Source of the DNA: Lepidodermella squamata
Taxonomy: Eukaryota; Animalia; Gastrotricha
Length of the DNA stretch: 64,000 nt
Direction: 5' to 3'
NCBI GenBank assembly: GCA_047495785.1
Contig: JBLDXI010000017.1
Coordinates: 2,232,001-2,296,000 of the forward strand
The notes below the pieces were generated by a model. That model worked only from the letters and a program-made list of their open reading frames with translations. It was not told the origin of the DNA and made no database searches. Within the stretch, counting starts at the first letter, position 1. Every line of letters begins with the position of its first letter. Shown in pieces: positions 1 to 64,000 of the stretch. The translations under genes and the position numbers were made by a program.

Positions 1-281
1 AAGACAACAGTAAGGACGATACAAGCCAACAATGGGATAGCTGCAGCTTGTAGGACGATTCCTATTGAGGATATCGTGAATAGGATGCCAATGAAAAGGT
101 CTTTAGACACCTTGAGGCCTCCATCGCTACCTCCTTCAGTCGTACCATTAGTGTCACGTGGCTCAACAATTAGGCGGGCAATATTTGCCAGAGCGCTGTA
201 ATACTTGTCTTTAGTCACCTTACGCGATTCGTAGCAGGGTGAGACAAACAATAACAGAAAAATAACGGTAACCGCAGCCAT
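1..281 (-). CDS. 5' part of a signal-peptide/membrane protein of unknown function, truncated at the window edge
   Basis: Own translation from ATG at 281 is open to position 1: MAAVTVIFLLLFVSPC (signal-like), then a hydrophobic segment LFIGILFTISSIGIVLQAAAIPLLACIVLTVV. Confidence 0.6.
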   Translation of the reverse strand, partial: MAAVTVIFLLLFVSPCYESRKVTKDKYYSALANIARLIVEPRDTNGTTEGGSDGGLKVSKDLFIGILFTISSIGIVLQAAAIPLLACIVLTVV

Positions 282-439
282 TATTTTTAATCACTCAAGA
301 AGTGTCAGAAAAGTCTGTAAAACTTCTTTGTACTTTATCTGGAATAATTTAAGGCGTGTCATCGTCAGCAGCGATAAGATAAACACATCGGGGAATGGGG
401 GAGTATAGATCACACAAGTAAGGTTCAAAGATTTCTATA

Positions 440-2272
440 TCAGTGTTCAGCTATGGCTAAATTCACCCTCTCGCAAACTGCCCCAATATTAGCCGCAACG
501 AAAGGGACATTATAAGCTGAGGACACCCAGTTGCGAGCATTGCATGGTACATCGTTCCAGCCAACAGCAAATTCCTGGGGGAAATTCAAATTAAGCAAAA
601 AAAATCATTAGCATCAGGAGAAAAATCACCTCCCAAGATTGGTAGATAACACAATCGTCATTCCCATCTTTGTTATCAGGGTAGCCAGGCCACCAGGCTC
701 TGAAATGCCACGTTTCCAGGTAATCCCCGTTTGAAATCCACCTCCACTTGTCCGTGCCATGGCCAGCACGCCTGAGACCTATCCAAGCATTCTTCATAGG
801 TTTTTCGCCTATTCAAATCGAGAAATCATGGCTTTTTTATTAGCTGAATGATGATAGCTGATTTTACCACTTAGTAGCAGGCTTCTGATGAATGTGTCGT
901 CATTGCAAGACCGAACTGAAGCTAACTTTGCTCCAACATTTTCGCAAGCTTTTCTCGCGTCTTCGAAATTGAACGACCCATTGATGAGAAAAAGCTTAGC
1001 TGTAAAAACATTTTTTAATTACGTCATATCAAATCGAACTTTCGTACCTCTTCCACATAATCCTGGCTTCGTCCAGGTCGCATCTTCCTTGCACGAGATC
1101 GAATCAGCTCCAATCAGGTTGAAATTGGTCGAACACTCAACTTTACGTTTAGATCCGACTGCAAACGATCCAGATAGAATGAAGCCATTGGGAATAGTTG
1201 GCGTTGGCCCACAATCTAAAAATGATTTGAATACTGATATTGCCCGCTCTTCATCCGCCTTAATTTTACCCCGTAGACAGCGGCTGTTGATATTCCACAC
1301 GCCGGCACTTGTGCAAGTGATTACGTCAGTTCCTTGAAGCGTGAATCCTGAGAAGCATTGCACCTTACGCTGCTCGAACACTTTGGCTGGCCCAGGGGAA
1401 ACATATCCATTCGCAATCATAGGATTCGGATCGCAAACGATATCGACTACCGGGGCTATAGATGATGAAATAGTATGCCAAATAGTAGAGACAGAGTGAA
1501 AACCAACCTGCTAGCTTCGTCTCTCGTTCGACTGGAGGAGCTGGTATCGGAAGAGGAGGGGTGACTATGAGCAAGTCTTGCTTGTCACTAACATGTTTTC
1601 TCAATATCTCCGAGTCGATCAATAAGTTTGACTCAGGGTGAGAAGGATGCGTCTCGCATGTTCCTAGTCTAGCTGTCCACGACCCGTCACCCAGGCAGAC
1701 ACTTTCTGTAGCTCCATTGACTACCTGGTAACCGATTTGGCAGACCAGGCGAACCTTTGAGCCTGGTAGGTAAATTCCGGAAGATTTGACTCGAACGCTC
1801 CTAGTTACCGGGGCGATGTGGCCGTTGCTGACGTTGAATGCCGGATCTGGGCAGCCTTTCCGGCCAGGAATGCTTACCCACTTCTTATGATAGCCTGTTT
1901 ATTAAAATTGAAAAGTTGTAGAAAATAAAGTAAATTTGGGGCTATTTACACTCTCCAATATCGTCAGACCACCGTCCATTGTCCAGACATACTGCCAGGG
2001 TTACATCAGCGGAGAAGCCGATGTCGCATTTCAGGAAAATTCGAGTACCAGGTACAGCTGTTTGGGGTATTTCAGATTGAAGGCCAAAACTCGTCACGCC
2101 TATAACCCCATTTAGAGCCTGCGGCACGTAACACAGCAGCATTTCGACCTGATAAAAAATAAAATTTATCTGTGAATTTTATAGTGACCTTGAGGAGACT
2201 TACATTTTCGGGATTCATTGATTGTGTGATAGTAATTAGCAATGCTGTGACCGACAAAATCTTGGAAGTCAT
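440..2272 (-). CDS. Secreted protein with ~4 CCP/sushi domains and a C-terminal C-type lectin domain (multi-exon)
   Basis: Signal peptide MTSKILSVTALLITIT. Sushi motifs include C..P...NG...C..GF.L.G...I.C...G.W. CTLD motifs AWIGL, W.W, WWPGYPDN...DCV. Final exon reads EFAVGWNDVPC...AVCE with stop at 440-442. Short GT-AG introns separate the fragments. Confidence 0.85.
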
Positions 2273-2810
2273 TTTTTATTAAATCAATTTCGTTTAGGCG
2301 TAATGCCGCATCGGATACATAGCTTGACGCCTTTTTTGTTGTTGGCGCATGCGCAAACAGGTAAATAACCCACTCAACGAGCGGGTGAACGACCAATTAC
2401 AGCAAAACAACAGCACCGTCGCAATACGCATTATATGTTGAAGCTGGCTGATACATTGTTACTATCTTCCATGCGCCCATTCAGCAGCCATTTAGCTAGA
2501 TTTTGCCCGCTCATGAAAACTTGGCAATCTTTTCCGTCTCTAAATTTCTTTTTTGATATGTTTCTTTTCAGAAATAAATCAAGCAAATTATGAGCATAAG
2601 CCAGCTACCAAAAATACCGATGAGATGGTACTAATTTGTTTTAATTCTCGTATGCAAGGAAATCCACGCGAAACGTGTATTTTTTTTTATTTTTAGGGAA
2701 AACAGAATTATTAAGAGTCCTTTCGAAAATGAGGGCAGTTTGGCCAAAAGAAAATGGTGTCCGCGATTTCATTTTATTGCTGAGTATTAAAATTCAGGAA
2801 GACGAGGAGA

Positions 2811-4117
2811 TCAGTGGTCATGAACTCCTGATCTGTACTGAAGAAGGGCAACGTCAGTTAATAGAGCTATTCCAACGATTGGAGCTTTCGTATATTCAGC
2901 GACTGTAGGCTTTCGCCGATAGCTTTTCCTCGATCCAGATTTATTCCTAGTAAAGGCCGATCCGTGCCTTATAATTGCAACAATGGCTTTCTCTGTTTTA
3001 AATAAAACATTTAACTGCGAATTGCAATTTTTTCAAACATACCTTTGCTGAATAGTTTCATCAAATGAATCGCATTGTCATCTTCAAAGGCTGTTACGTG
3101 CTTTTCAACAAGGTAATTCCCGATTGAAGATCTGATCGTAGCCTCAAGAGTTTGACCAAGGAACGATTTGCCTACCAACCTCCTCGCTTGGCTTGACTTC
3201 ATAACAGCCACAACATCGTTTTGATTTTGATTCCGATACAGCAGAATGAAATCTGATCCAAAAGACAGACTGGCCAATTCGTTGTTCCAACGTTCAGTGA
3301 TGACAGTTTCGATAGGCATAAAGGTGAAATCAGTCCGAAGACAGTCCTTCAGCCTTATCCGACTGCATTCAATAGCCCGACTCAGAAACTCCATTTCATC
3401 GCCTTGAATTTCAGCATTCAGCATGGTTAGACGTCGTAGGTTACGGCGGCACCTCAACGGCAGCCGTTCGGACCCTGAATCGAGACATTTGCCCAACAAC
3501 CAGCCAAATGGGCGGCCGAAAAATGCGAAAATCTTGAAAATCCACAGGAATTTTGCGCAAATTGCCAGCGGTTCTGTGTAGGAGCAAACTATTTCTGGCA
3601 CGTAGTTTGTAAAAACAACAATCAAAACACCGATAGCCGCGATCGAAATCGCCTTTTCCGCCGCAAGAGGCAGGTTAGGCAGCAACAAATCGAGGCATAG
3701 CGCTTGCTCGAGAAGTAAAGCGCAACCAGTGTTGGCGATAGCTATCATGAAGGTCAGACTACAATAGATAGCCTTGTCATTGAGTATCATAGGTCGCAAT
3801 TTTTCGATGTAAGCCGCTCGTTTTCGATCGTTTTCTTTGCGAGCATCCGCAAGCATGAATGGGCTGCTGAGGCTGGTTGCGATGGAGCAAGCGTCGTAGT
3901 CGTACTGGTCCTCGTCGACCAGAGCCATTTCGTCGAGATCGTCGTAGCAACCGAGTTGATCATCGTCGAAAACTGCGATCGAATGCAGCAAGTTGAACAA
4001 AGCTGAGACGACCAAGCAGAAGAATCCTAAGCTTCCACAGATGATTGTCGTTTCAAATTCGAACGAATTAGTGGATGATACATTGTTATTATGTGGGACA
4101 AGAGCTGGGTACATCAT
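2811..4117 (-). CDS. Divergent CNNM/CorB-like (DUF21 + CBS pair) metal-transporter homolog
   Basis: IVVFTNYVPEIVCS..PLAICAKFLWIFKIFAFFGRPFGWLLGKCLD resembles the DUF21 IVIFGEIVPQAIC...P...LLD motif. Intron 2993-3042 joins LFSK to EKAIVAIIR...PIVGIALLTDV (CBS2-like GIVTLEDV). Stop at 2811. Confidence 0.7.
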
Positions 4118-4337
4118 TTTATAGAAAAATTATCATGAATCGGTCTTTCTCTGGACAGTAATGCCTCCGTTTTATTAATGTTCCGCGAATTCTGCTATCA
4201 TTAAAAGATTATGATCGAGCAGATGGACCCATGTTATCACGAACAGGTGTTTGGGATATATTTATTACACTCGGCGGTGATATTAAAAATTCCGAGCCAC
4301 GGCCGCCTCGGAACAAACATCTGCTATATAAAAAATC

Positions 4338-5309
4338 TCAATATTCCTCAGAAATGGGAAGAGGCAAATCATTCTCGTAATCCTCAATCGGGGGAGGTAG
4401 GTCGTCAATCAACTTATTCTCTGCTAAAAGTTCGAGATCATTCAACGGTTCAGGCAGGTCGTAATATCGATGCGTTGTAGTCGATACTTCGGTGCTTTTA
4501 ATCGTGAAAAAGTCCTTCAAATCGTTAGCTTGCCGGGTAGCAGACTTTGTGGACAGCTGACTCAAAGGAACCAGCTCAAATATCGGTATCGGCAATTCGT
4601 CTTTGGGGGTAGTAGAGGCAAGAGGAACCAGGGTGAAGGCCTCAAATTTTGTTGTTGGCGCCGTTGTAGTACTAGCAACTAATTTCTGATTGCTGTTTAT
4701 CGCTGATTTGGGCTTGATGTAAAAATTCCCGAACCGTGGAATCACTGTTGTTTGATCTGCAAATTGAAGTTCAAAAAAAGCTAAAAAATTATGAGTCAAG
4801 TCCTGACCTTTCGAACTCGGGGTTGATGTTGGTGCCAGAAGCGGAAAGAGCCGTTCGAGAATAGGAAGCCAGTTGTTAACATCATCCAACCGAACGATGT
4901 GATGCAATTTTTGGGAATTATTCTCGAATTTCGGTAAGATTCCGCGGTTATCGAGCTTTTTCTTGCCAAACATATTAGTATTTTGAAGGTTTCCAAGGCT
5001 GGGCCTCAGCGGAATAAATGCTGCTTGTGGCGCCTGAATGTGTCCCATCGATCCCTTGTAATCGCCTGTTTTTAACAGAGTTGAGGTAAAAATACTATTT
5101 TTTAAGCAACTCACGTGGCGGAAAATGTTTGACTATTTTATTAGATGAGCGCAATGAAAGCGCGGGGTCAACCATTAAAAGCGCGCCAGAACCTAATTAG
5201 GAAAATTAATTACTATAATTTCTTGCAAATATTTGAATTATTTACCCCCAGCAAACGTTAATAGCGAAACGATCGATAAAAAACTCTTCGATGTGAATAT
5301 CTTGGTCAT
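4338..5309 (-). CDS. Secreted Thr/Pro-rich protein of unknown function (3 exons)
   Basis: ATG 5309 gives MTKIFTSKSFLSIVSLLTFAG (signal-like). Two short GT-AG introns join it in frame to ORF 4338-5114. Confidence 0.6.
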
Positions 5310-5665
5310 TTGACGCTGGACTATCTTAACATCAGCATCTACTTCGTAAAAACAATGGTAAATTAACTCTCAAAATTTGTCAAATGAATAGAAAATATGC
5401 CGACACGATGACAACAGCGAAAAATGAGGTAGCACGCGTGTCACAACTTTTCGACATAACTCAACTACCTTTATTCTTAAATTTTGAGACGCCGCTCATG
5501 GCATTATCTCATCATAAACTTGTTATATTAAAAGGTCTTATCAAACTTTATTTCTGCATAATGAAAACTCATCACTCACTTTTACACAGCCTGGCAGCAT
5601 TTTTTTATTATATCAACAAAAAATTCACCAGTGTGATTATGCATATTTGAACTAAATCTATGACT

Positions 5666-6550
5666 TCAAATGAACGAGCTCGATGATGTTCTAGACGCTT
5701 CGCTATGCGACGACGAGGACGTATTCGGCGTAGCGGTAACTCGCGAAGATTCCACCGGGCCAACTGCGCCGCGACGCAAGCCCCTGAGAAGTGCCAGCGA
5801 TAAGACGGAAAAAAATTTGCTCCACGGTTGAGTTATTTTCAGCATCATAATCTCTTCTTTTGGCGGTGATTTCTGACTAAAAAAACCTGTAAATGAGTTC
5901 GAGAAGCCAGGTGAAGGTGACGAATTATTAGAGCCGTCTACCATTAGCAACTTTGTAAAATTCTCAGATAACAGCATAGTCTTAGTAATTGAAGCGAACT
6001 CCTGAAATAAAGCTGCTTGTAAACATCCCACAAGATCCTACAAGAAAAATTGTACAAAATTCGCGAATTAATTTTGCGAAGCTCACGATAATATGCTCGG
6101 CTGTAACGCCGAAGCTGGAATGTTTCGATCCTAATTCCATAGTATATTGGATGAAAGCTTCCTTCTTATCCAATCTGAATATACATCTTTGAATGGCGTG
6201 CATAACCCGCATCGAATGCTGCCTGTATAATTTCATTTAAATTTCGATCCACCTTATAGTTATTTTTACTTTGTTTCCCAAGAATAGACAACATCTTCTT
6301 TCGAACGAGGTAGGACTTTGCTTTTGACGAAAATTTGAAAGGCGGCTGAACTGACCTTGAACAGACTGTAAAACAGCGATAATTTATTGCAATAGCGAAA
6401 AATTACTCAAATGACTCACTTCAAAAAGGCCGTGACGCCGATATTTTCCCACCGATCAGCGATGAACTCAAAACTGGTGCGCAAAATAGCGATATCGCAT
6501 TGGGTGAAACAGTCCAAGTACCAAAATTTCTGCAGTAGATTAATGTCCAT
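5666..6550 (-). CDS. Globin 1 (subfamily A), ~46 aa G-H insertion
   Basis: MDINLLQKFWYLDCFTQCDIAILRTSF..IGVTAFLNLFKVSSAAFQIF(CD1)..WETKQH(E7)SMRV..LGSKH(F8)SSFGVT..W(H8)SKFF. Introns at 6366-6419 (B12.2), 6223-6269 (E5.2) and 6038-6086 (G7.0). Confidence 0.85.
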
Positions 6551-7969
6551 TTCTAGCTCATAAAAAGTAGTTATGTATTGATTAGTTCGACTTCGCCCAA
6601 AATAATATTACCCACACCCGAATATAAACTGCCACCAATAAAAACCGAATATAATATATTGTTTAATCAGACGCAGTTTTTTCTGGCTCTTCTGGAAGGA
6701 ATCGATAATTCACAGTAAATAAAATGCAAACAGCCGCTAGTTTAGTAGAAAACTTCTATGTAGGTCACTGCTTTATTAGTCTTGTGGCTCATTAAAAGTA
6801 TATACTTGGCGAAAATTTGATTAGTCCTTCTTGAGAGTGCGAAATGCGATGTTTTTTTCGGGTGAAAAGAAAAATAATATGCGCTCTCAAACAAAAACTT
6901 GCTATCGATCGATCGAAAATGCGGAAGAAATAATAATTATAGCAGCCGATTGAGAAGTGAACCACAGCTGGAAATGAGCTTATTGCGTTCAAAGTTCTGA
7001 AATCCAAGGTGCGCGCGTGTGAGAAAAAGGAATGCACGCTAAAATGTAGTGAAAATTGGCTATATGATAGGGGAAAATCAATGACTTTGAGCAGCGAGAC
7101 GGTTCCGCATGATGTGTATGCGGTTTTTTTCCTAAAAAATCAATCAGAACAGACAGTTGATAAGGTGATAGCAATTACGGCCTGGAAAATGAAGATGTGA
7201 TTTGGACAAATTAAAGCGATCAAAATTTAATGCCCTTGTTTCTTGATTAGCGAGTATGTTTGTGTGCTATTACTATAAGCAGTCCCAAGAGGAATACCTG
7301 TGTCGCATTCAAAAATAGATCTGCCCACGTGCGAAGGTGACGCATACAGCTCTATTACCAGTCCCTTGATGTCGAGGTATCGGTTAGCCGATGCGAAAGT
7401 TCGATTCGGTCAGCATCCGGCTTGTCCCATGAGAAGATGACAAATGACGTCGGAAGCAATATATTAAGACCGCATGTTGTTGACTTTAGAGCTCAGTTTT
7501 GATTATCCTTTTGCGTTATAGCATAGTTTTTTATACAGCAATATGTGGGTTCCGGATGTATGGGCAGCCGATAGCTCGGCTAATTCATCCGCCTGGCTGT
7601 CTAAATGTCGCATGTTTTTACGGCGAGAAAGCAGGTGAGCGTCGTTAACGGGGTCGAAGACATTTAATTTTAGTTTCGCTTCGTTGCTATGGGTATAGCG
7701 TGGTTCAAAATAACGATTTTACGTGACTGATATTAATTCATGAGTTTTATTAAAAAATTACGCGCTCCTTGTAAAAAAAAATACTCCGTGATCAAGGCGT
7801 AATTTGATTTCATCATTCTTCATATAATAATATAGTATTACGTTTCGTAATATCTAAGACGCTCCGCGCGGCTTATATATTGTTTTTCGCGGATGCGTTC
7901 CCATTTTAATCCTTTCGCAGCTATATAAACACTATTTATTATGTTTTTGGATTCATCAGAATAATTATA

Positions 7970-8723
7970 ATGCCGCTCTTTCATAGAACTGATAAAATGT
8001 CCAAGAAGCTCGACTTCTCGTGGTTTTTTGGAGGCTACTCTAGTCAGGAAATTTCATCGCTGAAGAACGATCTGTCTCTAATCGAAGACAAAATCGATGA
8101 CATTGGGGTTTCTGCTCTTGCCAGGTGGGACATTTTGCAAATTAGTCATTAAAATTATTTTAAAATTTGGTTAACGCAGGCTGGCAGACGAATGCCAAGA
8201 GGCTTATGCCGTATTTTCTGCGAACAACTTGCTGCCGGCGAAAAATGGCACCAGATTGCAAGATGCGCCTCAATTGCGAAGTCACGCGCATCGCATTATG
8301 CAAACATTGACGAAATTCGTTGAAAAGCTCGAAAATCGACAGGAATTTCTCGACTTCGCATCGACCCTCGCAACAATACACACCGGCTATGGCATAAAGC
8401 CTGATTTTATCATGGCAATGATGGCTAGTTTACGCCAGGCTCTTTTCGACCAATTGATCATTTCACGTGAGGGCGATGAAGGCTTGTCGATGATGCGGCG
8501 GCGTTTTTCTCGTCGGAGCTCATCGCGGTCTTCGAGCACGTGCGAAGGTTGCAGCCGACGAGACAGTGCTTCCAGTACCGCGTCTCACGACGACAGCAGC
8601 GACGATGGCGATCGGTGTTATACTGCTCCTGAGTTTGATGTCTGGAATAAACTGTTTATGACGTTGTCTTTAGCGCTGATTAACGGCATGGAGCGGTCTA
8701 AACGCAGTAAGAAGAGCCGGTGA
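7970..8723 (+). CDS. Globin 2 (subfamily B), ~50 aa Ser/Arg-rich G-H insertion containing CEGC
   Basis: LDFSWFFGGYS..IGVSALAR|LADECQEAYAVF(CD1)..LRSH(E7)AHRIM..LATIH(F8)TGYGIKP..EFDVWNKLF. Single intron 8125-8179 at B12.2. Confidence 0.85.
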
Positions 8724-9082
8724 TTTTCTTCTTTTACACAATTACGCCACGAGATCTATCGATGAAATTACCGGTGCTTGATTGACGATTTCTTGGTTTA
8801 TTTTAATAAAAAGAGACCCTGCCATGTTTTAGCTGTTTTCTTTTTCTTCCAAACGCTAATTCACTAACTAGTCAATCAAAAAAGATGCGGGCAAAAAGCT
8901 CACAGCTGCACAGCGGTGACCTAGTAATAAAATTTCAGCCGTCGAGGTGCACACTAATTACGAGCTCTTTATCGCGAGAGCAAAAAGCTCACTCGTACGC
9001 AAAAGAAACTACTTCTGCTTTCACTTGGAAACTAAATTCTGCTAATTACACGATAACTTCGAGTCCTCTGCCATCTATCACC

Positions 9083-10365
9083 ATGGATTTACCACTGGAA
9101 TGGGAAAAGGTGAGTCGGATGACAAACATTCGTTGGCTTATTGGTTGTTTATTGCCATTGCACAGCTTCTTCGGTGTTCAAACTGCGAAGTCTTGTTTTA
9201 TGCCGACAACAAAGTCAAACAGAAGATGCTACCCTGCCTTCATCGGTTCTGTGTTTTGTGCTTGCGCAAAGCCGTCGTAAATAAAGTGCTGACTTGTCCC
9301 ACCTGTTCGAAGAAATACGTTTTGACATCGTCCGGCCTGAAAGGTGAGCTCATCGAATCGAAATCGAAAATAAGTGTTCCACCTTAAATAATTAATTTAA
9401 AAGTGTTACTTTTGCACACGTTTTTAATCTCATTCGTTTTTTTCGCAGATTTCGTGACTGATTACGCGCTGTCGAGAGTTGCCGAACTTTTGTTCAAGCA
9501 TGGAGAGAGTACTTACGATCGTTTTGAAACGGTAGACGATGACTGTAAGCATTTCGCCATGGCGAGCGATGCGTTGACGGTTTGTGGGCATTGCGAACGC
9601 AAGTTCTGCCGGATTTGCATAACTCGTCACGTCGAACGCATTCGAATCGAAGCGACGTGGCTCAATCATCATGTAGGTTTAAACCGCAGTTTTCAATTAA
9701 AAATCGATGAACCCATAATCATGAAATATAGGTGGCAAATCGCTTCGAAAGTTGTCGCTCCTCGATCGAAGAAAATGGTTCGAAGCTCAAGCTGGAAATT
9801 GAGGAGCAAGCTGTGATGGCCAAGAAGTCTGTGGTCGATTGTTTCGATGCAATGATGGCTAGGCTCGTCGCTTCGAAGGAGAAGCTTATTTCGAAGATCG
9901 ACGAGGTGAGGGCGAAGCAACTATCTGCCGTTGAAAGTTTGAAAGAATCAGTCACGGTCGATTTTCGAGAAGATCTGGAGCACAAGATCAATGACCTAAA
10001 CGATATGTCAGTTCTTGAAATATCTCCCGATGTTATAGCTGGGATTTTCATCAAGTTGAGCGAAGCTGACAAGCGGTTTTCATGCATCGAAAATGTCGGG
10101 CGACTTGGCAAAGTTGGTATCAAGTTCAAGCCGAATTCATCTAGCGGCGATAGCAACTTTGTTGGCCTGGGAGAAATCGTGCTCGAAAACGGCATCAGAT
10201 TAGACAAGGTAAGCGATTGGTTTTTAAAGTCGCCTCCGAATCACCCATCACTAAAAGATTCAAGTTGTCATATTACCGAACTTTCTTTGCTTTATTTCTC
10301 ATATGTCTAAGGTATCGTGGAGTAAGAATAGGGTGACATTTTCAACGGAAACGATTAGGCTTTGA
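9083..10365 (+). CDS. TRIM/RBCC protein (RING, degenerate B-box, coiled coil); 3' end uncertain
   Basis: MDLPLEWEK|LLRCSNC..LPCLHRFCVLC..CPTC is a C3HC4 RING. CKH..CGHCERKFCRICITRH is B-box-like. ORF 9732-10208 is helical. GT-AG introns link the fragments. Confidence 0.75.
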
Positions 10366-10479
10366 GTTTAGATCAGATAGAGTTTCTAGTTTTGATTGCG
10401 TCTCAATCGTAAATAAATTTTGAAAATATTATAAATAGTATTTGAAAATAGTATAAAATACCGGTGCAACTTTGAACAT

Positions 10480-11400
10480 TTCACGCGAATCTGTTTTTGT
10501 CGGGAATCAGCGAGTGGATGGCTCTTGGGAATTTCGTAGAATATAGACATCGTTGGGGTCTAGCATTTCGCAAAGTTTTTAGTAACCCAGCCCTCATGGT
10601 CTCTCCTGAAAAGGCATTTTTAGCTTCCGATCCTGACGTGGAACGAAACTTTTTCGAAACGGTTCTTGAAGCTGGTCAACGCAATGTCGTATAAAAATCT
10701 AGTCGCTTTGCACTGAGAATCACCATACTCAGAAACTCGTTGATCAACATAGTCGACGAATCGCTTCCAATGCTGACTGTTTTTTTGCATCGTTCCAGTT
10801 GTCTCGAAACCTGACGCTATAGCTCAGCAACGTCATCGGAGTAAAGCGTCGCCTTAATTGCCGGCAGGGGATTCTTCATAAGAAAATTCGAGCTCTTGTG
10901 GTAGTTTTGACAGTTTTTGTAGTAGTTGTAGTTTTCTTCACCAACGCCCGATTATGGTTATTGCTAACATAGGTCAGGTATGCGTGAGCTAGCCACAGTT
11001 TCGAAAACATAAAAGCTTGAAGGTGAGACATTTTTCTGGCTCGCTTTCGATTGGCAGCCATCGGCCAAAATACGACCTTGAGTGCCAAAGCGAAGTGCCA
11101 AAGCAAGTTGAAATCTCGAGAAAGGCAGTTACCATCAGAAACAACGTCTTAGATATCATATGAAAAATGAATAAATTCCCTTTCCTTAGCCATATGTTAG
11201 GCTTTAGTTTGCTTATCGCCAGCATTTCTTGGTCGAGACAATCCCACTTGTTGCGAACCTTCATTAGAACTTCAAAGTTGTTGCCAATGTTTCCGAACTC
11301 ATCCGAACAAATTTAGAAAACTTATGCCACTGTAGCCTGGTCTTCTTTCCTTGCGTTCACCGACTTCTTGCCAAATGTCTCCAGCTCGGCTTTCCCCGTT
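10480..11400 (-). mobile_element. Decayed Penelope-like retroelement remnant (GIY-YIG C-terminus followed by stop-interrupted ORF sequence)
   Basis: NNFEVLMKVRNKWDCLDQEMLAISKLKPN (~11190-11285) fits the GIY-YIG end motif F.IL...E.L.I..L.P.LN. Flanking protein-like frames contain in-frame stops. Confidence 0.45.
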
Positions 11401-11848
11401 CATTTGCAGAATTTAAGAAGAAATGAGCGAATAATGGTTGAAATACAGGAAAAATACATGTTAAGCCGCGTGACTCGTTCCCTTATGTCAGAGACGTTGA
11501 GTTCTTCAAGGTACAAATGAACGATTCAGGCTATCACTGTCATCGTCCGGTGGTACAAAAATTATCGATACAATAACAATGTTATTGTACTTTCCAAAAT
11601 ACAAATAACATGCGTTTAAGGTGGATTTTTTTAATTTTCTCATGTGGTAATTTTTTTTAGATATTTCGAATTATTATTACCAACTCGACCATTTGCCCCA
11701 AATTAGCAAAATTCCTAAATTTCGTGCCTAAATTTGCCCAAAGAACACGCATGTTTCTGAACAGTAGTTTACTTTTACTAATAAATGGTTAAAACGGGTA
11801 ATAACATTTTTGAGTCCACGACCAGTACGGGAAACGGGAACAAGACAA

Positions 11849-12600
11849 TCAATTTAAGAAATCTTTGAACTGCATATGTAGCTGCTGAAATTTCAAAAAC
11901 TTCGAAAACTTGATCGCATCATCCACATCAGGAGGGCGGTACTGAGACAGAGTGAAGGAGTTCATATTTTCGTTTAGATCCGCTGCTTGTTGTTTGTTCG
12001 CGCTAGGTTCATCCGAAGGCTCCTCGACATTCGGGCGGTTCGAAGCAGGGGCGAGAAAATTTTGCATATTTTCGCGCTGCTCCTCCGGCTTCACCTTTCC
12101 ATAATTGACAAGGGCGCTCGTTGACGCATGACCGGTTATCTGGATAACTTTTTCTGGAATTACTCCATTGGCCAGTAACTCGTCCACCAGGTATTTCCGG
12201 GCGGAATGACCGGAGAGTTTTTTGTCGATTCCAGCTTTTAACGCAGCATTCTTAACCAAATCGTCGATTGTATGCTCGCCTAACTTCCCGCGTTTGTAAA
12301 ATCGCTCTTTTGATCCGATTCGCCATTTTGAATTGTACATGAGATAAAATGGATCGCTGTCTCTGCAGAAACCGACCGGTCTTTGGGCACGGAAAGCCTT
12401 GTAGATAGCAACAGGACACAAAGGATTGCCCGGGACAGCGTAAGCTCTTGGCGTGATGGCTCGATTTTTGAACCCTTTCCTGGTTTTCGTGATGCGCTCA
12501 TGAAATTGCAGGTACTCGTTTACAGGATTCGAGGTATTTTCGTTCACCAACTTCGCATCACCACAATGAGTAGGTCGATGGTTTTGAGTGGCGCAGTCTT
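11849..12600 (-). mobile_element. Crypton-type (DUF3504-like) tyrosine recombinase, 5'-truncated or frameshifted
   Basis: ERITKTRKG, CPVAIYKAF...RP....PFYL, KLGEHTI, SGHSAR, ITGHAS..ALVNY retain the catalytic K, HxxR, H and Y. The upstream LR..HR...GD motif is split across frames and there is no ATG. Confidence 0.8.
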
Positions 12601-12760
12601 GAAGAATTTGTTGTCCTTCTTACTCTCTAGAATTGTGAAGGGAATGTGTCTTTATAATTTTCAGGTTCTACTTCACTTGCAAAATTAGTGTTTGAGCAAT
12701 ATTCATTTTCTGAATTTAGCTTCGCCCCTTCTTGAAATTACCCTGCATTTTTTCATTTAG

Positions 12761-13855
12761 GAGAACGGCTTTTCGGCTGCTGGCTATTTTCACCGCCTCG
12801 CAAAGTTGGGCAGCGTTGAATCGATTAGGGAAATCTTTGACAAATTGCCAAGACAAACTGTCAAATACGCCGTCGAGCACCTGGATGAACACGATGTTAG
12901 CAAAACGATTTTGCACCAGGCCTGCGAATTCGGCCGTGTAGACCTGGTCCAGTACCTGGTCTCAAATGTCGGTGCGGACGTTCGGTCCAAGGCTTGTTTG
13001 GGTGCGCGTAGCCATCGAGACGATGCTGATTCAACGCCGATTCACCTGGCAGCTCGAAACAATCATCTCGAAATCGTTAAATTTCTGTGCGAATTCGATC
13101 CATCGCTCGCCGAGTTGAAGGAATTCAAGGATCGAACACCATTGCATTGCGCTGCTGAAAATGGCCACCTGGATTTGGTTCAGTACCTCGTCAAACATTT
13201 GAAAGTCGACGTGAACGCGAAAGACGACGATGGCGCGTCTGCTATTCGCGGGGCGGCTGAATGTGGCCACTTGGATGTTGTCAAATTTTTGGTTGAAAAT
13301 GGCTCAGATCACGATATTCTCGGGCAACACGAGGACTATTCACCTGTTTTCGCTGCGGCCAAGTCGGGTTATGAAGACGTTGTTGAGTTTCTTGTTCAAC
13401 TGGACCCTGATGTCCTTAGGCTACCGCCCGCCAAATATAAGAAGACGCTGTTAATGACCGCAGCTTTTTACGGGCAACGAAACGTGGTCGAATATTTGAT
13501 ATCACAGCGCTGCGACTTGGAAGAGCGCTTTTGGGTAGATGGCGAAACGGCGTTGATGATGGCGGCTTATCAAGGTCATTTCTCGACAGTTGTGGCCCTC
13601 GTCGAAGGTGGGGCAGATGTGGAGAAGCTTAGCACGCTGTCGAAAAGCAACCGTGAAAACAAGACTGCTCTACATTTCGCAGCTGAAAGTGGCCATCTGC
13701 CGATTGTTGAGTATTTATGCCATTTCCGTCCTGACCTGGCGACTTTGAAGAATAACAAAAAATGTACTGCTCTGGAAATGATGGTCAGTCACGGCATGAC
13801 CCAGAGGCACCCAGCCGTCTACAAATTCTTGAAAATTTTCGCTAAAGATCTTTGA
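12761..13855 (+). CDS. Ankyrin-repeat protein (~8-9 repeats); first exon not identified
   Basis: Repeated TPLH.AA..GHL.VV.YL motifs. The long exon follows the acceptor tttcatttag (12751-12760) in frame. AATAAA near 13953. Confidence 0.88.
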   Translation, partial: ENGFSAAGYFHRLAKLGSVESIREIFDKLPRQTVKYAVEHLDEHDVSKTILHQACEFGRVDLVQYLVSNVGADVRSKACLGARSHRDDADSTPIHLAARNNHLEIVKFLCEFDPSLAELKEFKDRTPLHCAAENGHLDLVQYLVKHLKVDVNAKDDDGASAIRGAAECGHLDVVKFLVENGSDHDILGQHEDYSPVFAAAKSGYEDVVEFLVQLDPDVLRLPPAKYKKTLLMTAAFYGQRNVVEYLISQRCDLEERFWVDGETALMMAAYQGHFSTVVALVEGGADVEKLSTLSKSNRENKTALHFAAESGHLPIVEYLCHFRPDLATLKNNKKCTALEMMVSHGMTQRHPAVYKFLKIFAKDL

Positions 13856-15085
13856 TTCGATGAAATAGGCTGGTCCTATTTGATCCATTTGCTTTGAAAC
13901 TTTCTTGATTGTTCATCTTCCGATTTCCTGGATAATCGCTCGATTATTGTCAAATAAAAATGGAATTTTTTTTATTTATTCAATTTCTCATATTCACTGG
14001 TGAAAATTGAAAAATAGGGCGTGGCACGAAGCAAAGAAACTGAGCGATTTTCAGGTTTCTCTCAGCTCGGGTCCACTTTTTCTTCTGGATTTTGAATTTT
14101 CAAGCTGCCGTCTGTGGTACTCCTTCGTCCTCCTTAAAAGACAAAGAAGTGCATTTGTTTAGATTTGTTTTGATGTTGCAAGGCATAGCATTTTATGGAA
14201 ATTTAGAATATCCAGCATTAACCCGATTTTTAACCCGATAAAATTGGCTGATTATTTGAAGTTGAGGAGATATTGCGCGGTGAAGCGAAGTGAAACCAGT
14301 TCGTAAAAAAAATGTCTTGTAGCGCGGAGTTTTGAAAATTTGCATTTTTCATTCGTAAAAGTTGAATCCTTGATATTGATCGATTCCTGTCCTGTGTTCA
14401 TTATCTTGAAAGTGGCATCCAAAGCATTTATCTATTTCAAGCTCACTACGTCATAATTTTTGCCCAGCCCCGCTTGTCGTTTGCTATTTTCGTCTTATAA
14501 TTGTAATTTTCTTCAATTGCTGGAAGAAGGACCTAAAAACAATGTCCGATTTTCTGCATTCAATGACAATTCAATTAGAGTGCATTTGTAAGTTATCGAA
14601 CGAGAAAATGAGCGAGGCGGTGGGGAAGCGCGGGTAAAATCCGGGTGTTTTTAATCAATTTCAATCCGCCCGCTTTAACGGAATTCGGTTAGATGGGCGG
14701 AGAAATCGCTGAAGTGGAGTTATTGTCGAACTATGCGCAAACTTCCGTACTTGATTCAACAACAGCATATAATGTATATTTGCTTTCATTATCTAGCCGG
14801 ATTGTTTTCCAATACGAGCAATCACGACTGATTGCCCACGCTGAGAGGATCTAAAAAAATGTGTACAGTACATTTGCGCGGCGTCATTGTTTTATGCTGT
14901 GAAAACTGATCGCATGAGAATTCAAGTACGCTGAATTTTTATTGCATTATGTATAACATGTCCAAAAGCAGAAGTGCGCTTCCGGAAAACAGCGCATTCA
15001 TCCTTCAGCTGATTTTCCAAGCTATAATTCAGTATATAGCATGGAGCTTATCAATTAGACCACATAGGCTGCTTTTTAATGCGGA

Positions 15086-16262
15086 ATGGCAAATGGAATA
15101 ACCAGTCACCGCTTTGACACTAGGGTTAACTTGGATTTGGCGTGGTTTTTCGGCGGTTACTCGCGCGATGAAGTTGCAGCTTTACGATCGGATCTTGACC
15201 TCATCTTACCCCATCTTGATTCGATGGGTCTATGCTGCCTTGCGAAGGTAGCCGCCGTTTGTAAAGGTGCACATGATATTTTGGCTTCGGCAAATTTGAT
15301 GCCAGATGATCAGCAGGAAGTTTTCAATTCTGACGAGGCAAAAGCTCATGGTCGCAGGATGATGATGGCATTTGTCGGAGCTATTCAAAGAATCGATCAC
15401 AAGGAGGAATTTCTCGATTATATTAGGAGCCTTTCAAGTGTTCATTGTGGTTTTGGAATAAAGCCGGACATGATAATGGTAGGTTTTCTCCAAGTTAACC
15501 TTTTCCTGGGTAGCATTTAATGTAGCTCTTGACTGGCCACGCTTACTTTATATTGCGACCTATAGTTCATGGAAGAAGGATTTTCAAATGGCACCAGATT
15601 CGAGAAAATATATTCGAAATTGAATTTAGCGGGGATTTTCAAAAAATGTGAAATAAATTGGGACAAATGCAAAAAATGGAATTTCATGCGGAAATCTGAT
15701 TTTAGAATTACTTAGAATTGAGTGCCGCACTCTCATTGCATCCGGCTTACAATCAATATAGGAAACTGAAATCAGCCAGGAAATTTGAAAATTTCGATAA
15801 TTGAGAGTCGGATCTATTTGAAAGTCGGATCTTGGAATTCCGACACGTGCCTAGTTGTAAAGTGGCTCAAAAACCAAAACCCCCAAGAGTTAAAATTTGT
15901 GATCAATTTGAGTTTAATGACCTTTAAAATCGTAATTTTTTCATCTCTGACCTCAGGCTTTCATCGCTTGCGTCCGGCAAACAGTTATCGACCACCTGTT
16001 GGTTCTGAAAGAAACTTGCGACACATCAAACGAAGAAGCTGGCAGGCTAGCTCTCAGTCGAAGGATTTCATCATCACCCGGTGAATGCGGAAGCTGTCGA
16101 AAATGCATCGGCTCGCTTGCGATATTGCGCGCCAACCCGGGCCTGTACAACGCCCGCGAATTCGACCACTGGAACAAATTTTTCATGACGCTATCGCTGG
16201 CTTTTATCAACGGCATTGAGAGGTGTACCCAGAGACGGTGTTCCCAGAGCAGGAGAAAATAA
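15086..16262 (+). CDS. Globin 3 (subfamily B), ~46 aa G-H insertion containing CGSCRKC
   Basis: LDLAWFFGGYS..MGLCCLAKVAAVCKGAHDIL..AKAH(E7)GRRM..LSSVH(F8)CGFGIKPDMIM|AFIACVRQ..EFDHWNKFF. Intron 15479-15956 at G7.0. Confidence 0.85.
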
Positions 16263-16901
16263 TCGCATGCCGGAGACGGATACAAATCAAAATGTGCAAG
16301 CCTCTACTCGCAAAATAATTCCCTTTGATACCTTATTTTTTACATTAATCGTTCAGGTAATTTCTCAATAAAAACGCGAAGAGTATTGATTCAGAGCATA
16401 TACCGGATTGAAGGGTTTTTGTTAGTTCAAGATGTCGAGGAAACGAGTTCTAGGTGCTACTGCGCGTTGAGAAAGCCCATCAAAAAAATGGCTCAACTTC
16501 CGTCTCGCCAGACTAGAATAATTTCCCCACGTTAAGTAAGAGCCGCGTGATCGATAATGACTTCACATATTCAGGGAAATCTACGCATATAAACCTGTTA
16601 GGAAAACTCGGCTGTGATAATAGCGGAATACATTTGCACAAACGCGTCTAAATCATTTATTTTTTTACTAGTAATTGGATCTCACTGGAGAATTTTACGC
16701 AGAAATAATAATACATTATTTTGTTACAAATCGATCAATTTACAACAAATGCCGCTGGTAATTTTAGAAAAAGCACATCGATGTCTGATATTACATTTGT
16801 GGGCGTGTTCTTGATGTTCATTCAGAGAGCGCGCAAAACCACGCTTTTGATAGCAGCCTTTCGCTCGTGAATCATCTTTTGTCTTATACTCACCTCGAAA
16901 T

Positions 16902-17645
16902 ATGGCGGATAGTCACACTAGGATGGATCATGACACTAGTAACCCTAGTAATCTTGACTTCGCCTGGTTTTTCGGCGGTTATTCCGACGAAGAGACGATT
17001 TCCCTCCGGTCCGATCTCGAACGGTTGAAGCCTCACATCGATGCTATGGGCGTTTGTTGCTTGGTGAAAGTAGCCCAGGGGTGCAAAGATATTCACGACA
17101 TCTTCGTTACAGCCGACATTCTACCCGCTCATCGCTACGAGGTTGCGAGATCTGAAAAAACAAAGGAACATGGCCACAAAGTTATGATGTCTTTCGTCGG
17201 CGCGTTGAATAAGATCGATAACAAAGACGCTTTCTTAGACTACATGGAGAGCTTGTCCGGGCTGCATTGCGGCCTTGGCATCAAACCTGACTACATCATG
17301 GTAAATTTTTGCTGAATTTCTTTGAAAAAATTATGTTTATCACCGCAGAATTTCATCGCTTGCGTGCGTCAAACTTTTCTCGATCACCTTCTAGTTATTA
17401 AGGAGGATGATTCATCTCATGATGCTGAAGAGAACGCGGAGGAATTGCCGCAATCTGAGACTAATAGCGATTGCTTGTGCTGCCGGCGATTTCGTGGCTC
17501 TCTAGCAGCAAAACACAGCGACCCAAGCCGGTATAATTTCCGCGAATTCGATCACTGGAACAAGTTTTTCATGACTTTCTCATTGGCTTTCATCAACGGC
17601 ATGGAGCGCCGGGCTCGCTTGAAACATGGGATTAAGAGTAAATGA
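16902..17645 (+). CDS. Globin 4 (subfamily B), ~44 aa G-H insertion containing CLCC
   Basis: LDFAWFFGGYS..MGVCCLVKVAQGCKDIHDIF(CD1)..TKEH(E7)GHKV..LSGLH(F8)CGLGIKPDYIM|NFIACVRQ..EFDHWNKFF. Intron 17301-17348 at G7.0. Confidence 0.87.
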
Positions 17646-17749
17646 TAATTTATTATTGCAAAAAAAAGAATTCTATGGCAAAATGGTCTTCAAACATATT
17701 AATAAAAATTTGCATGACAACTGCCGTAAAATCAAAAATAATAAATAAA

Positions 17750-18435
17750 TTATTTCAGCTTTCCGTTCACAGTTTTTTCGCAATCTGAAATTCGGTCAGT
17801 CGTGTCTTCAATAGGCGGCGGTGATTCGAAAAATTGCATCAGGCCAATGTTCAGCGACATGAAAAATCGATTCCAAACAAAAAATTCGTGGGATTTTTCG
17901 AAGTCAGCATAATTTCTCATATTTTTGCAATCTTGACCGGCCAATTCGCATAAAATTGCATTCCTCAGGCAGCCAATTAATACCTGGAAAAATTAAACAA
18001 TCATTGACTTTCAAATAATTCGATGTATCTTACTGTGAAATAAGTTGGATGAACACCGTAGGCAACGTGGCGTGATGAAAGTCCTTTCACGAATTCGACG
18101 TAGGCAGGTCGGTTATCAAGCCTATTAAGGCACTTTTCTATCGAGCTAAGAACCCTCAAACTGTGAGCTTTCGTTTCCCAGCTATAAAGCACATCGCTCC
18201 GATTCGTTGGCAGGACTTGTTTATTTATAAAGACAGCAAAGGCATCGGGGTGAAGGTCGAACAGGTTGGTGAAAGCAGCTATTCCTATTCGTTCCAAGAC
18301 CTCGGGCTGAGTCACTCTATTTCGAAAAGTTGTCCTTAATAGCGTTATATCTTCGTGGGAGAAGACGTCACAAAACCAGTATTGATCGTAATTTTGCGGC
18401 ATAACTTCCGTCGGTGAACCTTGCTCACTGCTCAT
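17750..18435 (-). CDS. Globin 5 (subfamily A), short ~11 aa G-H insertion
   Basis: IGIAAFTNLFDLHP(C2)DAFAVF(CD1)..WETKAH(E7)SLRV..LSSRH(F8)VAYGVHPTYFT|VLIGCLR..VWNRFF. Intron 17984-18033 at G7.0. Confidence 0.9.
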
Positions 18436-19066
18436 GATTATCGCGAATAAGAGCCTATAAAAGTGAACTCAACAAGAAAAACGCGCTAGTCAATATATAT
18501 TAGCCGGCAAAGAGGTCTCGCAGCATAATAGTACTTAAGCGGAAAAAGAGGCAAAAAAGCGATTATTGACGATTGACATGAATTAAAATTAATGCGGTAA
18601 AAAAATAACAATTGCATTATTTTACCCGAACGGAGCAGCATGTTTATACAAAAACAAAGCGGCGCCTTTTATATGGATTTATGGCCGCTATCTTCGATCA
18701 CAAACATATTTGTCAGCCATATAACCCTCCTATTTCTTGAGCGATGTTTCAATTAGCCTCTTCAGACAAAAAAAATCGACCAGTTCATGCGTTCTTTTCC
18801 CACTGTGTAAGAAAATAATCGCTTTGATGTATGCGGATTCGAAAACAGCGATTGGTACATATTCTTGATAGGACGTAGGAGAATAACACCCATATTGGAT
18901 TTACGCCGCATATGCCAGTGAATGATCGCCCTCAAGGCGGCTGTAAAAACCATATTATATGGCTATTTTATGAACGCGTAAAATTGAATTTGCACGCGCA
19001 AAGAGGCGTTTCAATGAAAAATTACCCATAAATAAATCGGCAATTTTTTTACTCGTGAAAATTAAA

Positions 19067-21573
19067 TCAGTCCAAGTAATCTCTTGTGCAGTCTTCAAAA
19101 ACCGAGTTGCCATTCAGAGTTCTAAGGTAGACGCAAGTTTGATTGAAAAGCCCATCGCTGGCATCGTTAGCGTGGGAATAGTTGTAAATAGCCGCTCCGT
19201 TGATGGCGCAGAAAAATGCGGCGCTTGTTATCAGGGCAAGAATGTCGATGAATTGGCTCAGCTTCATAGCCCGCGGTAAAATGATAGATTCTTCGTGTTT
19301 GTTGAAAGGAATCAGCCAGTTTAAGCGCCTCCACTCCGTTTTCACGACTTCTTTCGGAGTGGCCGGCCGCTCACCATTTCCATCAGAAGGTTGAGGTACG
19401 TCTTTCGAAGAGGACGGCCCTTCACTGCCAACCTGGCCATGGGAGTGAGGTTTCAGTCGAATAACATTCCGCCTCATCGGCCGCTCAATCGCACTTGTTA
19501 AAAAGCTGATTATCGAGAAATAACAAGCGCAGCCGAAGCAAAGTAGACCATGAAGTAGGACGTAGTTACTAAGGAAGATTCCTTTCGTTGTTTTTGGGAC
19601 ATTAGCCAACACTAAACCCTGTATATAGGTCAGCGAAATCAAGACTGTAACAGCGAAGGTCGGGCGATCTGGGCCATTTATCGGTAGGGCAAAGGCAATA
19701 AGTTCCACCAGAATCGATAGGACAAAGCAAGGGAGAAGGATATTATTGACATAATACCCATATTTTCGCTGGAAAGTGTACGAAAACGTGATAGTTGACC
19801 TGTCGTTGTTAACAGTGTCGCGAATTATGTTGCCAGTAGGGCTTGGCAGTAAATTTCGAATTTGCACCCGCGAGGCGATAAAGTTCCAGCTATCTGTGCT
19901 CTCCATGTTCAGCGAACTAACAGTTTGAGCCTTCCAAAACTCGATCGCGCCGAGGTAGGACAACTTTGGCCGGAAAATGAACGAGCAAGTCTGCGTATCA
20001 AACGGGAAGGTCCACATATCCATGGAGCAGTCGACCGTAAATTTACCGAAGCGGAACCAGTAGAATGACATATCGCCATCATCGTACTGCTCCTGGCCGG
20101 CTTGGGGAGGGTTAGGCTTGATTTGCATGTCATGGTCAAGCCCATCTAACATGGCGTAGTTTTCTTTAGCGTTGGCGAGTAAGATTGGCGGAATCCAAAA
20201 GTCGTTGTAATTACAGCAGCCGTCATTCTTCCCCGAGCCGAGATTTACGACTTTGAAGACCTGGCTCCTTAATAAGGAGAGAAATGTCGAGTTATCAGAC
20301 TGGCATGTAGTCTTCCATGTCGCCAAAAGTAGGCCTGACATCGTGATGCTTTCATCGACTTCATCGATTGAAGTGAACTGGGGTAGGAAGTTCAAGCCGA
20401 TGATAACAGCTGATTGAGCAAAGGACGAGCTGTCGCTGTAATTCGGAACAGGGCTCGAACGCTCAGGGGACAGATTCTCGCATTGATTGATAAAATCTTG
20501 AGCCATTATCGTACTCTCGTAAGACTCCTGAATCGTTATCCCCAGAGTTTTCGGCGGTCGAGAGTATCGCTGCTTCTCACCTAGCGTTTTTACGAAAGAA
20601 TCGTACCAGTCCGCCCCGGCCTTATTAACAAAATTGTTCCGCTTATTTCCGTTATCGTTAGTTTGATCTGAGCTGCTTTCAACCCTCAATGGCTCGGCAG
20701 ATGGGTCACTGCTTGCAGGCATTTTGGCGGCTACGTCAGCCGCGGTTGTTGTCAAAAGTCGGCTCGGTATCGTTGTCCCAACTGGCACTGTTGGGCTGGG
20801 CGCGGCTGTTGAATCAACGAAAACCCCTGGATCTGTGACTGGAGCATACGAGTAATACGGGTAATTCGTAGTTGGCATGTTCCAATCTGTCGCCGTTACA
20901 GCCCAGTTACTGAAGGTCGTAGTGAAGCTGTTAGGGTTGTAGGTTGGTCTGAAGGTAGTGAATCGATCTCTTCCGTCATTATAGTCGGGACCACGGGTAT
21001 TTCGAGGGTCTAGGCACTAGGAATAAAAGTTGACTATAAGTTGAACTCATATAGTTACCTGCGGTCCAGAAGCCACCAGGTGTTATCCACGGCCAATACG
21101 TGCTTGGGACATTCGGCCGATAAGTCATTGTGTTAGGGTTGTTGTTCGGCCTGTTTGTCGTGCCATAGGCATTTCCTCTCGATCCTCCGTCGTTATAATC
21201 AGGGCCCCGGTTGTTCCTATTAGATTCTGAAAATACGAAAATAGAGCTGAAGCTCGGGAAATCTAGATAAGGAATTACCCGTTGTCCTAGCGCTAGTAGG
21301 TTGAACCCACAGCGTCCATGGTTGTACGTTATTATTATTTCCAGTGTTTCCCCTATTATCCGTTGATGACCATGGTTGTACGTTATTATTGTTTCCCGTG
21401 TTTCCCCTATTATCCGTTGATGACCATGGTTGGACATTGTTATTGTTTCCAGTGTTGCCCCTGTTGTCTGTTGATGGATTGATATTACCAGTATTACCAG
21501 TAGTCCTGCCAGATTGTGCATCACAGTCGCCAATCGAAGCAAGCAAAAGTACGAAAATGCTCAAAATCATCAT
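19067..21573 (-). CDS. Cys-loop ligand-gated ion channel subunit (~801 aa) with a long low-complexity N-terminal extension
   Basis: Cys-loop CSMDMWTFPFDTQTC, FWIPP, pre-M1 R..GYYVNNILLPC, four TM segments. Signal peptide MMILSIFVLLLASIGDC. Introns 21227-21278 and 21010-21058 join the exons in frame (2406 nt CDS). Confidence 0.85.
21316..21477 (-). repeat. Three 54-nt coding tandem repeats (STDNRGNTGNNNNVQPWS)
   Basis: Directly visible. Units differ mainly at synonymous positions. Confidence 0.9.
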
Positions 21574-24500
21574 TTTTCAGGGTCAAATAACTCGCAACCA
21601 GTTTTAGCAAAAGTCGGTCATGTACTTCTGAAATATTGCTTTTCATCTGTATGTTGAAAAAAAGAGTTGCCAAGGTGCTGTTTTAAACATGATTATTCGG
21701 CTATTCACAGGCCATTTACATTTACTGAAAGCCTCCCGCTGAATCATCTGTGGCGATGTTATACTTCTTTAGTGCGAAGTCTCAGTAATCGGAAGTTTGT
21801 TTCACAGCTTTGAAGACTACGTCCATTGAGTTGATGATGTGTCTCACTTTTAGCGCCGAATTTATCCCGAAAAATTCCTTTCGGAATTTTGAGGGAAATC
21901 ATTATTAATTTAAAAATCCAAATAAATTACCATAAAATTCTACGTGATTTTCAGAATAAGGTCTGACTTCGAGAACGATTCCAATGATTTATTCCAGATA
22001 AGACCCTTTTTAATAGTTTGCGGTTGGTAACAAGATTTCAAATGTTACTCAGTAAAGGATATTTCCGCAATGAAAGCCGGGTTTTCGATGGTAAATGGCA
22101 AATGGTATATGGTAAATGGTAACATTGACCGGCCAATTATGCTGCAGCTTCTGTATCTGATTCATAAAGAACAAATTCGATATTTATTTACGTTTATTTC
22201 TCATCGTGACAAGACCACTTGGTTAGGTAGAATCAAGTGGCAATACAGCAGAGGCTAGGCATCCGGCATCAGGAGTCAAGTAAAGGCGCAGTTTTTCCGT
22301 AGTCTTTGATGCTAAAGAGGGTGCGGTTTATTTACCGTATAAATAATAATGCAATATTAATGTAAATGTCACCGGAAGAGTAAATTTGTTTTCGCCCCAC
22401 ACTAAATATTAACATTGCTCTCTCAGGTGTTTGTATACCTGTATTTTCTCTCTCCGTGTATGTTTGTGCATGCGTATCGTGCGAAGGGCCCCTTGTCATC
22501 ATACGGCCGTTCATTCAGTTTTTTCTCCGCAAACATTTATCGCAGCTCCATGACCACACCAGCAAATGCCATCATCATGCTGCGATTGCATAAACGCCTT
22601 ATTGTAATTGTTACACCTGTTTGAAGAGATCTGACCTAATTAAAAGACTGATTGGCACCTGGTATTAATTGCGCCCTCAAATGGCTCGCATCCTGTATCG
22701 CATCTTCATCGTCAGGTGTCGCCCTGCCACTTGAAATTTCGACCATACAGCAGAGAGATAACAGCAGCCATTAGTCAGCACTTTAACACGTCGCACATTC
22801 CTTCGTTTTATAACTCGTTGCTCGTCATAATGAGTGTCGCGTTATTTCCGCGCACGTATCGCCCCTCGAGCCGTTGCGCAATGCGCAAAAATATCGGCAG
22901 GTGAGCGCGACCTTATCGCCCCGAAATCGGACGACCGTTGACGATTTTTAACTGCATTTTGGCTTCGGGCGCGTTTCGTCGCGCCGTTTTTATTATCGCA
23001 TTATATTATATTATATCGATACGACGAAAAATAATAAAGGGCCTTCTCTCATTTGGTATTCATGGAAATTTTCCGCCGATCCGACAGTAATCGTTTATTG
23101 CCCCGAGATGATGCCGAAATGAAAGGGAGGCGACCGATAATGCGGCGGCAAATGTCAAATTGGCGACTTGACAACAATATGATTGCAATTGTGATTATGC
23201 AAATTCGGCATACGGGATTTGGGTGACGTCATGATGACGGCATCAGGCGGCGGTTTCTCGACTTCCGCAACGGGCTTTTTCCCAGCAGTGCGATGCGACA
23301 TGATGCGCCCGGGTCACCTTTTCCGGCTCTTCCGGGTGACTTTCTGCGTAACACACCGGGCCGCCTGCCTGGTTCAACAACAAGTTGAGCACTTGAGAAA
23401 AGCCCCGGCCGGCCGGGTTTCTCGGTGCTTTGGCCGAGAACGCGCGCGACACTCACGCGGCGGCGGCGGTGGCGGCGGCGCATCAGCAGCCTGCCTGCCC
23501 GTGCGAGTAAGTGGATAGATGGGCCTGTGCGCTTTTTCGCTCGTTATTATTTGGCGCTGCAATAATAATAACGCGATGGTTTGTTTGCCTACCTTCTTCT
23601 TCGTCGCCGTCGACGTTCGCTCGCCTCGGAGCTGCACGGCGCCGGCGGTCGATTCGGCAAACAAACCCGGGCACCGGCCGACCCAGCACTCGGCACCGCT
23701 ACTATACGTGCGCTCGACTCGAATTTCTCATCGCCAATTCACCGCTCAGCGTCTGCCCGCGCACCGTGCGCTTGCGTCGTCGTCGTCGCCGTTCGTTCGG
23801 GTGGCATCATAAAAGCGGCCTTTTTTATTGACTCTGTGCAAACACAACGCCGGCGTTCACCGCGCTATATTGCATTACCAGCGCGCCTGGTATCATAATG
23901 GCAACGCTGATGCTTCTGCTCGTGCTGGCGCTGGCGGTGGTAGGTATATACCAGCCAGCCAGCACCTATAGCAGTATATTATCATGCATCTATTACTACG
24001 CCGCTGACTACATTATGCGACGACACGACATCCACCTGGTCGATGTAATAGCGCTGGCGTTCGGAATCGAGATGCTTGGATGGGAATATAAGAGAGAAAG
24101 AACGTTCTCGGCGGGTAAACAACACACCACCCCCTCATCGGACACGAGACGGCGATGACGAAAATATAATAATACTAACGACCGTGATGAGGATGGGGAT
24201 GATGATGATGATGACAAGCATAATATTATACCAACCCAAGTGCGGCACGAAAATTTCGAACATCGATTCATCGAAATAACCGATCGGTGATGATGAGGCG
24301 AATCGCGGTGTGGTCACCTTAATGAGCGAGGCGCAGTTTCCAAATCATATCAAGCGCGCGTTTTTTTCGAGCGCCCACTTGGGCTCGCGATCGGTATATA
24401 AAGTAAACGCAGTGCAGCGTCTTTTGTTTGCTGTCTAAATATGTGCTTTATCGTAAAGTGTGAATGAGAGATGAACGCAGGGGCGATGATGATAGGATGA

Positions 24501-26184
24501 GCCGTGATGTGATGTGTCTTCGCTAGACAAATTTGCCCATCACCGGCCTTCCATTCATTCATTCATTCATTCTGGTTCATCTTGTATTTTTCGTTTTGTT
24601 GCCCGTGTGTACACCGTTAGCGCCGATTACTTGAGAGGGAGAGCGCGGTGACGGTAAAGACATTATAAAAAATGCAAATGTGTATTTATATTATTGCGAT
24701 GGTGTTTGTATAAATAAAACACTGAGCGTGTATATGTGTGACAACATTTGACCACAAACATCATCGATGATGCGATATGACAAGAGCCGAAAAACAAACG
24801 TACAGCCTAAGCTATGAATGGAAAAAACCAACTGAACATCAAAGCCAATATTTACCTCATAAATACTCATATATATCGCCGGTTCTAGTTTTTTCGTCAC
24901 CTTGCCAGATAATATACAACAAATGACTGATATAACTAATTCATTATCAATTGCTATCCCTGTTTTATCACCTATTTTTCATCCAATTTTGAGCACCATG
25001 TGATAAGATAAATTCGCCACTTGAGGCTGCAGCCACTCTGCATGCCGTATCGTTTTAGCGCCGGCTTAACTTGTTAAATTTGCGCCTGTGTGAGAAATTT
25101 GTGTTTGCCGATGATGATTGAACGATTGAAGAGCTCCGGAACTAGGCGCCAGCATGACACCCTGTGCTAATCGCCCACCAACTGGCGCTCACTTTGTAAT
25201 CCGATATAGCAGCGCTGAGCCTTCCGCAGCCCCGTCGTTCCCACGTCGCCTGGTACCGGAAAATTATTACGCCGACATAATCCAACTTAATAACACGTGA
25301 AAAATTAGCATCCCGAACATTTTATTTGTTTGCATTTTTTGTTAGAAAAGAAGGCAACAATTTTCTTCACATTTTTTTATAACCATCAAATCATCATCTT
25401 CGAAAAACACGTCTGTAAAGAGTGTACTTTTAAAATCAAAATCGATCATTATATATAGAGCGAATAAATGTAATAAATTGACAAATTGATGATAAAATGA
25501 CAATGAAACGCAGCGTGTTTATATTAATTTAGAATTTTTAAAATGCATAGTTGAAATAGAATAAGGATAATAATTTTTTCATCATTATCATCTGTACAAA
25601 TACACATCATTATTATCATTCACGGTAGAACAAGTTAGTTCATATCTTCAAAATTATATTAAAATCATCTGATAGTTATCATCATCGCGGGTTTGAAATT
25701 TTGCTCACAAGTTTTGTTTTTAACTACTGCCAAGAGAGAAGAGAACGATGAGTTCATGAAAAATTTTGTTGTTTTGAGAGTGAACAAAAGAAGAATATTT
25801 TTACTTTGTTTTCGCTATACAGAATACTTGGCGCGGCTGCGGCGGCGATGAAGAACAAGAATAAGAAGACAAAAAGAAGTAAAACTTTTTGCGTACATCA
25901 AAAACACGGTTTGAAAATTTAATAATTTTTAATAGACACCACGGCGAACCAGCGATTGACGAAAGGAAGAGAAAAAATGAAACGCGCGAGATTTCCCTCT
26001 CGTTTATAATAATATTAAAATTTAGTCATCGAAAAATCGTGTAGCAACGACGCTATGTACAACTTTACAAAAATTCGAGTAGGAATAAGAATTGAACTAT
26101 AACAATAACCGACAACAATGTGTTTTTGTTTTTTGGTATGAAGTATTTCAGGCCACGGAGCAATGTTTAATTTTCGATCGTCAA

Positions 26185-27998
<1,814 letters not shown>

Positions 27999-28370
27999 TT
28001 TTCGTCGATAACACAGTAGGTGATTTTTCGCTCGATGATTTCGAAGTAAAGCTCAGCTCGTGTCGATCGGTGAGATATTATGTCTCGTGGCGGTAAATTA
28101 GCTCCGCTGAGAGTTACTTGTTGTAACAAACGCTTTGATAACGCGCACTAGAACGGTAAGAAAAACAAAAATAACAATAATAATTGTTCGCTCGTACGAG
28201 TATTATCGTATTATAGTGAGATGTTATAAAATTCAATCTAAGGGAGGTGACGACTAGGCCATCAAACCGTGTATTAGCATTTATGATTGACTAGTTGCTA
28301 TATTACAAGAGAGAGAGCGTTTAGTTACTTGTCTCGACGTTTTATCGCAAAAGTTTGTCGACGGACGCTA

Positions 28371-28551
28371 GACTGAAATAACAATGGCAAATTTATAGAA
28401 AGCACACAGTAAGTATAGGCGCAGGTACCACAACTACAACGACGAGCAGTCTCTTCAGTGTCAAATAAGAGCGAGGCGCGCGTCGCTCATTGGCCGGTGT
28501 GCGCACTCGAGGCAGCCATTGGCGCGCTTGTGTCAACACGCACCGGCCAAT
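28371..28551 (-). promoter_or_regulatory. Putative foxA core promoter
   Basis: On the minus strand, TATAAAT at 28391-28397 and an Inr-like TCAGT near 28372-28376. Three CCAAT boxes at 28489, 28518 and 28547 (mixed orientation). Confidence 0.5.
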
Positions 28552-30506
28552 CAGCGACGAGCTGGCGTACTCTCACAGCCAGCACGCACTAAATGATCGA
28601 TAAAAAATTATCTTATTAGCCCCACCTTAAATAATATTGTAACAACATCAATAACAAAAAACTAGCCGTATTTGCTTACGGTGTGTATCTAACAGCAGCA
28701 AATTTGTTGACTCGCTACCAATAACTATTGAGATAATAAATCAAGAGGGGACACGCTTCACCAAATTGCGCCTGGTTTTTATGCAGTGTGTGTACCTGCG
28801 CCGCAACAAGATGATGATAAAATACACAAGGCACAGATATACGGCGACTTCCTATACTTATTCTTGACGAGGGGGTGTCTTCTAGTTCTTCTCCCGCGTG
28901 TGGGTAAACGTTTTTGTATTCTATATAGAGACTAATATCGTTGGAGCCACTTCACGGACACGGCCTACTATTTGTCCAACAAATATTTTCTCAGGCAATA
29001 AATAACAATGGTAATAACTCAATAAAAATCATAGATGTGAGTAAATTTGTTTAAGGATTTATCGATGAGCAAAATTGTTAATAGTTGCAGTAATTTAGCA
29101 GGCTGCAACAACCTGTTGTTGGGAGGGGCGGTAAGCCGCTGTGTGAAACTATGTGCGTAGGAAGTAGGACTTAATGCCCGACTGAACACATCAGCGACTG
29201 GCGAGGAAGTAGAAATTGGCGATTTATTTAAAAGGCTGTGTGAACGGAAGTCGGGCGATATGGCTTTCATGCGTTGAGTCAAGAGCTCGTTGAACACGAG
29301 AAGCGGTCACAGCAAAACACCAGCTGGTGCTTACTTACTCGCGTTCGAGTTGACACTGCGAGCCACATTGCAAGCGGACTGCTCTAAAAATGAACGCGCG
29401 CCAGCTCGACGAGTGGACGGGCGTCGATGCTAGCCTGTCAAGTGACATGACTGACAGTAGTCGGATGTAGGTAGTTTTGAAAAAATTTAAACTCGACCCA
29501 AAACTTATTAGGCCTAAAACTAGGTTAATGTGGGAAAAATTTAACAAGTCCAGCTTAAAATTCGGGACATGGGAAATTTCGCCCTCGTCTGAAATTTGAG
29601 ACGAAACTGAAACGAGAATGAAAGCGACCGACTTGACGCCTTTTGAGGTGGAGTGAAAGGAAGTTCGCCGGTGCTTTTAGCAGCGGGAACTCTGTAGTAA
29701 GTGGCTGTGTAAATTCCGCGTCTTCGATCAGACAACCGCAGAGCTGAGTGACACTTGGTCATCGCGCCAGGGTGCCCACAGCGCCTAATGTCAAAGCTCG
29801 AGCAGTTTGACCGATGCGCCCGCTCACTGCCAGCGCGGCTGCTGCTGCTGGTGGCGCAGGCAAGCAGGCAGGCATTCTTGCGGCCGCGCCGTTGTTGTGG
29901 ATTCCATTTCAAGTGCGAACGCGGCCAGGAATGCGCTTCTCGTGCGCCCAAGATGATATACCTGCGGAAGTTGCGCTAATGGGCGCCGCAGTTGCCGCAG
30001 AATGACAAGCGGCCGCGTAACCTTTCGCAGTCTTCATTAGGACATGCCTCGGCGACGACGACGCAAAAAGACAACAAGCGGTGAAATTTTGCGAAAAATA
30101 ACTCCCTAGATACTGCTGTAAAAATTTCGAGTAGTTGTAGGTAAGTACGGCGAACAGGCTCGTCTAATCAAGCAAAGCAACGGTGTTTTTCTCGGGCCGC
30201 AGTTTCGACTTCTTATCACATACACAGCCGCCTCCGCGCCATGCTCGACACGCGGCGTGATTACGACCGCCACCTTAATAACGAGGCCCAAAACCACCTC
30301 GAGAGATAAACGCGAAAAAATAGTCGAACGGTAATTATTAGCTTTTATTTATTATCATTTCAATAGAAGATATATATAGAAGCTTTATCTTTTTCCATCA
30401 TTTATATCGAGTTGCAGCAATACGACGACAAGACAATCATCAGGTTTAATTCTATTATATGTAGAACAGCATACAAAAAATATACAAAGTTCGAAGCGGG
30501 TGCGCA

Positions 30507-33500
30507 CTATCGTCGAAAGTCGACCTGCTTAGAAGACGTCGCCTTCTTATTAGTATTGTGGCTGTTGTTGATGGTGGTGTTGTTGTTGTTGTTGTTGTTT
30601 GCGCTAGCGCAATTAGCAATACGGCCACTGCGCAGTCGCGTCAACGCCTGCCTCGCGCCGGTGGAAAATTTCGACAAATCAACATTGCTAGACGGAGAGT
30701 TGAGGCGTGTCTCATAAAGCAATTAAACAGGTGAAAATTGGCCGCTTACCTGTCGCGGAAAAACTCTTCCAGGCTCGGGTAGGTGACGGCGAGTTTCAAC
30801 GCCACTAAAGGCGCGGTTGAGCCGATTGATTCGAAGAAGCGCATTCGAGCGGAAATCCCGGTCAACGCGGCCGGGTTCGAGTTGTAGACGAGTTCTGAAG
30901 CCACGGCGTCGCTTATTCGAACCGCGGCGCCGTACTCGTCTTCGCCGATTGCCAACTGGGCAATGTGCATTGCGATTTGAGCCGTGTCCGCGGCGTATAG
31001 GATCGGAATTTTACGAGCCGAACATTGAGCCAACAATTTTGCGACTTGCTGATGCGCGAAAAGTCTAGGAAAAAATTGTGAAAAATTATCAAAAAATCAG
31101 AAAACACAGCCAGCTGAATAAAATAGAATTTTGAAATTCAAGCAGTAAATATAAAAAATCCTTAATTTATTGAAAAATCTCCCAAGGACCCGCAAAGAAG
31201 GGTGATCTAATTGCTATGCGAAATATCCAAGCCGAATAATTTTTTTTCAACAAAATAGCTTGTGCGGAACCAAAATTCAAACATTGGTAAAAAAAATAAT
31301 TATAATTTTGTTGATATAATAATTAAAAAAAAATAAGGAGAATTTTTTTATTTAATCACATAATTCCCAAAAATCTCCAAATTTTCGTGCGAATTAATTA
31401 TTAAAAATGTTCGCAAAATTAAGACCTATTTAACAGTAGCTTCGAGGAAGCCAGCAGCTGGAAAATTCCACCTTAATAAAGCACCAAGAAGTAATTCGAA
31501 GCTCAGAAAAGCAAATCGATGAATTACAAAAATAAATTGGACAATAAATAATGAGAGGACGAAATGGGAATAGAGTGACCACTAGAAAAGGCGACGAAAA
31601 TAAGTGGCGCCAACTCGATAATTTGACGGAGTGGTGTAATCAATTAGTTATTCATGCCACGATCTTGAAAAAACAAAAGCACGCGGCGGAAATCGATGCC
31701 GTGACGCGAAGGTGTAAAACATGCTAAGCAACAGAAACAGCATTACTTCTCTTACAAACACGACGGCGGCGTCTTATTCCTAATTTTACGACTATGCATA
31801 CTAGCTACTAATAACGCAGCTGGTATGAAGTCATCGCTGGTGCCAGCGACACCTCCGCCGTCGATCATTAGATCTAATCGTACGGTGGCGGCTTCGCCAT
31901 CGTTTAGCCAGTTTACGCTGCTGTCGCCATTCGAATTTAATGAAGAAGAGAGCAGCCGCCAACGCCAGCCTACATCGATAATGGCTTCAATTCTAGCGCC
32001 ATCGCCTTATCCGAGCTCAGAGTCGGAAGGTTCGTCGAAAATCCCAAGCCCAGAGCCGAATGCAAACCAGGTTGAAGTCGCATCACCCGGTTCGCGCACT
32101 TCAACCGAAATTCATCGCCGCCCGGTGCCTTACTTCAAAAATCTCGACCACTTCCGTCAAATTATCGGCGAGGGTAGGGTTGATCGCAAAACCCTGCGCC
32201 ACTGGTTCAACTGGTCTGTGCTACAGGAAGAGCGCGAAGGGTTAAGAACGCCGGAGCCGAAATCGCGGTACCCGAGAACATACAAAACCCACCCGCCGTT
32301 AGATACCTTCGACGTAGGATCCACAGCTCTGGAGCAAAAAGCTAACTACGATGCGCAAAAATGGGACCATAACGCAAATCGAACTGGCGAGGAGCCTTGG
32401 GGTAAATTCGCGCCTGTGCTACTGACAATGAAGTATGTAACCCCGGTGGTCAAGCAGCACGGCAGTTTGCCTAAATTTATATCGCGAGATGCTGGAACAA
32501 GGGACAAGAACGTGTTTGTCCCGCCGTATGACGAATTCCCGAAAGATTCGGTTGATAATATCACGCGGCAAGTTCGAATACTGAAACAGCTTCGGGATAG
32601 TGCTTACGATAAAGACATTGTGCGAAATTATACTTTTGAACGCGAGGACAAGGAAAAGAAAAAGAAATTCTGAGCAATAAAATGAACTAATTTTCTATTT
32701 GAACGCGCCAATGCAATATTTTTGGGTGTTAATTTTCCTACCATCAATTTTGGGGGTTTCACCATCAAATTGAGGCTCTCGCCAACGTAACCGGAACCGC
32801 CATCAATTTGGTACTTTCCCCAACAAAATTGATTTTCCCTCCAAAAATCCGAAAATACCTGCCATCTCTAGCGCAGAGCTAGCCTGTCAGTTTAAGGTAA
32901 TAAGTTGATTAAAAATTAGAAAAAATTCATTCTGTATATTTGACATGAATAAGACTTTTAATTCATAACTGACAGGAATAATCTAAAATCCAACTTTTCT
33001 GTCAACGCCAACGATATGGGTCGCCATTTGGCTAATTTTTGAACAGTTCTGACCAAGTCAGCGGGTATTTCCGGATTTTTGGAAAGAAAATCCATTTTGT
33101 TGACGAAAGTACCTAAATTGATGGCGGTTTCCGTTTCGATGGCGAGAGCCCCAATTTTATGGCGAAAACCCGAAAATTGCTGGCTGAAGGCTTTTTCAAA
33201 GAAGAAGAAATTCTGAGAAATAAAATAAAATAATTTTTGTATCATTTTTTTTAGCTAAAAAACTGCGATATGTGTCAAAGTAAACAATGTAAATATTGCG
33301 TAAAATAGGCGACTATCTTGATTCCACGTAACTGTAGTTCTAACAAAAGCCGCCTTGTTAGCTCACACCGGTAAATACCCTCTTATGAATAATGCACTGT
33401 GTTAGCTTTTGGCAAACATACTTTGACGGCGCCATCGGGTTGCGGTTTGTTTCCGCCACATCCTCCTCAACAATGACATATGGCAAGTCAACGACGGCGG

Positions 33501-36500
33501 CAAGATTTGCAATTTCATCAATCGCCTTCTTGCGGCTTTGAGCGTTACCGGTCGGCGGCAGCAAATTCGACAACTTGACCCGAATCGCCGCACTCCGCCC
33601 GGAAACTTGATAATCCAGCCCAGGAACGCTGGCACCGCTAGGCGCTCGAACAATTACGTGCAGCTCGGACGAAAATGACGCTCGTAGCTCGGAGACAATC
33701 GCCTGGCCTGATTGCAACTCTTTCGGGCTGATGACCACAGCAATTTTCGTCCGTATTTCCTCAACCTGTTTCTTAACACGCCTCGCGGTTTGACTCAGAA
33801 TTTGAGGCGATTCTTGCTGCTGGACAGGTTCATACTCCGGCTCTGGTGGGGTTTGTTGAAGAGGCCGGACTATCGCAACGGGAGGAGCGTCTTCTAGCGA
33901 TCTCATTATCGCAACAGCCAAGTCCAGCTCCTCTTGATCGGTAACTTTCAACGGATCAGTTTTTTCATCGCCCTCGTCATCACTCATAACAACCCGTCTT
34001 TTACGCTCAGGCTTTGAGTTTTTACTAATTTTCGTCTTTTCTTGCCGCCTCCTGGCACCTCGAGTTTTCGGTAGAGGCTGGGATGGCGAGGCGAAATCAA
34101 GAGTTTGAGAGCTTTCTTCGAATTCAACAAAATCATCGTCAACGCAGAAACTATCCTGCTCGTAGTCGTCTTCGCCGATAGTTTGATTGCCACCCCGTTT
34201 ACCCGGAGTTTGTGAGTATATCGACGAGGTATCAGCTTTGTTGTAGACAAGTTTAAACCGCCCCTGCCCGAATTGCGGGGTTCTGTGGTCGTTGATTTGC
34301 ATGCGCAGGTACATCGCGTGGTCTTGCGTATTTGCTGGCGAGTGGTGGTCGTTATCGATTAAACTGCTCAAATCACGGTCGTCATCACTACCACCGTCGT
34401 CGTCTTCCGATTCAGAGTCAGAATTGACGGCTTGAGTTTCTAAAAAGCCGCGAGCTCTCCGGCTTTTCTTCGCCTTTTTCTGAACAATCGGGGATGGCGA
34501 GGCTGAGGCGGGAGATTTTCGAGTTGAAGGCGGTAAGGCTTTCGATACCCATTTGGATGTCGATGGTCGGTCCAAGTATGAAGTTGACGGGCCTAAATAT
34601 TGAAAACAAAATTTCAACGATCGAAATATAAAAATCCAGATTTGACTTTGAAATGCGTTTTTAGCTTTTATACATACAGTAACACATAGGTAACAAAAAA
34701 CGCATATCAATGGGAGTACTGTGATGTACCAAGGTGAATGGAAAAAAATCAGAGGAAATCCAGTTAAAATCTAGGTAAAATACCTCAGTGATGAGAAAAC
34801 CTGAAATTCTCCAAAAGCTCCACATTTTGCAGAGAAAAACGGAATTCTATCAATTTTTTACTACGGACGATTTAGGAAAACTGTTGACACTACCCGACAA
34901 CCGAGAAAAAGCTTGCCAATTTACTTACTCAATATTAATTTTACGGAGTAAACGACTTGTAAACGTCTACTTTCAAGTCTACTTGGAACCGGTCCCAAGG
35001 CTGGAACCAAATATGCATGGGCCAAATAACTGGCGAGCTTTTGGGGGTTTCGGGTAGTCACGAAATTTTTTCCATCGTCATCCACCTTAAAACAAGTGCA
35101 CGAATGAGTTCGAAGTGATTTCCTTACTTTTGAAGTCGTCATCATCGTCGTCGTCAATATATTCCGATTTTCTTTGATTTGGCTTTGAAAATTCAGGCGC
35201 TAGAGTATCGTCCAATAAACGGGATACTTTTGCAGGTCGAGGCCGCCTTAATATCGGCGAGTTTTGCGACATTTCAACGCAGGGTGATGGCCGAGATGAT
35301 GGCCCTGGTTCGTCATCGTCTCGCAACTGCTTCGAAAACGGACGAACTCTGCGTATGAGTGGCGAATTTTCCATTCCAGAATGAGGCCGAGATGGCACTT
35401 TGAACGAAGCATCAGCAGCCTTATTGTCAAACACTTTCGGCTCTTGAAAAGTTTGATTTGAAACCATTTCCTCCTTTGGTTGTTCTAACAACGGAAGCTC
35501 AGGACTATCCGGGCTAGCAAACGCTGCCAGTAAGTCAGCCGTAATGTTCTCTTCCTCAATCTCTGAGACCTGAGTAACAGGCGGCAGATCAGTCCCTTCC
35601 AACTGCTCCTCCGCCAAGGGTTGAAGTGGCTCGCGAAACGTGCTAGAAGCAACAACTTCTGGCTCCTGGGCGCCAGTAAAATCGAATTCCAAATCAAAAT
35701 TGATCGGGCAATCATCCTCGATACCAGTCGTTAGAACCCTATCAAATGGATTTTGATCGCCGATTGATATATCCATATCAATTTCAATGTCAAAATTGAA
35801 CAATTCTGGTTGCTTTTCAGTGGTTTCTTTTGCTTCTTTTTGCGCTTGTTTTCGCCGATAAGCCGCAGCAAGAGATTCGATAATGGGTGAAATGTATCGA
35901 TTTCTACTAGCTGATTGCGGAACAGTCGGCTTTGGAGCAGTCATTAAGGCTGTATTTTCAGGCTTCGGATTGACCAAAGGTGTTCCCATGGATAAGAAAT
36001 CAAGAGCTTGGCTGATTCCGATCTCACTCGTAGCTGAGATATTGCTCTTGTTATTTTCGTCTGATTTTGAGGCGGACGGAGGTTGGACTACAGGGGCAAC
36101 AAAAGCCGCCTTTGGCGTACTAGCACAGATACTATAACCAGCCGTTTTTGCGGGTTTCGCACTGTGAGGAGACAAAAACATGGGCGTCTCTTGAACCATT
36201 CGTTTAAAATCTGACTCCTCTAATTGAGCAGTAACACTTCTAGTGAACACATCTAAATCGAATCCACTCCACGAAACTGGGGAAGGGAAGAAGCAAGCGT
36301 TTGAAGGGAAAATGTTTTCATCAACAATATAAACGCTCTCGTCTTCAGATTTAAGCGCGAGATCGTTAAATTTTGAAGTAAAATCACCGGGCATCGAGTT
36401 GTTTTCAACAATTTCAATCAGACGATTTTTCACGCTACTCGTCCAATTAGTCGCGGCCTGAGCATTGTCGAGGATTATCACATCATCGCTGTTTTCATTG

Positions 36501-38983
36501 CCTTCTTCAGCGTTCTTGGCCGGGGCTGCAAAAAATTCCCACACTTTTCGCTGTTTCACACCGCCGCCGTGTTCACCTGACTCGGATCGGTCGATTTTAG
36601 TCCGCTTTCGGCCAGATTTATTGTCAGGCGCTGGCGTCGGTGCTTTTGACGTCGAAGGCTCAGCCTCCATTGCGCTTGAAGTTCGAAAATCTTCGTCTAT
36701 AACGTCTTCAAAAACTGGTGACAATTCTTCAGGTGGCTCTTCTGCAGGAACAGTAGTGTCAGATTTTTTCAACGATATCATCATCGTTGTTTTCTTAGGC
36801 AAGAGTGAGGTCGATTTCCCTTTACCACGGCCACGACCTTTTGAAGTCCCAGCTACCATGGCCTTTTCCGGGGCCTTCAATTCCATCATAACTGCTTGAG
36901 GCTTGAAATTATCAGGGACCATTCGAGGATTGCCAGGAAATAACGGCAGCGTAGCCTTGGCGTTTTCGATTGATCTAATGAGAGTTTTTCTCTTTTTTAG
37001 ACCTTGCTCATAGACCTGATCTTCTTTCCCAGCCGTCACCAGCATAACACACCGGCCATCACGCTTTCTACCAGTTCGACCCATTCTAAAATTAAGAGTG
37101 AAAAATCTAATCACGAAAATGACTAGGAATCGTTACCTTTGTACGAGTCTGATCGGCGAGCGATGTTGATCGTAGCAAATAATCAGATCGACTTCGCCGA
37201 TATCAAGACCCTCCTCAACGATAGAAGTCGCAACAAGGGTGTTGAAATCACCACGTCTGAAACGTTCCATTATCAGCAGTTGGTCCTTTTGGCTCATTTT
37301 CGCTGCAGCAACTCGACCTGGGACAGGTAGAGCTCCATTACTGTTCTCATCTTCGGTATTCACTTCAGCAGGCTCTGCAGCTTTTTTGCCCCTACCACGG
37401 CCTCTACCTTTAGGAGCAGTAGTGCCAGCTGGCTTATCACTCGCGGTACTGCCCCCATGACCAATGAACACAACCGGTCGGATTAGGGGCCGATGTCGCT
37501 CCAATAACCTCTTGATTTCATCGACGGTATCACGATATTCCGCGAAAATAATAACTCGGCTTTCTTTCGGTGAGTCATCGCCATTTCCTTGACAATCCAT
37601 AAAATGCTTCAGTATAATTTCATCCAACGCCTTCATTTTTGGATGAACATCCGGTGGTAACGCCGGCTCATTAGAATCTTCGTTTGGCTTCACCTGATTC
37701 GGATCGAATTGAGTGGCGAGTTCGTTGAACAAGTCCAAGTAAGCCTGGTTTTTAGCCATTTCAGCTCGAACTCGAGGGATCGATTTGTCGCCGTGTAACA
37801 GCCCTTGCATGTGGTTATAAAGTGACCTTGGTCCATGAAGCTGAACAAGTTCCAAGCCATGATATAATGAAATGGCAATCATAAAATCTGACTCGATTCG
37901 TCCAGAAAACGGATTCTAGAAGAATTTAATAACGTAAAAAAAATATATCAAATCAATTTGAACTCACGGGGTGAGCTTGTTGTTGCATTCGAAAATTTTC
38001 ACGGGCTTTCAGTAGCATAAATCTCGTAACATTAATCGGGGCTTGTTTGAATAAAACATGGCTTGACTGAAGTCGGTTAACGTAAAATGCACAAATCTGC
38101 GGGATAAGAAAAGCATATTAGTGTTATATTGAAGTCAATAGCGAGAAACAAACCGCGACATATTTATCAACAATTGAGGAAAGATTCCCTTCAAGGTTAA
38201 CAACAACTTTCTCGATCAACTTGTGATGGGTGTAAGGTTGAACGTCGATGGATTCCTCGCTTCTAATTTCAACATGCGATATCATGATATTGGTTACCAA
38301 CTGTTGCACATCCTGAAATCATTCAGAGTGATGGTTGGAAATTAAAACCAGCCGCACAATAGAGGTAACAGTACCTTCAGGTCATTTCCCGGAGTTGCAG
38401 AAAGCGCAAGAACCCTGAACTGCGTGTTGTTGCGGCAGATTTCTCGAATGACTTGACAGTAAGCGTGATTCTTTTGAGCCTTGTGAGCTTCGTCAATAAC
38501 AAGGCATCTAATCATAGTACCATCGCAAACTCCTCTGCCAAGATCGTTCATAATCACTTGTGGAGTTAAGAAAAATATTCTTTTGCTACGCCACATTTCG
38601 GCGCGAGTAACTGGCTGTTGGGATCCTGTCATTTCCGTCATATCTTCCTGAGGAATACCCATGACATTATAGCATGCATCTATTTGCTGAGCAACAAGTG
38701 GTCTCGTTGGGGTCATAAATACAATCTTGCCTGTCGGGTACCATCTGCAATTAATTTAGCTGAGTCAACCTCTGATAAACACTGAGCAATAATACCGATA
38801 GAAGTTGTACATGACCACGGCAGCAATAAACGTCTTTCCAAGTCCAGTAGGCAAGCATACCAACGTATTTTTAAACAAGGCATTTTTAACGATGTTGTAC
38901 TGGTAATCACGAACAGGTAAATTTGATGGATAAATCCAATTCGTCCCAGTTGAATCATCAAATCCCGAGCTATCTTCAGGCAT
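30507..38983 (-). CDS. FANCM: FANCM DEAH helicase/translocase with C-terminal ERCC4-like and HhH domains; 5' end uncertain
   Basis: [53 protein letters not shown]|MGRTGR. ERCC4-like exon 33422-34592 splices in phase to 30750-31064 (KIPILY...RFFESI..ALKLA..YPSL, HhH-like) and then to a last exon ending at 30507. Confidence 0.93.
31825..32673 (+). CDS. Intronless 282-aa protein of unknown function, nested antisense in a FANCM intron
   Basis: 849-nt ORF with ATG and coding-like composition against AT-rich flanks. AATAAA lies 3 nt after the stop. Confidence 0.7.
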   Translation: MKSSLVPATPPPSIIRSNRTVAASPSFSQFTLLSPFEFNEEESSRQRQPTSIMASILAPSPYPSSESEGSSKIPSPEPNANQVEVASPGSRTSTEIHRRPVPYFKNLDHFRQIIGEGRVDRKTLRHWFNWSVLQEEREGLRTPEPKSRYPRTYKTHPPLDTFDVGSTALEQKANYDAQKWDHNANRTGEEPWGKFAPVLLTMKYVTPVVKQHGSLPKFISRDAGTRDKNVFVPPYDEFPKDSVDNITRQVRILKQLRDSAYDKDIVRNYTFEREDKEKKKKF

Positions 38984-39968
38984 CTGTGAATCTAGAATTA
39001 ACAACAAGAATAATGAACCATGCGACAAAAAGAACGGTAGCTATTTTCAATGTTAACAACTTCCAATAAGATGATGAGCGATGGCATGATTCAATGTAAA
39101 GCGCATCAAGAGACAGCTAATGTAGAAACAAGATTCCGAGACAGGAAAAACTAAACATTGTTTAACTATCAAATTCCAACGACCAAGAGCAACCCCATAA
39201 TGATCATTGTGCAAAATTATAAGATTTTCAGTGTGGGTTTCAAGATATTTAACGATTATGATGCTAACTCCATTGCTACTCCATTGCAATTAATCAAAAA
39301 TGAACACACAACCCGCCCTAAGAAACTAAGTAATGAACACACAACCCGCGCGGATCGCGATTCGATTTTATTCGATTTTGAGACAAATGGAAAAATCTGT
39401 CAAGGAATGCGCGCCCTAATTTAAAAATACATTTCACACATAAAATTCTTTAAATATATAGTTTACTTTGAATTTTACATTTACGTAAAACTTTGGGAGC
39501 GTGACTAATAATTTGCAAAATGTAATGCAAATCTGACCTTCAACCTTTTCACATCAAAGTGAGCGCATCATCCGCGATTTTTTCGAAGGCCAAAGATCGA
39601 CGAAACCCGGGCTGAAAAATCTTAGTAGTTGCCCGTTGGCATTTGTTCAGTTTCCTGTGCGAACGTGCCAGAGTTCTCAGTAGACATGGTCGATTTAATC
39701 GGAAATGACTGCAACTTTGCACCTTGAAAATAACCTCTATTTTATCTGTTATTTGGTACTTCATTTCTTATTTCTTCGATTGCGTAGTTGTTGGAATTGA
39801 CTTGGGCGCCCTTTTCCAGTCTTGATTCTATTCCAGGCGATAGCTTTGCACTGCTTATTTGTTATTTGTTGGTACTAGTACTAGCACTTTTTTCCTCCTG
39901 TAACCTGTAACTCGCTGTTCTGATCGTTGTAACTATTTTACGCTAGACCCTCATTTATTAGACTCAAC

Positions 39969-40304
39969 ATGCTGCGAAATATCGTGTCGTCTCTTCGGTT
40001 GGGTTTCACTCATCGCAACAGCATTCTACCCATGAGCCGATTATTATCCTTATCAAGGGTTGACAATCATGGCAAGCATGATGACCACGATCATCATGAT
40101 CATGACCACGACCACGACCACAAGCATGAAAAGGGGAAGAAGCAGAAGGTTCAAAAAGACGAGCGAAAATTTAATGATGATGCCGCTTATGCTAGGTTTG
40201 AAGACGACAAAAACCCTGTAACTGGTGAAATCGGAGGCCCTCGAGGCCCAGAACCTACGAGATATGGAGATTGGGAGCGCAAAGGTCGCGTTACAGATTT
40301 TTGA
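39969..40304 (+). CDS. SDHAF4: Succinate dehydrogenase assembly factor 4 (DUF1674)
   Basis: Mitochondrial-type N-terminus and the signature [30 protein letters not shown]. Confidence 0.95.
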
Positions 40305-40460
40305 ACCTTGATAGATTGACCAATTATAATCCTGTGTACTGTATAAGTGCTTTCGAGTGTATAATAACTTTAATACCCTATTTTCCAACAAGTGAAGAAT
40401 TAGATGACAATTGTTATACTTCATGTTTTTGATTCTAGATCGTATTATCGTTAGACTAAA

Positions 40461-41800
40461 ATGTCTGAGAAGCCGAAAATAATGAAGACGAAGAAGAAGA
40501 AGATCAAGATTCTGCACCCGAAAGCGAAATTGTTCAGATCGTCGGATCCATCCATGAGCGTCTTCATGTGGGGCATTAACTACATGGGATCGGAAATGCA
40601 GCATATTCAAATTCCTGTTATGCTGTTGCCGGAACATTTCAAGGCATTCACGAAAGTGAAAGTTGAAAACAAGGACTTCAATAAGGAAACGATGCCTAGT
40701 CACTACAAATTTAAAATTTACTTTCCGGTTGCCTTCAAGATCATACGAGAACGGTTTGGTACTGACGACTCTTTATATGTTCGCTCTTTAACGAGTCGTG
40801 AACCATCACGCGTCATTCCTAACCCTGGTCGCTCATCGTCTCGATTGATGTCGACTGCCGACGAACGATTCGTCGTTAAAACCATCGGTGGCGACGAAGT
40901 TGGACAACTTCACGCCTTAATCCGCCCGTATTACGAATATCTCGTAACAAACAGCAGTGGCACATTCCTGCCTCATGTTCTTGGCCTGTATCGGGTTACT
41001 GTTGGCGAACAGGACAGTTACTATTTTGTCATGAGCAATGCGTTCGAGCGGAATTATGCTATCAAGGTAAAATTTGTCTGGCAATTTATGATATCGTTGA
41101 ATCGAATTGTTTGTAGGTAAAGTACGACTTGAAGGGTTCCACTTTCGATCGACAAGCCTCCGAAAAAGAAAAGCAAAGACAGTTTCCAACTTTCAAAGAT
41201 GTTGACTTCGTTGAATCGCAATCAAAGTTGTACGTCGGAGCTCAACAAAAAGCTCAGATTCTAAGCATTCTTCAAAGAGACGTCGATTTTTTGAGCTCTC
41301 AAAACCTTATGGACTACAGTCTATTAGTCGGCATCCATGACCCAGACGCAGTTGCAATCGAGAAGAAGGAAGATCAAGGTTGTAAAGTTTTTACCTCTTT
41401 TACTCTTAATAATTTTTCCGTAAATCTAGGTGATGAATCTGCACCGGAATATGACTATGCCACCGCGAGTAGTGAGGAATCCGAAGAGGAGCAACCCTCT
41501 CAGCTCAACGATCCCCCATCATCGCCACCACCTTATTCGGCCGGGGCATCAGCGGCGCCTGAAGAGCCGAAGAGCAAGCACCTGCCCAGAGTAAATATGT
41601 TTCACTCATCACCAGACGCACCGAAGCGCGAGGTTTATTTTCTGATGATAATCGACGTTCTAACAAACTACGGCGTAAAAAAATGGACTGCTCATACCGC
41701 TAAAACGCTGAAGCACGGCGCTGATGCCGAATTCTCGACAGTAGCTCCAGATACGTACGCAAAACGATTTATCGATTTCATCGGCAGCATTTTGGCGTGA
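40461..41800 (+). CDS. PIP4K2: Phosphatidylinositol 5-phosphate 4-kinase type II
   Basis: KLFRSSDP.MSVFMWGIN, MPSHYKFKIYFP, KYDLKGSTFDRQASEKEK, FKDVDF, LMDYSLLVGIHD, IIDVLTNYG, STVAP..YAKRF. Two short introns. Confidence 0.95.
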
Positions 41801-42639
41801 TAATAAAATAATATTTAAGGTGGATGAACAAATATAGACTGCATGAACCACAATGAAAAATCGATGCAAATTACTGAGCTGACTATTCACTAATACTTTT
41901 ATGATTTGCTTAGAAGCCTTCCATTCTTTGAAGTGAAATGTGAACTTGAAAAACAACGCTCGAGCTTCTCATCATCGTAGTCATATTCATTTCTGTTTAT
42001 TTATCTGTGCTGCGGTTTTGTCTTCTTGCGATACCTCGAATTGGTCTGCCCTACTCGTTTCTGTAATGCATACTATTTCAGTCGCGGTTGAGGACGCGCG
42101 CGCGTTTTAACCAATCGTGATCGCCAACTGAATGTATTTGCGAATAGAATAGCTTGCGATTTACGTTGTAGGTCTGCTAAAAATGGAACCAACTTTGCCA
42201 TGAAATTCCGTTATGTTTTTTAATCGGAAAGGAATTGATTGTTATGTTTTGCTTGAGTTGAACTGGTGGATTCTATAATTGATATAGATTTACGTCTGAC
42301 TTGCTTTCTTCGTAATTTTTCTCGTCAATTTTCTGTTTTGCTACTCGCTCTGGCCTCAAAAATCTTGATTGAAAATTGGCGATGGTTCTTTTTTAAAAGT
42401 TGTAATATTCGCCGCTATCCGGTCTTGGCAGGTCACTTCTGTCTGTCGTCTGCGTTGTTGAGTCACCGAGCCATATCGTATGATGACTGATTTTTGTGTG
42501 TTTTGTATTTAAAAAAGATGATGAAAGTTTTTGAACAACACAAGAAAAAAAACTGTTTCAGATAATTAAAAATTATTATCAATAATAAACGTTTTGTTTG
42601 TGATCGAAAAACAACCCAGTTTAGTTTTTTGTTATTATC

Positions 42640-45600
42640 ATGCCGTTGTTGACCGACTCGCTGTTGCTATGCGAAACAGCGCCGGTTGTTGTGGACGCTA
42701 TTTTTGTCGACTGCTCTGTTTCTGTTTTCGACTGCTATCATCGCCAGCTGATAAAAAATTGGTTGAATAAGCATTTCGTGGCAGGTCATTCCACATGTTT
42801 GGCGTCGTTCGAGGCCGAACTCGGCGCTTTGATCGCAAAAGCTGTGGCGAATGCGGACGGTAATTGTGATGCGAAATGGTCGCTGCGGTTTGTCAATGGA
42901 TTTCAGCTGCTCAGCGAGTGCGACGCATCGATCCGGCGACTGCTCGAGTCGGGCACTTGCGCGCAAATGATTGTTGATTACTTCGCGGCCGCCATAAATA
43001 GATTTATTCTTGACACTAATAGCAGCACCGCCACCACCAGCTCGCCATGCGGCGGCGGCAGTGGCCTTGTCTATTTAGAGGCGAAGCTTTTGCTCAAATT
43101 GGTTCAGATATTTTCGCGCATTTTCGGCAAAATTCAGAACCATCGATCGATTTGTGTGCCCGCTCAGCTAATCGAGGCGCTGTGGACCCTGGCCGCGTCG
43201 GATTTATACGAATTGGATGTAAGAATAAATGATCATGATAATCCACTATTATGGTGGCGGTGAATACGAACTAGAAAAAAAATTGATGTTTTTTCATCCA
43301 GGTTCGCCAGGCATCGACTAATCTCATTGTGCAGTTGGCTTCCCCTAATCAGCAGTATTTTTCTTTCAAAAATCGATCTGAAGCGCTTATCGAAAAAATG
43401 GTCCCGAAAGATAGGCAAACTGCGTCTAAATTGTGCCTAAAAATTCTGGGCGCTGGGGCTTTCTGCAGTCAGCTCTTACCTGCCCAATTAGCCGCCGATG
43501 AATTGAATAATGGAGAAATTTTGTTGTTGGTTTTACTGGAAGATATCTCAAATTGTTGTTCAACAAGGTTGTAGAAAAAAATGAGAAAAAATATTTTAAT
43601 TTCGTACATTTACAGGATGTCGACGTCTTTTGCGATAGCTTTCTATCGCAGTTTATTAAGCTGGACCAAGGCTGCCGTGTAAATTTACAAAAAATCGCAG
43701 AATAAACTGTGAAAATATTGAGTTATGTGTTATAGAGCGGCATGCGCGTTGCGTTCAAATCAAATTTGGTCCACCTCAAATGTTTCGCCGGTCATGCGGC
43801 TATTCGTTCAGTTGATAGAAAGCGGCTGGGATTGTCATGCAGAGGTGAAATATCATTTCGCCATCGTGAATTTTTTAATATTTTTTTCTTAAGGTGGTGC
43901 GAGATTTGGTTTCTGAAGTCTTCGAAACACTGCTTATGTTATTCAGAAATACGATGAATTTATCTTCAAATGAGGACAATTTCCTGGGTGATCTGATTTG
44001 CACGCTACTGCGAACTGACTGGCAGTCACGGTTGAAATATCGCCCGCTATCCCAAATCACCGAGCTATTTGGCCCTGCGATTCTTTTCGAATGCGCACGA
44101 AAGGTTGATCTTGACATTCCTGAGAAAATCAGCACGGCTTTCTGTGATCGAGCTATCGCACCCCATGCTGCTACATTCATTTCCGCTATCGTAAAATCAG
44201 CTATGTGTCACTCGTCTTCGAACTTCGACGAGGACGGATTTTTGGAGGGTATGATAAGCCACGTGGTCGATGCGGCTGCGTGCGACGAGGCGGTAACACG
44301 GCATTTTGTGACATTTGCCGTGCCGAAACTGTTGAAAGTTCGTGGAAAGCGGGTTGTTGACGTCATTATCAACCGGTCCGGAAGTCGGCCTGGCCTCGAT
44401 CGGCTGCCGGACGCTGAGTATTTGATTTTGTTCTCTGTATGCCGGACAGCGCGTGCCTCTGGCCTCTATGAGCTGGGCGACGCGGGCAGCGAAAACGGAA
44501 CCGCGAAAATGGCCGTGCTATTGAGTGAAGCACTCAATCACTCAAACATACACGTATGTGCCTTGTTGCATGATCTAATTACTAGCAGTAGTAGTAGTCG
44601 TAGCGCATTCATCGTGGCTTATTTTCCGCCCCGATTCTCCGCCGACCAGAAGTCCCTAGGGCATTGTTTTTGCTATTTTGGCCGCGCAATAATTTTTCAA
44701 TTCATAGAACTTTGATTAAACTACTCGCGGCTATAAAAGCGCCATTTTTTCAGTGCAATATTGACTATTTTTTCCGGTCTCTGCCCTCACAACATCCGTA
44801 TTATTACTGCTACCCAAATGGCCTCATATTACATTACTTCCTGTATTCGTTGCAGGTGGCAGGGTTTTAAGTCAATAATTTTATTAAAAAAGTAGAACGT
44901 AAATAACGGGAATAATAAATTATTGTTTTTCTACAGATTCGGCTCGAGGCGTTTGGCTTTCTTAGCGAGAATGTCCGCATTGGCCAAGCGCTATGGGCGT
45001 GGGAGCTAGATGCAATCGAGCGATTCATCGCCGCGTCTTTCAAGGTGGATTCCAGCGATTTCCGCCAGGCTTACCGCTCGCTTTTCCGAAAATTTCTCAG
45101 CCGATTGCGAGACAGTGGCAATGTGTCCGAACGGCAACGGCCCGGGTGTGAATTAGTCAAAAATTACATCGGCTTTCTCGATCGAATGATTGGCCTCGCG
45201 CTGGAATCGCTCACATTTCCAGGCTCAGCTTTCGCCAGGCGATCGACAGCTCTCAATCTGCTGAATGTGATCGCTAGAGTTTTCCCGAAAAACGAATGCA
45301 GCTGGTTCGATTTCACGAAATGCTGCTTCGAATCGCGTCATACCACCTTAATTTTGCTGCGGGCCTTGATGCGTGATACGTACGAAGACAACAAAAAACT
45401 GGCGTATGAGTTGTTATCGCTATTCTGGCGAAATTGCGAGAGTTTAGTTGAGAGGGATGAAATTTTCGAGAAGGCTACCAGTCTTTCACAGAGCACTAAT
45501 CCTCAAAATGGGGTAACTGCGGCTTACCTGTTCAAATTACTGGCTAGTAGATTTGACGCAAATGGCGCAGGGATGGCTGAATTTATGTCTAGTACCTTGT

Positions 45601-48600
45601 TAGCTAGTTTGAAAGAACAGCTCGAGGTGGCTAAATCAGATCTGTCAAAAGCTGCTGTATCGCGGCCCTTGTACCCGACGATTATATGCATTCGTTACCT
45701 GATTGCTGAGTTCCGTCAAACGCTTTCCGACTCGCCGGTTGAATTCCGAAAATTCGCCCTGGAGTTGATTTCCACCCTCCAATCGGTTTCAGACGTAGTT
45801 TCGCCAGTGATAACTCATCAGAGCCCTGAGGGTTTGAACCTGGATGAAGTTGAGAATGAAAATGACGATGAAAATGAGACAAACGATCTTCTGCCCGAAT
45901 TCCTAACAGTTTGCTGTTGGCGGTCGATAAAGGAGGTTTCGCTAACCTTATCGCTATTAGTCGAAATTTCAATCGACCAAGCCGATAATTCTGGATCAAT
46001 GAAACTGTTGACCCTTGATGAATTGAAAAATTTGGGTAATTACTTCTCGGAAATGTTGTTGAAAGCTCGGCATCGGGGCGCGTTTGAAATCGCCTACGCT
46101 GGTTTCGATCACATTTGCGCAAAGTTATGGCAAGCCCAGTCGACTCTATTGAACGTCTTACCAACTATGTGGCTGAAGCCCCTCCTTAACTGTTTTGAAT
46201 CGACGGGCGATAACGTATCCCTATCGGCTACTCGTCGAAGTGCGGGTCTTCCGTTCTACTTCCAGGCCGTGGTTGGCAATGAGCCTCGATTGACGAGATC
46301 TGTTCAAGTTTCTTTGCTAGAAACTGTTCTAAAGCTGCTCATCCAACGAACTTTTATGACAAATTCGGAAAATGACATAGTTCGCGTTCATGCCCTGAAT
46401 ATTCTTCGAGCTCTGGTTCGAGATTCGCGGCTTGAGCAAGCCGTTTCGCCCTACCTAGGCGACGCTTTCATCACAGCGATGACAGCTTTATCCTCGAAAA
46501 ACTGGTCGATTCGAAATTCAGGGACTTTGCTATTCTCCGCCTTAATGAATCGCGTTTTCGGGGTGCATCGCGAAAAATTCACGCCGGCAAAGAAAAACAG
46601 CATGACGGGTCGATTATTTTTCACCCTGTACCCGAATTTATTCCAATTTTTGTTGAATTACTTCTCGGACGCGGATAACGAGGCGGCCTCTTCAGTGGCT
46701 GTTACGTTTTTGTCACTGTTCGAACATTTGTACCCGTCGCCTTTCGATGTGAATGAGGCGGTGGCTAATGCCTCAATCTCCGGTGGCAATGATGACAACG
46801 ACTTGGCGAAATCGGTTCAAGTCAACGTCTTCGCCTTCATTCCTGCCCTAATTTCGCTGCTAGGGCATCGAGCGATCCGAGTTCGTATCATGGCGTCGAG
46901 AAGTATTCGAAATTTCGTCACCATCGATTCGCTGCCAACTTTGCTCGAAACTTTGATCAATCGGTATAATGAAACCAGTGGTTGGAATTCGAATCTAGCC
47001 GATGGATATTTGACGCTTCTTCGCAAATTGGTTTCAATGTTTGCTACTGATCAAGAAGCGTTCGAATTGCTTTTCGAGGTCTCTAAACTATTCGTTGAAA
47101 GATTTGTATCAGAAAAAGATAATGGCCTCGTGAAAGCAGGAATCTTGCATCTTTTCCTAAAAATGGTTGAAATGAAACCGGAAAAATTCGAGAAAACTGG
47201 CCAGTTGTACGAAATTGCGGAAATTTACGCTAAATCAGCCATTGACTGCAACGACGGCCCGTCAACTCTATTCATCCGAGCTGTTCAGTTATCTATTTTG
47301 ATTGCTTCACAGAAGAATTGCTTGAACACAGTCGAAAACTACGTCCTGCACAGGTCTAAATTCGTGAGATCCACGGCAATTGACTGTTTCAATGAAATTT
47401 TATTGCGACAATTTTTGAAACGAGAAAAACACGACGGCGGGCTGGTCGCATCGCTATTTGACGATCGGCTCGGGAAGGACGAGGAATACGTTGAAATCGA
47501 TTTCAGAGGCGATTTCTGCATTGAGAAGAGCGAATTACTGAACATTTCATGGCAGCAGCTGCGTGCACTCGATGTCGCTGAGCACGAATTTGAAGTTTCG
47601 AAATTGCTGAATTTGATCGCGTTTTGTGTCCTACTAAAAAGTGGCCCGCTTGAACCGGCTCTCGCTGAGAATATTTTCACGCGGCTTCTTCAAATTCTGT
47701 CAACTTTCGGCCATTTGTCCGAACTAGCCCAACCATGCAATCGCGCTCTATCAGCCGTTGCGCCTTTCCTTAGCCGGAATTCGCAAGAAAAAATCGTGGC
47801 TGTGCTGTCTGAAATGGTGTCTGGAAGTGACGACTACGCCAAATTTCGTCTGGCGATTTTCGGCCTGAGCCGCTTGCCACGTGACTGCGTCCTCCTTAAT
47901 AATACGGCATGTGACGTCATGTTGACCCTGTTGACCTCGAGCGAACCCGATATCCGCGTTCTGGCTAGCTGGTACATAACCCGGCGAATCGCACCCGTCG
48001 AACTCGAACTCGCGTCTTTGCACTCGGGCCAGGCGTTGGTTGTTTTCTTGGCAGTGGTAGCAAGTAGCCGTCCGGTTGCGGACGCCGTGCAATGGCTGCT
48101 GGCTGTTGCGACATCGCCAAAACGCATGATGACGAATGAAGGCGGCGAAAATCTTCAACAGGTGTTTGAGGCTGAGGAAACGAATCCGTTTGCTGAAGAT
48201 CGTCTCGTTTCAAATAATTGCGTCTTTCTAATATCAGTCCTCCTTAATGGAATACCTAAAACGACTGACCAGCTGTTTTCCCGCCTCAGATTACCTGGAC
48301 CCGTAATTCGGGCGCTGAATCATTTTTTCGAAAAAATTGACGTGAAAGTCGACTCGGCAATGTTGGCTTCAATCACAGAAAATCAGCTATTGTCAGGAGA
48401 AACTTTAAATGGTGAAAGTAAAAATATTTCTCGCCAAGAAGCGGCGAAATTAATTGTAAAATCTGTGCAAGAAATGAGCGCGAAAAGTGAAGAAGATTTT
48501 GCGTTGCTGATGAGAAAATGCAAGCCATCGCAATCGGCGATGATGCGGAGTGATATATTCTACCAAAGATTGCTACTATGCAAAATTTTGGCTGGTTGCG

Positions 48601-48701
48601 GTGGTTTTACCTTCTATTTCGGACTTGATAAGCATCTGATTGGTTCGGATAGTTTGGTTCTGGGCGATTCGACGCATCTGGAATCTATGCTGATCTGCTG
48701 A
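42640..48701 (+). CDS. THADA: THADA/Trm732 armadillo-repeat protein (multi-exon)
   Basis: DUF2428 motifs CCWRSIKEVS, RHRGAFE, TRRSAGLP, VHALNILRAL, WSIRNS..LFSAL..RVFG. Confidence 0.9.
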
Positions 48702-49681
48702 AAAAATGCACACACAAAAATGATGAAAGAATCACACACATTTTGATGCAATATATAAAGAAAATAAAATAATCAATTGTGCCCCGTAAATTATATGTGA
48801 TCGAGTTGTCTTTTGTTGAAATATCAATGAAAATCAAATGAGGAAGGAAGCCTTTATATTTCACAGTTTCACGGAAAAAATTGATTTTCGAGGAAAAGCA
48901 GCAGATGAGAAGCTGATCTGAGATCCTGAATTACAGACGCTGGCTGAAAAAAATGGTGGGGCTGGAAACCACCTGTTGATTAAATATATAGCTTGCAGGT
49001 TTTCTGAGACGGGGAAAGCCGAACTCGGAGGGGAAAGCAAAATCCGTATTTTGGCACGGAAGCCGACATTTCATACGTGCGGTTTTATCCCGAATTTGGA
49101 TAAAAACACAGACTTTGGGACAGGCGCTCATTGTTACGTAACTCCACGCTGTGATTCACGTATGGGTTTTTATCTCATGCGTGCTCGAAATCTCTCTGTT
49201 CGTTTTTGAAGCGTCGCCAGCGTGTGCGACTGAACGATCAAAGTGGAACCCAGTGCTGACTTTATAAGCACTTATTTGAGCGCATTTGCCATAATTTATC
49301 AACTTTTATAAAGACTTTTTTACTGGATTTCATTCATCGCGAAGCGCGATCCAAATGAGAGCGCTCGTGACTTCTCTTCGAGATCGCGTGTGAGATCGGC
49401 ACGCGCCGACAGTATGTATTCATTCATTGTTTGGCGTCCATTCAGTTCGCGTCAGCATCCAGCCGAGCATAACTCTCATTTTTTAAATTTTCATTTCAAT
49501 TCGAAAATCATTTCTAGATTTTGGCTTGAAGCCTAATCTAGTTATCATCATCCCTTTATGTTCATAGAGATAATATCTTTATAGTTTAATCACAGCTTGG
49601 CAAAACAAAACACGCGGTAAAATCTGAGGGAGAAGAAGATTTTCTACAAACTAATCCAGAGTCAGCAGTCCCCAAGTCCTA

Positions 49682-52600
49682 ATGAGTTTCTTGTACGAGC
49701 AAATGTTATCTGCGGCCACCGATGTCCTAAGTCAGGCGTCCACCTCAGCGAGCACTACAATGACTAACGTCAGCACTGATTCAACGGCGCCAAACAGCGG
49801 CCGCACACCTGGTCACTTGGATTCTTTCAACGGTAAATACTCTAATACTTTGTAATAAGTAATAAGCCTTTGGGCACGAGTTCTTGCTTTTTTCTGCTGA
49901 ACCTTGGACCCTATCACGCTACTTTTTGGCAAAAAAACAATAACCAGTGATTGTTAATCGGAAAATCAAATTTAAGGCGACGCGCGATCACGCAGTGGTT
50001 TTTTGCGGGTGATTGTTAAGCTCTATTATTTATTTAAGGCGTCTGGCTAGAAAAAAAATGTTTTTACGAAAATCCTGCCAGAGATGGCGATAGACTTATT
50101 TTGTTGATTTGTTTGATCGCTTGTTATTTGACTCATCTTTCGCTATTATCTCTTCAGTTCATTGCCTGTCATACTCTCATCATCAAAGCGCCTTGTCCCA
50201 AGTTTCTATGGATTCTGGAAACGATTCAAACGCGACGAACGAATTGGGTGGTTTGAATAAAACGAGTCAGGCATCGGCACTACACGGATCCGAGCTGTCG
50301 CTGAGTTCATCGGGCGCTACGGCAATCACGGCTTTGACCCCTGAACCAACTGAATCGCCGGCTTCATCGTCGCCTGGTGGTTCGCCGCGAAGTGTTTGCT
50401 CTACGCTGACCTCGGAACAAGCTACAGAACATCAGTCGATTCAAAACGACCATGAAGCTATTGAGCGTAACATCACCTGCGCGGAATGCGGCTGCTTTTT
50501 CGATGGCCTCCACCGACAGCCAAGGGTATTTTTAACGATTTTTTAATCTATAACTATCAATAGGAGCTCTCGTTTTGAAGATGTTGGACTGCATTCACAC
50601 ATTTTGCGAGCCGTGCTTGATTCGGCGCCAGATTCCTTACTCGGCCAATCCGCCACAGCTCAGCATAACTTGCCCACTGGCCGATTGTGGCCTGATCACT
50701 GTTACAACTGCAGTTTCTGCTCTTCAATCAAATATCCCAGGTAATAATATTTTAGTAATTCAATTTCATAAAAATCTAATTTTTAAGGTGGATTTAAAAT
50801 TTTAATCTCACATTTTTCCTAGATCAGCATTTCAGAATTTTCTCGAAAAATTGATTTCCTGTAATACGATTTAAATTGTAAACACCATCGTCTATGGTTG
50901 TCGTAACGAGGCGTAAATTTGGGCAGAAATGCATATTTTTGAAGTTCTGAAATTCGAATGAAAGGTCAAAAAGACGATTCCTGATTTTTTGCAAATTTTT
51001 AGAAATTTTCGCTTTTTACCTGATTGTTGACCTTATTAAAAGTGTTTGGCTAACTTTAAGCAATCAGGGGTTAATTTTGGAAACAAAAGCTGATGGAGAC
51101 TTTTATGTTTTTAATATCCATCTCTAAAATTTTAATAACATGTGGTCCGTTTTTGTTTTAATTTATTTAGCCTTGACGATGTCATTGGTTGCTCGGATCG
51201 TTCAACTGATGTCGTCGCCGATTTGCTGCCATTGCTCGCACGAAGCTATGGTTCAGTATTTATGCTACTCCTGCCACTTGCTTGTCTGCCACTCATGCGC
51301 TATGACTCAACATACCGGCGCTCAGCATAGCGTCGATTCGGTGGAGAGCCTGAAATTAGCCTCACTAGACGCTGCCGGCGTCTCGCGCATCATCGACCGG
51401 TTTCGCAACAGCCGCGCCGCTTCGATGTCGCCTATGACGGTCATGTGCCCGCGGCACCCGGCCCTGCCCGTGTTCTCGTACTGCGAGACATGCAGCCAGC
51501 CGGTGTGCCAGGACTGCACGCCGAGCCATTTCAGCACCAAAGTTGGCGATCAGGTCACCATTCACCTGCTGAAAAACTTTGATGCCCAGACTTACAAGCA
51601 CGAGTGCGGCTTTTTCGGCGCTTATATTAAATTCATTCGTGAATCTGTCGGACAACTGAGAACTTACCTCGACTCGGTTCACAAGGCCCAGGCGGCTTTA
51701 CAACAGCAACACATCGACAGCAACCTGGCCGTGTTCCAACAATTCGACCAGTACGAGGCGAAAACCACCAATATTCAAAAGTTGTACGCCGAACAGAGCG
51801 ATGAAATGCAAGCTGGCATCGCCATGGCTGGCGGTATTGAGAAGTGCATGACCGATGTCGATCAGCTGCGCGATGAAACGCGCCGGCTGAACACGCTGTT
51901 CGAACGGGCGCGTGAAAACTGCTCCGCCGCTGAAATGAGCGCTTTGCGCGAATGGGTCAAGCGCAAGGTCATCGAAATTCGCCAACGCGTCAAAAACATC
52001 AATCACTCGGTCAGCCTCAAGCGCCGCCATTCGCTGCCATGCGTTGATATGAAACCTATCATTGATGTACGTTTTATTTCTTATGATTTCTCTAAATTTG
52101 CCGAAATTTTGGGGCGGGCTTGATTGTGACATTTAAACTAGAGAAAATTGCATGACTCTCGTTCGATTTTTGAAACATTTCAAGATCCTCTCATAAAACC
52201 CGTGCATTTCGCAGATGGAGCTGCCGAAATTGTTCGACGCCCGTCTCGACTTGAAGCAAGGCCCTGCTGCTTATGGCACTGCTCATCCCGCGGCTACCAT
52301 TCCTGCTACAGCCTACAACATGCCGTACAGTCGTTACCCGCTGCAAGCGCCAGTCAGCCTGGGCCAGCAGATCGGCTCGATGTCCGGCCAGTTCCAACAA
52401 CAACAGCCGCCGCGCTTCAGCACGGCGCCTATGAGCCAGGCGAGCATGCCGGCCGATTACGCCCATCAACAGCGTGGCGCATGGCCAACGATGAACCCGA
52501 CGGCCGCCGCTGCAGTCGCCGCAGCTGCGATGAACCCATACTACCGGCTGATGAACGCGCTGGCTAGCCAACAATCGCAGGGACAACCACAACAACAACA

Positions 52601-53864
52601 ACCGCCGCAACAGCAGAAGCTTTCTACCACCATGCGACCAAGCTCAGCGGTCGGCCGTCCGCAGTTCGGCAACTTCTGCACACCGGGTTCCGGCTACAGC
52701 CAAACGAGCAGTTCCTGCTCGACTACGCCGATCAATTTCGATGGCGATAACGACGATGCGAATGAGCACCAGCAGGTTGAGAGCGGCGTTGTCACTGATT
52801 CGCCGCTTTTAATGCCGTCGACTTCGGTCGCTATTCCAAACCGACTTCAACTGCGCTACATTGCGAAGATCGGCCAGTTTGGCGAGTCTGACGGACAGTT
52901 CACCGAACCTAGCGGAATTGCAACCAACCACCAAAACCAACTTGTTGTAGCTGACACCAACAGCCACCGCATTCAGGTTTGTTGAAAAAAAATGAAAATT
53001 CCGCCTTAAAAAAAATTGCTTTTTTTATGATAGGTTTTCAACAATCACGGTGCATTCCTGTGGCGTTTCGGCGAGTGCGGCAAGCGAGCTGGCCAAGTGC
53101 TGTACCCGAACCGTATCGCCATTGGCCCGGAGGGTGAATACGTTTTCACGGAGCGTGCGCCACAGTGTCTTGTTCAGGTTTTCGATTCGCAAGGCACTTT
53201 TATCCGCCGCTTCGGTTCCGGAGATCTCCGCCATCCTCGCGGTCTATGCATTGATCACGAGGGGCACGTTCTAGTGCTCGAGTGCCAGGTCATGTCCGTG
53301 ACCATCTACGACATGCGAGGCACCCGCCTGCGCCGGTTCAACTTCGAAGGCATCCGCTTTCCAAGTTCGATTTGCGTCAACGATCAACAGGAAATTTTCA
53401 TTGCTGACAACATTCAGCACTACGTTTTCGTAAGTGGGATAATTTCTATATTTTTATCAATTTTTTAATTTTTCGTTCCAGGTTTACTCTTATGACGGTG
53501 TTATGAAGCGTCGTATTGGTGGATATCCTACAATTAATTTCCCGGTTGGAGTTGCAATTAATCATCTGGGACAGTTAGTTGTTGCCGATAACCACAACAA
53601 TTTCAACATCACAGTTTTCACCCAAGATGGTTAATATTATTCAGGCAGTTTTCGGGGTCGTCTTCATTTTTTTCTCTCTTTTTAGGCACGCCGATTTCGG
53701 GTTATGAGTCATGCGTGAAACACGCTCAAGTTCTCGACGTCTGCCTGTTGAACGCTGGTCGAGCTGTTGCCATTTCGTGCAAAGACTACCGTGTCTATGT
53801 CTACCCGTACCAGGATTGCACTTCTACTTCACTTATGGATGTTTCAGCTGCGGATGTTGCTTAA
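49682..53864 (+). CDS. brat: Brat/NCL-1-type TRIM-NHL protein with an N-terminal RING
   Basis: RING CAEC..|..CIHTFCEPC..CPLADC, two B-boxes, coiled coil, Q-rich linker. NHL repeats GQFTEPSGIA..VADTNSHRIQ..FGECGKR..LYPNRIA, ADNHNNFNITVFTQDG, ES.VKHAQ and KDYR are Brat-diagnostic. Confidence 0.85.
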
Positions 53865-55467
53865 ATAGCCCAGGATGAATAAGCGGCTATTATTGATGTC
53901 GGACGAAGATGGATTATTTTTCAACGTCTCATCGACGAAATTCTGTTCAAACAATGTATTGATAATCGATTGATTGTTTTTTGTTCTTTCAACCCAATAG
54001 TTTTCTCTCGTGGTCTCTCTTATTATAATTAGCGTCGTGAAGTGAAAATAGCGAGGTGTGTGATTTATGATTGTTCTCAATGTTTTTGCGCGTTTTTTCG
54101 AACTTGTTCCAACAGTATTGAACACTTCTCAATTATTATAAAATGTGATAATTATCATGAAAAATCTCATGACATGTATTATTTCACTCGCTCGCTCTTC
54201 TAAGCCGCTTTTTAGCCTCGACATCGCTATAATTCGGCCGAATCTCGTCATCAAGAGCGCGAAAAACTCTGTAATTATTATTGTTGTGGCGTTGAAACAT
54301 ATATTTACTAATTGTATATCCTGGCTTCTATGTACATTTGTGTTAAATTTAATTATTACCAAAAAACGTTAAACAGCGGACTTGAAAATGCGGCAGCTAC
54401 AAAATCGACATTCAAGCTCCATGTTCTATACCTATAATTATCTTTAGATTATTCCGAGAAAAATATTTCATGTTTCATCTAATTTTTCGTATTACACGGT
54501 GGTCCCTCTGTATCGAAATAATGTGGAGACGATGTAAATGCTATGACTTCAGGAGAAAGAACGTTGAACAAATCCAGAAATTGTAAAAAAAAAATGTCTT
54601 GCTGTTGATCGTTTATCAAAGCGCTACCAATTGTTGCCTTCTAGCCAGTTCACCCCATTCAGCATTATTGCACCTTTCGGTTATATCTCATTTTTCGAGT
54701 ATAATCATGTTCGAGTTTTGACTTTGTTTTTCTTTTGTTTTTTTTTTCGTAATTTTCATCGTCCGTCTATATGTTTGAAAGATCAAAAAAGCTATCCAAC
54801 CTTGTGATAGCTCGCTGTATAATATTGCATGGAATTACGATTTGCGTTTAACAGGACAGTTTAATATTGTATATATTTATTAAATTATTGACTTGATTAT
54901 TAATATTGACTTATTTACCTCATCATGATTTTTTTTGCTTGAGCGTAAAGCCGGAATATTCCGGAATGACAATCGTATATACTGATTGATTTGTGGTTTC
55001 GTTTATGTTTCGCGCAATTATTTTTTTCGTTGATGAAAATAAAACTAATTGGAAAAGCGTGTGCGTGGTTAATGTTTGTCTTTGAATGCATCTTCGCCTT
55101 CTCTTCTTCCTCTCATCCTTCTTTTCTTCTTATTGTTTTTTCAGAAGCCTCGCTATATTACTGCTTATTAATTAACCTTTTTCGATTCGCAAGTTGATGT
55201 AAAAACACGGTTATTTTGACTATAAAATTGAACCACCTGTTGTTAGGCTGGTCGTGAAAAAAAACTAACAGATTTGATTTTCTTGAAGATTGCATTCAAT
55301 ATACAGAGCTTATGATGAAAGCCAGTTTTTCTGGTTTTATGCCGAATTAAAGTTATATGACTAAGCTAAAATAAAACTGCAACACACTTTAATTAATCTT
55401 TTTCATAAATCGGAATACCTGGGTATAAAAGTTTGATATTTATTTGATACGCTGATCTGGTAAATAG

Positions 55468-56111
55468 TTATTTGCTGCTGCTCGATTTGTTCTTCAGCAG
55501 TGACTGCTTGATAACTTTGGTCGGCTCGACAGCATATTTAGCCCCGGTCATCATTGCAACGAATTCTAAATTTGAAACGAAGCATATTCGGCTGATTCGG
55601 TTGATTGTGTACAGGCGCTTACCTTCGTAGCTTAGAGTTCCGTTTCCATCAATGTCGAAGACGTCGATAATTTTTTGAACCTCCTCATCCGACACAGTTT
55701 CGCCAAAATGTCTGAAAATTGTTTTAATTTCGCGAGCACTGATGTTGCCATTTCCTTCCTTGTTGAAGAACTGGAATGCGTACTGAAGTGATACCTGTTT
55801 ATACTCTTCGGTGGAGTCGTACAAGCATTTGCCCATGAAAGTGAGAAACTCAGTGAAATCAATCATGTTGTCGGCGTCAGTATCAACCTCGCGGAACATG
55901 TCTCGGATTTCTTCTTCTCGCGGGTTGAAACCAAACGCTCGATAGGCTGCAGCTAATTCAGCTGGAATGATAACACCATCACGCCGGCGATTTATCATGT
56001 TGAAGGCTTCCTTCAACTCGGAAATTTCATCCTGACTGAATCTGGTGGCCTGTAATAATTAAACGACATTGCTTTGTACACGGGCTTATTTACGGAGTAA
56101 TAACTTACCAT
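55468..56111 (-). CDS. Calmodulin-like EF-hand protein
   Basis: ATG|gtaagt first exon, then ATRFSQDEISELKEAF. Four EF-hand loops, EF1 degenerate. Intron in SYE|EFVAMM as in calmodulins. Basic C-terminal tail. Confidence 0.88.
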
Positions 56112-56693
56112 CTTCAGCTATAAAATAGTTGGTGAAATAAATACAAGATTTCCCGCAGGGAGCCACGACTCGGAGGTAAGCTGAGTGGACTGCCTTTCAA
56201 AGCGTTGCTATAGCCTGCAGCTGTGATTTATTTGTCCCATTCAGGTTTATTTCAATTAGATTACATTTGCTATTCAAAGAAAATCGTCTCAATAGCCTTT
56301 GAGAATACCCAGGAGAGCCTAAGCTAGTCCTATAGAAATGCGTTATTTATTCGAACCAAGACAAATAAACAAGACAATCTATGCACTGGAATTTTTATTA
56401 TTTCAATTTTTCAGCACATTCAGTGTTTCGCAGTATAGTATAAATATCGAAGAATCGAGAAGTTGTGATTTATTTCCTTGGAATAGAAATCCGTTAACAA
56501 AATAAAGCATAAAAAGACTCCGGCAATAAACTTGACTAAGGCATCGAAAAATGAAAACGCTTAACAAAAATAGAACGTAACATTTCCTCAGAGGCACACT
56601 TTTGAAGACTTGACACTATTAGGACAAATCTCAACATATATTTTATATAGTATGATGTGACAAGTTTGTCGGCTAAATGGAAATACTGATTGT

Positions 56694-57934
56694 TCATTCA
56701 ATGACATGCAGGTATTGATGAAGGAAATGCGAAGCAGACATGTTGAAAAATCCGACCCAATCATGATTTTCACGATTGAAATGATTATAGTGGAAGTTGG
56801 CGGACGTAACTAGTACCTCTGCATCCTCTCCCTTTACTGCAGCGATAAACTTTGAATGAAAGGTTCGCTTAGGGAAAACCAATTTGCTGAACACTTTGTA
56901 TTCCACAAAAAGCTGCTCATCGCTTGTGAGAGATCGGTTTATGTCTTGCCGAAGTTGAGTGACAGATTTGTCAACATCGCAAATCCTACAAGTATACATA
57001 AATCTTGTTTAAATATCGGCGCAATCCCTAAGAAGAGGCACTTACTTTCTGGTATAAATAGCTTCAATGTGGCAGTCTTTATTGGCGATGGCGAGCTTAC
57101 AAATCTGAAGCAATGCGGCGCTGTCAATGTATGGCGTGCAAACAAATACTTTATATTCCGGATTGCTGAGCCACCGGCATAACAGTGATCGCCATAATGG
57201 ATAAATGTAACGAATTCCATTCATAACAGCTCCACCTTTTCTCAGTACATTCAGCTCTTGGTTTAGATGATCAGATGACCACTAAAAAATGCATGCCGAT
57301 AAAGGTTTTCTGAAAACTCGAATAGACTTACAGTATCACTCTTTGTCGCAGAATTTATCCGAGCAATCGCAGTATTTATTTCGCCGCGAACATCGTCGTA
57401 AACTGCTTGCGTGTATCCAAATTCACGTCCGTCAAATATGTCAAAGGGTTCGACGCCGCGATATGCATTGTCTTCTTCCGCAAATGTCAAAGCTTTCGTG
57501 TAGTCCATCATTTGAACAGGAGGAACTTTCAAATAATTTTCAATTATTCGCTGAATGTTGTCCTTGAACCATTCGTGTGCGAATGGGCCATTTATAATAA
57601 CATTTCCGCTTTTCAAGAGAACATGAATGGAAACTTCCGGCAGCTTCAAGATTAAACGTTGACTGAGCATACTAAGGCGCTTGTCCAAAATTTTCTTATA
57701 AGGATAAGCATTAGTGGGGTAGTTTTGCGGATGCTGAAAAATAGCAAACTATAATCACTGACCTCTTTATTCTAGATTATTAACCTGTAACACATTAGTC
57801 CATAGAATAGCCAATAAGGTATTGCCGGCTTTTGAGTGAGGTCGAATATGAACAGCTGATATGGGAAGGTCCACGTCAACGTCCTCAGCGATTTGGCGCT
57901 TTATGAAGGATTTGACTAGCTTTATTTTATCCAT
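56694..57934 (-). CDS. Uncharacterised protein with a C-terminal PLD-superfamily (HxK...SAN) domain (4 exons)
   Basis: Exons join in frame via GT-AG introns. Motifs VFVCTPYID and FHSKFIAAV...VLVTSANFH...EN. Confidence 0.65.
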
Positions 57935-58386
57935 TTAATTAGCAAGCCTACCGCAAGGCTGTCTTTTAACCTACAGTAAAAATTGGGTTAGTCACTGGGC
58001 GTTTTCTCCTGTCTTATCCAGGGCAGGATAGGGGAAAATGAAAATGCAGGTGCTGCACTCATGGTCCAAAATGACCATGAAAATGCTCGCATGAAATCGA
58101 TTATAACCATGTAGTATGTATGGACAGGCTATCCATGTGCAAATTTGTATGATGTTGGGGCATTCGCTAAGTTTGAGGCCTTTTCCCATAAGACGGATGC
58201 ATATGAACGCGTCGAGGTGCGCGGAGGAGTTGGCGAAGTAGTTGTCCAAACTCACTCGCGTGGATAACCGCGTCTTTGGATACTTCCGTAACAACGCCAA
58301 TAAATAAAAATTAATTTAGCTAAAATATTAATATTTAATATGTCTAATAAATATTTACATATTTTTTTATGTTCGACCTTCACGCA

Positions 58387-60663
58387 ATGGCGTCCTTACC
58401 TCCGGGTTGTGGTTTTGTGAGCGTTTCATATTGAAGCCATGTCTATCACTTGATGACTGGATGACTCATTACTAATTGTGGCCCATCAAACATCAGGTCA
58501 TAGATTGCCTCCGCCGAGCCGTGAATTATTTTTACTGGAAATGGGTTTATTAAGTGATTACACTGTTTCTGAACAGTTCTGAGCCCGTCCTGAATTTTAA
58601 TGATGTGATAAATGGAATTAATATGCTACTAGAACGTCCTTCGATTTAATGATTGTTTCTAATGTTTAACCCGAGTTCGTTATGATGTTTCTTCAATTTT
58701 TAGCCCTTAGGATGCCCACAATTTATAAATAGTAAAAATATGCAGCAACCGCAAGGTCATTTATCAAATAAAAGCAGTCGTAAGTTTGTTATTCAATTTG
58801 TGTCGTGATAATTCAATTTAATTCAACCATACCCTACAGTTTATACCATTGGTAACGCCAAATGGATAACACAGAGATTGGTGCAAGATCATATGGGTGT
58901 GCATTACAAGAAATTGCTGAATGCCAAACCGGCTATTGACAATCGCACCCCGAAGTCAGCAAATACCAGCGTTAAAGCCAGGGATAGCAGACGGCGACAG
59001 GCTGTCTCTCAGTCGATGTCCCTGAAAGGTTCGCGACCATCATCTGTTGCTTCTCGACCTAGTCGACCTGTTTCGGTATTTGACAATGGGGAATCCGAAG
59101 AGCGTCGCCAGTTCATCGACGAGTTGCAAAGTATTTTGTCCGCTCGAGATTTGGAGGACCTTGATCCGAAGCTTGCCGAGCAGTTGGATCGACGCCGCGA
59201 AGTTCCAACTCCAACGTGGTCACCCTCTACGGCACTTTCCATTGCGGCTCCTCACTCATTGCACGGATCTACCACCCGTATTCGATCATCTCTAGGACTT
59301 GGTGGTGCTGGTGTCATATATAAAACCGGTAGACATCGCCAAATTGCTGGTGATCACATCGATAGGTTTGCTGATCGGTTTACTGAAACAGGCGATTTCC
59401 AACCTAGAACCTTGAAGAAAAAAGCGCAGTCATGGCTGGCTGCTTCCAAGTAATCATTGAACTTGAATTCTGTACGACAGGCATGCTATGAATTATTTTT
59501 TAGACACTATGTTCCTCCAAAGCAAAATCGAAGTGGGAAATCACCCGATGATACTTTCGACAAAAAGAACAACCAATCAGAAGTTTCCACTCCCTCAACG
59601 CCAATATCTCAACCTGCGTCAGCAAAGCCTCCCTTTCAGAGGACCGAAGTTAAGAAGAACGTACAGGCAGCTCCTGACACTGATACAAATCCAAGATTTT
59701 CCGATCCTCCAACAAACGCAAATTCTACGAATGTTCCCATCGAAGATCCATCTGTTGAAAACGCCAAGACAGCCTTCGATAATATCAAGTAGGTTTTGGT
59801 CCGATCTTTTTATTTTCTACTGTTTGCTCTTGTTGCTCAGCGATGAAAGCTGCGTCAAATTCATATCTGAAGTTACCCAAGACATACTAGACCGCGGCGT
59901 TTTCACAAATAAGTAAGTTTATTCTTTTAAAGTCATCATATTTAGTTTTTCTGTTATATCTATTTTTCCCATCAGAGCGATAGAAAATGTTTTACAGGAG
60001 CATTATTTCAAGAATAAGGGAAAAATCAATGAGGTATGCACTTTTTAAATGTATTTTAAGCTCGATTTTCAATGTAATATATTTGTACAGCGTAAACTCC
60101 AGCTCGCCTTATCTAGTCTACGGGAGGACTTCGGTCTCAACGAAACCGGTCATGAGGAGAAAGACGCATTCATCAGTGTACATGACAACTATTATTCTTC
60201 AGCGTTTCCCAGTGCTAATCAGGTCAGTGGGAGAGACAGCGTTCGCTCGTACGCCTCAGCAATAAATGAGGCAATACCCAGTCCGCGATCGAATTTATCA
60301 GCTTCATCAAGTAAAAATGAACCGACCAAGGCAAGTCATCCGCATAGTCAAGTGCGGATTAACATTACTAATATATTGATTTCCCTTTATGTTCAGGTTG
60401 ATCTTACGGTTGATGCTGCTGTTCAAGACGATGAACTGAATAAAACGGTCGATGAGCTAATTGCTAAAATAAATGAGCTCGATGCTAAACCCGTCGCTGT
60501 CGATCATGAAAAGCCAGAAAAGCCGCATCAAGAAAAAGAACTTGAATCGCATCCTGAGCTTAGCACTGAAGCATCTAGTAATTTGAATGCAGTAAAAGCT
60601 GGCGATGAACCAAAAGCTATGCATGAGGAAGTTTCAGCGGAATACGATGAGGACTTCGAGTGA
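58387..60663 (+). CDS. SPATA7: SPATA7 (HSD3-domain ciliary protein); start uncertain
   Basis: QGHLSNKSS..LVQDHMGVHYKKLLNAKPAID, FQPRTLKK.AQSWL, FISEVTQDILDRGVFTNK. Confidence 0.85.
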
Positions 60664-61123
60664 ACTTGATATCCGAATTAATCCCATGATTTATTGCGAT
60701 TGTTAGATCTGCTCGTTGTGTACTTAATGTATCTCTGAAATGTTGCTGCTAATCTTTTTGAGATTTTTTCCGGTTTTCCTTGATATTCTCTGCTAACTTA
60801 CTACGAGACTGTAACAACAGTTAAGGAAGTACTCAAGACAGTTATCTGTCAGAGATTGAACTCATTTTTTTCAATTTTTTGTCATGCAAGAATGACTTTC
60901 GCGAAGACACTAAGTTTGGCCATGGCTACAGCTGTTGACTTGAATGCCTTGCCAAAGTAAGGAAATATCGGAGACATTCAGTTAAATTTTTGTTCACGCG
61001 TTATTTATTCAAAATAATATCACTGTTTGGTGTCTCTATGATAATTGTTCAAAACAATTCATTTAAAAACGTTTACGCGAAAACTTGAAATCGAAGTAAA
61101 TAATAAGAAATTTTCAACACGGT

Positions 61124-63034
61124 TTACTGCCTAAATGATAATGGTTTTCGGTCGTTTTTGTCTTGTTGACCAGCGAGAAGCATTGCTAACGTCGATTCTG
61201 CGTTCTTGGTTCGAATGTCAGCCGCACCATATCGGAATGCACAAATTGATTTGAACTGAAAAGAAAATAATTTTATATAATGATTAGCCCCGTACGAAAA
61301 TGTACCTTTTTCAAATGTGCGGCTGCGTTTTCGACTTCACTTTTAACAAGGTACAAAGATACTAAGAGGTCATGAGTTTCCATCACTCGAAGTGAGAAAT
61401 CGCCGAAAACCAGCTTCTTGGAAGGTAGACCCTCGACTAGAAGATCAATGGCATCCTGAAAAAACAAGATTATATTACAAATAATTTTCATTAAACATGT
61501 AGAAATTGCTTACATCGTGCTTTTTCCCTTTAACGTAAATTTTTGCTAGCTCATCGCGGACTATGTGATATTGCCGAGTCTTTTTACCACCTCGAATGAA
61601 TAGAGGATTGTCCACATCTTCGAAAATTTCTATAATTTTCTTGATAGTGCCCTCGGCCATATCGCACTGGTTTTCCTTCAGCTGACATTTCGCGATTTGC
61701 ATGTAACAGTTGACAGCTTTGGACTTGAGCTGTTCTCGTAGGTTCTCAATCTGATCTTTCTCATCTCTTTGTTCTATTTTTGGCTCTTTTGCTTCATCTA
61801 AATTCGATTCCGTGAAAACCACAAAAATTTCCATCGCAGCTCGAATTTGATCATTGGCAGTTTTGTACCATCTCGCCGCTGCTTTCAAATCTGCCGAATC
61901 ACCGCGCAGCAGTTCTGTAAATCCCAATTGCCGATGATACTCAGCGATTTGTTTTATAGAAGCCAGATAATAAGGCGCCAGTTTCTCGGCAATTTCGATA
62001 GTGCTCTTTGTCTTATCACCAGCAGCAGATTTTATCAACGGAATCGACGCTAGTTTTTTCTTCTCAGCTTCAAGGGCCAATTGAATACTGGAGGCTGCCT
62101 GGCCATGGCGATTTTGACCGATGTATATTCCGGCATGGGTCGCAGCCAGTCGAATCTCGAACCAGGTAATATGCGCCTCGCTTATTGTAGGTATTCCCTT
62201 GATAATTTCGAGCAGCTTTTGCGCTCGTTTCGCAGCCTTTTCGGCTTCATCAAACTGACGCAATCCAACGAGTGATTTGCCTTCAATCAAATATAGCCGA
62301 CATATAGTTATGCGTACGACTGTGTTAACTGCTTCGTTCGCTTGGACAGCCTCGCTTCCGGCTAGCGCTAACAGAATGCCCTTTGCCGTCTTACAATGAC
62401 CAAGAGCTTGCTTGAAATATCCTTTCCAGTCAAGGTAAGCTTGAGCGAGGTTGACTAAAGCTTCGGCATGGTCAAAGCTGTGATCGCCGTAAGCTATTCT
62501 AGTGAGCGGAATGCACTGAATTAGAACCTTCATTTTTTCGGCCATGTCGGCTGAAATTAGGCGCAAACGACGCTCTTCAACTTCCGAAACTTCTTTCACA
62601 GCATCTTGCCTTTCCTTTTCCTCTTCAGCTTCAGTTTGAGCAAATAGCTCCGCAGTCGATGATTTTGCGGATCCTTCCGCGGCTGGCGTATCACTTGCCG
62701 TTTTTACTGGAAGCTTCGGCTCCTCCAATTCAGCGACTAGATATTCCGCCCAAAATTGTTCTTGTTTAATTATCTCCATAAACGATTTCAGCAGCACCTC
62801 AGCTGGTGAAGCGCACGGAACTGGGCACGGGTAAGAGTTTTTCAGCATTTTGTAGGTCGACGCCGTTTTCGAGCACGCATGCATCTTTTTGTCCTTTTTG
62901 GAGTAATAAGGAACATGGTCGGGGTCGGGAGAAACAAACTCCAGTGGTTGAATTCGGACGCTCATCGGTTTATTAGCCTCGTGGTCGTCGTCATCGACGG
63001 CGATTATCGATCCTTTCCTCATCAAATTACTCAT
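61124..63034 (-). CDS. TTC23: TTC23-like TPR protein
   Basis: LIQCIPLTRIAYGD...AEALVNLAQAYL..KG...QA..H matches the TTC23 family. Two 3' introns; stop at 61124. Confidence 0.75.
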
Positions 63035-63231
63035 TTTAAGAACGGCTCTATCTAAAAGAAATATTGTGAGATTTAATAAAGAGAAATTAAATGAATAATT
63101 TATTGAACAGTTGACTTCGAGCAGTGCCACAATTCCATTCAACTAATTGGTATAACAAAAGTTGAATAAGGAAACAACAAATGTTTTAAAATAGCATATA
63201 TGTATCACACGCCAATTATATGAATAGTTGT

Positions 63232-64000
63232 CTACCAGAAGTCAGAATCTGCGTTGCTGGAATCGGGCCTTTGTTCAGCGACTTTCGCTCCTGGGATGGC
63301 CTCATCCGTTTTCTGACGAGTGTATAATTTCTCTACCTTGCTGTTTCTTTCCGATGAACCTGGTTTTTCCACATCAGTATCCTTCTCGTCGCCAGCAGAG
63401 GCAGTCTCTCCGTCCATACTAATAGTTTGAAAGAATGACGATCCTCTTGTAATTTGATCTTTGTCAGTTGTGAAAGGTTTTGGCTTCGGCTTCGCAGGGC
63501 TAGCCTTTGCATCATCAACAGGCGAAGACGTTTTGCCGGTTTGTAAAAACTCAGTAACTTGATTAGCTTTTTGAACCATCTTCTCATCGAGAGCGCGGCC
63601 TGATGATTTTATCTTCTGAATGTTCTCGTGACATTTGTTCATTAGCGCTACAGCTTTGTCCATGTTGTTACAGTTGATGTAAAATATGGCCGCATTCAGT
63701 ATGATCGTCGGATCCCCGGCTTTGTCCATTTCAAGAGCTTGCTCATAAGCGAGTTTCGCATGATTGATATCATCCAACCGAGCAAGGGCCACAGCAAGAA
63801 ACATGAACAATTTAGCCCTTGGCTTGTGAGCGATAGCAGCAGAGATGTAATGAAAAGCTGAGGCATTGAGGCCGACCGACAAATGAATAAGACCGAGGTT
63901 AAACAGAATTTTCCAATCCATTGGAGAGAGATAAGCAGCTCGCTTAAGACAACTTATAGCTGTAAGATGTTTGCCTTTTTCGAAGTAGCACATCCCAACA
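63232..64000 (-). CDS. BBS4: BBSome subunit BBS4, 3' part, truncated at the window edge
   Basis: GMCYF.KGK...AISCLKRAAYLSPMDWKILFNLGLIHL....ASAFHY.SAAI..LFMFLAVALARL. Confidence 0.93.
   Translation of the reverse strand, partial: VGMCYFEKGKHLTAISCLKRAAYLSPMDWKILFNLGLIHLSVGLNASAFHYISAAIAHKPRAKLFMFLAVALARLDDINHAKLAYEQALEMDKAGDPTIILNAAIFYINCNNMDKAVALMNKCHENIQKIKSSGRALDEKMVQKANQVTEFLQTGKTSSPVDDAKASPAKPKPKPFTTDKDQITRGSSFFQTISMDGETASAGDEKDTDVEKPGSSERNSKVEKLYTRQKTDEAIPGAKVAEQRPDSSNADSDFW

Follow-up and report, generated by a model that had tools for sequence, protein, structure and literature searches.

A cluster of five fast-evolving globin genes with a mostly extended G-H loop

Structure and expression of the five genes

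Five intact globin genes, glb1 to glb5, are located at positions 5666-18435 of the window, i.e. of the 64,000-nucleotide stretch of DNA that was analysed. All five are spliced, every intron is of the GT-AG type, and each gene possesses one open frame. The gene glb1 (5666..6550, minus strand; 244 aa) consists of four exons (6550-6420, 6365-6270, 6222-6087, and 6037-5666), which are separated by introns at B12.2 (54 nt), E5.2 (47 nt), and G7.0 (49 nt). The two exons of glb2 (7997..8723, plus strand; 223 aa) comprise positions 7997-8124 and 8180-8723; the sole intron, B12.2 with 55 nt, splits an Arg codon into AG and G. Both glb3 (15086..16262, plus strand; 232 aa; exons 15086-15478 and 15957-16262) and glb4 (16902..17645, plus strand; 231 aa; exons 16902-17300 and 17349-17645) contain a single intron at G7.0, which has a length of 478 nt and 48 nt, respectively. 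The intron of glb5 (17750..18435, minus strand; 211 aa; exons 18435-18034 and 17983-17750) is also G7.0 and 50 nt long, and the 3' ends of glb5 and glb4 are convergent.

An exon piece of each gene matched PF00042 (Globin), the Pfam profile named in the first-pass annotation, above the cut-off; the E-values ranged from 7e-11 (glb5) to 2e-4, and in glb1 the match lies on exon 3. The five spliced globin genes proposed there are thus borne out by GT-AG introns, open frames, and Pfam matches. A tblastn search of the 64-kb window with all family proteins detected no globin gene beyond these five. The spacer between glb2 and glb3 (9100..13855) lies outside the globin family; according to Pfam, it harbours a RING/TRIM-like gene (approximately 9100-10310, plus strand), a Crypton-type tyrosine-recombinase ORF (11849-12550, minus strand), and an ankyrin-repeat gene (12806-13855, plus strand).

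The motifs that had been listed for subfamily A (YSWETKxHSxRV in glb1 and glb5) and for subfamily B (LDxxWFFGGYS and EFDxWNKxFMTxSLAxING in glb2-4) were all recovered, as were the aromatic pre-A motif W[FY]xxx[FY][ST] and the His residues at E7 and F8 in each of the five genes. In an alignment of 85 sequences, no columns other than those of the E7 and F8 His residues are nearly invariant. The conserved core consists of His E7, Arg or Lys at E10, His F8, and mostly Phe at CD1; the latter is Leu in glb3 and in P0005, an intronless relative of glb2 from a second species. None of the five proteins carries a signal peptide. An N-terminal Gly2 acylation signal is likewise absent from all five, and in-frame stops are found upstream of each start.

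RNA data covered glb3, glb4, and glb5. Transcript contigs reproduce the introns of glb3 and glb4 exactly, which confirms the predicted splicing at these two junctions. For glb3, the junction 15477 -> 15956 (GT..AG) lies in a contig that continues to 16324, and a loose poly(A) end at 16389 indicates poly(A) addition near this position. For glb4, contigs contain the junction 17299 -> 17348 (GT..AG); the 5'UTR extends at least to 16825, possibly with a low-depth intron at 16757-16824, and the transcribed leader contains in-frame stops. Contigs of glb5 cover 17532-17924 and 18046-18248, and its intron is bridged by none of them. The segment between G7 and the Trp of helix H is spanned in glb3 by a 731-nt contig and is tiled by contigs in glb4, in both cases without a joint. 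The inserts of these two genes are therefore coding and are retained in the mRNA.

A comparison of two public runs identified 27 coding differences, of which 23 are synonymous and four non-synonymous. Three of these four are located in the G7-Trp segment of glb4, which also contains eight synonymous differences and, in run X2, a net in-frame deletion of 3 nt. In the corresponding segment of glb3, there are three to four synonymous differences, one of them in a Cys codon, and no non-synonymous one. These differences show purifying selection, and glb3 and glb4 are transcribed and spliced with the loop kept in the mRNA.

Length, composition, and predicted fold of the G-H loop

Counted inclusively, the segment from G7 to the H-helix Trp comprises 72, 77, 72, 70, and 37 residues in glb1 to glb5, respectively. 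The lengths of 71, 76, 71, 69, and 36 residues given previously are exclusive counts and agree with these values. In the same alignment columns, 78 globins from outside the family have a median of 26 and a maximum of 33 residues, apart from two outliers with 71 residues each, namely a rotifer protein and a junk row that is apparently a mis-translation. The extension that had been ascribed to all five genes is real in glb1-4; in glb5 it amounts to only about 10 residues. Family-wide, the segment ranges from a canonical length of 28 residues, which is found in the basal member P0018, to 182 residues.

In glb1, the segment (5822..6037, minus strand) is rich in Ser, Pro, Gly, and Phe, and the insert lacks Cys. 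In the segment of glb2 (8415..8645, plus strand), three [RK][RK]x[ST] sites lie in a stretch rich in Arg and Ser; this segment also contains the Cys cluster TCEGCSRR (8538-8561, plus strand). The clusters ECGSCRKC (16083-16106, plus strand) and DCLCCRRFR (17469-17495, plus strand) are located within the segments of glb3 (15957..16172, plus strand) and glb4 (17349..17558, plus strand); in glb4, the cluster follows an acidic first half. The short segment of glb5 occupies 17873-17983 (minus strand). Disorder-promoting residues make up 62-79% of the loops, and RRxS sites of the basophilic-kinase type occur in those of glb2 and glb3. The inserts of glb2-4 and of P0005 contain three to four Cys residues each, and the Cys clusters align. 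Since the cluster is missing from glb1, glb5, and the B-clade relatives L005 and L006, it gives no general account of the loop.

Structures were modelled with AlphaFold (AF2) for glb2 exon 2 and for P0005. The P0005 model has a mean pLDDT of 84, with values above 90 in the core and of 49-69 in loop residues 137-172; for glb2 exon 2, the core is likewise above 90 and the insert at 52-58. Foldseek retrieved exclusively globins (target-normalised TM-score 0.7-0.82, probability 1.00) with E-values that are weak and roughly equal for all globins. The best structural matches include the haemoglobins of Lucina and Scapharca, which share a pre-A helix. The predicted structure is thus a confident globin core with a disordered G-H loop.

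Relatives and history of the cluster

When 1.84 billion representative proteins were searched with the family profile, only 218 matched, and the close matches are all metagenome-assembly proteins. The assumption of a lineage-specific globin family is supported by this outcome: the family is confined to a single invertebrate lineage that is poorly sampled and is a new form of a known globin kind. The five genes and about ten metagenome proteins constitute one clade (support 100/99). Among the next-best single-domain matches, 41 of 81 start with MG, and one is a globin of Priapulus, assigned to clade III (globin X) by Song et al. After extension with these next-best matches, the profile detected fish "x globin" at 1e-64. 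In the tree, the sister clade of the family consists of 46 rows including fish globin X and a clade III globin of Priapulus (support 93/82). The rows are the best profile hits, with external labels for a single clade, globin X, and no labelled references for clades I, II, IV, and V of Song et al. The family is sister to N-acylated globin X-type globins; because only the best profile matches were sampled, this position could change with full sampling.

The division into two subfamilies stands for B, which forms a clade (100/95), but not for A, which is a grade with B nested inside. The YSWETK motif is ancestral, and the tree places glb1 closer to B than to glb5.

Contig L001 of the second species carries an adjacent trio of glb1-like, glb2-like, and glb5-like genes in the same order and orientation as here and without a counterpart of the 9100..13855 block. 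The glb1 relative of this species shows 37-42% identity, and the frames of its family members are open through their loops. The ancestral unit would have been the trio glb1 (minus), glb2 (plus), and glb5 (minus), and glb3 and glb4 are presumably later tandem copies from the glb2 lineage. Ancestral B12.2 and G7.0 introns appear to have been lost in a mosaic fashion. The N-terminal Gly2/Cys acylation signal of the relatives was probably lost in the family as well, and repeated expansion of the G-H corner may have given rise to an intrinsically disordered, hypervariable loop.

Putative function and comparison with known globins

The explanation that we consider rather likely is that the five genes encode functional cytosolic single-domain haem globins, which belong to a fast-evolving lineage-restricted family beside globin X and possess a regulatory or targeting loop. 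Their core would bind haem, probably in a bis-histidyl six-coordinate state like the relatives, and would serve in redox, NO, or ROS chemistry or in sensing, and not in the bulk transport of oxygen. On the basis of sequence, a redox or signalling role is favoured over oxygen transport, since the nearest known relatives are non-respiratory, membrane-type globin X proteins. The loop, protruding from the folded core, would serve in regulation or targeting; much of it may be neutral, given that its length and sequence are highly variable. The Cys cluster and subsequent basic residues kept in the glb2-4 clade most plausibly represent a lipidation (S-palmitoylation) site or a redox/metal site, which would set where or when the globin acts.

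A narrower form of this explanation, which is possible but tentative, states that Cys cluster and basic patch of the glb2-4 loops constitute an internal S-palmitoylation membrane tether, which replaces a lost N-terminal myristoyl/palmitoyl anchor. The nearest relatives are membrane globins with N-acylation (PMC7771090; PMC3176823), and Gly2 is absent from all five genes. Two to three close Cys residues followed by Arg/Lys align in glb2, glb3, and glb4 and are found again in other species (P0005, L007), and the remainder of the loop around this motif is unconserved. The motif is predicted to lie in a disordered, accessible loop, and one Cys codon carries a synonymous change. Cys clusters beside basic residues in loops are typical palmitoylation sites, as for example in the linker of SNAP-25. 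However, the Cys spacing is variable (CxxC, CxxCxxC, CxCC, CCxxxC), the motif does not occur in glb1, glb5, L005, and L006, and the family may be simply cytosolic.

It is also conceivable, although we hesitate to assume it, that the long loops are devoid of a specific function and are tolerated, drifting insertions at a surface corner in a fast-evolving, relaxed family of a compact genome. Their lengths of 28-182 residues, the low conservation between related genes of two species, their low complexity and disorder, and the canonical corner of the basal family member agree with this notion, as do the in-frame indel polymorphism and the accumulation of three of the four non-synonymous differences in the glb4 insert. 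On the other hand, synonymous differences outnumber non-synonymous ones in the inserts (eight to three in glb4, three to zero in glb3). Moreover, conservation between paralogues and between species is seen in the Cys/basic block and in the [YF]Nxx[ES]FDxW sequence that leads into helix H, and loops have been kept, and mostly enlarged, in nearly all members since before the two species split.

Less probable is a zinc or redox (disulfide) clasp, in which Cys residues of the loop, together with nearby His, would anchor the loop at its base or act as a switch of haem reactivity. In neuroglobin and cytoglobin, ligand affinity is known to be controlled by disulfides. The three to four Cys residues per insert of glb2-4 and P0005 would fit, in particular the CxxCxxC with a fourth Cys of glb3, and glb3 and glb4 have a His both at the end of helix G (DHLL) and immediately before the H-helix Trp (FDHW). 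This His pair is, however, confined to these two recent duplicates, the equivalent positions being Gln/Val in glb2, Gln/Ala in P0005, and Glu/Val in L007. The variable Cys spacing argues against a clasp too, AF2 predicts no ordered site there (pLDDT around 50), and a CxxCxxW pattern where helix H begins is absent from all five genes.

That these globins carry oxygen or sulfide as an adaptation to hypoxic or sulfidic habitats, an adaptation that the first-pass annotation mentioned as a possibility, is quite improbable. Although Lucina and Scapharca haemoglobins rank among the best structural matches, the common pre-A helix is a generic point, and Foldseek E-values are weak and similar for all globins. 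The sequence relatives are non-respiratory globins of the globin X type and not clade I haemoglobins, E7 is His instead of the Gln found in the sulfide-reactive haemoglobin of Lucina, a signal peptide is lacking, and very high expression is not evident. Unrecognised introns or pseudogenes are largely refuted and hardly credible: only the unusual insert length speaks for them, with RNA data covering glb3-5, and they are contradicted by glb3 and glb4 transcripts that cross the inserts while the modelled introns are removed, by five open frames out of five, by the 23/27 synonymous differences and the in-frame indel, by loops in open frame in the other species, and by the frame-shifting effect of the sole good donor/acceptor pair seen within the glb2 insert.

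Our preferred explanation, cytosolic haem globins with a regulatory or targeting loop, can be compared with several known systems. The top total profile scores were obtained for multi-domain globins of echinoderms (S. purpuratus XP_011670837, Patiria, Asterias), a dinoflagellate, and Bodo. They were rejected as close relatives because each of these scores adds up 3-14 domains (the top match reaches about 23 bits per domain) and the architecture is unrelated. Neuroglobin and cytoglobin structures match in sequence and profile over helices A-H and have the same fold with His E7 and His F8; single-sequence E-values are weak (0.014-0.016) and the GH corner is canonical. Neuroglobin contains an E11.0 intron; this intron is absent from glb1-glb5.

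Long G-H segments also occur elsewhere. The "neuroglobin-like" protein RNA19008.1 of Brachionus plicatilis (P0101; whole-domain profile match, E 7e-6) has a G7-Trp segment of 71 residues. It lies outside the family, on a long branch within the globin X-type clade, has a 150-residue N-terminal extension beginning with MG, and its loop sequence is unrelated, so that its loop is probably an independent expansion. In C. elegans, GH interhelical extensions of 17-40 residues have been described for F49E2.4 (40 aa), R102.9 (32 aa), and others (Hoogewijs et al. 2007, PMC2228317). Given these extensions and the Brachionus segment, it was an overstatement that the GH corner of animal single-domain globins is short. 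As in the present case, the globins of C. elegans form a large radiation that is very divergent and specific to the lineage, and the animal is small and its genome compact. A specific nematode relationship is not evident, since nematode globins were absent from the named top profile matches checked. In contrast to C. elegans, nearly every family member is extended, the extensions are longer (about 45-50 extra residues, up to about 155 in one relative), and the ancestral B12.2 and G7.0 introns, largely lost in the nematode, are retained.

The best non-family profile matches are globin X and globin X-like proteins (Song et al. 2020, clades III and II; Blank & Burmester). Globin X binds to membranes via N-acylation, and a ROS-protective role has been proposed (PMC3176823; PMC7771090). 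Proteins of both groups have a single domain, a length of about 200 aa, extensions before helix A and after helix H, His E7, His F8, and a basic E10; B12.2 and G7.0 introns are common to both as well. The family differs by its own aromatic pre-A motif, a stem branch that is long (about 1.5 substitutions per site), and a G-H loop of 37-77 residues in glb1-5 (up to 182 in relatives) compared to about 26-28 in globin X-type proteins. As it furthermore lacks the Gly2/Cys3 acylation signal and the E10.2 and H10.0 introns (PMC3206486), glb1 having an E5.2 intron instead, the family is described beside, rather than inside, globin X proper.

Gene models, predicted fold and introns

The five globin genes were modelled by reading both strands of 5600-18520, and the models were then scripted. 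On the minus strand lie glb1 (exons 6550-6420, 6365-6270, 6222-6087, and 6037-5666; 244 amino acids) and glb5 (18435-18034 and 17983-17750; 211 amino acids). The plus strand carries glb2 (7997-8124 and 8180-8723; 223 amino acids), glb3 (15086-15478 and 15957-16262; 232 amino acids), and glb4 (16902-17300 and 17349-17645; 231 amino acids). Each gene maintains one open frame, and all introns are of the GT-AG type. Exon fragments of all five genes matched the Pfam domain Globin (PF00042) with 22.3-43 bits at a cut-off of 22. With intact models and these matches, the five globin genes claimed in the first-pass annotation are borne out, and all sequence motifs quoted there are present. No globin pieces beyond the five genes were detected in the window by tblastn. 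Protein identity is 56% between glb3 and glb4, approximately 40% between glb2 and either of them, and 32% between glb1 and glb5. Between subfamily A (glb1 and glb5, with the YSWETK motif) and subfamily B (glb2, glb3, and glb4), pairwise values are 21-29%.

A profile containing the window genes matches cytoglobin and neuroglobin across helices A-H. Only two columns of an 85-sequence alignment are nearly invariant, namely His E7 and His F8, and both residues are found in all five genes. Position CD1 is occupied by Leu in glb3 and by Phe in the other four genes; E10 is Arg or Lys throughout. AF2 was run on P0005, an intronless glb2 relative from a second species, and on exon 2 of glb2 (B13 to the end), which stand in for the full-length spliced window proteins. 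For P0005 (210 amino acids, full length, 85-row alignment), the mean pLDDT was 84 and the pTM 0.82. The helices pre-A, A-C, and E-H reached pLDDT values above 90, and residues 137-172 between G and H had values of 49-69. Likewise, the core encoded by glb2 exon 2 exceeded 90 and its insert, i.e. the extra residues between helices G and H, gave 52-58. When compared to the PDB by means of Foldseek, only globins were found (probability 1.00, target-normalised TM-score 0.70-0.82). Haemoglobins of Lucina and Scapharca ranked highest, followed by neuroglobin and cytoglobin. Single-sequence matches to the PDB were too weak to serve as a classifier (annelid giant haemoglobin chains 9e-6; neuroglobin and cytoglobin about 0.015) and were discarded. 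Judged from profiles and modelled structures, glb1-glb5 belong to the globin superfamily and would adopt its 3-on-3 fold of eight helices. Binding of haem b is predicted for all five. His E7 would permit a bis-histidyl, six-coordinate haem, which is not the same as demonstrating such coordination.

The genes glb1 and glb2 share an intron at B12.2, i.e. in helix B, where the B12 codon is cut after its second base (Arg AG|G in glb2). A phase-0 intron lies five residues past the Pro of the FG corner in glb1, glb3, glb4, and glb5; allowing for an FG corner that is one residue shorter, the alignment equates this site with G7.0 of cytoglobin. The third glb1 intron, at E5.2, is the only E-helix intron among the five genes, and none of them has an intron in helix H. 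The introns common to all globins thus form a mosaic, as glb1 has both B12.2 and G7.0, glb2 has B12.2 only, and glb3-glb5 have G7.0 only. In the second species, a glb1-like and a glb5-like gene contain B12.2 only, and the glb2-like gene is intronless.

Length, transcription and constraint of the G-H loop

For determining loop lengths, all rows were aligned and the residues from the G7 column to the column of the H-helix Trp were counted. The resulting values are 72 (glb1), 77 (glb2), 72 (glb3), 70 (glb4), and 37 (glb5). Family members from other sources gave 28, 36, 50, 52, 53, 67, 85, and 182. For 78 globins from outside the family, fish globin X included, the median is 26 and the maximum 33, leaving aside two exceptions with 71 residues each, a Brachionus protein and a junk row that is apparently a mis-translation. 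The expansion thus amounts to approximately 45-50 extra residues in the window and to approximately 155 in one relative.

The inserts consist to 62-79% of disorder-promoting residues. A cluster of Cys residues followed by Arg or Lys, situated in the second loop half and 26-35 residues ahead of the H-helix Trp, can be aligned between glb2 (TCEGCSRR), glb3 (ECGSCRKC), and glb4 (DCLCCRRFR); in glb3 and glb4 it is located about two-thirds along the insert. The cluster is also present in P0005 (SCCNRKC) and in L007 (GKCCHRG), and it is absent from the relatives L005 and L006 as well as from glb1 and glb5. The glb2 loop additionally contains a run of Arg and Ser with three [RK][RK]x[ST] sites. A CxxCxxW motif occurs in none of the five window genes, and no conserved set of four His/Cys ligands flanks the insert; a flanking pair of His residues is confined to glb3 and glb4. 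The longest loop of the family was seen in a B-clade relative, L007:453-1518 (Logan SRR23086389), whose segment measures 182 residues and whose insert contains nine Cys.

Two public sequencing runs were examined over 14900-18500, which comprises glb3, glb4, and glb5. X1 is transcriptome-like, with poly(A) loose ends, uncovered intergenic bins, and precise intron removals; X2 is genomic and gives cover everywhere. For glb3, an X1 contig of 731 nt joins 15477 to 15956 (GT..AG, omitting 478 nt) and extends without a break to 16324, which includes all of exon 2 with the insert. For glb4, X1 contains a junction from 17299 to 17348 (48 nt), and exon 2 is tiled without any joint by the contigs 17355-17459, 17430-17561, and 17532-17924. 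The exons of glb5 are partly covered in X1, and its intron is bridged by no contig. Confirmation of splicing by RNA, as called for in the first-pass annotation, was therefore obtained exactly for the glb3 and glb4 junctions and is lacking for glb5. The same annotation had considered that the inserts might be removed from the transcripts. The reverse was found for glb3 and glb4: as the contigs run through the inserts without a joint, the long G-H segments are not spliced out.

Some further features of these transcripts and introns were observed. The contig 17532-17924 covers both the 3' end of glb4 (+) and the last exon of glb5 (-), so the convergent 3' ends abut or overlap, which could give rise to antisense overlap. 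A low-depth GT..AG joint in X1 (16756 to 25; window 16757-16824) suggests a small intron in the 5'UTR of glb4. The intron of glb3 (15479-15956) measures 478 nt and the other six 47-55 nt. Within it, X1 shows "opposite strands" joints at low depth and loose ends that recur, and no inverted repeat or transposable element accounting for its length was found in the reference sequence.

Differences between the window and X1 or X2 were projected onto the gene models. Among 27 coding differences 23 are synonymous, and three of the four non-synonymous ones fall into the glb4 insert. Within the inserts, the ratio of synonymous to non-synonymous differences is 8 to 3 for glb4 and 3 to 0 for glb3, where one of the silent changes affects a Cys codon of the Cys cluster. 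X2 furthermore contains a net in-frame deletion of 3 nt at 17414-17417, in the G-H insert of glb4 and near several of the non-synonymous differences. The length of the loop is thus polymorphic between strains or closely related species. Constraint is strong on the core and weaker on the loop, which is translated and not free to change.

Relatives, gene order and phylogeny

A word-index search with exon 1 of glb5 gave no match, as the family is too divergent for such a search. With a HMMER profile search, the exon pieces of the window were compared to 1.84 billion representatives, which yielded 218 matches at E <=1e-3. The highest total scores belonged to multi-domain globins (sea urchin, sea stars, a dinoflagellate, Bodo). 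These are not close kin, because their scores sum over 3-14 domains. The true relatives (P0005, P0007, P0009, P0011, P0013, P0015, P0017, P0018, and P0039), all of them unnamed, derive from metagenome assemblies of ENA and Logan and are either single-domain proteins or fragments about the size of an exon. Their contigs were retrieved and the spliced genes were rebuilt.

On L001, a contig from another species, a glb5-like (+), a glb2-like (-), and a glb1-like gene (+) lie side by side. When flipped, it reproduces the order and orientation of the window, i.e. glb1 (-), glb2 (+) ... glb5 (-), at a protein identity of 35-47% between the two species. Two features set the window apart from L001, namely the glb3/glb4 duplication and a block of 5 kb in which a RING/TRIM-like gene, an ORF for a Crypton-type recombinase, and an ankyrin gene are located. 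Ankyrin genes occur near the globins in both species; being only 25% identical, they were not counted as evidence of synteny.

The TRIM-like gene of the block (9100-10310, +) comprises a RING finger and, after it, ORFs that are Cys/His-rich and coiled-coil-like. The ORF at 11849-12550 (-), inside the block that is missing from the equivalent place in the second species, matches Phage_integrase and DUF3504 (Crypton-type tyrosine recombinase) and may be a mobile-element remnant tied to the rearrangement of the cluster. Beyond the globins, a single-exon ORF of 603 amino acids (19067-20878, -) shows weak matches to Cys-loop ligand-gated channel domains and has a low-complexity N-terminal extension of approximately 160 residues. 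An intronless THADA/Trm732-like ORF (45045-48701, +) encodes 1218 amino acids, compared to about 1900 in animal proteins. Its identity is 61% to an unnamed metagenome protein and only 37-39% to THADA of molluscs, a nemertean, a brachiopod, and vertebrates. Named proteomes include no close relative of the animal, whose affinities lean weakly to the spiralians. A B-box ORF is located at 51140-52123. Rfam gave no match in the window.

The next-best single-domain matches were considered for classification. In 41 of 81, the sequence starts with MG followed by Cys, Ser, or Thr, which is the signature of N-acylation. The named ones stem from Priapulus, a thrips, a copepod, a crab, an oyster, a clam, Nematostella, and a gorgonian, and several carry the automatic name "neuroglobin-like". 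Song et al. 2020 list the Priapulus protein under clade "three" (globin X) in their supplement. When the next-best matches are included in the profile, fish "x globin" is detected at 1e-64. Despite their automatic names, the best named relatives are therefore of the globin X type.

A tree of 81 rows was computed by means of IQ-TREE (LG+C20 PMSF) with a bacterial outgroup. The rows are the best profile matches; globin X is the sole labelled anchor, and clades I, II, IV, and V are unlabelled. The whole family is supported with 100/99 (stem about 1.5) and the family without P0018 with 100/96. Two of the window genes pair with relatives from the second species, glb1 with 100/99 and glb5 with 99/79, and the group of glb2, P0005, glb3, and glb4 reaches 100/98. 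The division into two subfamilies proposed from the sequence holds in part: B is a clade (100/95), and the genes carrying YSWETK are a grade instead. With globin X as the only labelled reference, the family is placed as sister to, and outside rather than nested in, a clade of 46 rows (93/82) to which fish globin X and the clade III globin of Priapulus belong. P0018, whose G-H corner has the canonical 28 residues, is basal in the family tree. Its position implies that the expansion of the loop took place inside the family, and on more than one occasion. The gene of P0018 (L008:6001-6987) is intronless and encodes a C-terminal tail of approximately 140 residues rich in Gln, Pro, and Ser.

In summary, glb1-glb5 represent a globin clade beside globin X that is real, expressed, and restricted to one lineage, and whose G-H loop is disordered and evolvable.

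Possible role of the loop and comparison with known globins

Globins are a textbook model for the evolution of proteins and gene families. No settled function has yet been assigned to those animal globins that are non-respiratory (globin X, neuroglobin-like proteins, and the C. elegans radiation). The present family adds to these a strongly supported and previously unnamed clade beside globin X. In this clade the G-H corner, usually among the shortest links of the fold, has become a loop of considerable length, disordered and evolvable, which is retained in the mRNA and constrained as coding sequence. It also adds a gene trio with the same order in two species and a mosaic loss of the ancient introns B12.2 and G7.0.

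The function of the family we can only infer. It is conceivable, though in our opinion rather improbable, that the N-terminal lipid anchor of membrane-type globins has been swapped for a G-H module. This module would consist of the disordered loop, whose conserved Cys/basic block would be lipidated, bind a metal, or form a disulfide, and of kinase-type sites that would make membrane attachment or haem reactivity switchable; it would have diversified among dozens of paralogues in one animal lineage. If so, this would be an undescribed way of tethering or regulating a globin, and a lipid, metal, or redox site in the Cys/basic block would offer a new route to localising or switching it. Otherwise, the family is a well-documented case of ordinary lineage-specific globin diversification, for which a nematode precedent has been published. 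A literature search with incomplete coverage returned neither a description of the family nor a report of internal lipidation or of a metal site within the G-H loop of a globin.

Neuroglobin has an intron at E11.0. No such intron is found in glb1-glb5 and the PDB match is weak (E 0.014); assignment to neuroglobin (clade V) was therefore rejected. Globin X contains introns at B12.2, E10.2, G7.0, and H10.0 (PMC3206486). In contrast, the globin X-specific introns E10.2 and H10.0 are absent from glb1-glb5, and only the pan-globin sites B12.2 and G7.0 are common to both. An N-terminal acyl anchor is typical of globin X-type relatives, according to PMC7771090 and PMC3176823. Globin X carries a signal for myristoylation of Gly2 and palmitoylation of Cys3, whereas the N-termini of glb1-glb5 read MD, MS, MA, MA, and MS. 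In-frame stops precede the ATG in all five genes; the leader of glb4 was confirmed by RNA, and the stops would still be present after removal of the putative intron at 16757-16824. Given the missing Gly2 and the upstream stops, the anchor typical of the relatives is gone from glb1-glb5.

G-H extensions, some of which hold introns, are described for C. elegans globins by Hoogewijs et al. (PMC2228317), which provides a precedent for a long G-H corner among animal globins. The overall interpretation of the first-pass annotation accordingly stands with respect to a lineage-restricted clade with a long coding loop, and not with respect to the novelty of a long corner as such. The likeness between the GH-extended globins of C. 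elegans and glb1-glb5 is one of kind only. What is new is the clade itself, the size and near-universality of the loop expansion within it, the evidence from RNA and selection that the loop is coding, and the conserved Cys/basic block.

What the first reader, a model, noticed from the sequence alone, without database searches (positions are those of the whole stretch)
8440..17600. Conserved CxxC-basic motif inside the G-H insertion of globins 2-4
Seen: the inserts are largely unalignable and low-complexity (Ser/Arg-rich in glb2, acidic in glb4). Yet each has a CxxC about 42-44 residues after G7, followed by basic residues: TCEGCSRR (~8540), ECGSCRKC (~16085), DCLCCRRF (~17470). A conserved YxxxEFDxW precedes helix H. 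Inference: selective retention suggests a functional module grafted onto a globin. Candidates are a redox dithiol or persulfide site, a Zn or Fe-S site shared across a dimer (glb3 has CxxCxxC), or an S-acylation membrane anchor analogous to the acylated N-terminus of globin X. It is not a c-type heme motif because there is no CxxCH.
Basis: partly seen in the sequence, partly recalled or inferred. Interest (0 to 1): 0.8.

Follow-up and report, generated by a model that had tools for sequence, protein, structure and literature searches.

The report
Cysteine-basic cluster in a globin loop

Summary
glb2, glb3 and glb4 each carry a 45-52-residue insert between helices G and H. A CxxC lies 42-44 residues after G7 and is followed by Arg/Lys. 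RNA-like contigs show the glb3 and glb4 inserts are in spliced mRNA. Shuffling the inserts gives an aligned CxxC in all three about 3 times in 100,000. Synonymous sites between the paralogs are saturated, so the cysteines have been actively retained.

The motif is not a strict CxxC. The only full-length relative found in 1.84 billion proteins (P0003, in a matching gene neighbourhood, same clade) has CCNRKCSVPR. Its last Cys aligns with the first Cys of CxxC, and the second Cys is Pro. A sister lineage has KCCHR (L004) or no loop cysteine at all (L003). What is conserved is a Cys cluster plus basic residues in a loop that AlphaFold2 models as low-confidence coil.

Best reading (about 0.35): an S-acylation-type membrane-tethering site, helped by polybasic tails and possibly switched by phosphorylation of RRxS sites upstream. 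Zinc binding, a redox dithiol or no dedicated function remain open.

First-stage notes report similar CxxC-bearing GH inserts in other globin arrays of this genome; I did not verify them. I rate it a new variant of a known kind, of moderate interest.

The parts
7970..8723 (+). glb2 gene (exons 7970/7997..8124 and 8180..8723; 223-232 aa)
   Evidence: ORFs and GT..AG splice sites read from the sequence. Pfam Globin E 3.5e-7 on exon 2. No RNA evidence was obtained for this gene.
8463..8618 (+). glb2 GH insert (52 aa, Ser/Arg-rich then acidic)
   Evidence: Alignment with insert-less glb5. AF2 on the exon-2 fragment gives pLDDT <50 for fragment residues 108-147.
8541..8561 (+). glb2 Cys/basic cluster CEGCSRR, preceded by RRRFSRRSSSRSSS (RRxS sites)
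15086..16262 (+). glb3 gene (exons 15086..15478 and 15957..16262; 232 aa)
   Evidence: An RNA-like contig of run X2 skips 15478|15957 (GT..AG) and carries poly(A) near 16389. Pfam Globin.
16005..16145 (+). glb3 GH insert (47 aa)
   Evidence: It lies contiguous in the spliced X2 contig 15956-16324.
16086..16106 (+). glb3 Cys/basic cluster CGSCRKC, preceded by LSRRISSS
   Evidence: The X2 variant TGC>TGT at 16088 is synonymous within the first Cys codon.
16902..17645 (+). glb4 gene (exons 16902..17300 and 17349..17645; 231 aa)
   Evidence: X2 contig skips 17300|17349 (GT..AG, 48 nt). Pfam Globin.
17397..17531 (+). glb4 GH insert (45 aa, acidic first half)
   Evidence: Haplotype differences in 17408-17420 are D>E, a one-Ser deletion and a synonymous change in a His codon.
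17472..17498 (+). glb4 Cys/basic cluster CLCCRRFRG
   Evidence: A second haplotype in X1 and X2 changes T>A and D>N just upstream and keeps all three Cys.
17753..18435 (-). glb5, a paralog without the insert (36 residues from G7 to the Trp of helix H); used as reference for the insert boundaries
5666..6550 (-). glb1, a paralog with a GH stretch of similar length that has no cysteine in the inserted part (4 exons: 6550..6420, 6365..6270, 6222..6087, 6037..5666)
   Evidence: The model is inferred from the sequence only.

Best explanation
Shown:
- glb2, glb3 and glb4 are cytosolic-type, single-domain 3-on-3 globins with His E7 and His F8. They have no signal peptide and no N-terminal Gly2.
- They belong to a small lineage-specific clade.
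- In this clade the GH corner has been expanded by a 45-52-residue, fast-evolving loop that AlphaFold2 models as low-confidence coil.
- Inside that loop, one element is held constant: a cluster of 2-3 cysteines directly flanked by Arg/Lys. An extended form, C-x-x-[C/P]-R-x-x-[R/I]-G, is shared by glb3, glb4 and the co-ortholog P0003.

Inferred:
- The cluster is an S-acylation (palmitoylation) site.
- The adjacent basic residues and the polybasic C-terminal tails (SKRSKKSR, TQRRCSQSRRK, RRARLKHGIKSK) give the first, weak electrostatic contact with acidic membranes.
- A DHHC-type acyltransferase then fixes the loop to the membrane, tethering the globin by its GH corner.
- In glb2 and glb3, the RRxS-rich tract 7-12 residues upstream could act as a phosphorylation-controlled electrostatic switch.
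- This would be an internal-loop counterpart of the N-terminally acylated membrane globins.
For: 1. The retention is real.
- The shuffle test gives 3e-5.
- Synonymous sites are saturated while the Cys columns are conserved.
- Haplotypes vary around the cysteines but not at them.
- P0003 carries SCCNRKCSVPRIVRG at the aligned position. It groups with glb2-4 (SH-aLRT 99) and lies in a matching gene neighbourhood: glb1-like(-) / P0003(+) / glb5-like(-), with an ankyrin gene nearby.

2. The number and spacing of Cys vary (CxxC, CxxCxxC, CxCC, CCxxxC, and CC in L004), but the basic flank does not. This is expected for acylation clusters and is not expected for a fixed-geometry metal or redox motif.

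3. AF2 places the cluster in low-confidence coil.
- P0003: pTM 0.78, insert pLDDT 50-57.
- glb2 fragment: insert pLDDT <50.
- The core is a normal globin fold.

4. Local net charge around the cluster is about 0 to +4. For glb4 it is 0 over the +-12 window but +4 in the 12 residues downstream, although glb4 as a whole is -7. The last 15 residues carry +5 in all three proteins.

5. Precedents read here:
- The SNAP25/23 Cys-rich linker needs its few basic residues for membrane targeting before palmitoylation (PMC5362264).
- In the BK-channel STREX insert, a polybasic tract with a PKA serine just upstream of a palmitoylated Cys pair acts as an electrostatic switch (PMC3256903).
- Membrane-bound globins that use N-terminal acylation are known: globin X (PMC3176823) and C. 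elegans GLB-12 and GLB-26.

6. The nearest named relatives of the whole family begin MGCNQCKPC and MGSDISC. They are from Priapulus and Tigriopus, the latter annotated 'globin-like'.
Against: - No acylation predictor or experiment was available. The argument rests on pattern and analogy.
- glb2's cluster is followed by a long acidic/Ser tract. glb4's is preceded by one. Both would oppose membrane binding.
- The L003/P0028/P0029 relatives have a GH insert with no cysteine.
- glb1's GH stretch has no cysteine in the inserted part.
- Only one full-length clade member outside this genome could be found, so conservation rests on 4 sequences plus haplotypes.
- A clade-invariant Cys at helix position C1 co-occurs with the loop cluster. 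It could instead point to a disulfide or a shared metal site.
- Low pLDDT from a shallow alignment is weak evidence of disorder.
Confidence: 0.35

Rival explanations
1. Zinc (or other metal) site. The loop cysteines bind Zn in one of two ways. Either two chains each give a Cys pair, as in a zinc-hook or zinc-clasp dimer. Or the loop cysteines act together with the clade-invariant Cys at C1 or a nearby His, clamping the loop or driving dimerisation.
For: - CxxC is the classic half-site, and three window paralogs have it at the same offset.
- A second clade-invariant Cys exists at C1.
- glb3 and glb4 have His in 'DHLL' and 'EFDHW' at the base of the loop.
- First-stage notes report HxH...CxxC and CxxCxxW patterns around GH inserts in other globin arrays of this genome. 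These are unverified.
Against: - In the co-ortholog P0003 the second Cys is Pro and the spacing becomes CCxxxC.
- The His candidates are absent in glb2 and P0003.
- No four-ligand set is conserved.
- AF2 gives no ordered knuckle.
- A cysteine-free insert occurs in a related lineage.
Confidence: 0.15
2. Redox-active thiols. The cysteine pair forms a reversible disulfide, persulfide or S-nitrosothiol. This senses or relays the redox state of the heme, as the Cys pairs of neuroglobin and cytoglobin tune ligand binding.
For: - The proteins are Cys-rich (8-11 Cys in glb3 and glb4), including F9 Cys next to the proximal His in glb3 and glb4.
- Basic neighbours lower the thiol pKa.
- Redox-signalling globins are known (GLB-12, PMC4686822).
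Against: - CxxC reactivity of the thioredoxin kind depends on a folded helix N-cap context. This one sits in a coil.
- The spacing is not conserved.
- The loop is tens of residues from the heme pocket in sequence, and no fixed position is predicted for it.
Confidence: 0.15
3. No dedicated chemistry. The insert is a tolerated disordered linker. What is conserved is a short linear motif (C-x-x-x-R-x-x-R-G plus a basic patch) used for something generic, such as partner or kinase docking or nuclear or nucleic-acid targeting. Alternatively it is one ancestral GH-corner Cys with neighbours that drift in and out.
For: - Only the first Cys is invariant in the clade.
- One MAFFT alignment places it opposite a Cys of insert-less glb5.
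- GH extensions of 17-40 residues occur in several C. elegans globins without an assigned role (PMC2228317).
- The insert is indel-polymorphic.
- Inserts with no cysteine in the inserted part exist in glb1 and L003.
Against: - Extra cysteines recur next to the invariant one in all four clade members and in L004. This is unlikely at a background Cys content of 2-5%.
- The glb5 alignment is not stable between runs.
Confidence: 0.27
4. Iron-sulfur cluster ligated by CxxCxxC.
For: glb3 has CGSCRKC.
Against: - The third Cys is absent in glb2.
- The pattern differs in glb4 (CLCC) and in P0003.
- There is no fourth Cys-Pro ligand.
Confidence: 0.03

Closest known systems
C. elegans globins with long GH interhelical extensions (F49E2.4 40 aa, R102.9 32 aa and others; PMC2228317)
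   Same: Single-domain globins whose GH corner is expanded by tens of residues, within a large, divergent, lineage-specific globin family.
   Different: There is no detectable close sequence relationship. The big search returned no nematode protein among the family's true relatives. No conserved Cys/basic cluster is described for those extensions in the text read.
Membrane-bound, N-terminally acylated globins: vertebrate globin X (PMC3176823), C. elegans GLB-12 and GLB-26 (PMC4686822, PMC3520999)
   Same: Non-respiratory-type globins proposed or shown to sit on membranes through lipid modification of Cys (plus myristate). The outgroup relatives found here (Priapulus, Tigriopus) start with MGC.. 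or MGS..C.
   Different: glb2-4 start MSKK, MANG and MADS. They have no Gly2, so no N-myristoylation signal. The candidate site is internal, in the GH loop, and is paired with a polybasic C-terminus.
SNAP25/SNAP23 cysteine-rich linker and the BK-channel STREX insert (PMC5362264, PMC3256903)
   Same: A cluster of 2-4 Cys in a flexible segment between helical parts of an otherwise soluble protein or domain. It is flanked by a few basic residues needed for membrane contact. In STREX, a PKA serine lies in the basic tract upstream of the Cys pair, which resembles RRxS...C..C in glb2 and glb3.
   Different: These are unrelated proteins, so the similarity is analogy only. No zDHHC-docking motif was looked for, and acylation is untested.
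Zinc hook / zinc clasp (Rad50 CxxC; CD4-Lck) - from general knowledge, not tested here
   Same: A single CxxC per chain in an exposed position could share a metal ion between two chains.
   Different: Those motifs have invariant spacing and a structured scaffold. Here the spacing varies and the loop is predicted to be disordered.

Membership tests
Globin (PF00042, 3-on-3 fold) | Proximal His F8 and distal His/Gln E7 in register | tested here: met
   KEHG/KAHG/RSHA (E7) and LHCG/VHCG/IHTG (F8) align with haemoglobin beta in phmmer. Pfam Globin hits are above cut-off for the exon-level pieces.
Globin (PF00042, 3-on-3 fold) | Eight-helix globin fold | tested here: met
   The AF2 model of co-ortholog P0003 has pTM 0.78. 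Foldseek top matches are all globins with TM about 0.8 by target. Full-length window proteins were not folded, because no reference exists for spliced sequences.
Globin (PF00042, 3-on-3 fold) | Canonical intron positions B12.2 and G7.0 | tested here: met
   glb2 and glb1 have a phase-2 intron in helix B. glb3, glb4, glb5 and glb1 have a phase-0 intron at G7. Two of these were confirmed by RNA-like contigs.
Globin X-type acylated membrane globins | N-terminal Met-Gly (myristoylation) with nearby Cys (palmitoylation) | tested here: not met
   The N-termini are MSKKLDF (or MPLFHRT), MANGITS and MADSHTR. The feature is present only in the outgroup hits P0026 and P0027.
c-type heme attachment | CxxCH | tested here: not met
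   CEGCS, CGSCR and CLCCR: no His follows.
Thioredoxin-like redox CxxC | CxxC at the N-terminus of a helix in a thioredoxin fold, with invariant spacing | tested here: not met
   The motif lies in a coil of pLDDT 42-57. P0003 has CCxxxC with Pro at the second Cys column.
Structural zinc site (knuckle, ribbon or hook) | Four conserved Cys/His ligands, or an invariant CxxC shared between two chains | tested here: inconclusive
   No four-ligand set is conserved in glb2-4 plus P0003, and the spacing is not invariant. An intermolecular site, or one using Cys C1, cannot be excluded by sequence.
4Fe-4S ferredoxin-type motif | CxxCxxC...CP | tested here: not met
   Only glb3 has CxxCxxC.
S-acylated cysteine clusters of soluble proteins (works-like comparison, not a sequence family) | Cytosolic exposure, clustered Cys, adjacent basic or hydrophobic residues in a flexible segment | tested here: met
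   There is no signal peptide or transmembrane segment in the sequences. The loop is coil in AF2. There are 2-3 Cys, followed by 2-4 basic residues within about 12 residues downstream (2 in glb2, 3 in glb3, 4 in glb4, 4 in and after P0003's cluster).
S-acylated cysteine clusters of soluble proteins (works-like comparison, not a sequence family) | Thioester-linked fatty acid on the cysteines; membrane localisation dependent on them | not testable with these tools
   This needs acyl-exchange chemistry and localisation experiments.

The most novel reading that the evidence does not exclude
This clade of animal globins has moved its membrane anchor from the N-terminus into a purpose-grown disordered loop at the GH corner. 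The anchor is a Cys/basic S-acylation cluster under phosphorylation control. It tethers the heme domain to membranes in an orientation different from globin X, and reversibly so.
Probability: 0.3. Interest if true: 0.6.

Novelty: new variant of a known kind. Interest (0 to 1): 0.42.

Why it matters
Most animal globins outside blood and muscle have no settled function. The few that are understood better (globin X, GLB-12) work at membranes in redox signalling. Suppose this clade is tethered through an internal, switchable loop. That would show a second, independent way of putting a globin on a membrane. It would also give a handle on why this organism keeps dozens of divergent globins: localise them, mutate the cysteines, and see which process fails. 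If the cluster instead binds zinc or acts as a dithiol, it would be a new regulatory add-on to the globin fold. Either way, the experiment is cheap and well defined.

Tried and rejected
**Searches that found little**
- A word-index search with glb2 exon 2 found nothing, not even the protein itself, so this genome's proteins are not in that collection.
- Profile word searches added only P0028 and P0029, which are exon-2 ORFs of the cysteine-free L003 type. The exon-2 profile found nothing.
- The JGI metagenome scan failed on a too-diverse alignment. On the second try, none of its 393 pattern matches was confirmed as a relative by tblastn.

**False leads**
- The top hits of the 1.84-billion-protein search (P0001, P0002, P0004, P0006, P0009, P0011-13) are long multi-domain globins. 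They score by summing many weak domain hits. They have no GH insert and are not orthologs.
- P0014's striking 'MGKYCCCC' N-terminus is a gene-calling artefact. It is a wrong frame across exon 1 and the intron of the L001 glb1-like gene.
- I considered that the 'insert' might be an unrecognised intron. This is rejected for glb3 and glb4 by the spliced contigs. For glb2, the one candidate GT..AG pair I checked by eye would break the frame. No RNA evidence was obtained for glb2.

- I did not type spliced full-length proteins into any tool. glb2-4 were therefore analysed exon by exon, and P0003 stood in for the fold.
- Organism names of the runs are coded, so the species was not identified.


Full report
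**What is in the window**

The stretch holds five intron-bearing globin genes.
- glb1 lies on the minus strand, about 6550-5666.
- glb2 lies on the plus strand, 7970/7997..8124 | 8180..8723.
- glb3 lies on the plus strand, 15086..15478 | 15957..16262.
- glb4 lies on the plus strand, 16902..17300 | 17349..17645.
- glb5 lies on the minus strand, 18435..18034 | 17992..17753.

I built the models from ORFs and GT..AG sites. Pfam Globin matches the exon-level pieces weakly but above its cut-off. phmmer against PDB aligns the E7 and F8 histidines with haemoglobin beta. The introns sit at the canonical B12.2 and G7.0 positions.

Between glb2 and glb3 lie three other genes:
- a RING/coiled-coil gene;
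- a tyrosine-recombinase ORF with Phage_integrase and DUF3504 matches;
- a single-exon ankyrin gene.

**The observation**

From the G7 codon to the Trp of helix H there are 76 residues in glb2, 71 in glb3 and 69 in glb4. glb5 has only 36. The clade therefore has an extra 45-52 residues at the GH corner.

- TCEGCSRR at 8538-8561;
- ECGSCRKC at 16083-16106;
- DCLCCRRF at 17469-17492.

The first Cys falls 43, 44 and 42 residues after G7. None of the motifs is CxxCH.

The composition claims are right. glb2 is Ser/Arg-rich and then acidic. glb4 is acidic.

The Y-x-x-x-E-F-D-x-W motif is present. In the AF2 models it forms the first turns of helix H.

**Are the inserts really translated?**

I laid three public runs on 14900-18500. 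Run X2 behaves as RNA.
- One contig skips 15478|15957 (GT..AG, 478 nt). It covers 15117-15477 plus 15956-16324.
- Another skips 17300|17349 (48 nt).
- Poly(A) and poly(T) loose ends lie beside the glb3 3' end.
- No joint falls inside either insert.

The glb3 and glb4 inserts are therefore in mature mRNA. glb2 was outside the one stretch I could lay.

**Is the motif more than chance?**

I shuffled each insert while keeping its composition. All three carried a CxxC within two positions in 3e-5 of 200,000 trials. None of those trials also had a basic pair behind it.

Nei-Gojobori counts show that synonymous sites are saturated between all three paralogs (pS about 0.8). The duplications are therefore old. 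The insert evolves fast (pN 0.49-0.60, against 0.26-0.38 in the core), yet the Cys columns are kept.

Population-level variation agrees.
- All four differences between X2 and the window in glb3 exon 2 are synonymous. One of them lies inside the first Cys codon.
- A second glb4 haplotype, present in X1 and X2, has eight differences in 17460-17531. It changes T>A and D>N immediately before the cluster. The rest are synonymous, and all three Cys are kept.
- An X1 haplotype has D>E and a one-Ser deletion in the acidic part of the insert.

The flanks drift and the cysteines do not.

**Relatives elsewhere**

Searching a six-piece profile (A2) against 1.84 billion representative proteins gave only 27 hits at E<=1e-3. 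The long, high-scoring hits are unrelated multi-domain globins. The true relatives all come from metagenome or Logan contigs.

- P0003 (210 aa, intronless, E 8e-38) lies on a 38-kb contig. Its neighbourhood reads glb1-like(-), P0003(+), glb5-like(-), with an ankyrin gene nearby. This mirrors the window.
- In an IQ-TREE tree, glb2, P0003 and (glb3, glb4) form a clade with SH-aLRT 99. P0003 is 30-35% identical to the three.
- P0003's GH region is also expanded, with 66 residues from G7 to the Trp. It reads ...THSQSCCNRKCSVPRIVRG...
- MAFFT aligns its last Cys with the first Cys of the window's CxxC. It puts Pro at the second Cys column. It matches the following R-x-x-R-G to glb4's RRFRG and glb3's RKCIG.

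A second group of relatives has the same WFFGGY N-terminus and WNKFF.TLS helix H, with very different inserts.
- L004 has about 170 residues, with GKCCHRG near the start and scattered single Cys.
- L003, P0028 and P0029 have about 55 residues with no Cys.
- L002 has more than 110 acidic residues with no Cys before the contig ends.

Further word searches and a JGI metagenome scan added nothing.

A Cys/basic cluster is conserved within the clade. The CxxC spacing is not. The cluster is missing from L003.

**Structure**

AF2 on P0003, with the 13-row alignment A4, gives a confident globin (pTM 0.78). Residues 142-171 are coil at pLDDT 50-57. The cluster (Cys155, 156 and 160) sits in the middle of that coil.

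Foldseek finds only globins, with TM about 0.8 by target: Lucina HbII, cytoglobin, neuroglobin and a tardigrade globin.

The glb2 exon-2 fragment folds poorly, as a truncated globin should. Its insert, fragment residues 108-147, is below pLDDT 50.

No ordered metal-knuckle-like element appears. The alignments are shallow, so this is weak evidence.

**How it most likely works**

Four features are constant:
- two or three clustered cysteines;
- Arg/Lys right beside them;
- a flexible exposed loop;
- a polybasic C-terminal tail (+5 over the last 15 residues in all three window proteins).

The exact Cys spacing and number vary. That profile fits an S-acylation cluster with electrostatic pre-targeting better than a fixed-geometry site.

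I read two precedents.
- SNAP25/23 need the few basic residues in their Cys-rich linker for membrane contact before palmitoylation (PMC5362264).
- In the BK-channel STREX insert, a polybasic tract with a PKA serine just upstream of the palmitoylated Cys pair works as an electrostatic switch (PMC3256903).

glb2 (RRRFSRRSSSRSSSTCEGC) and glb3 (LSRRISSSPGECGSC) have that arrangement.

Membrane globins that use N-terminal acylation are established (PMC3176823, PMC4686822, PMC3520999). The family's nearest named relatives begin MGCNQCKPC (Priapulus) and MGSDISC (Tigriopus). The window proteins lack Gly2.

An anchor relocated from the N-terminus to the GH loop is thus a coherent story, but entirely an inferred one. 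I put it at about 0.35.

**Rivals**

- Zinc site shared between chains or with the clade-invariant Cys at C1, which co-occurs with the loop cluster: 0.15.
- Redox dithiol, persulfide or S-nitrosothiol site: 0.15.
- No dedicated chemistry, only a linear motif or a single ancestral Cys: 0.27.
- Fe-S cluster: 0.03.

First-stage notes say that other globin arrays of this genome show HxH...CxxC and CxxCxxW around GH inserts. I could not see those sequences. In this clade the His pair is absent.

**Comparison and novelty**

Long GH extensions are known in C. elegans globins (PMC2228317). Lipid-anchored globins are also known. A conserved Cys/basic cluster inside a GH insertion was not described in anything I read. 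The family itself has almost no representation in public protein sets. I rate it a new variant of a known kind, of moderate interest. Its value hangs on a simple acylation and localisation experiment.

Noticed in passing
window 8193-8195 (glb2), 15260-15262 (glb3), 17082-17084 (glb4); P0003 Cys48: A cysteine at helix position C1 is invariant in the four members of the CxxC clade. It is Asn, His, Pro or Ser in all other relatives aligned. It therefore co-occurs with the loop cluster and might be its partner, through a disulfide, a metal or a second acylation site.
   Followed up: partly
window 5666-6550 (-): glb1 has three introns: a B12.2-like one, a central one in helix E just before the distal His, and G7.0. 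It has a GH stretch of similar length to glb2-4 (71 residues from G7 to the Trp) with no cysteine in the inserted part, and a Ser-rich C-terminal tail. The model is from sequence only.
   Followed up: partly
window 17408-17531: Two divergent glb4 haplotypes (or a very recent copy) are present in both the DNA-like run X1 and the RNA-like run X2. There are 8 differences in 72 nt in one block. Another block has an in-frame one-Ser deletion.
   Followed up: partly
window 11849-12550 (-): An ORF with Phage_integrase (E 6e-8) and a weak DUF3504 match. This is a Crypton-like tyrosine recombinase remnant sitting between the globin genes.
   Followed up: partly
window 9100-10310 (+): A RING finger (C3HC4) ORF followed by Cys-rich and coiled-coil-looking ORFs, probably one TRIM-like gene. 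A separate B-box ORF lies at 51140-52123.
   Followed up: no
window 12806-13855 (+) and L001 11042-12100 (-): A single-exon ankyrin-repeat gene of about 350 aa lies next to the globin cluster both in the window and on the metagenome contig that carries P0003. This suggests conserved linkage.
   Followed up: no
window 19067-20878 (-), 45045-48701 (+), 3011-4117 (-): Long single ORFs match a Cys-loop receptor ligand-binding domain, THADA/Trm732 (1218 aa without an intron) and the CNNM transmembrane domain. The genome has large exons and very short introns (48-55 nt).
   Followed up: no
L001 2634-3349 (-): The database protein P0014 starts 'MGKYCCCCVSEVC', which looks like an acylation motif. It is a wrong-frame read across exon 1 and the intron of the glb1-like gene. 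The spliced model starts MAQFQEMWYLD.
   Followed up: yes
L001 4695-5446 (-): The glb5-like gene of the related organism has its own Cys-rich GH corner (GHCGLDNCNG...NCGLW). Cysteines at the GH corner therefore recur outside the CxxC clade.
   Followed up: no
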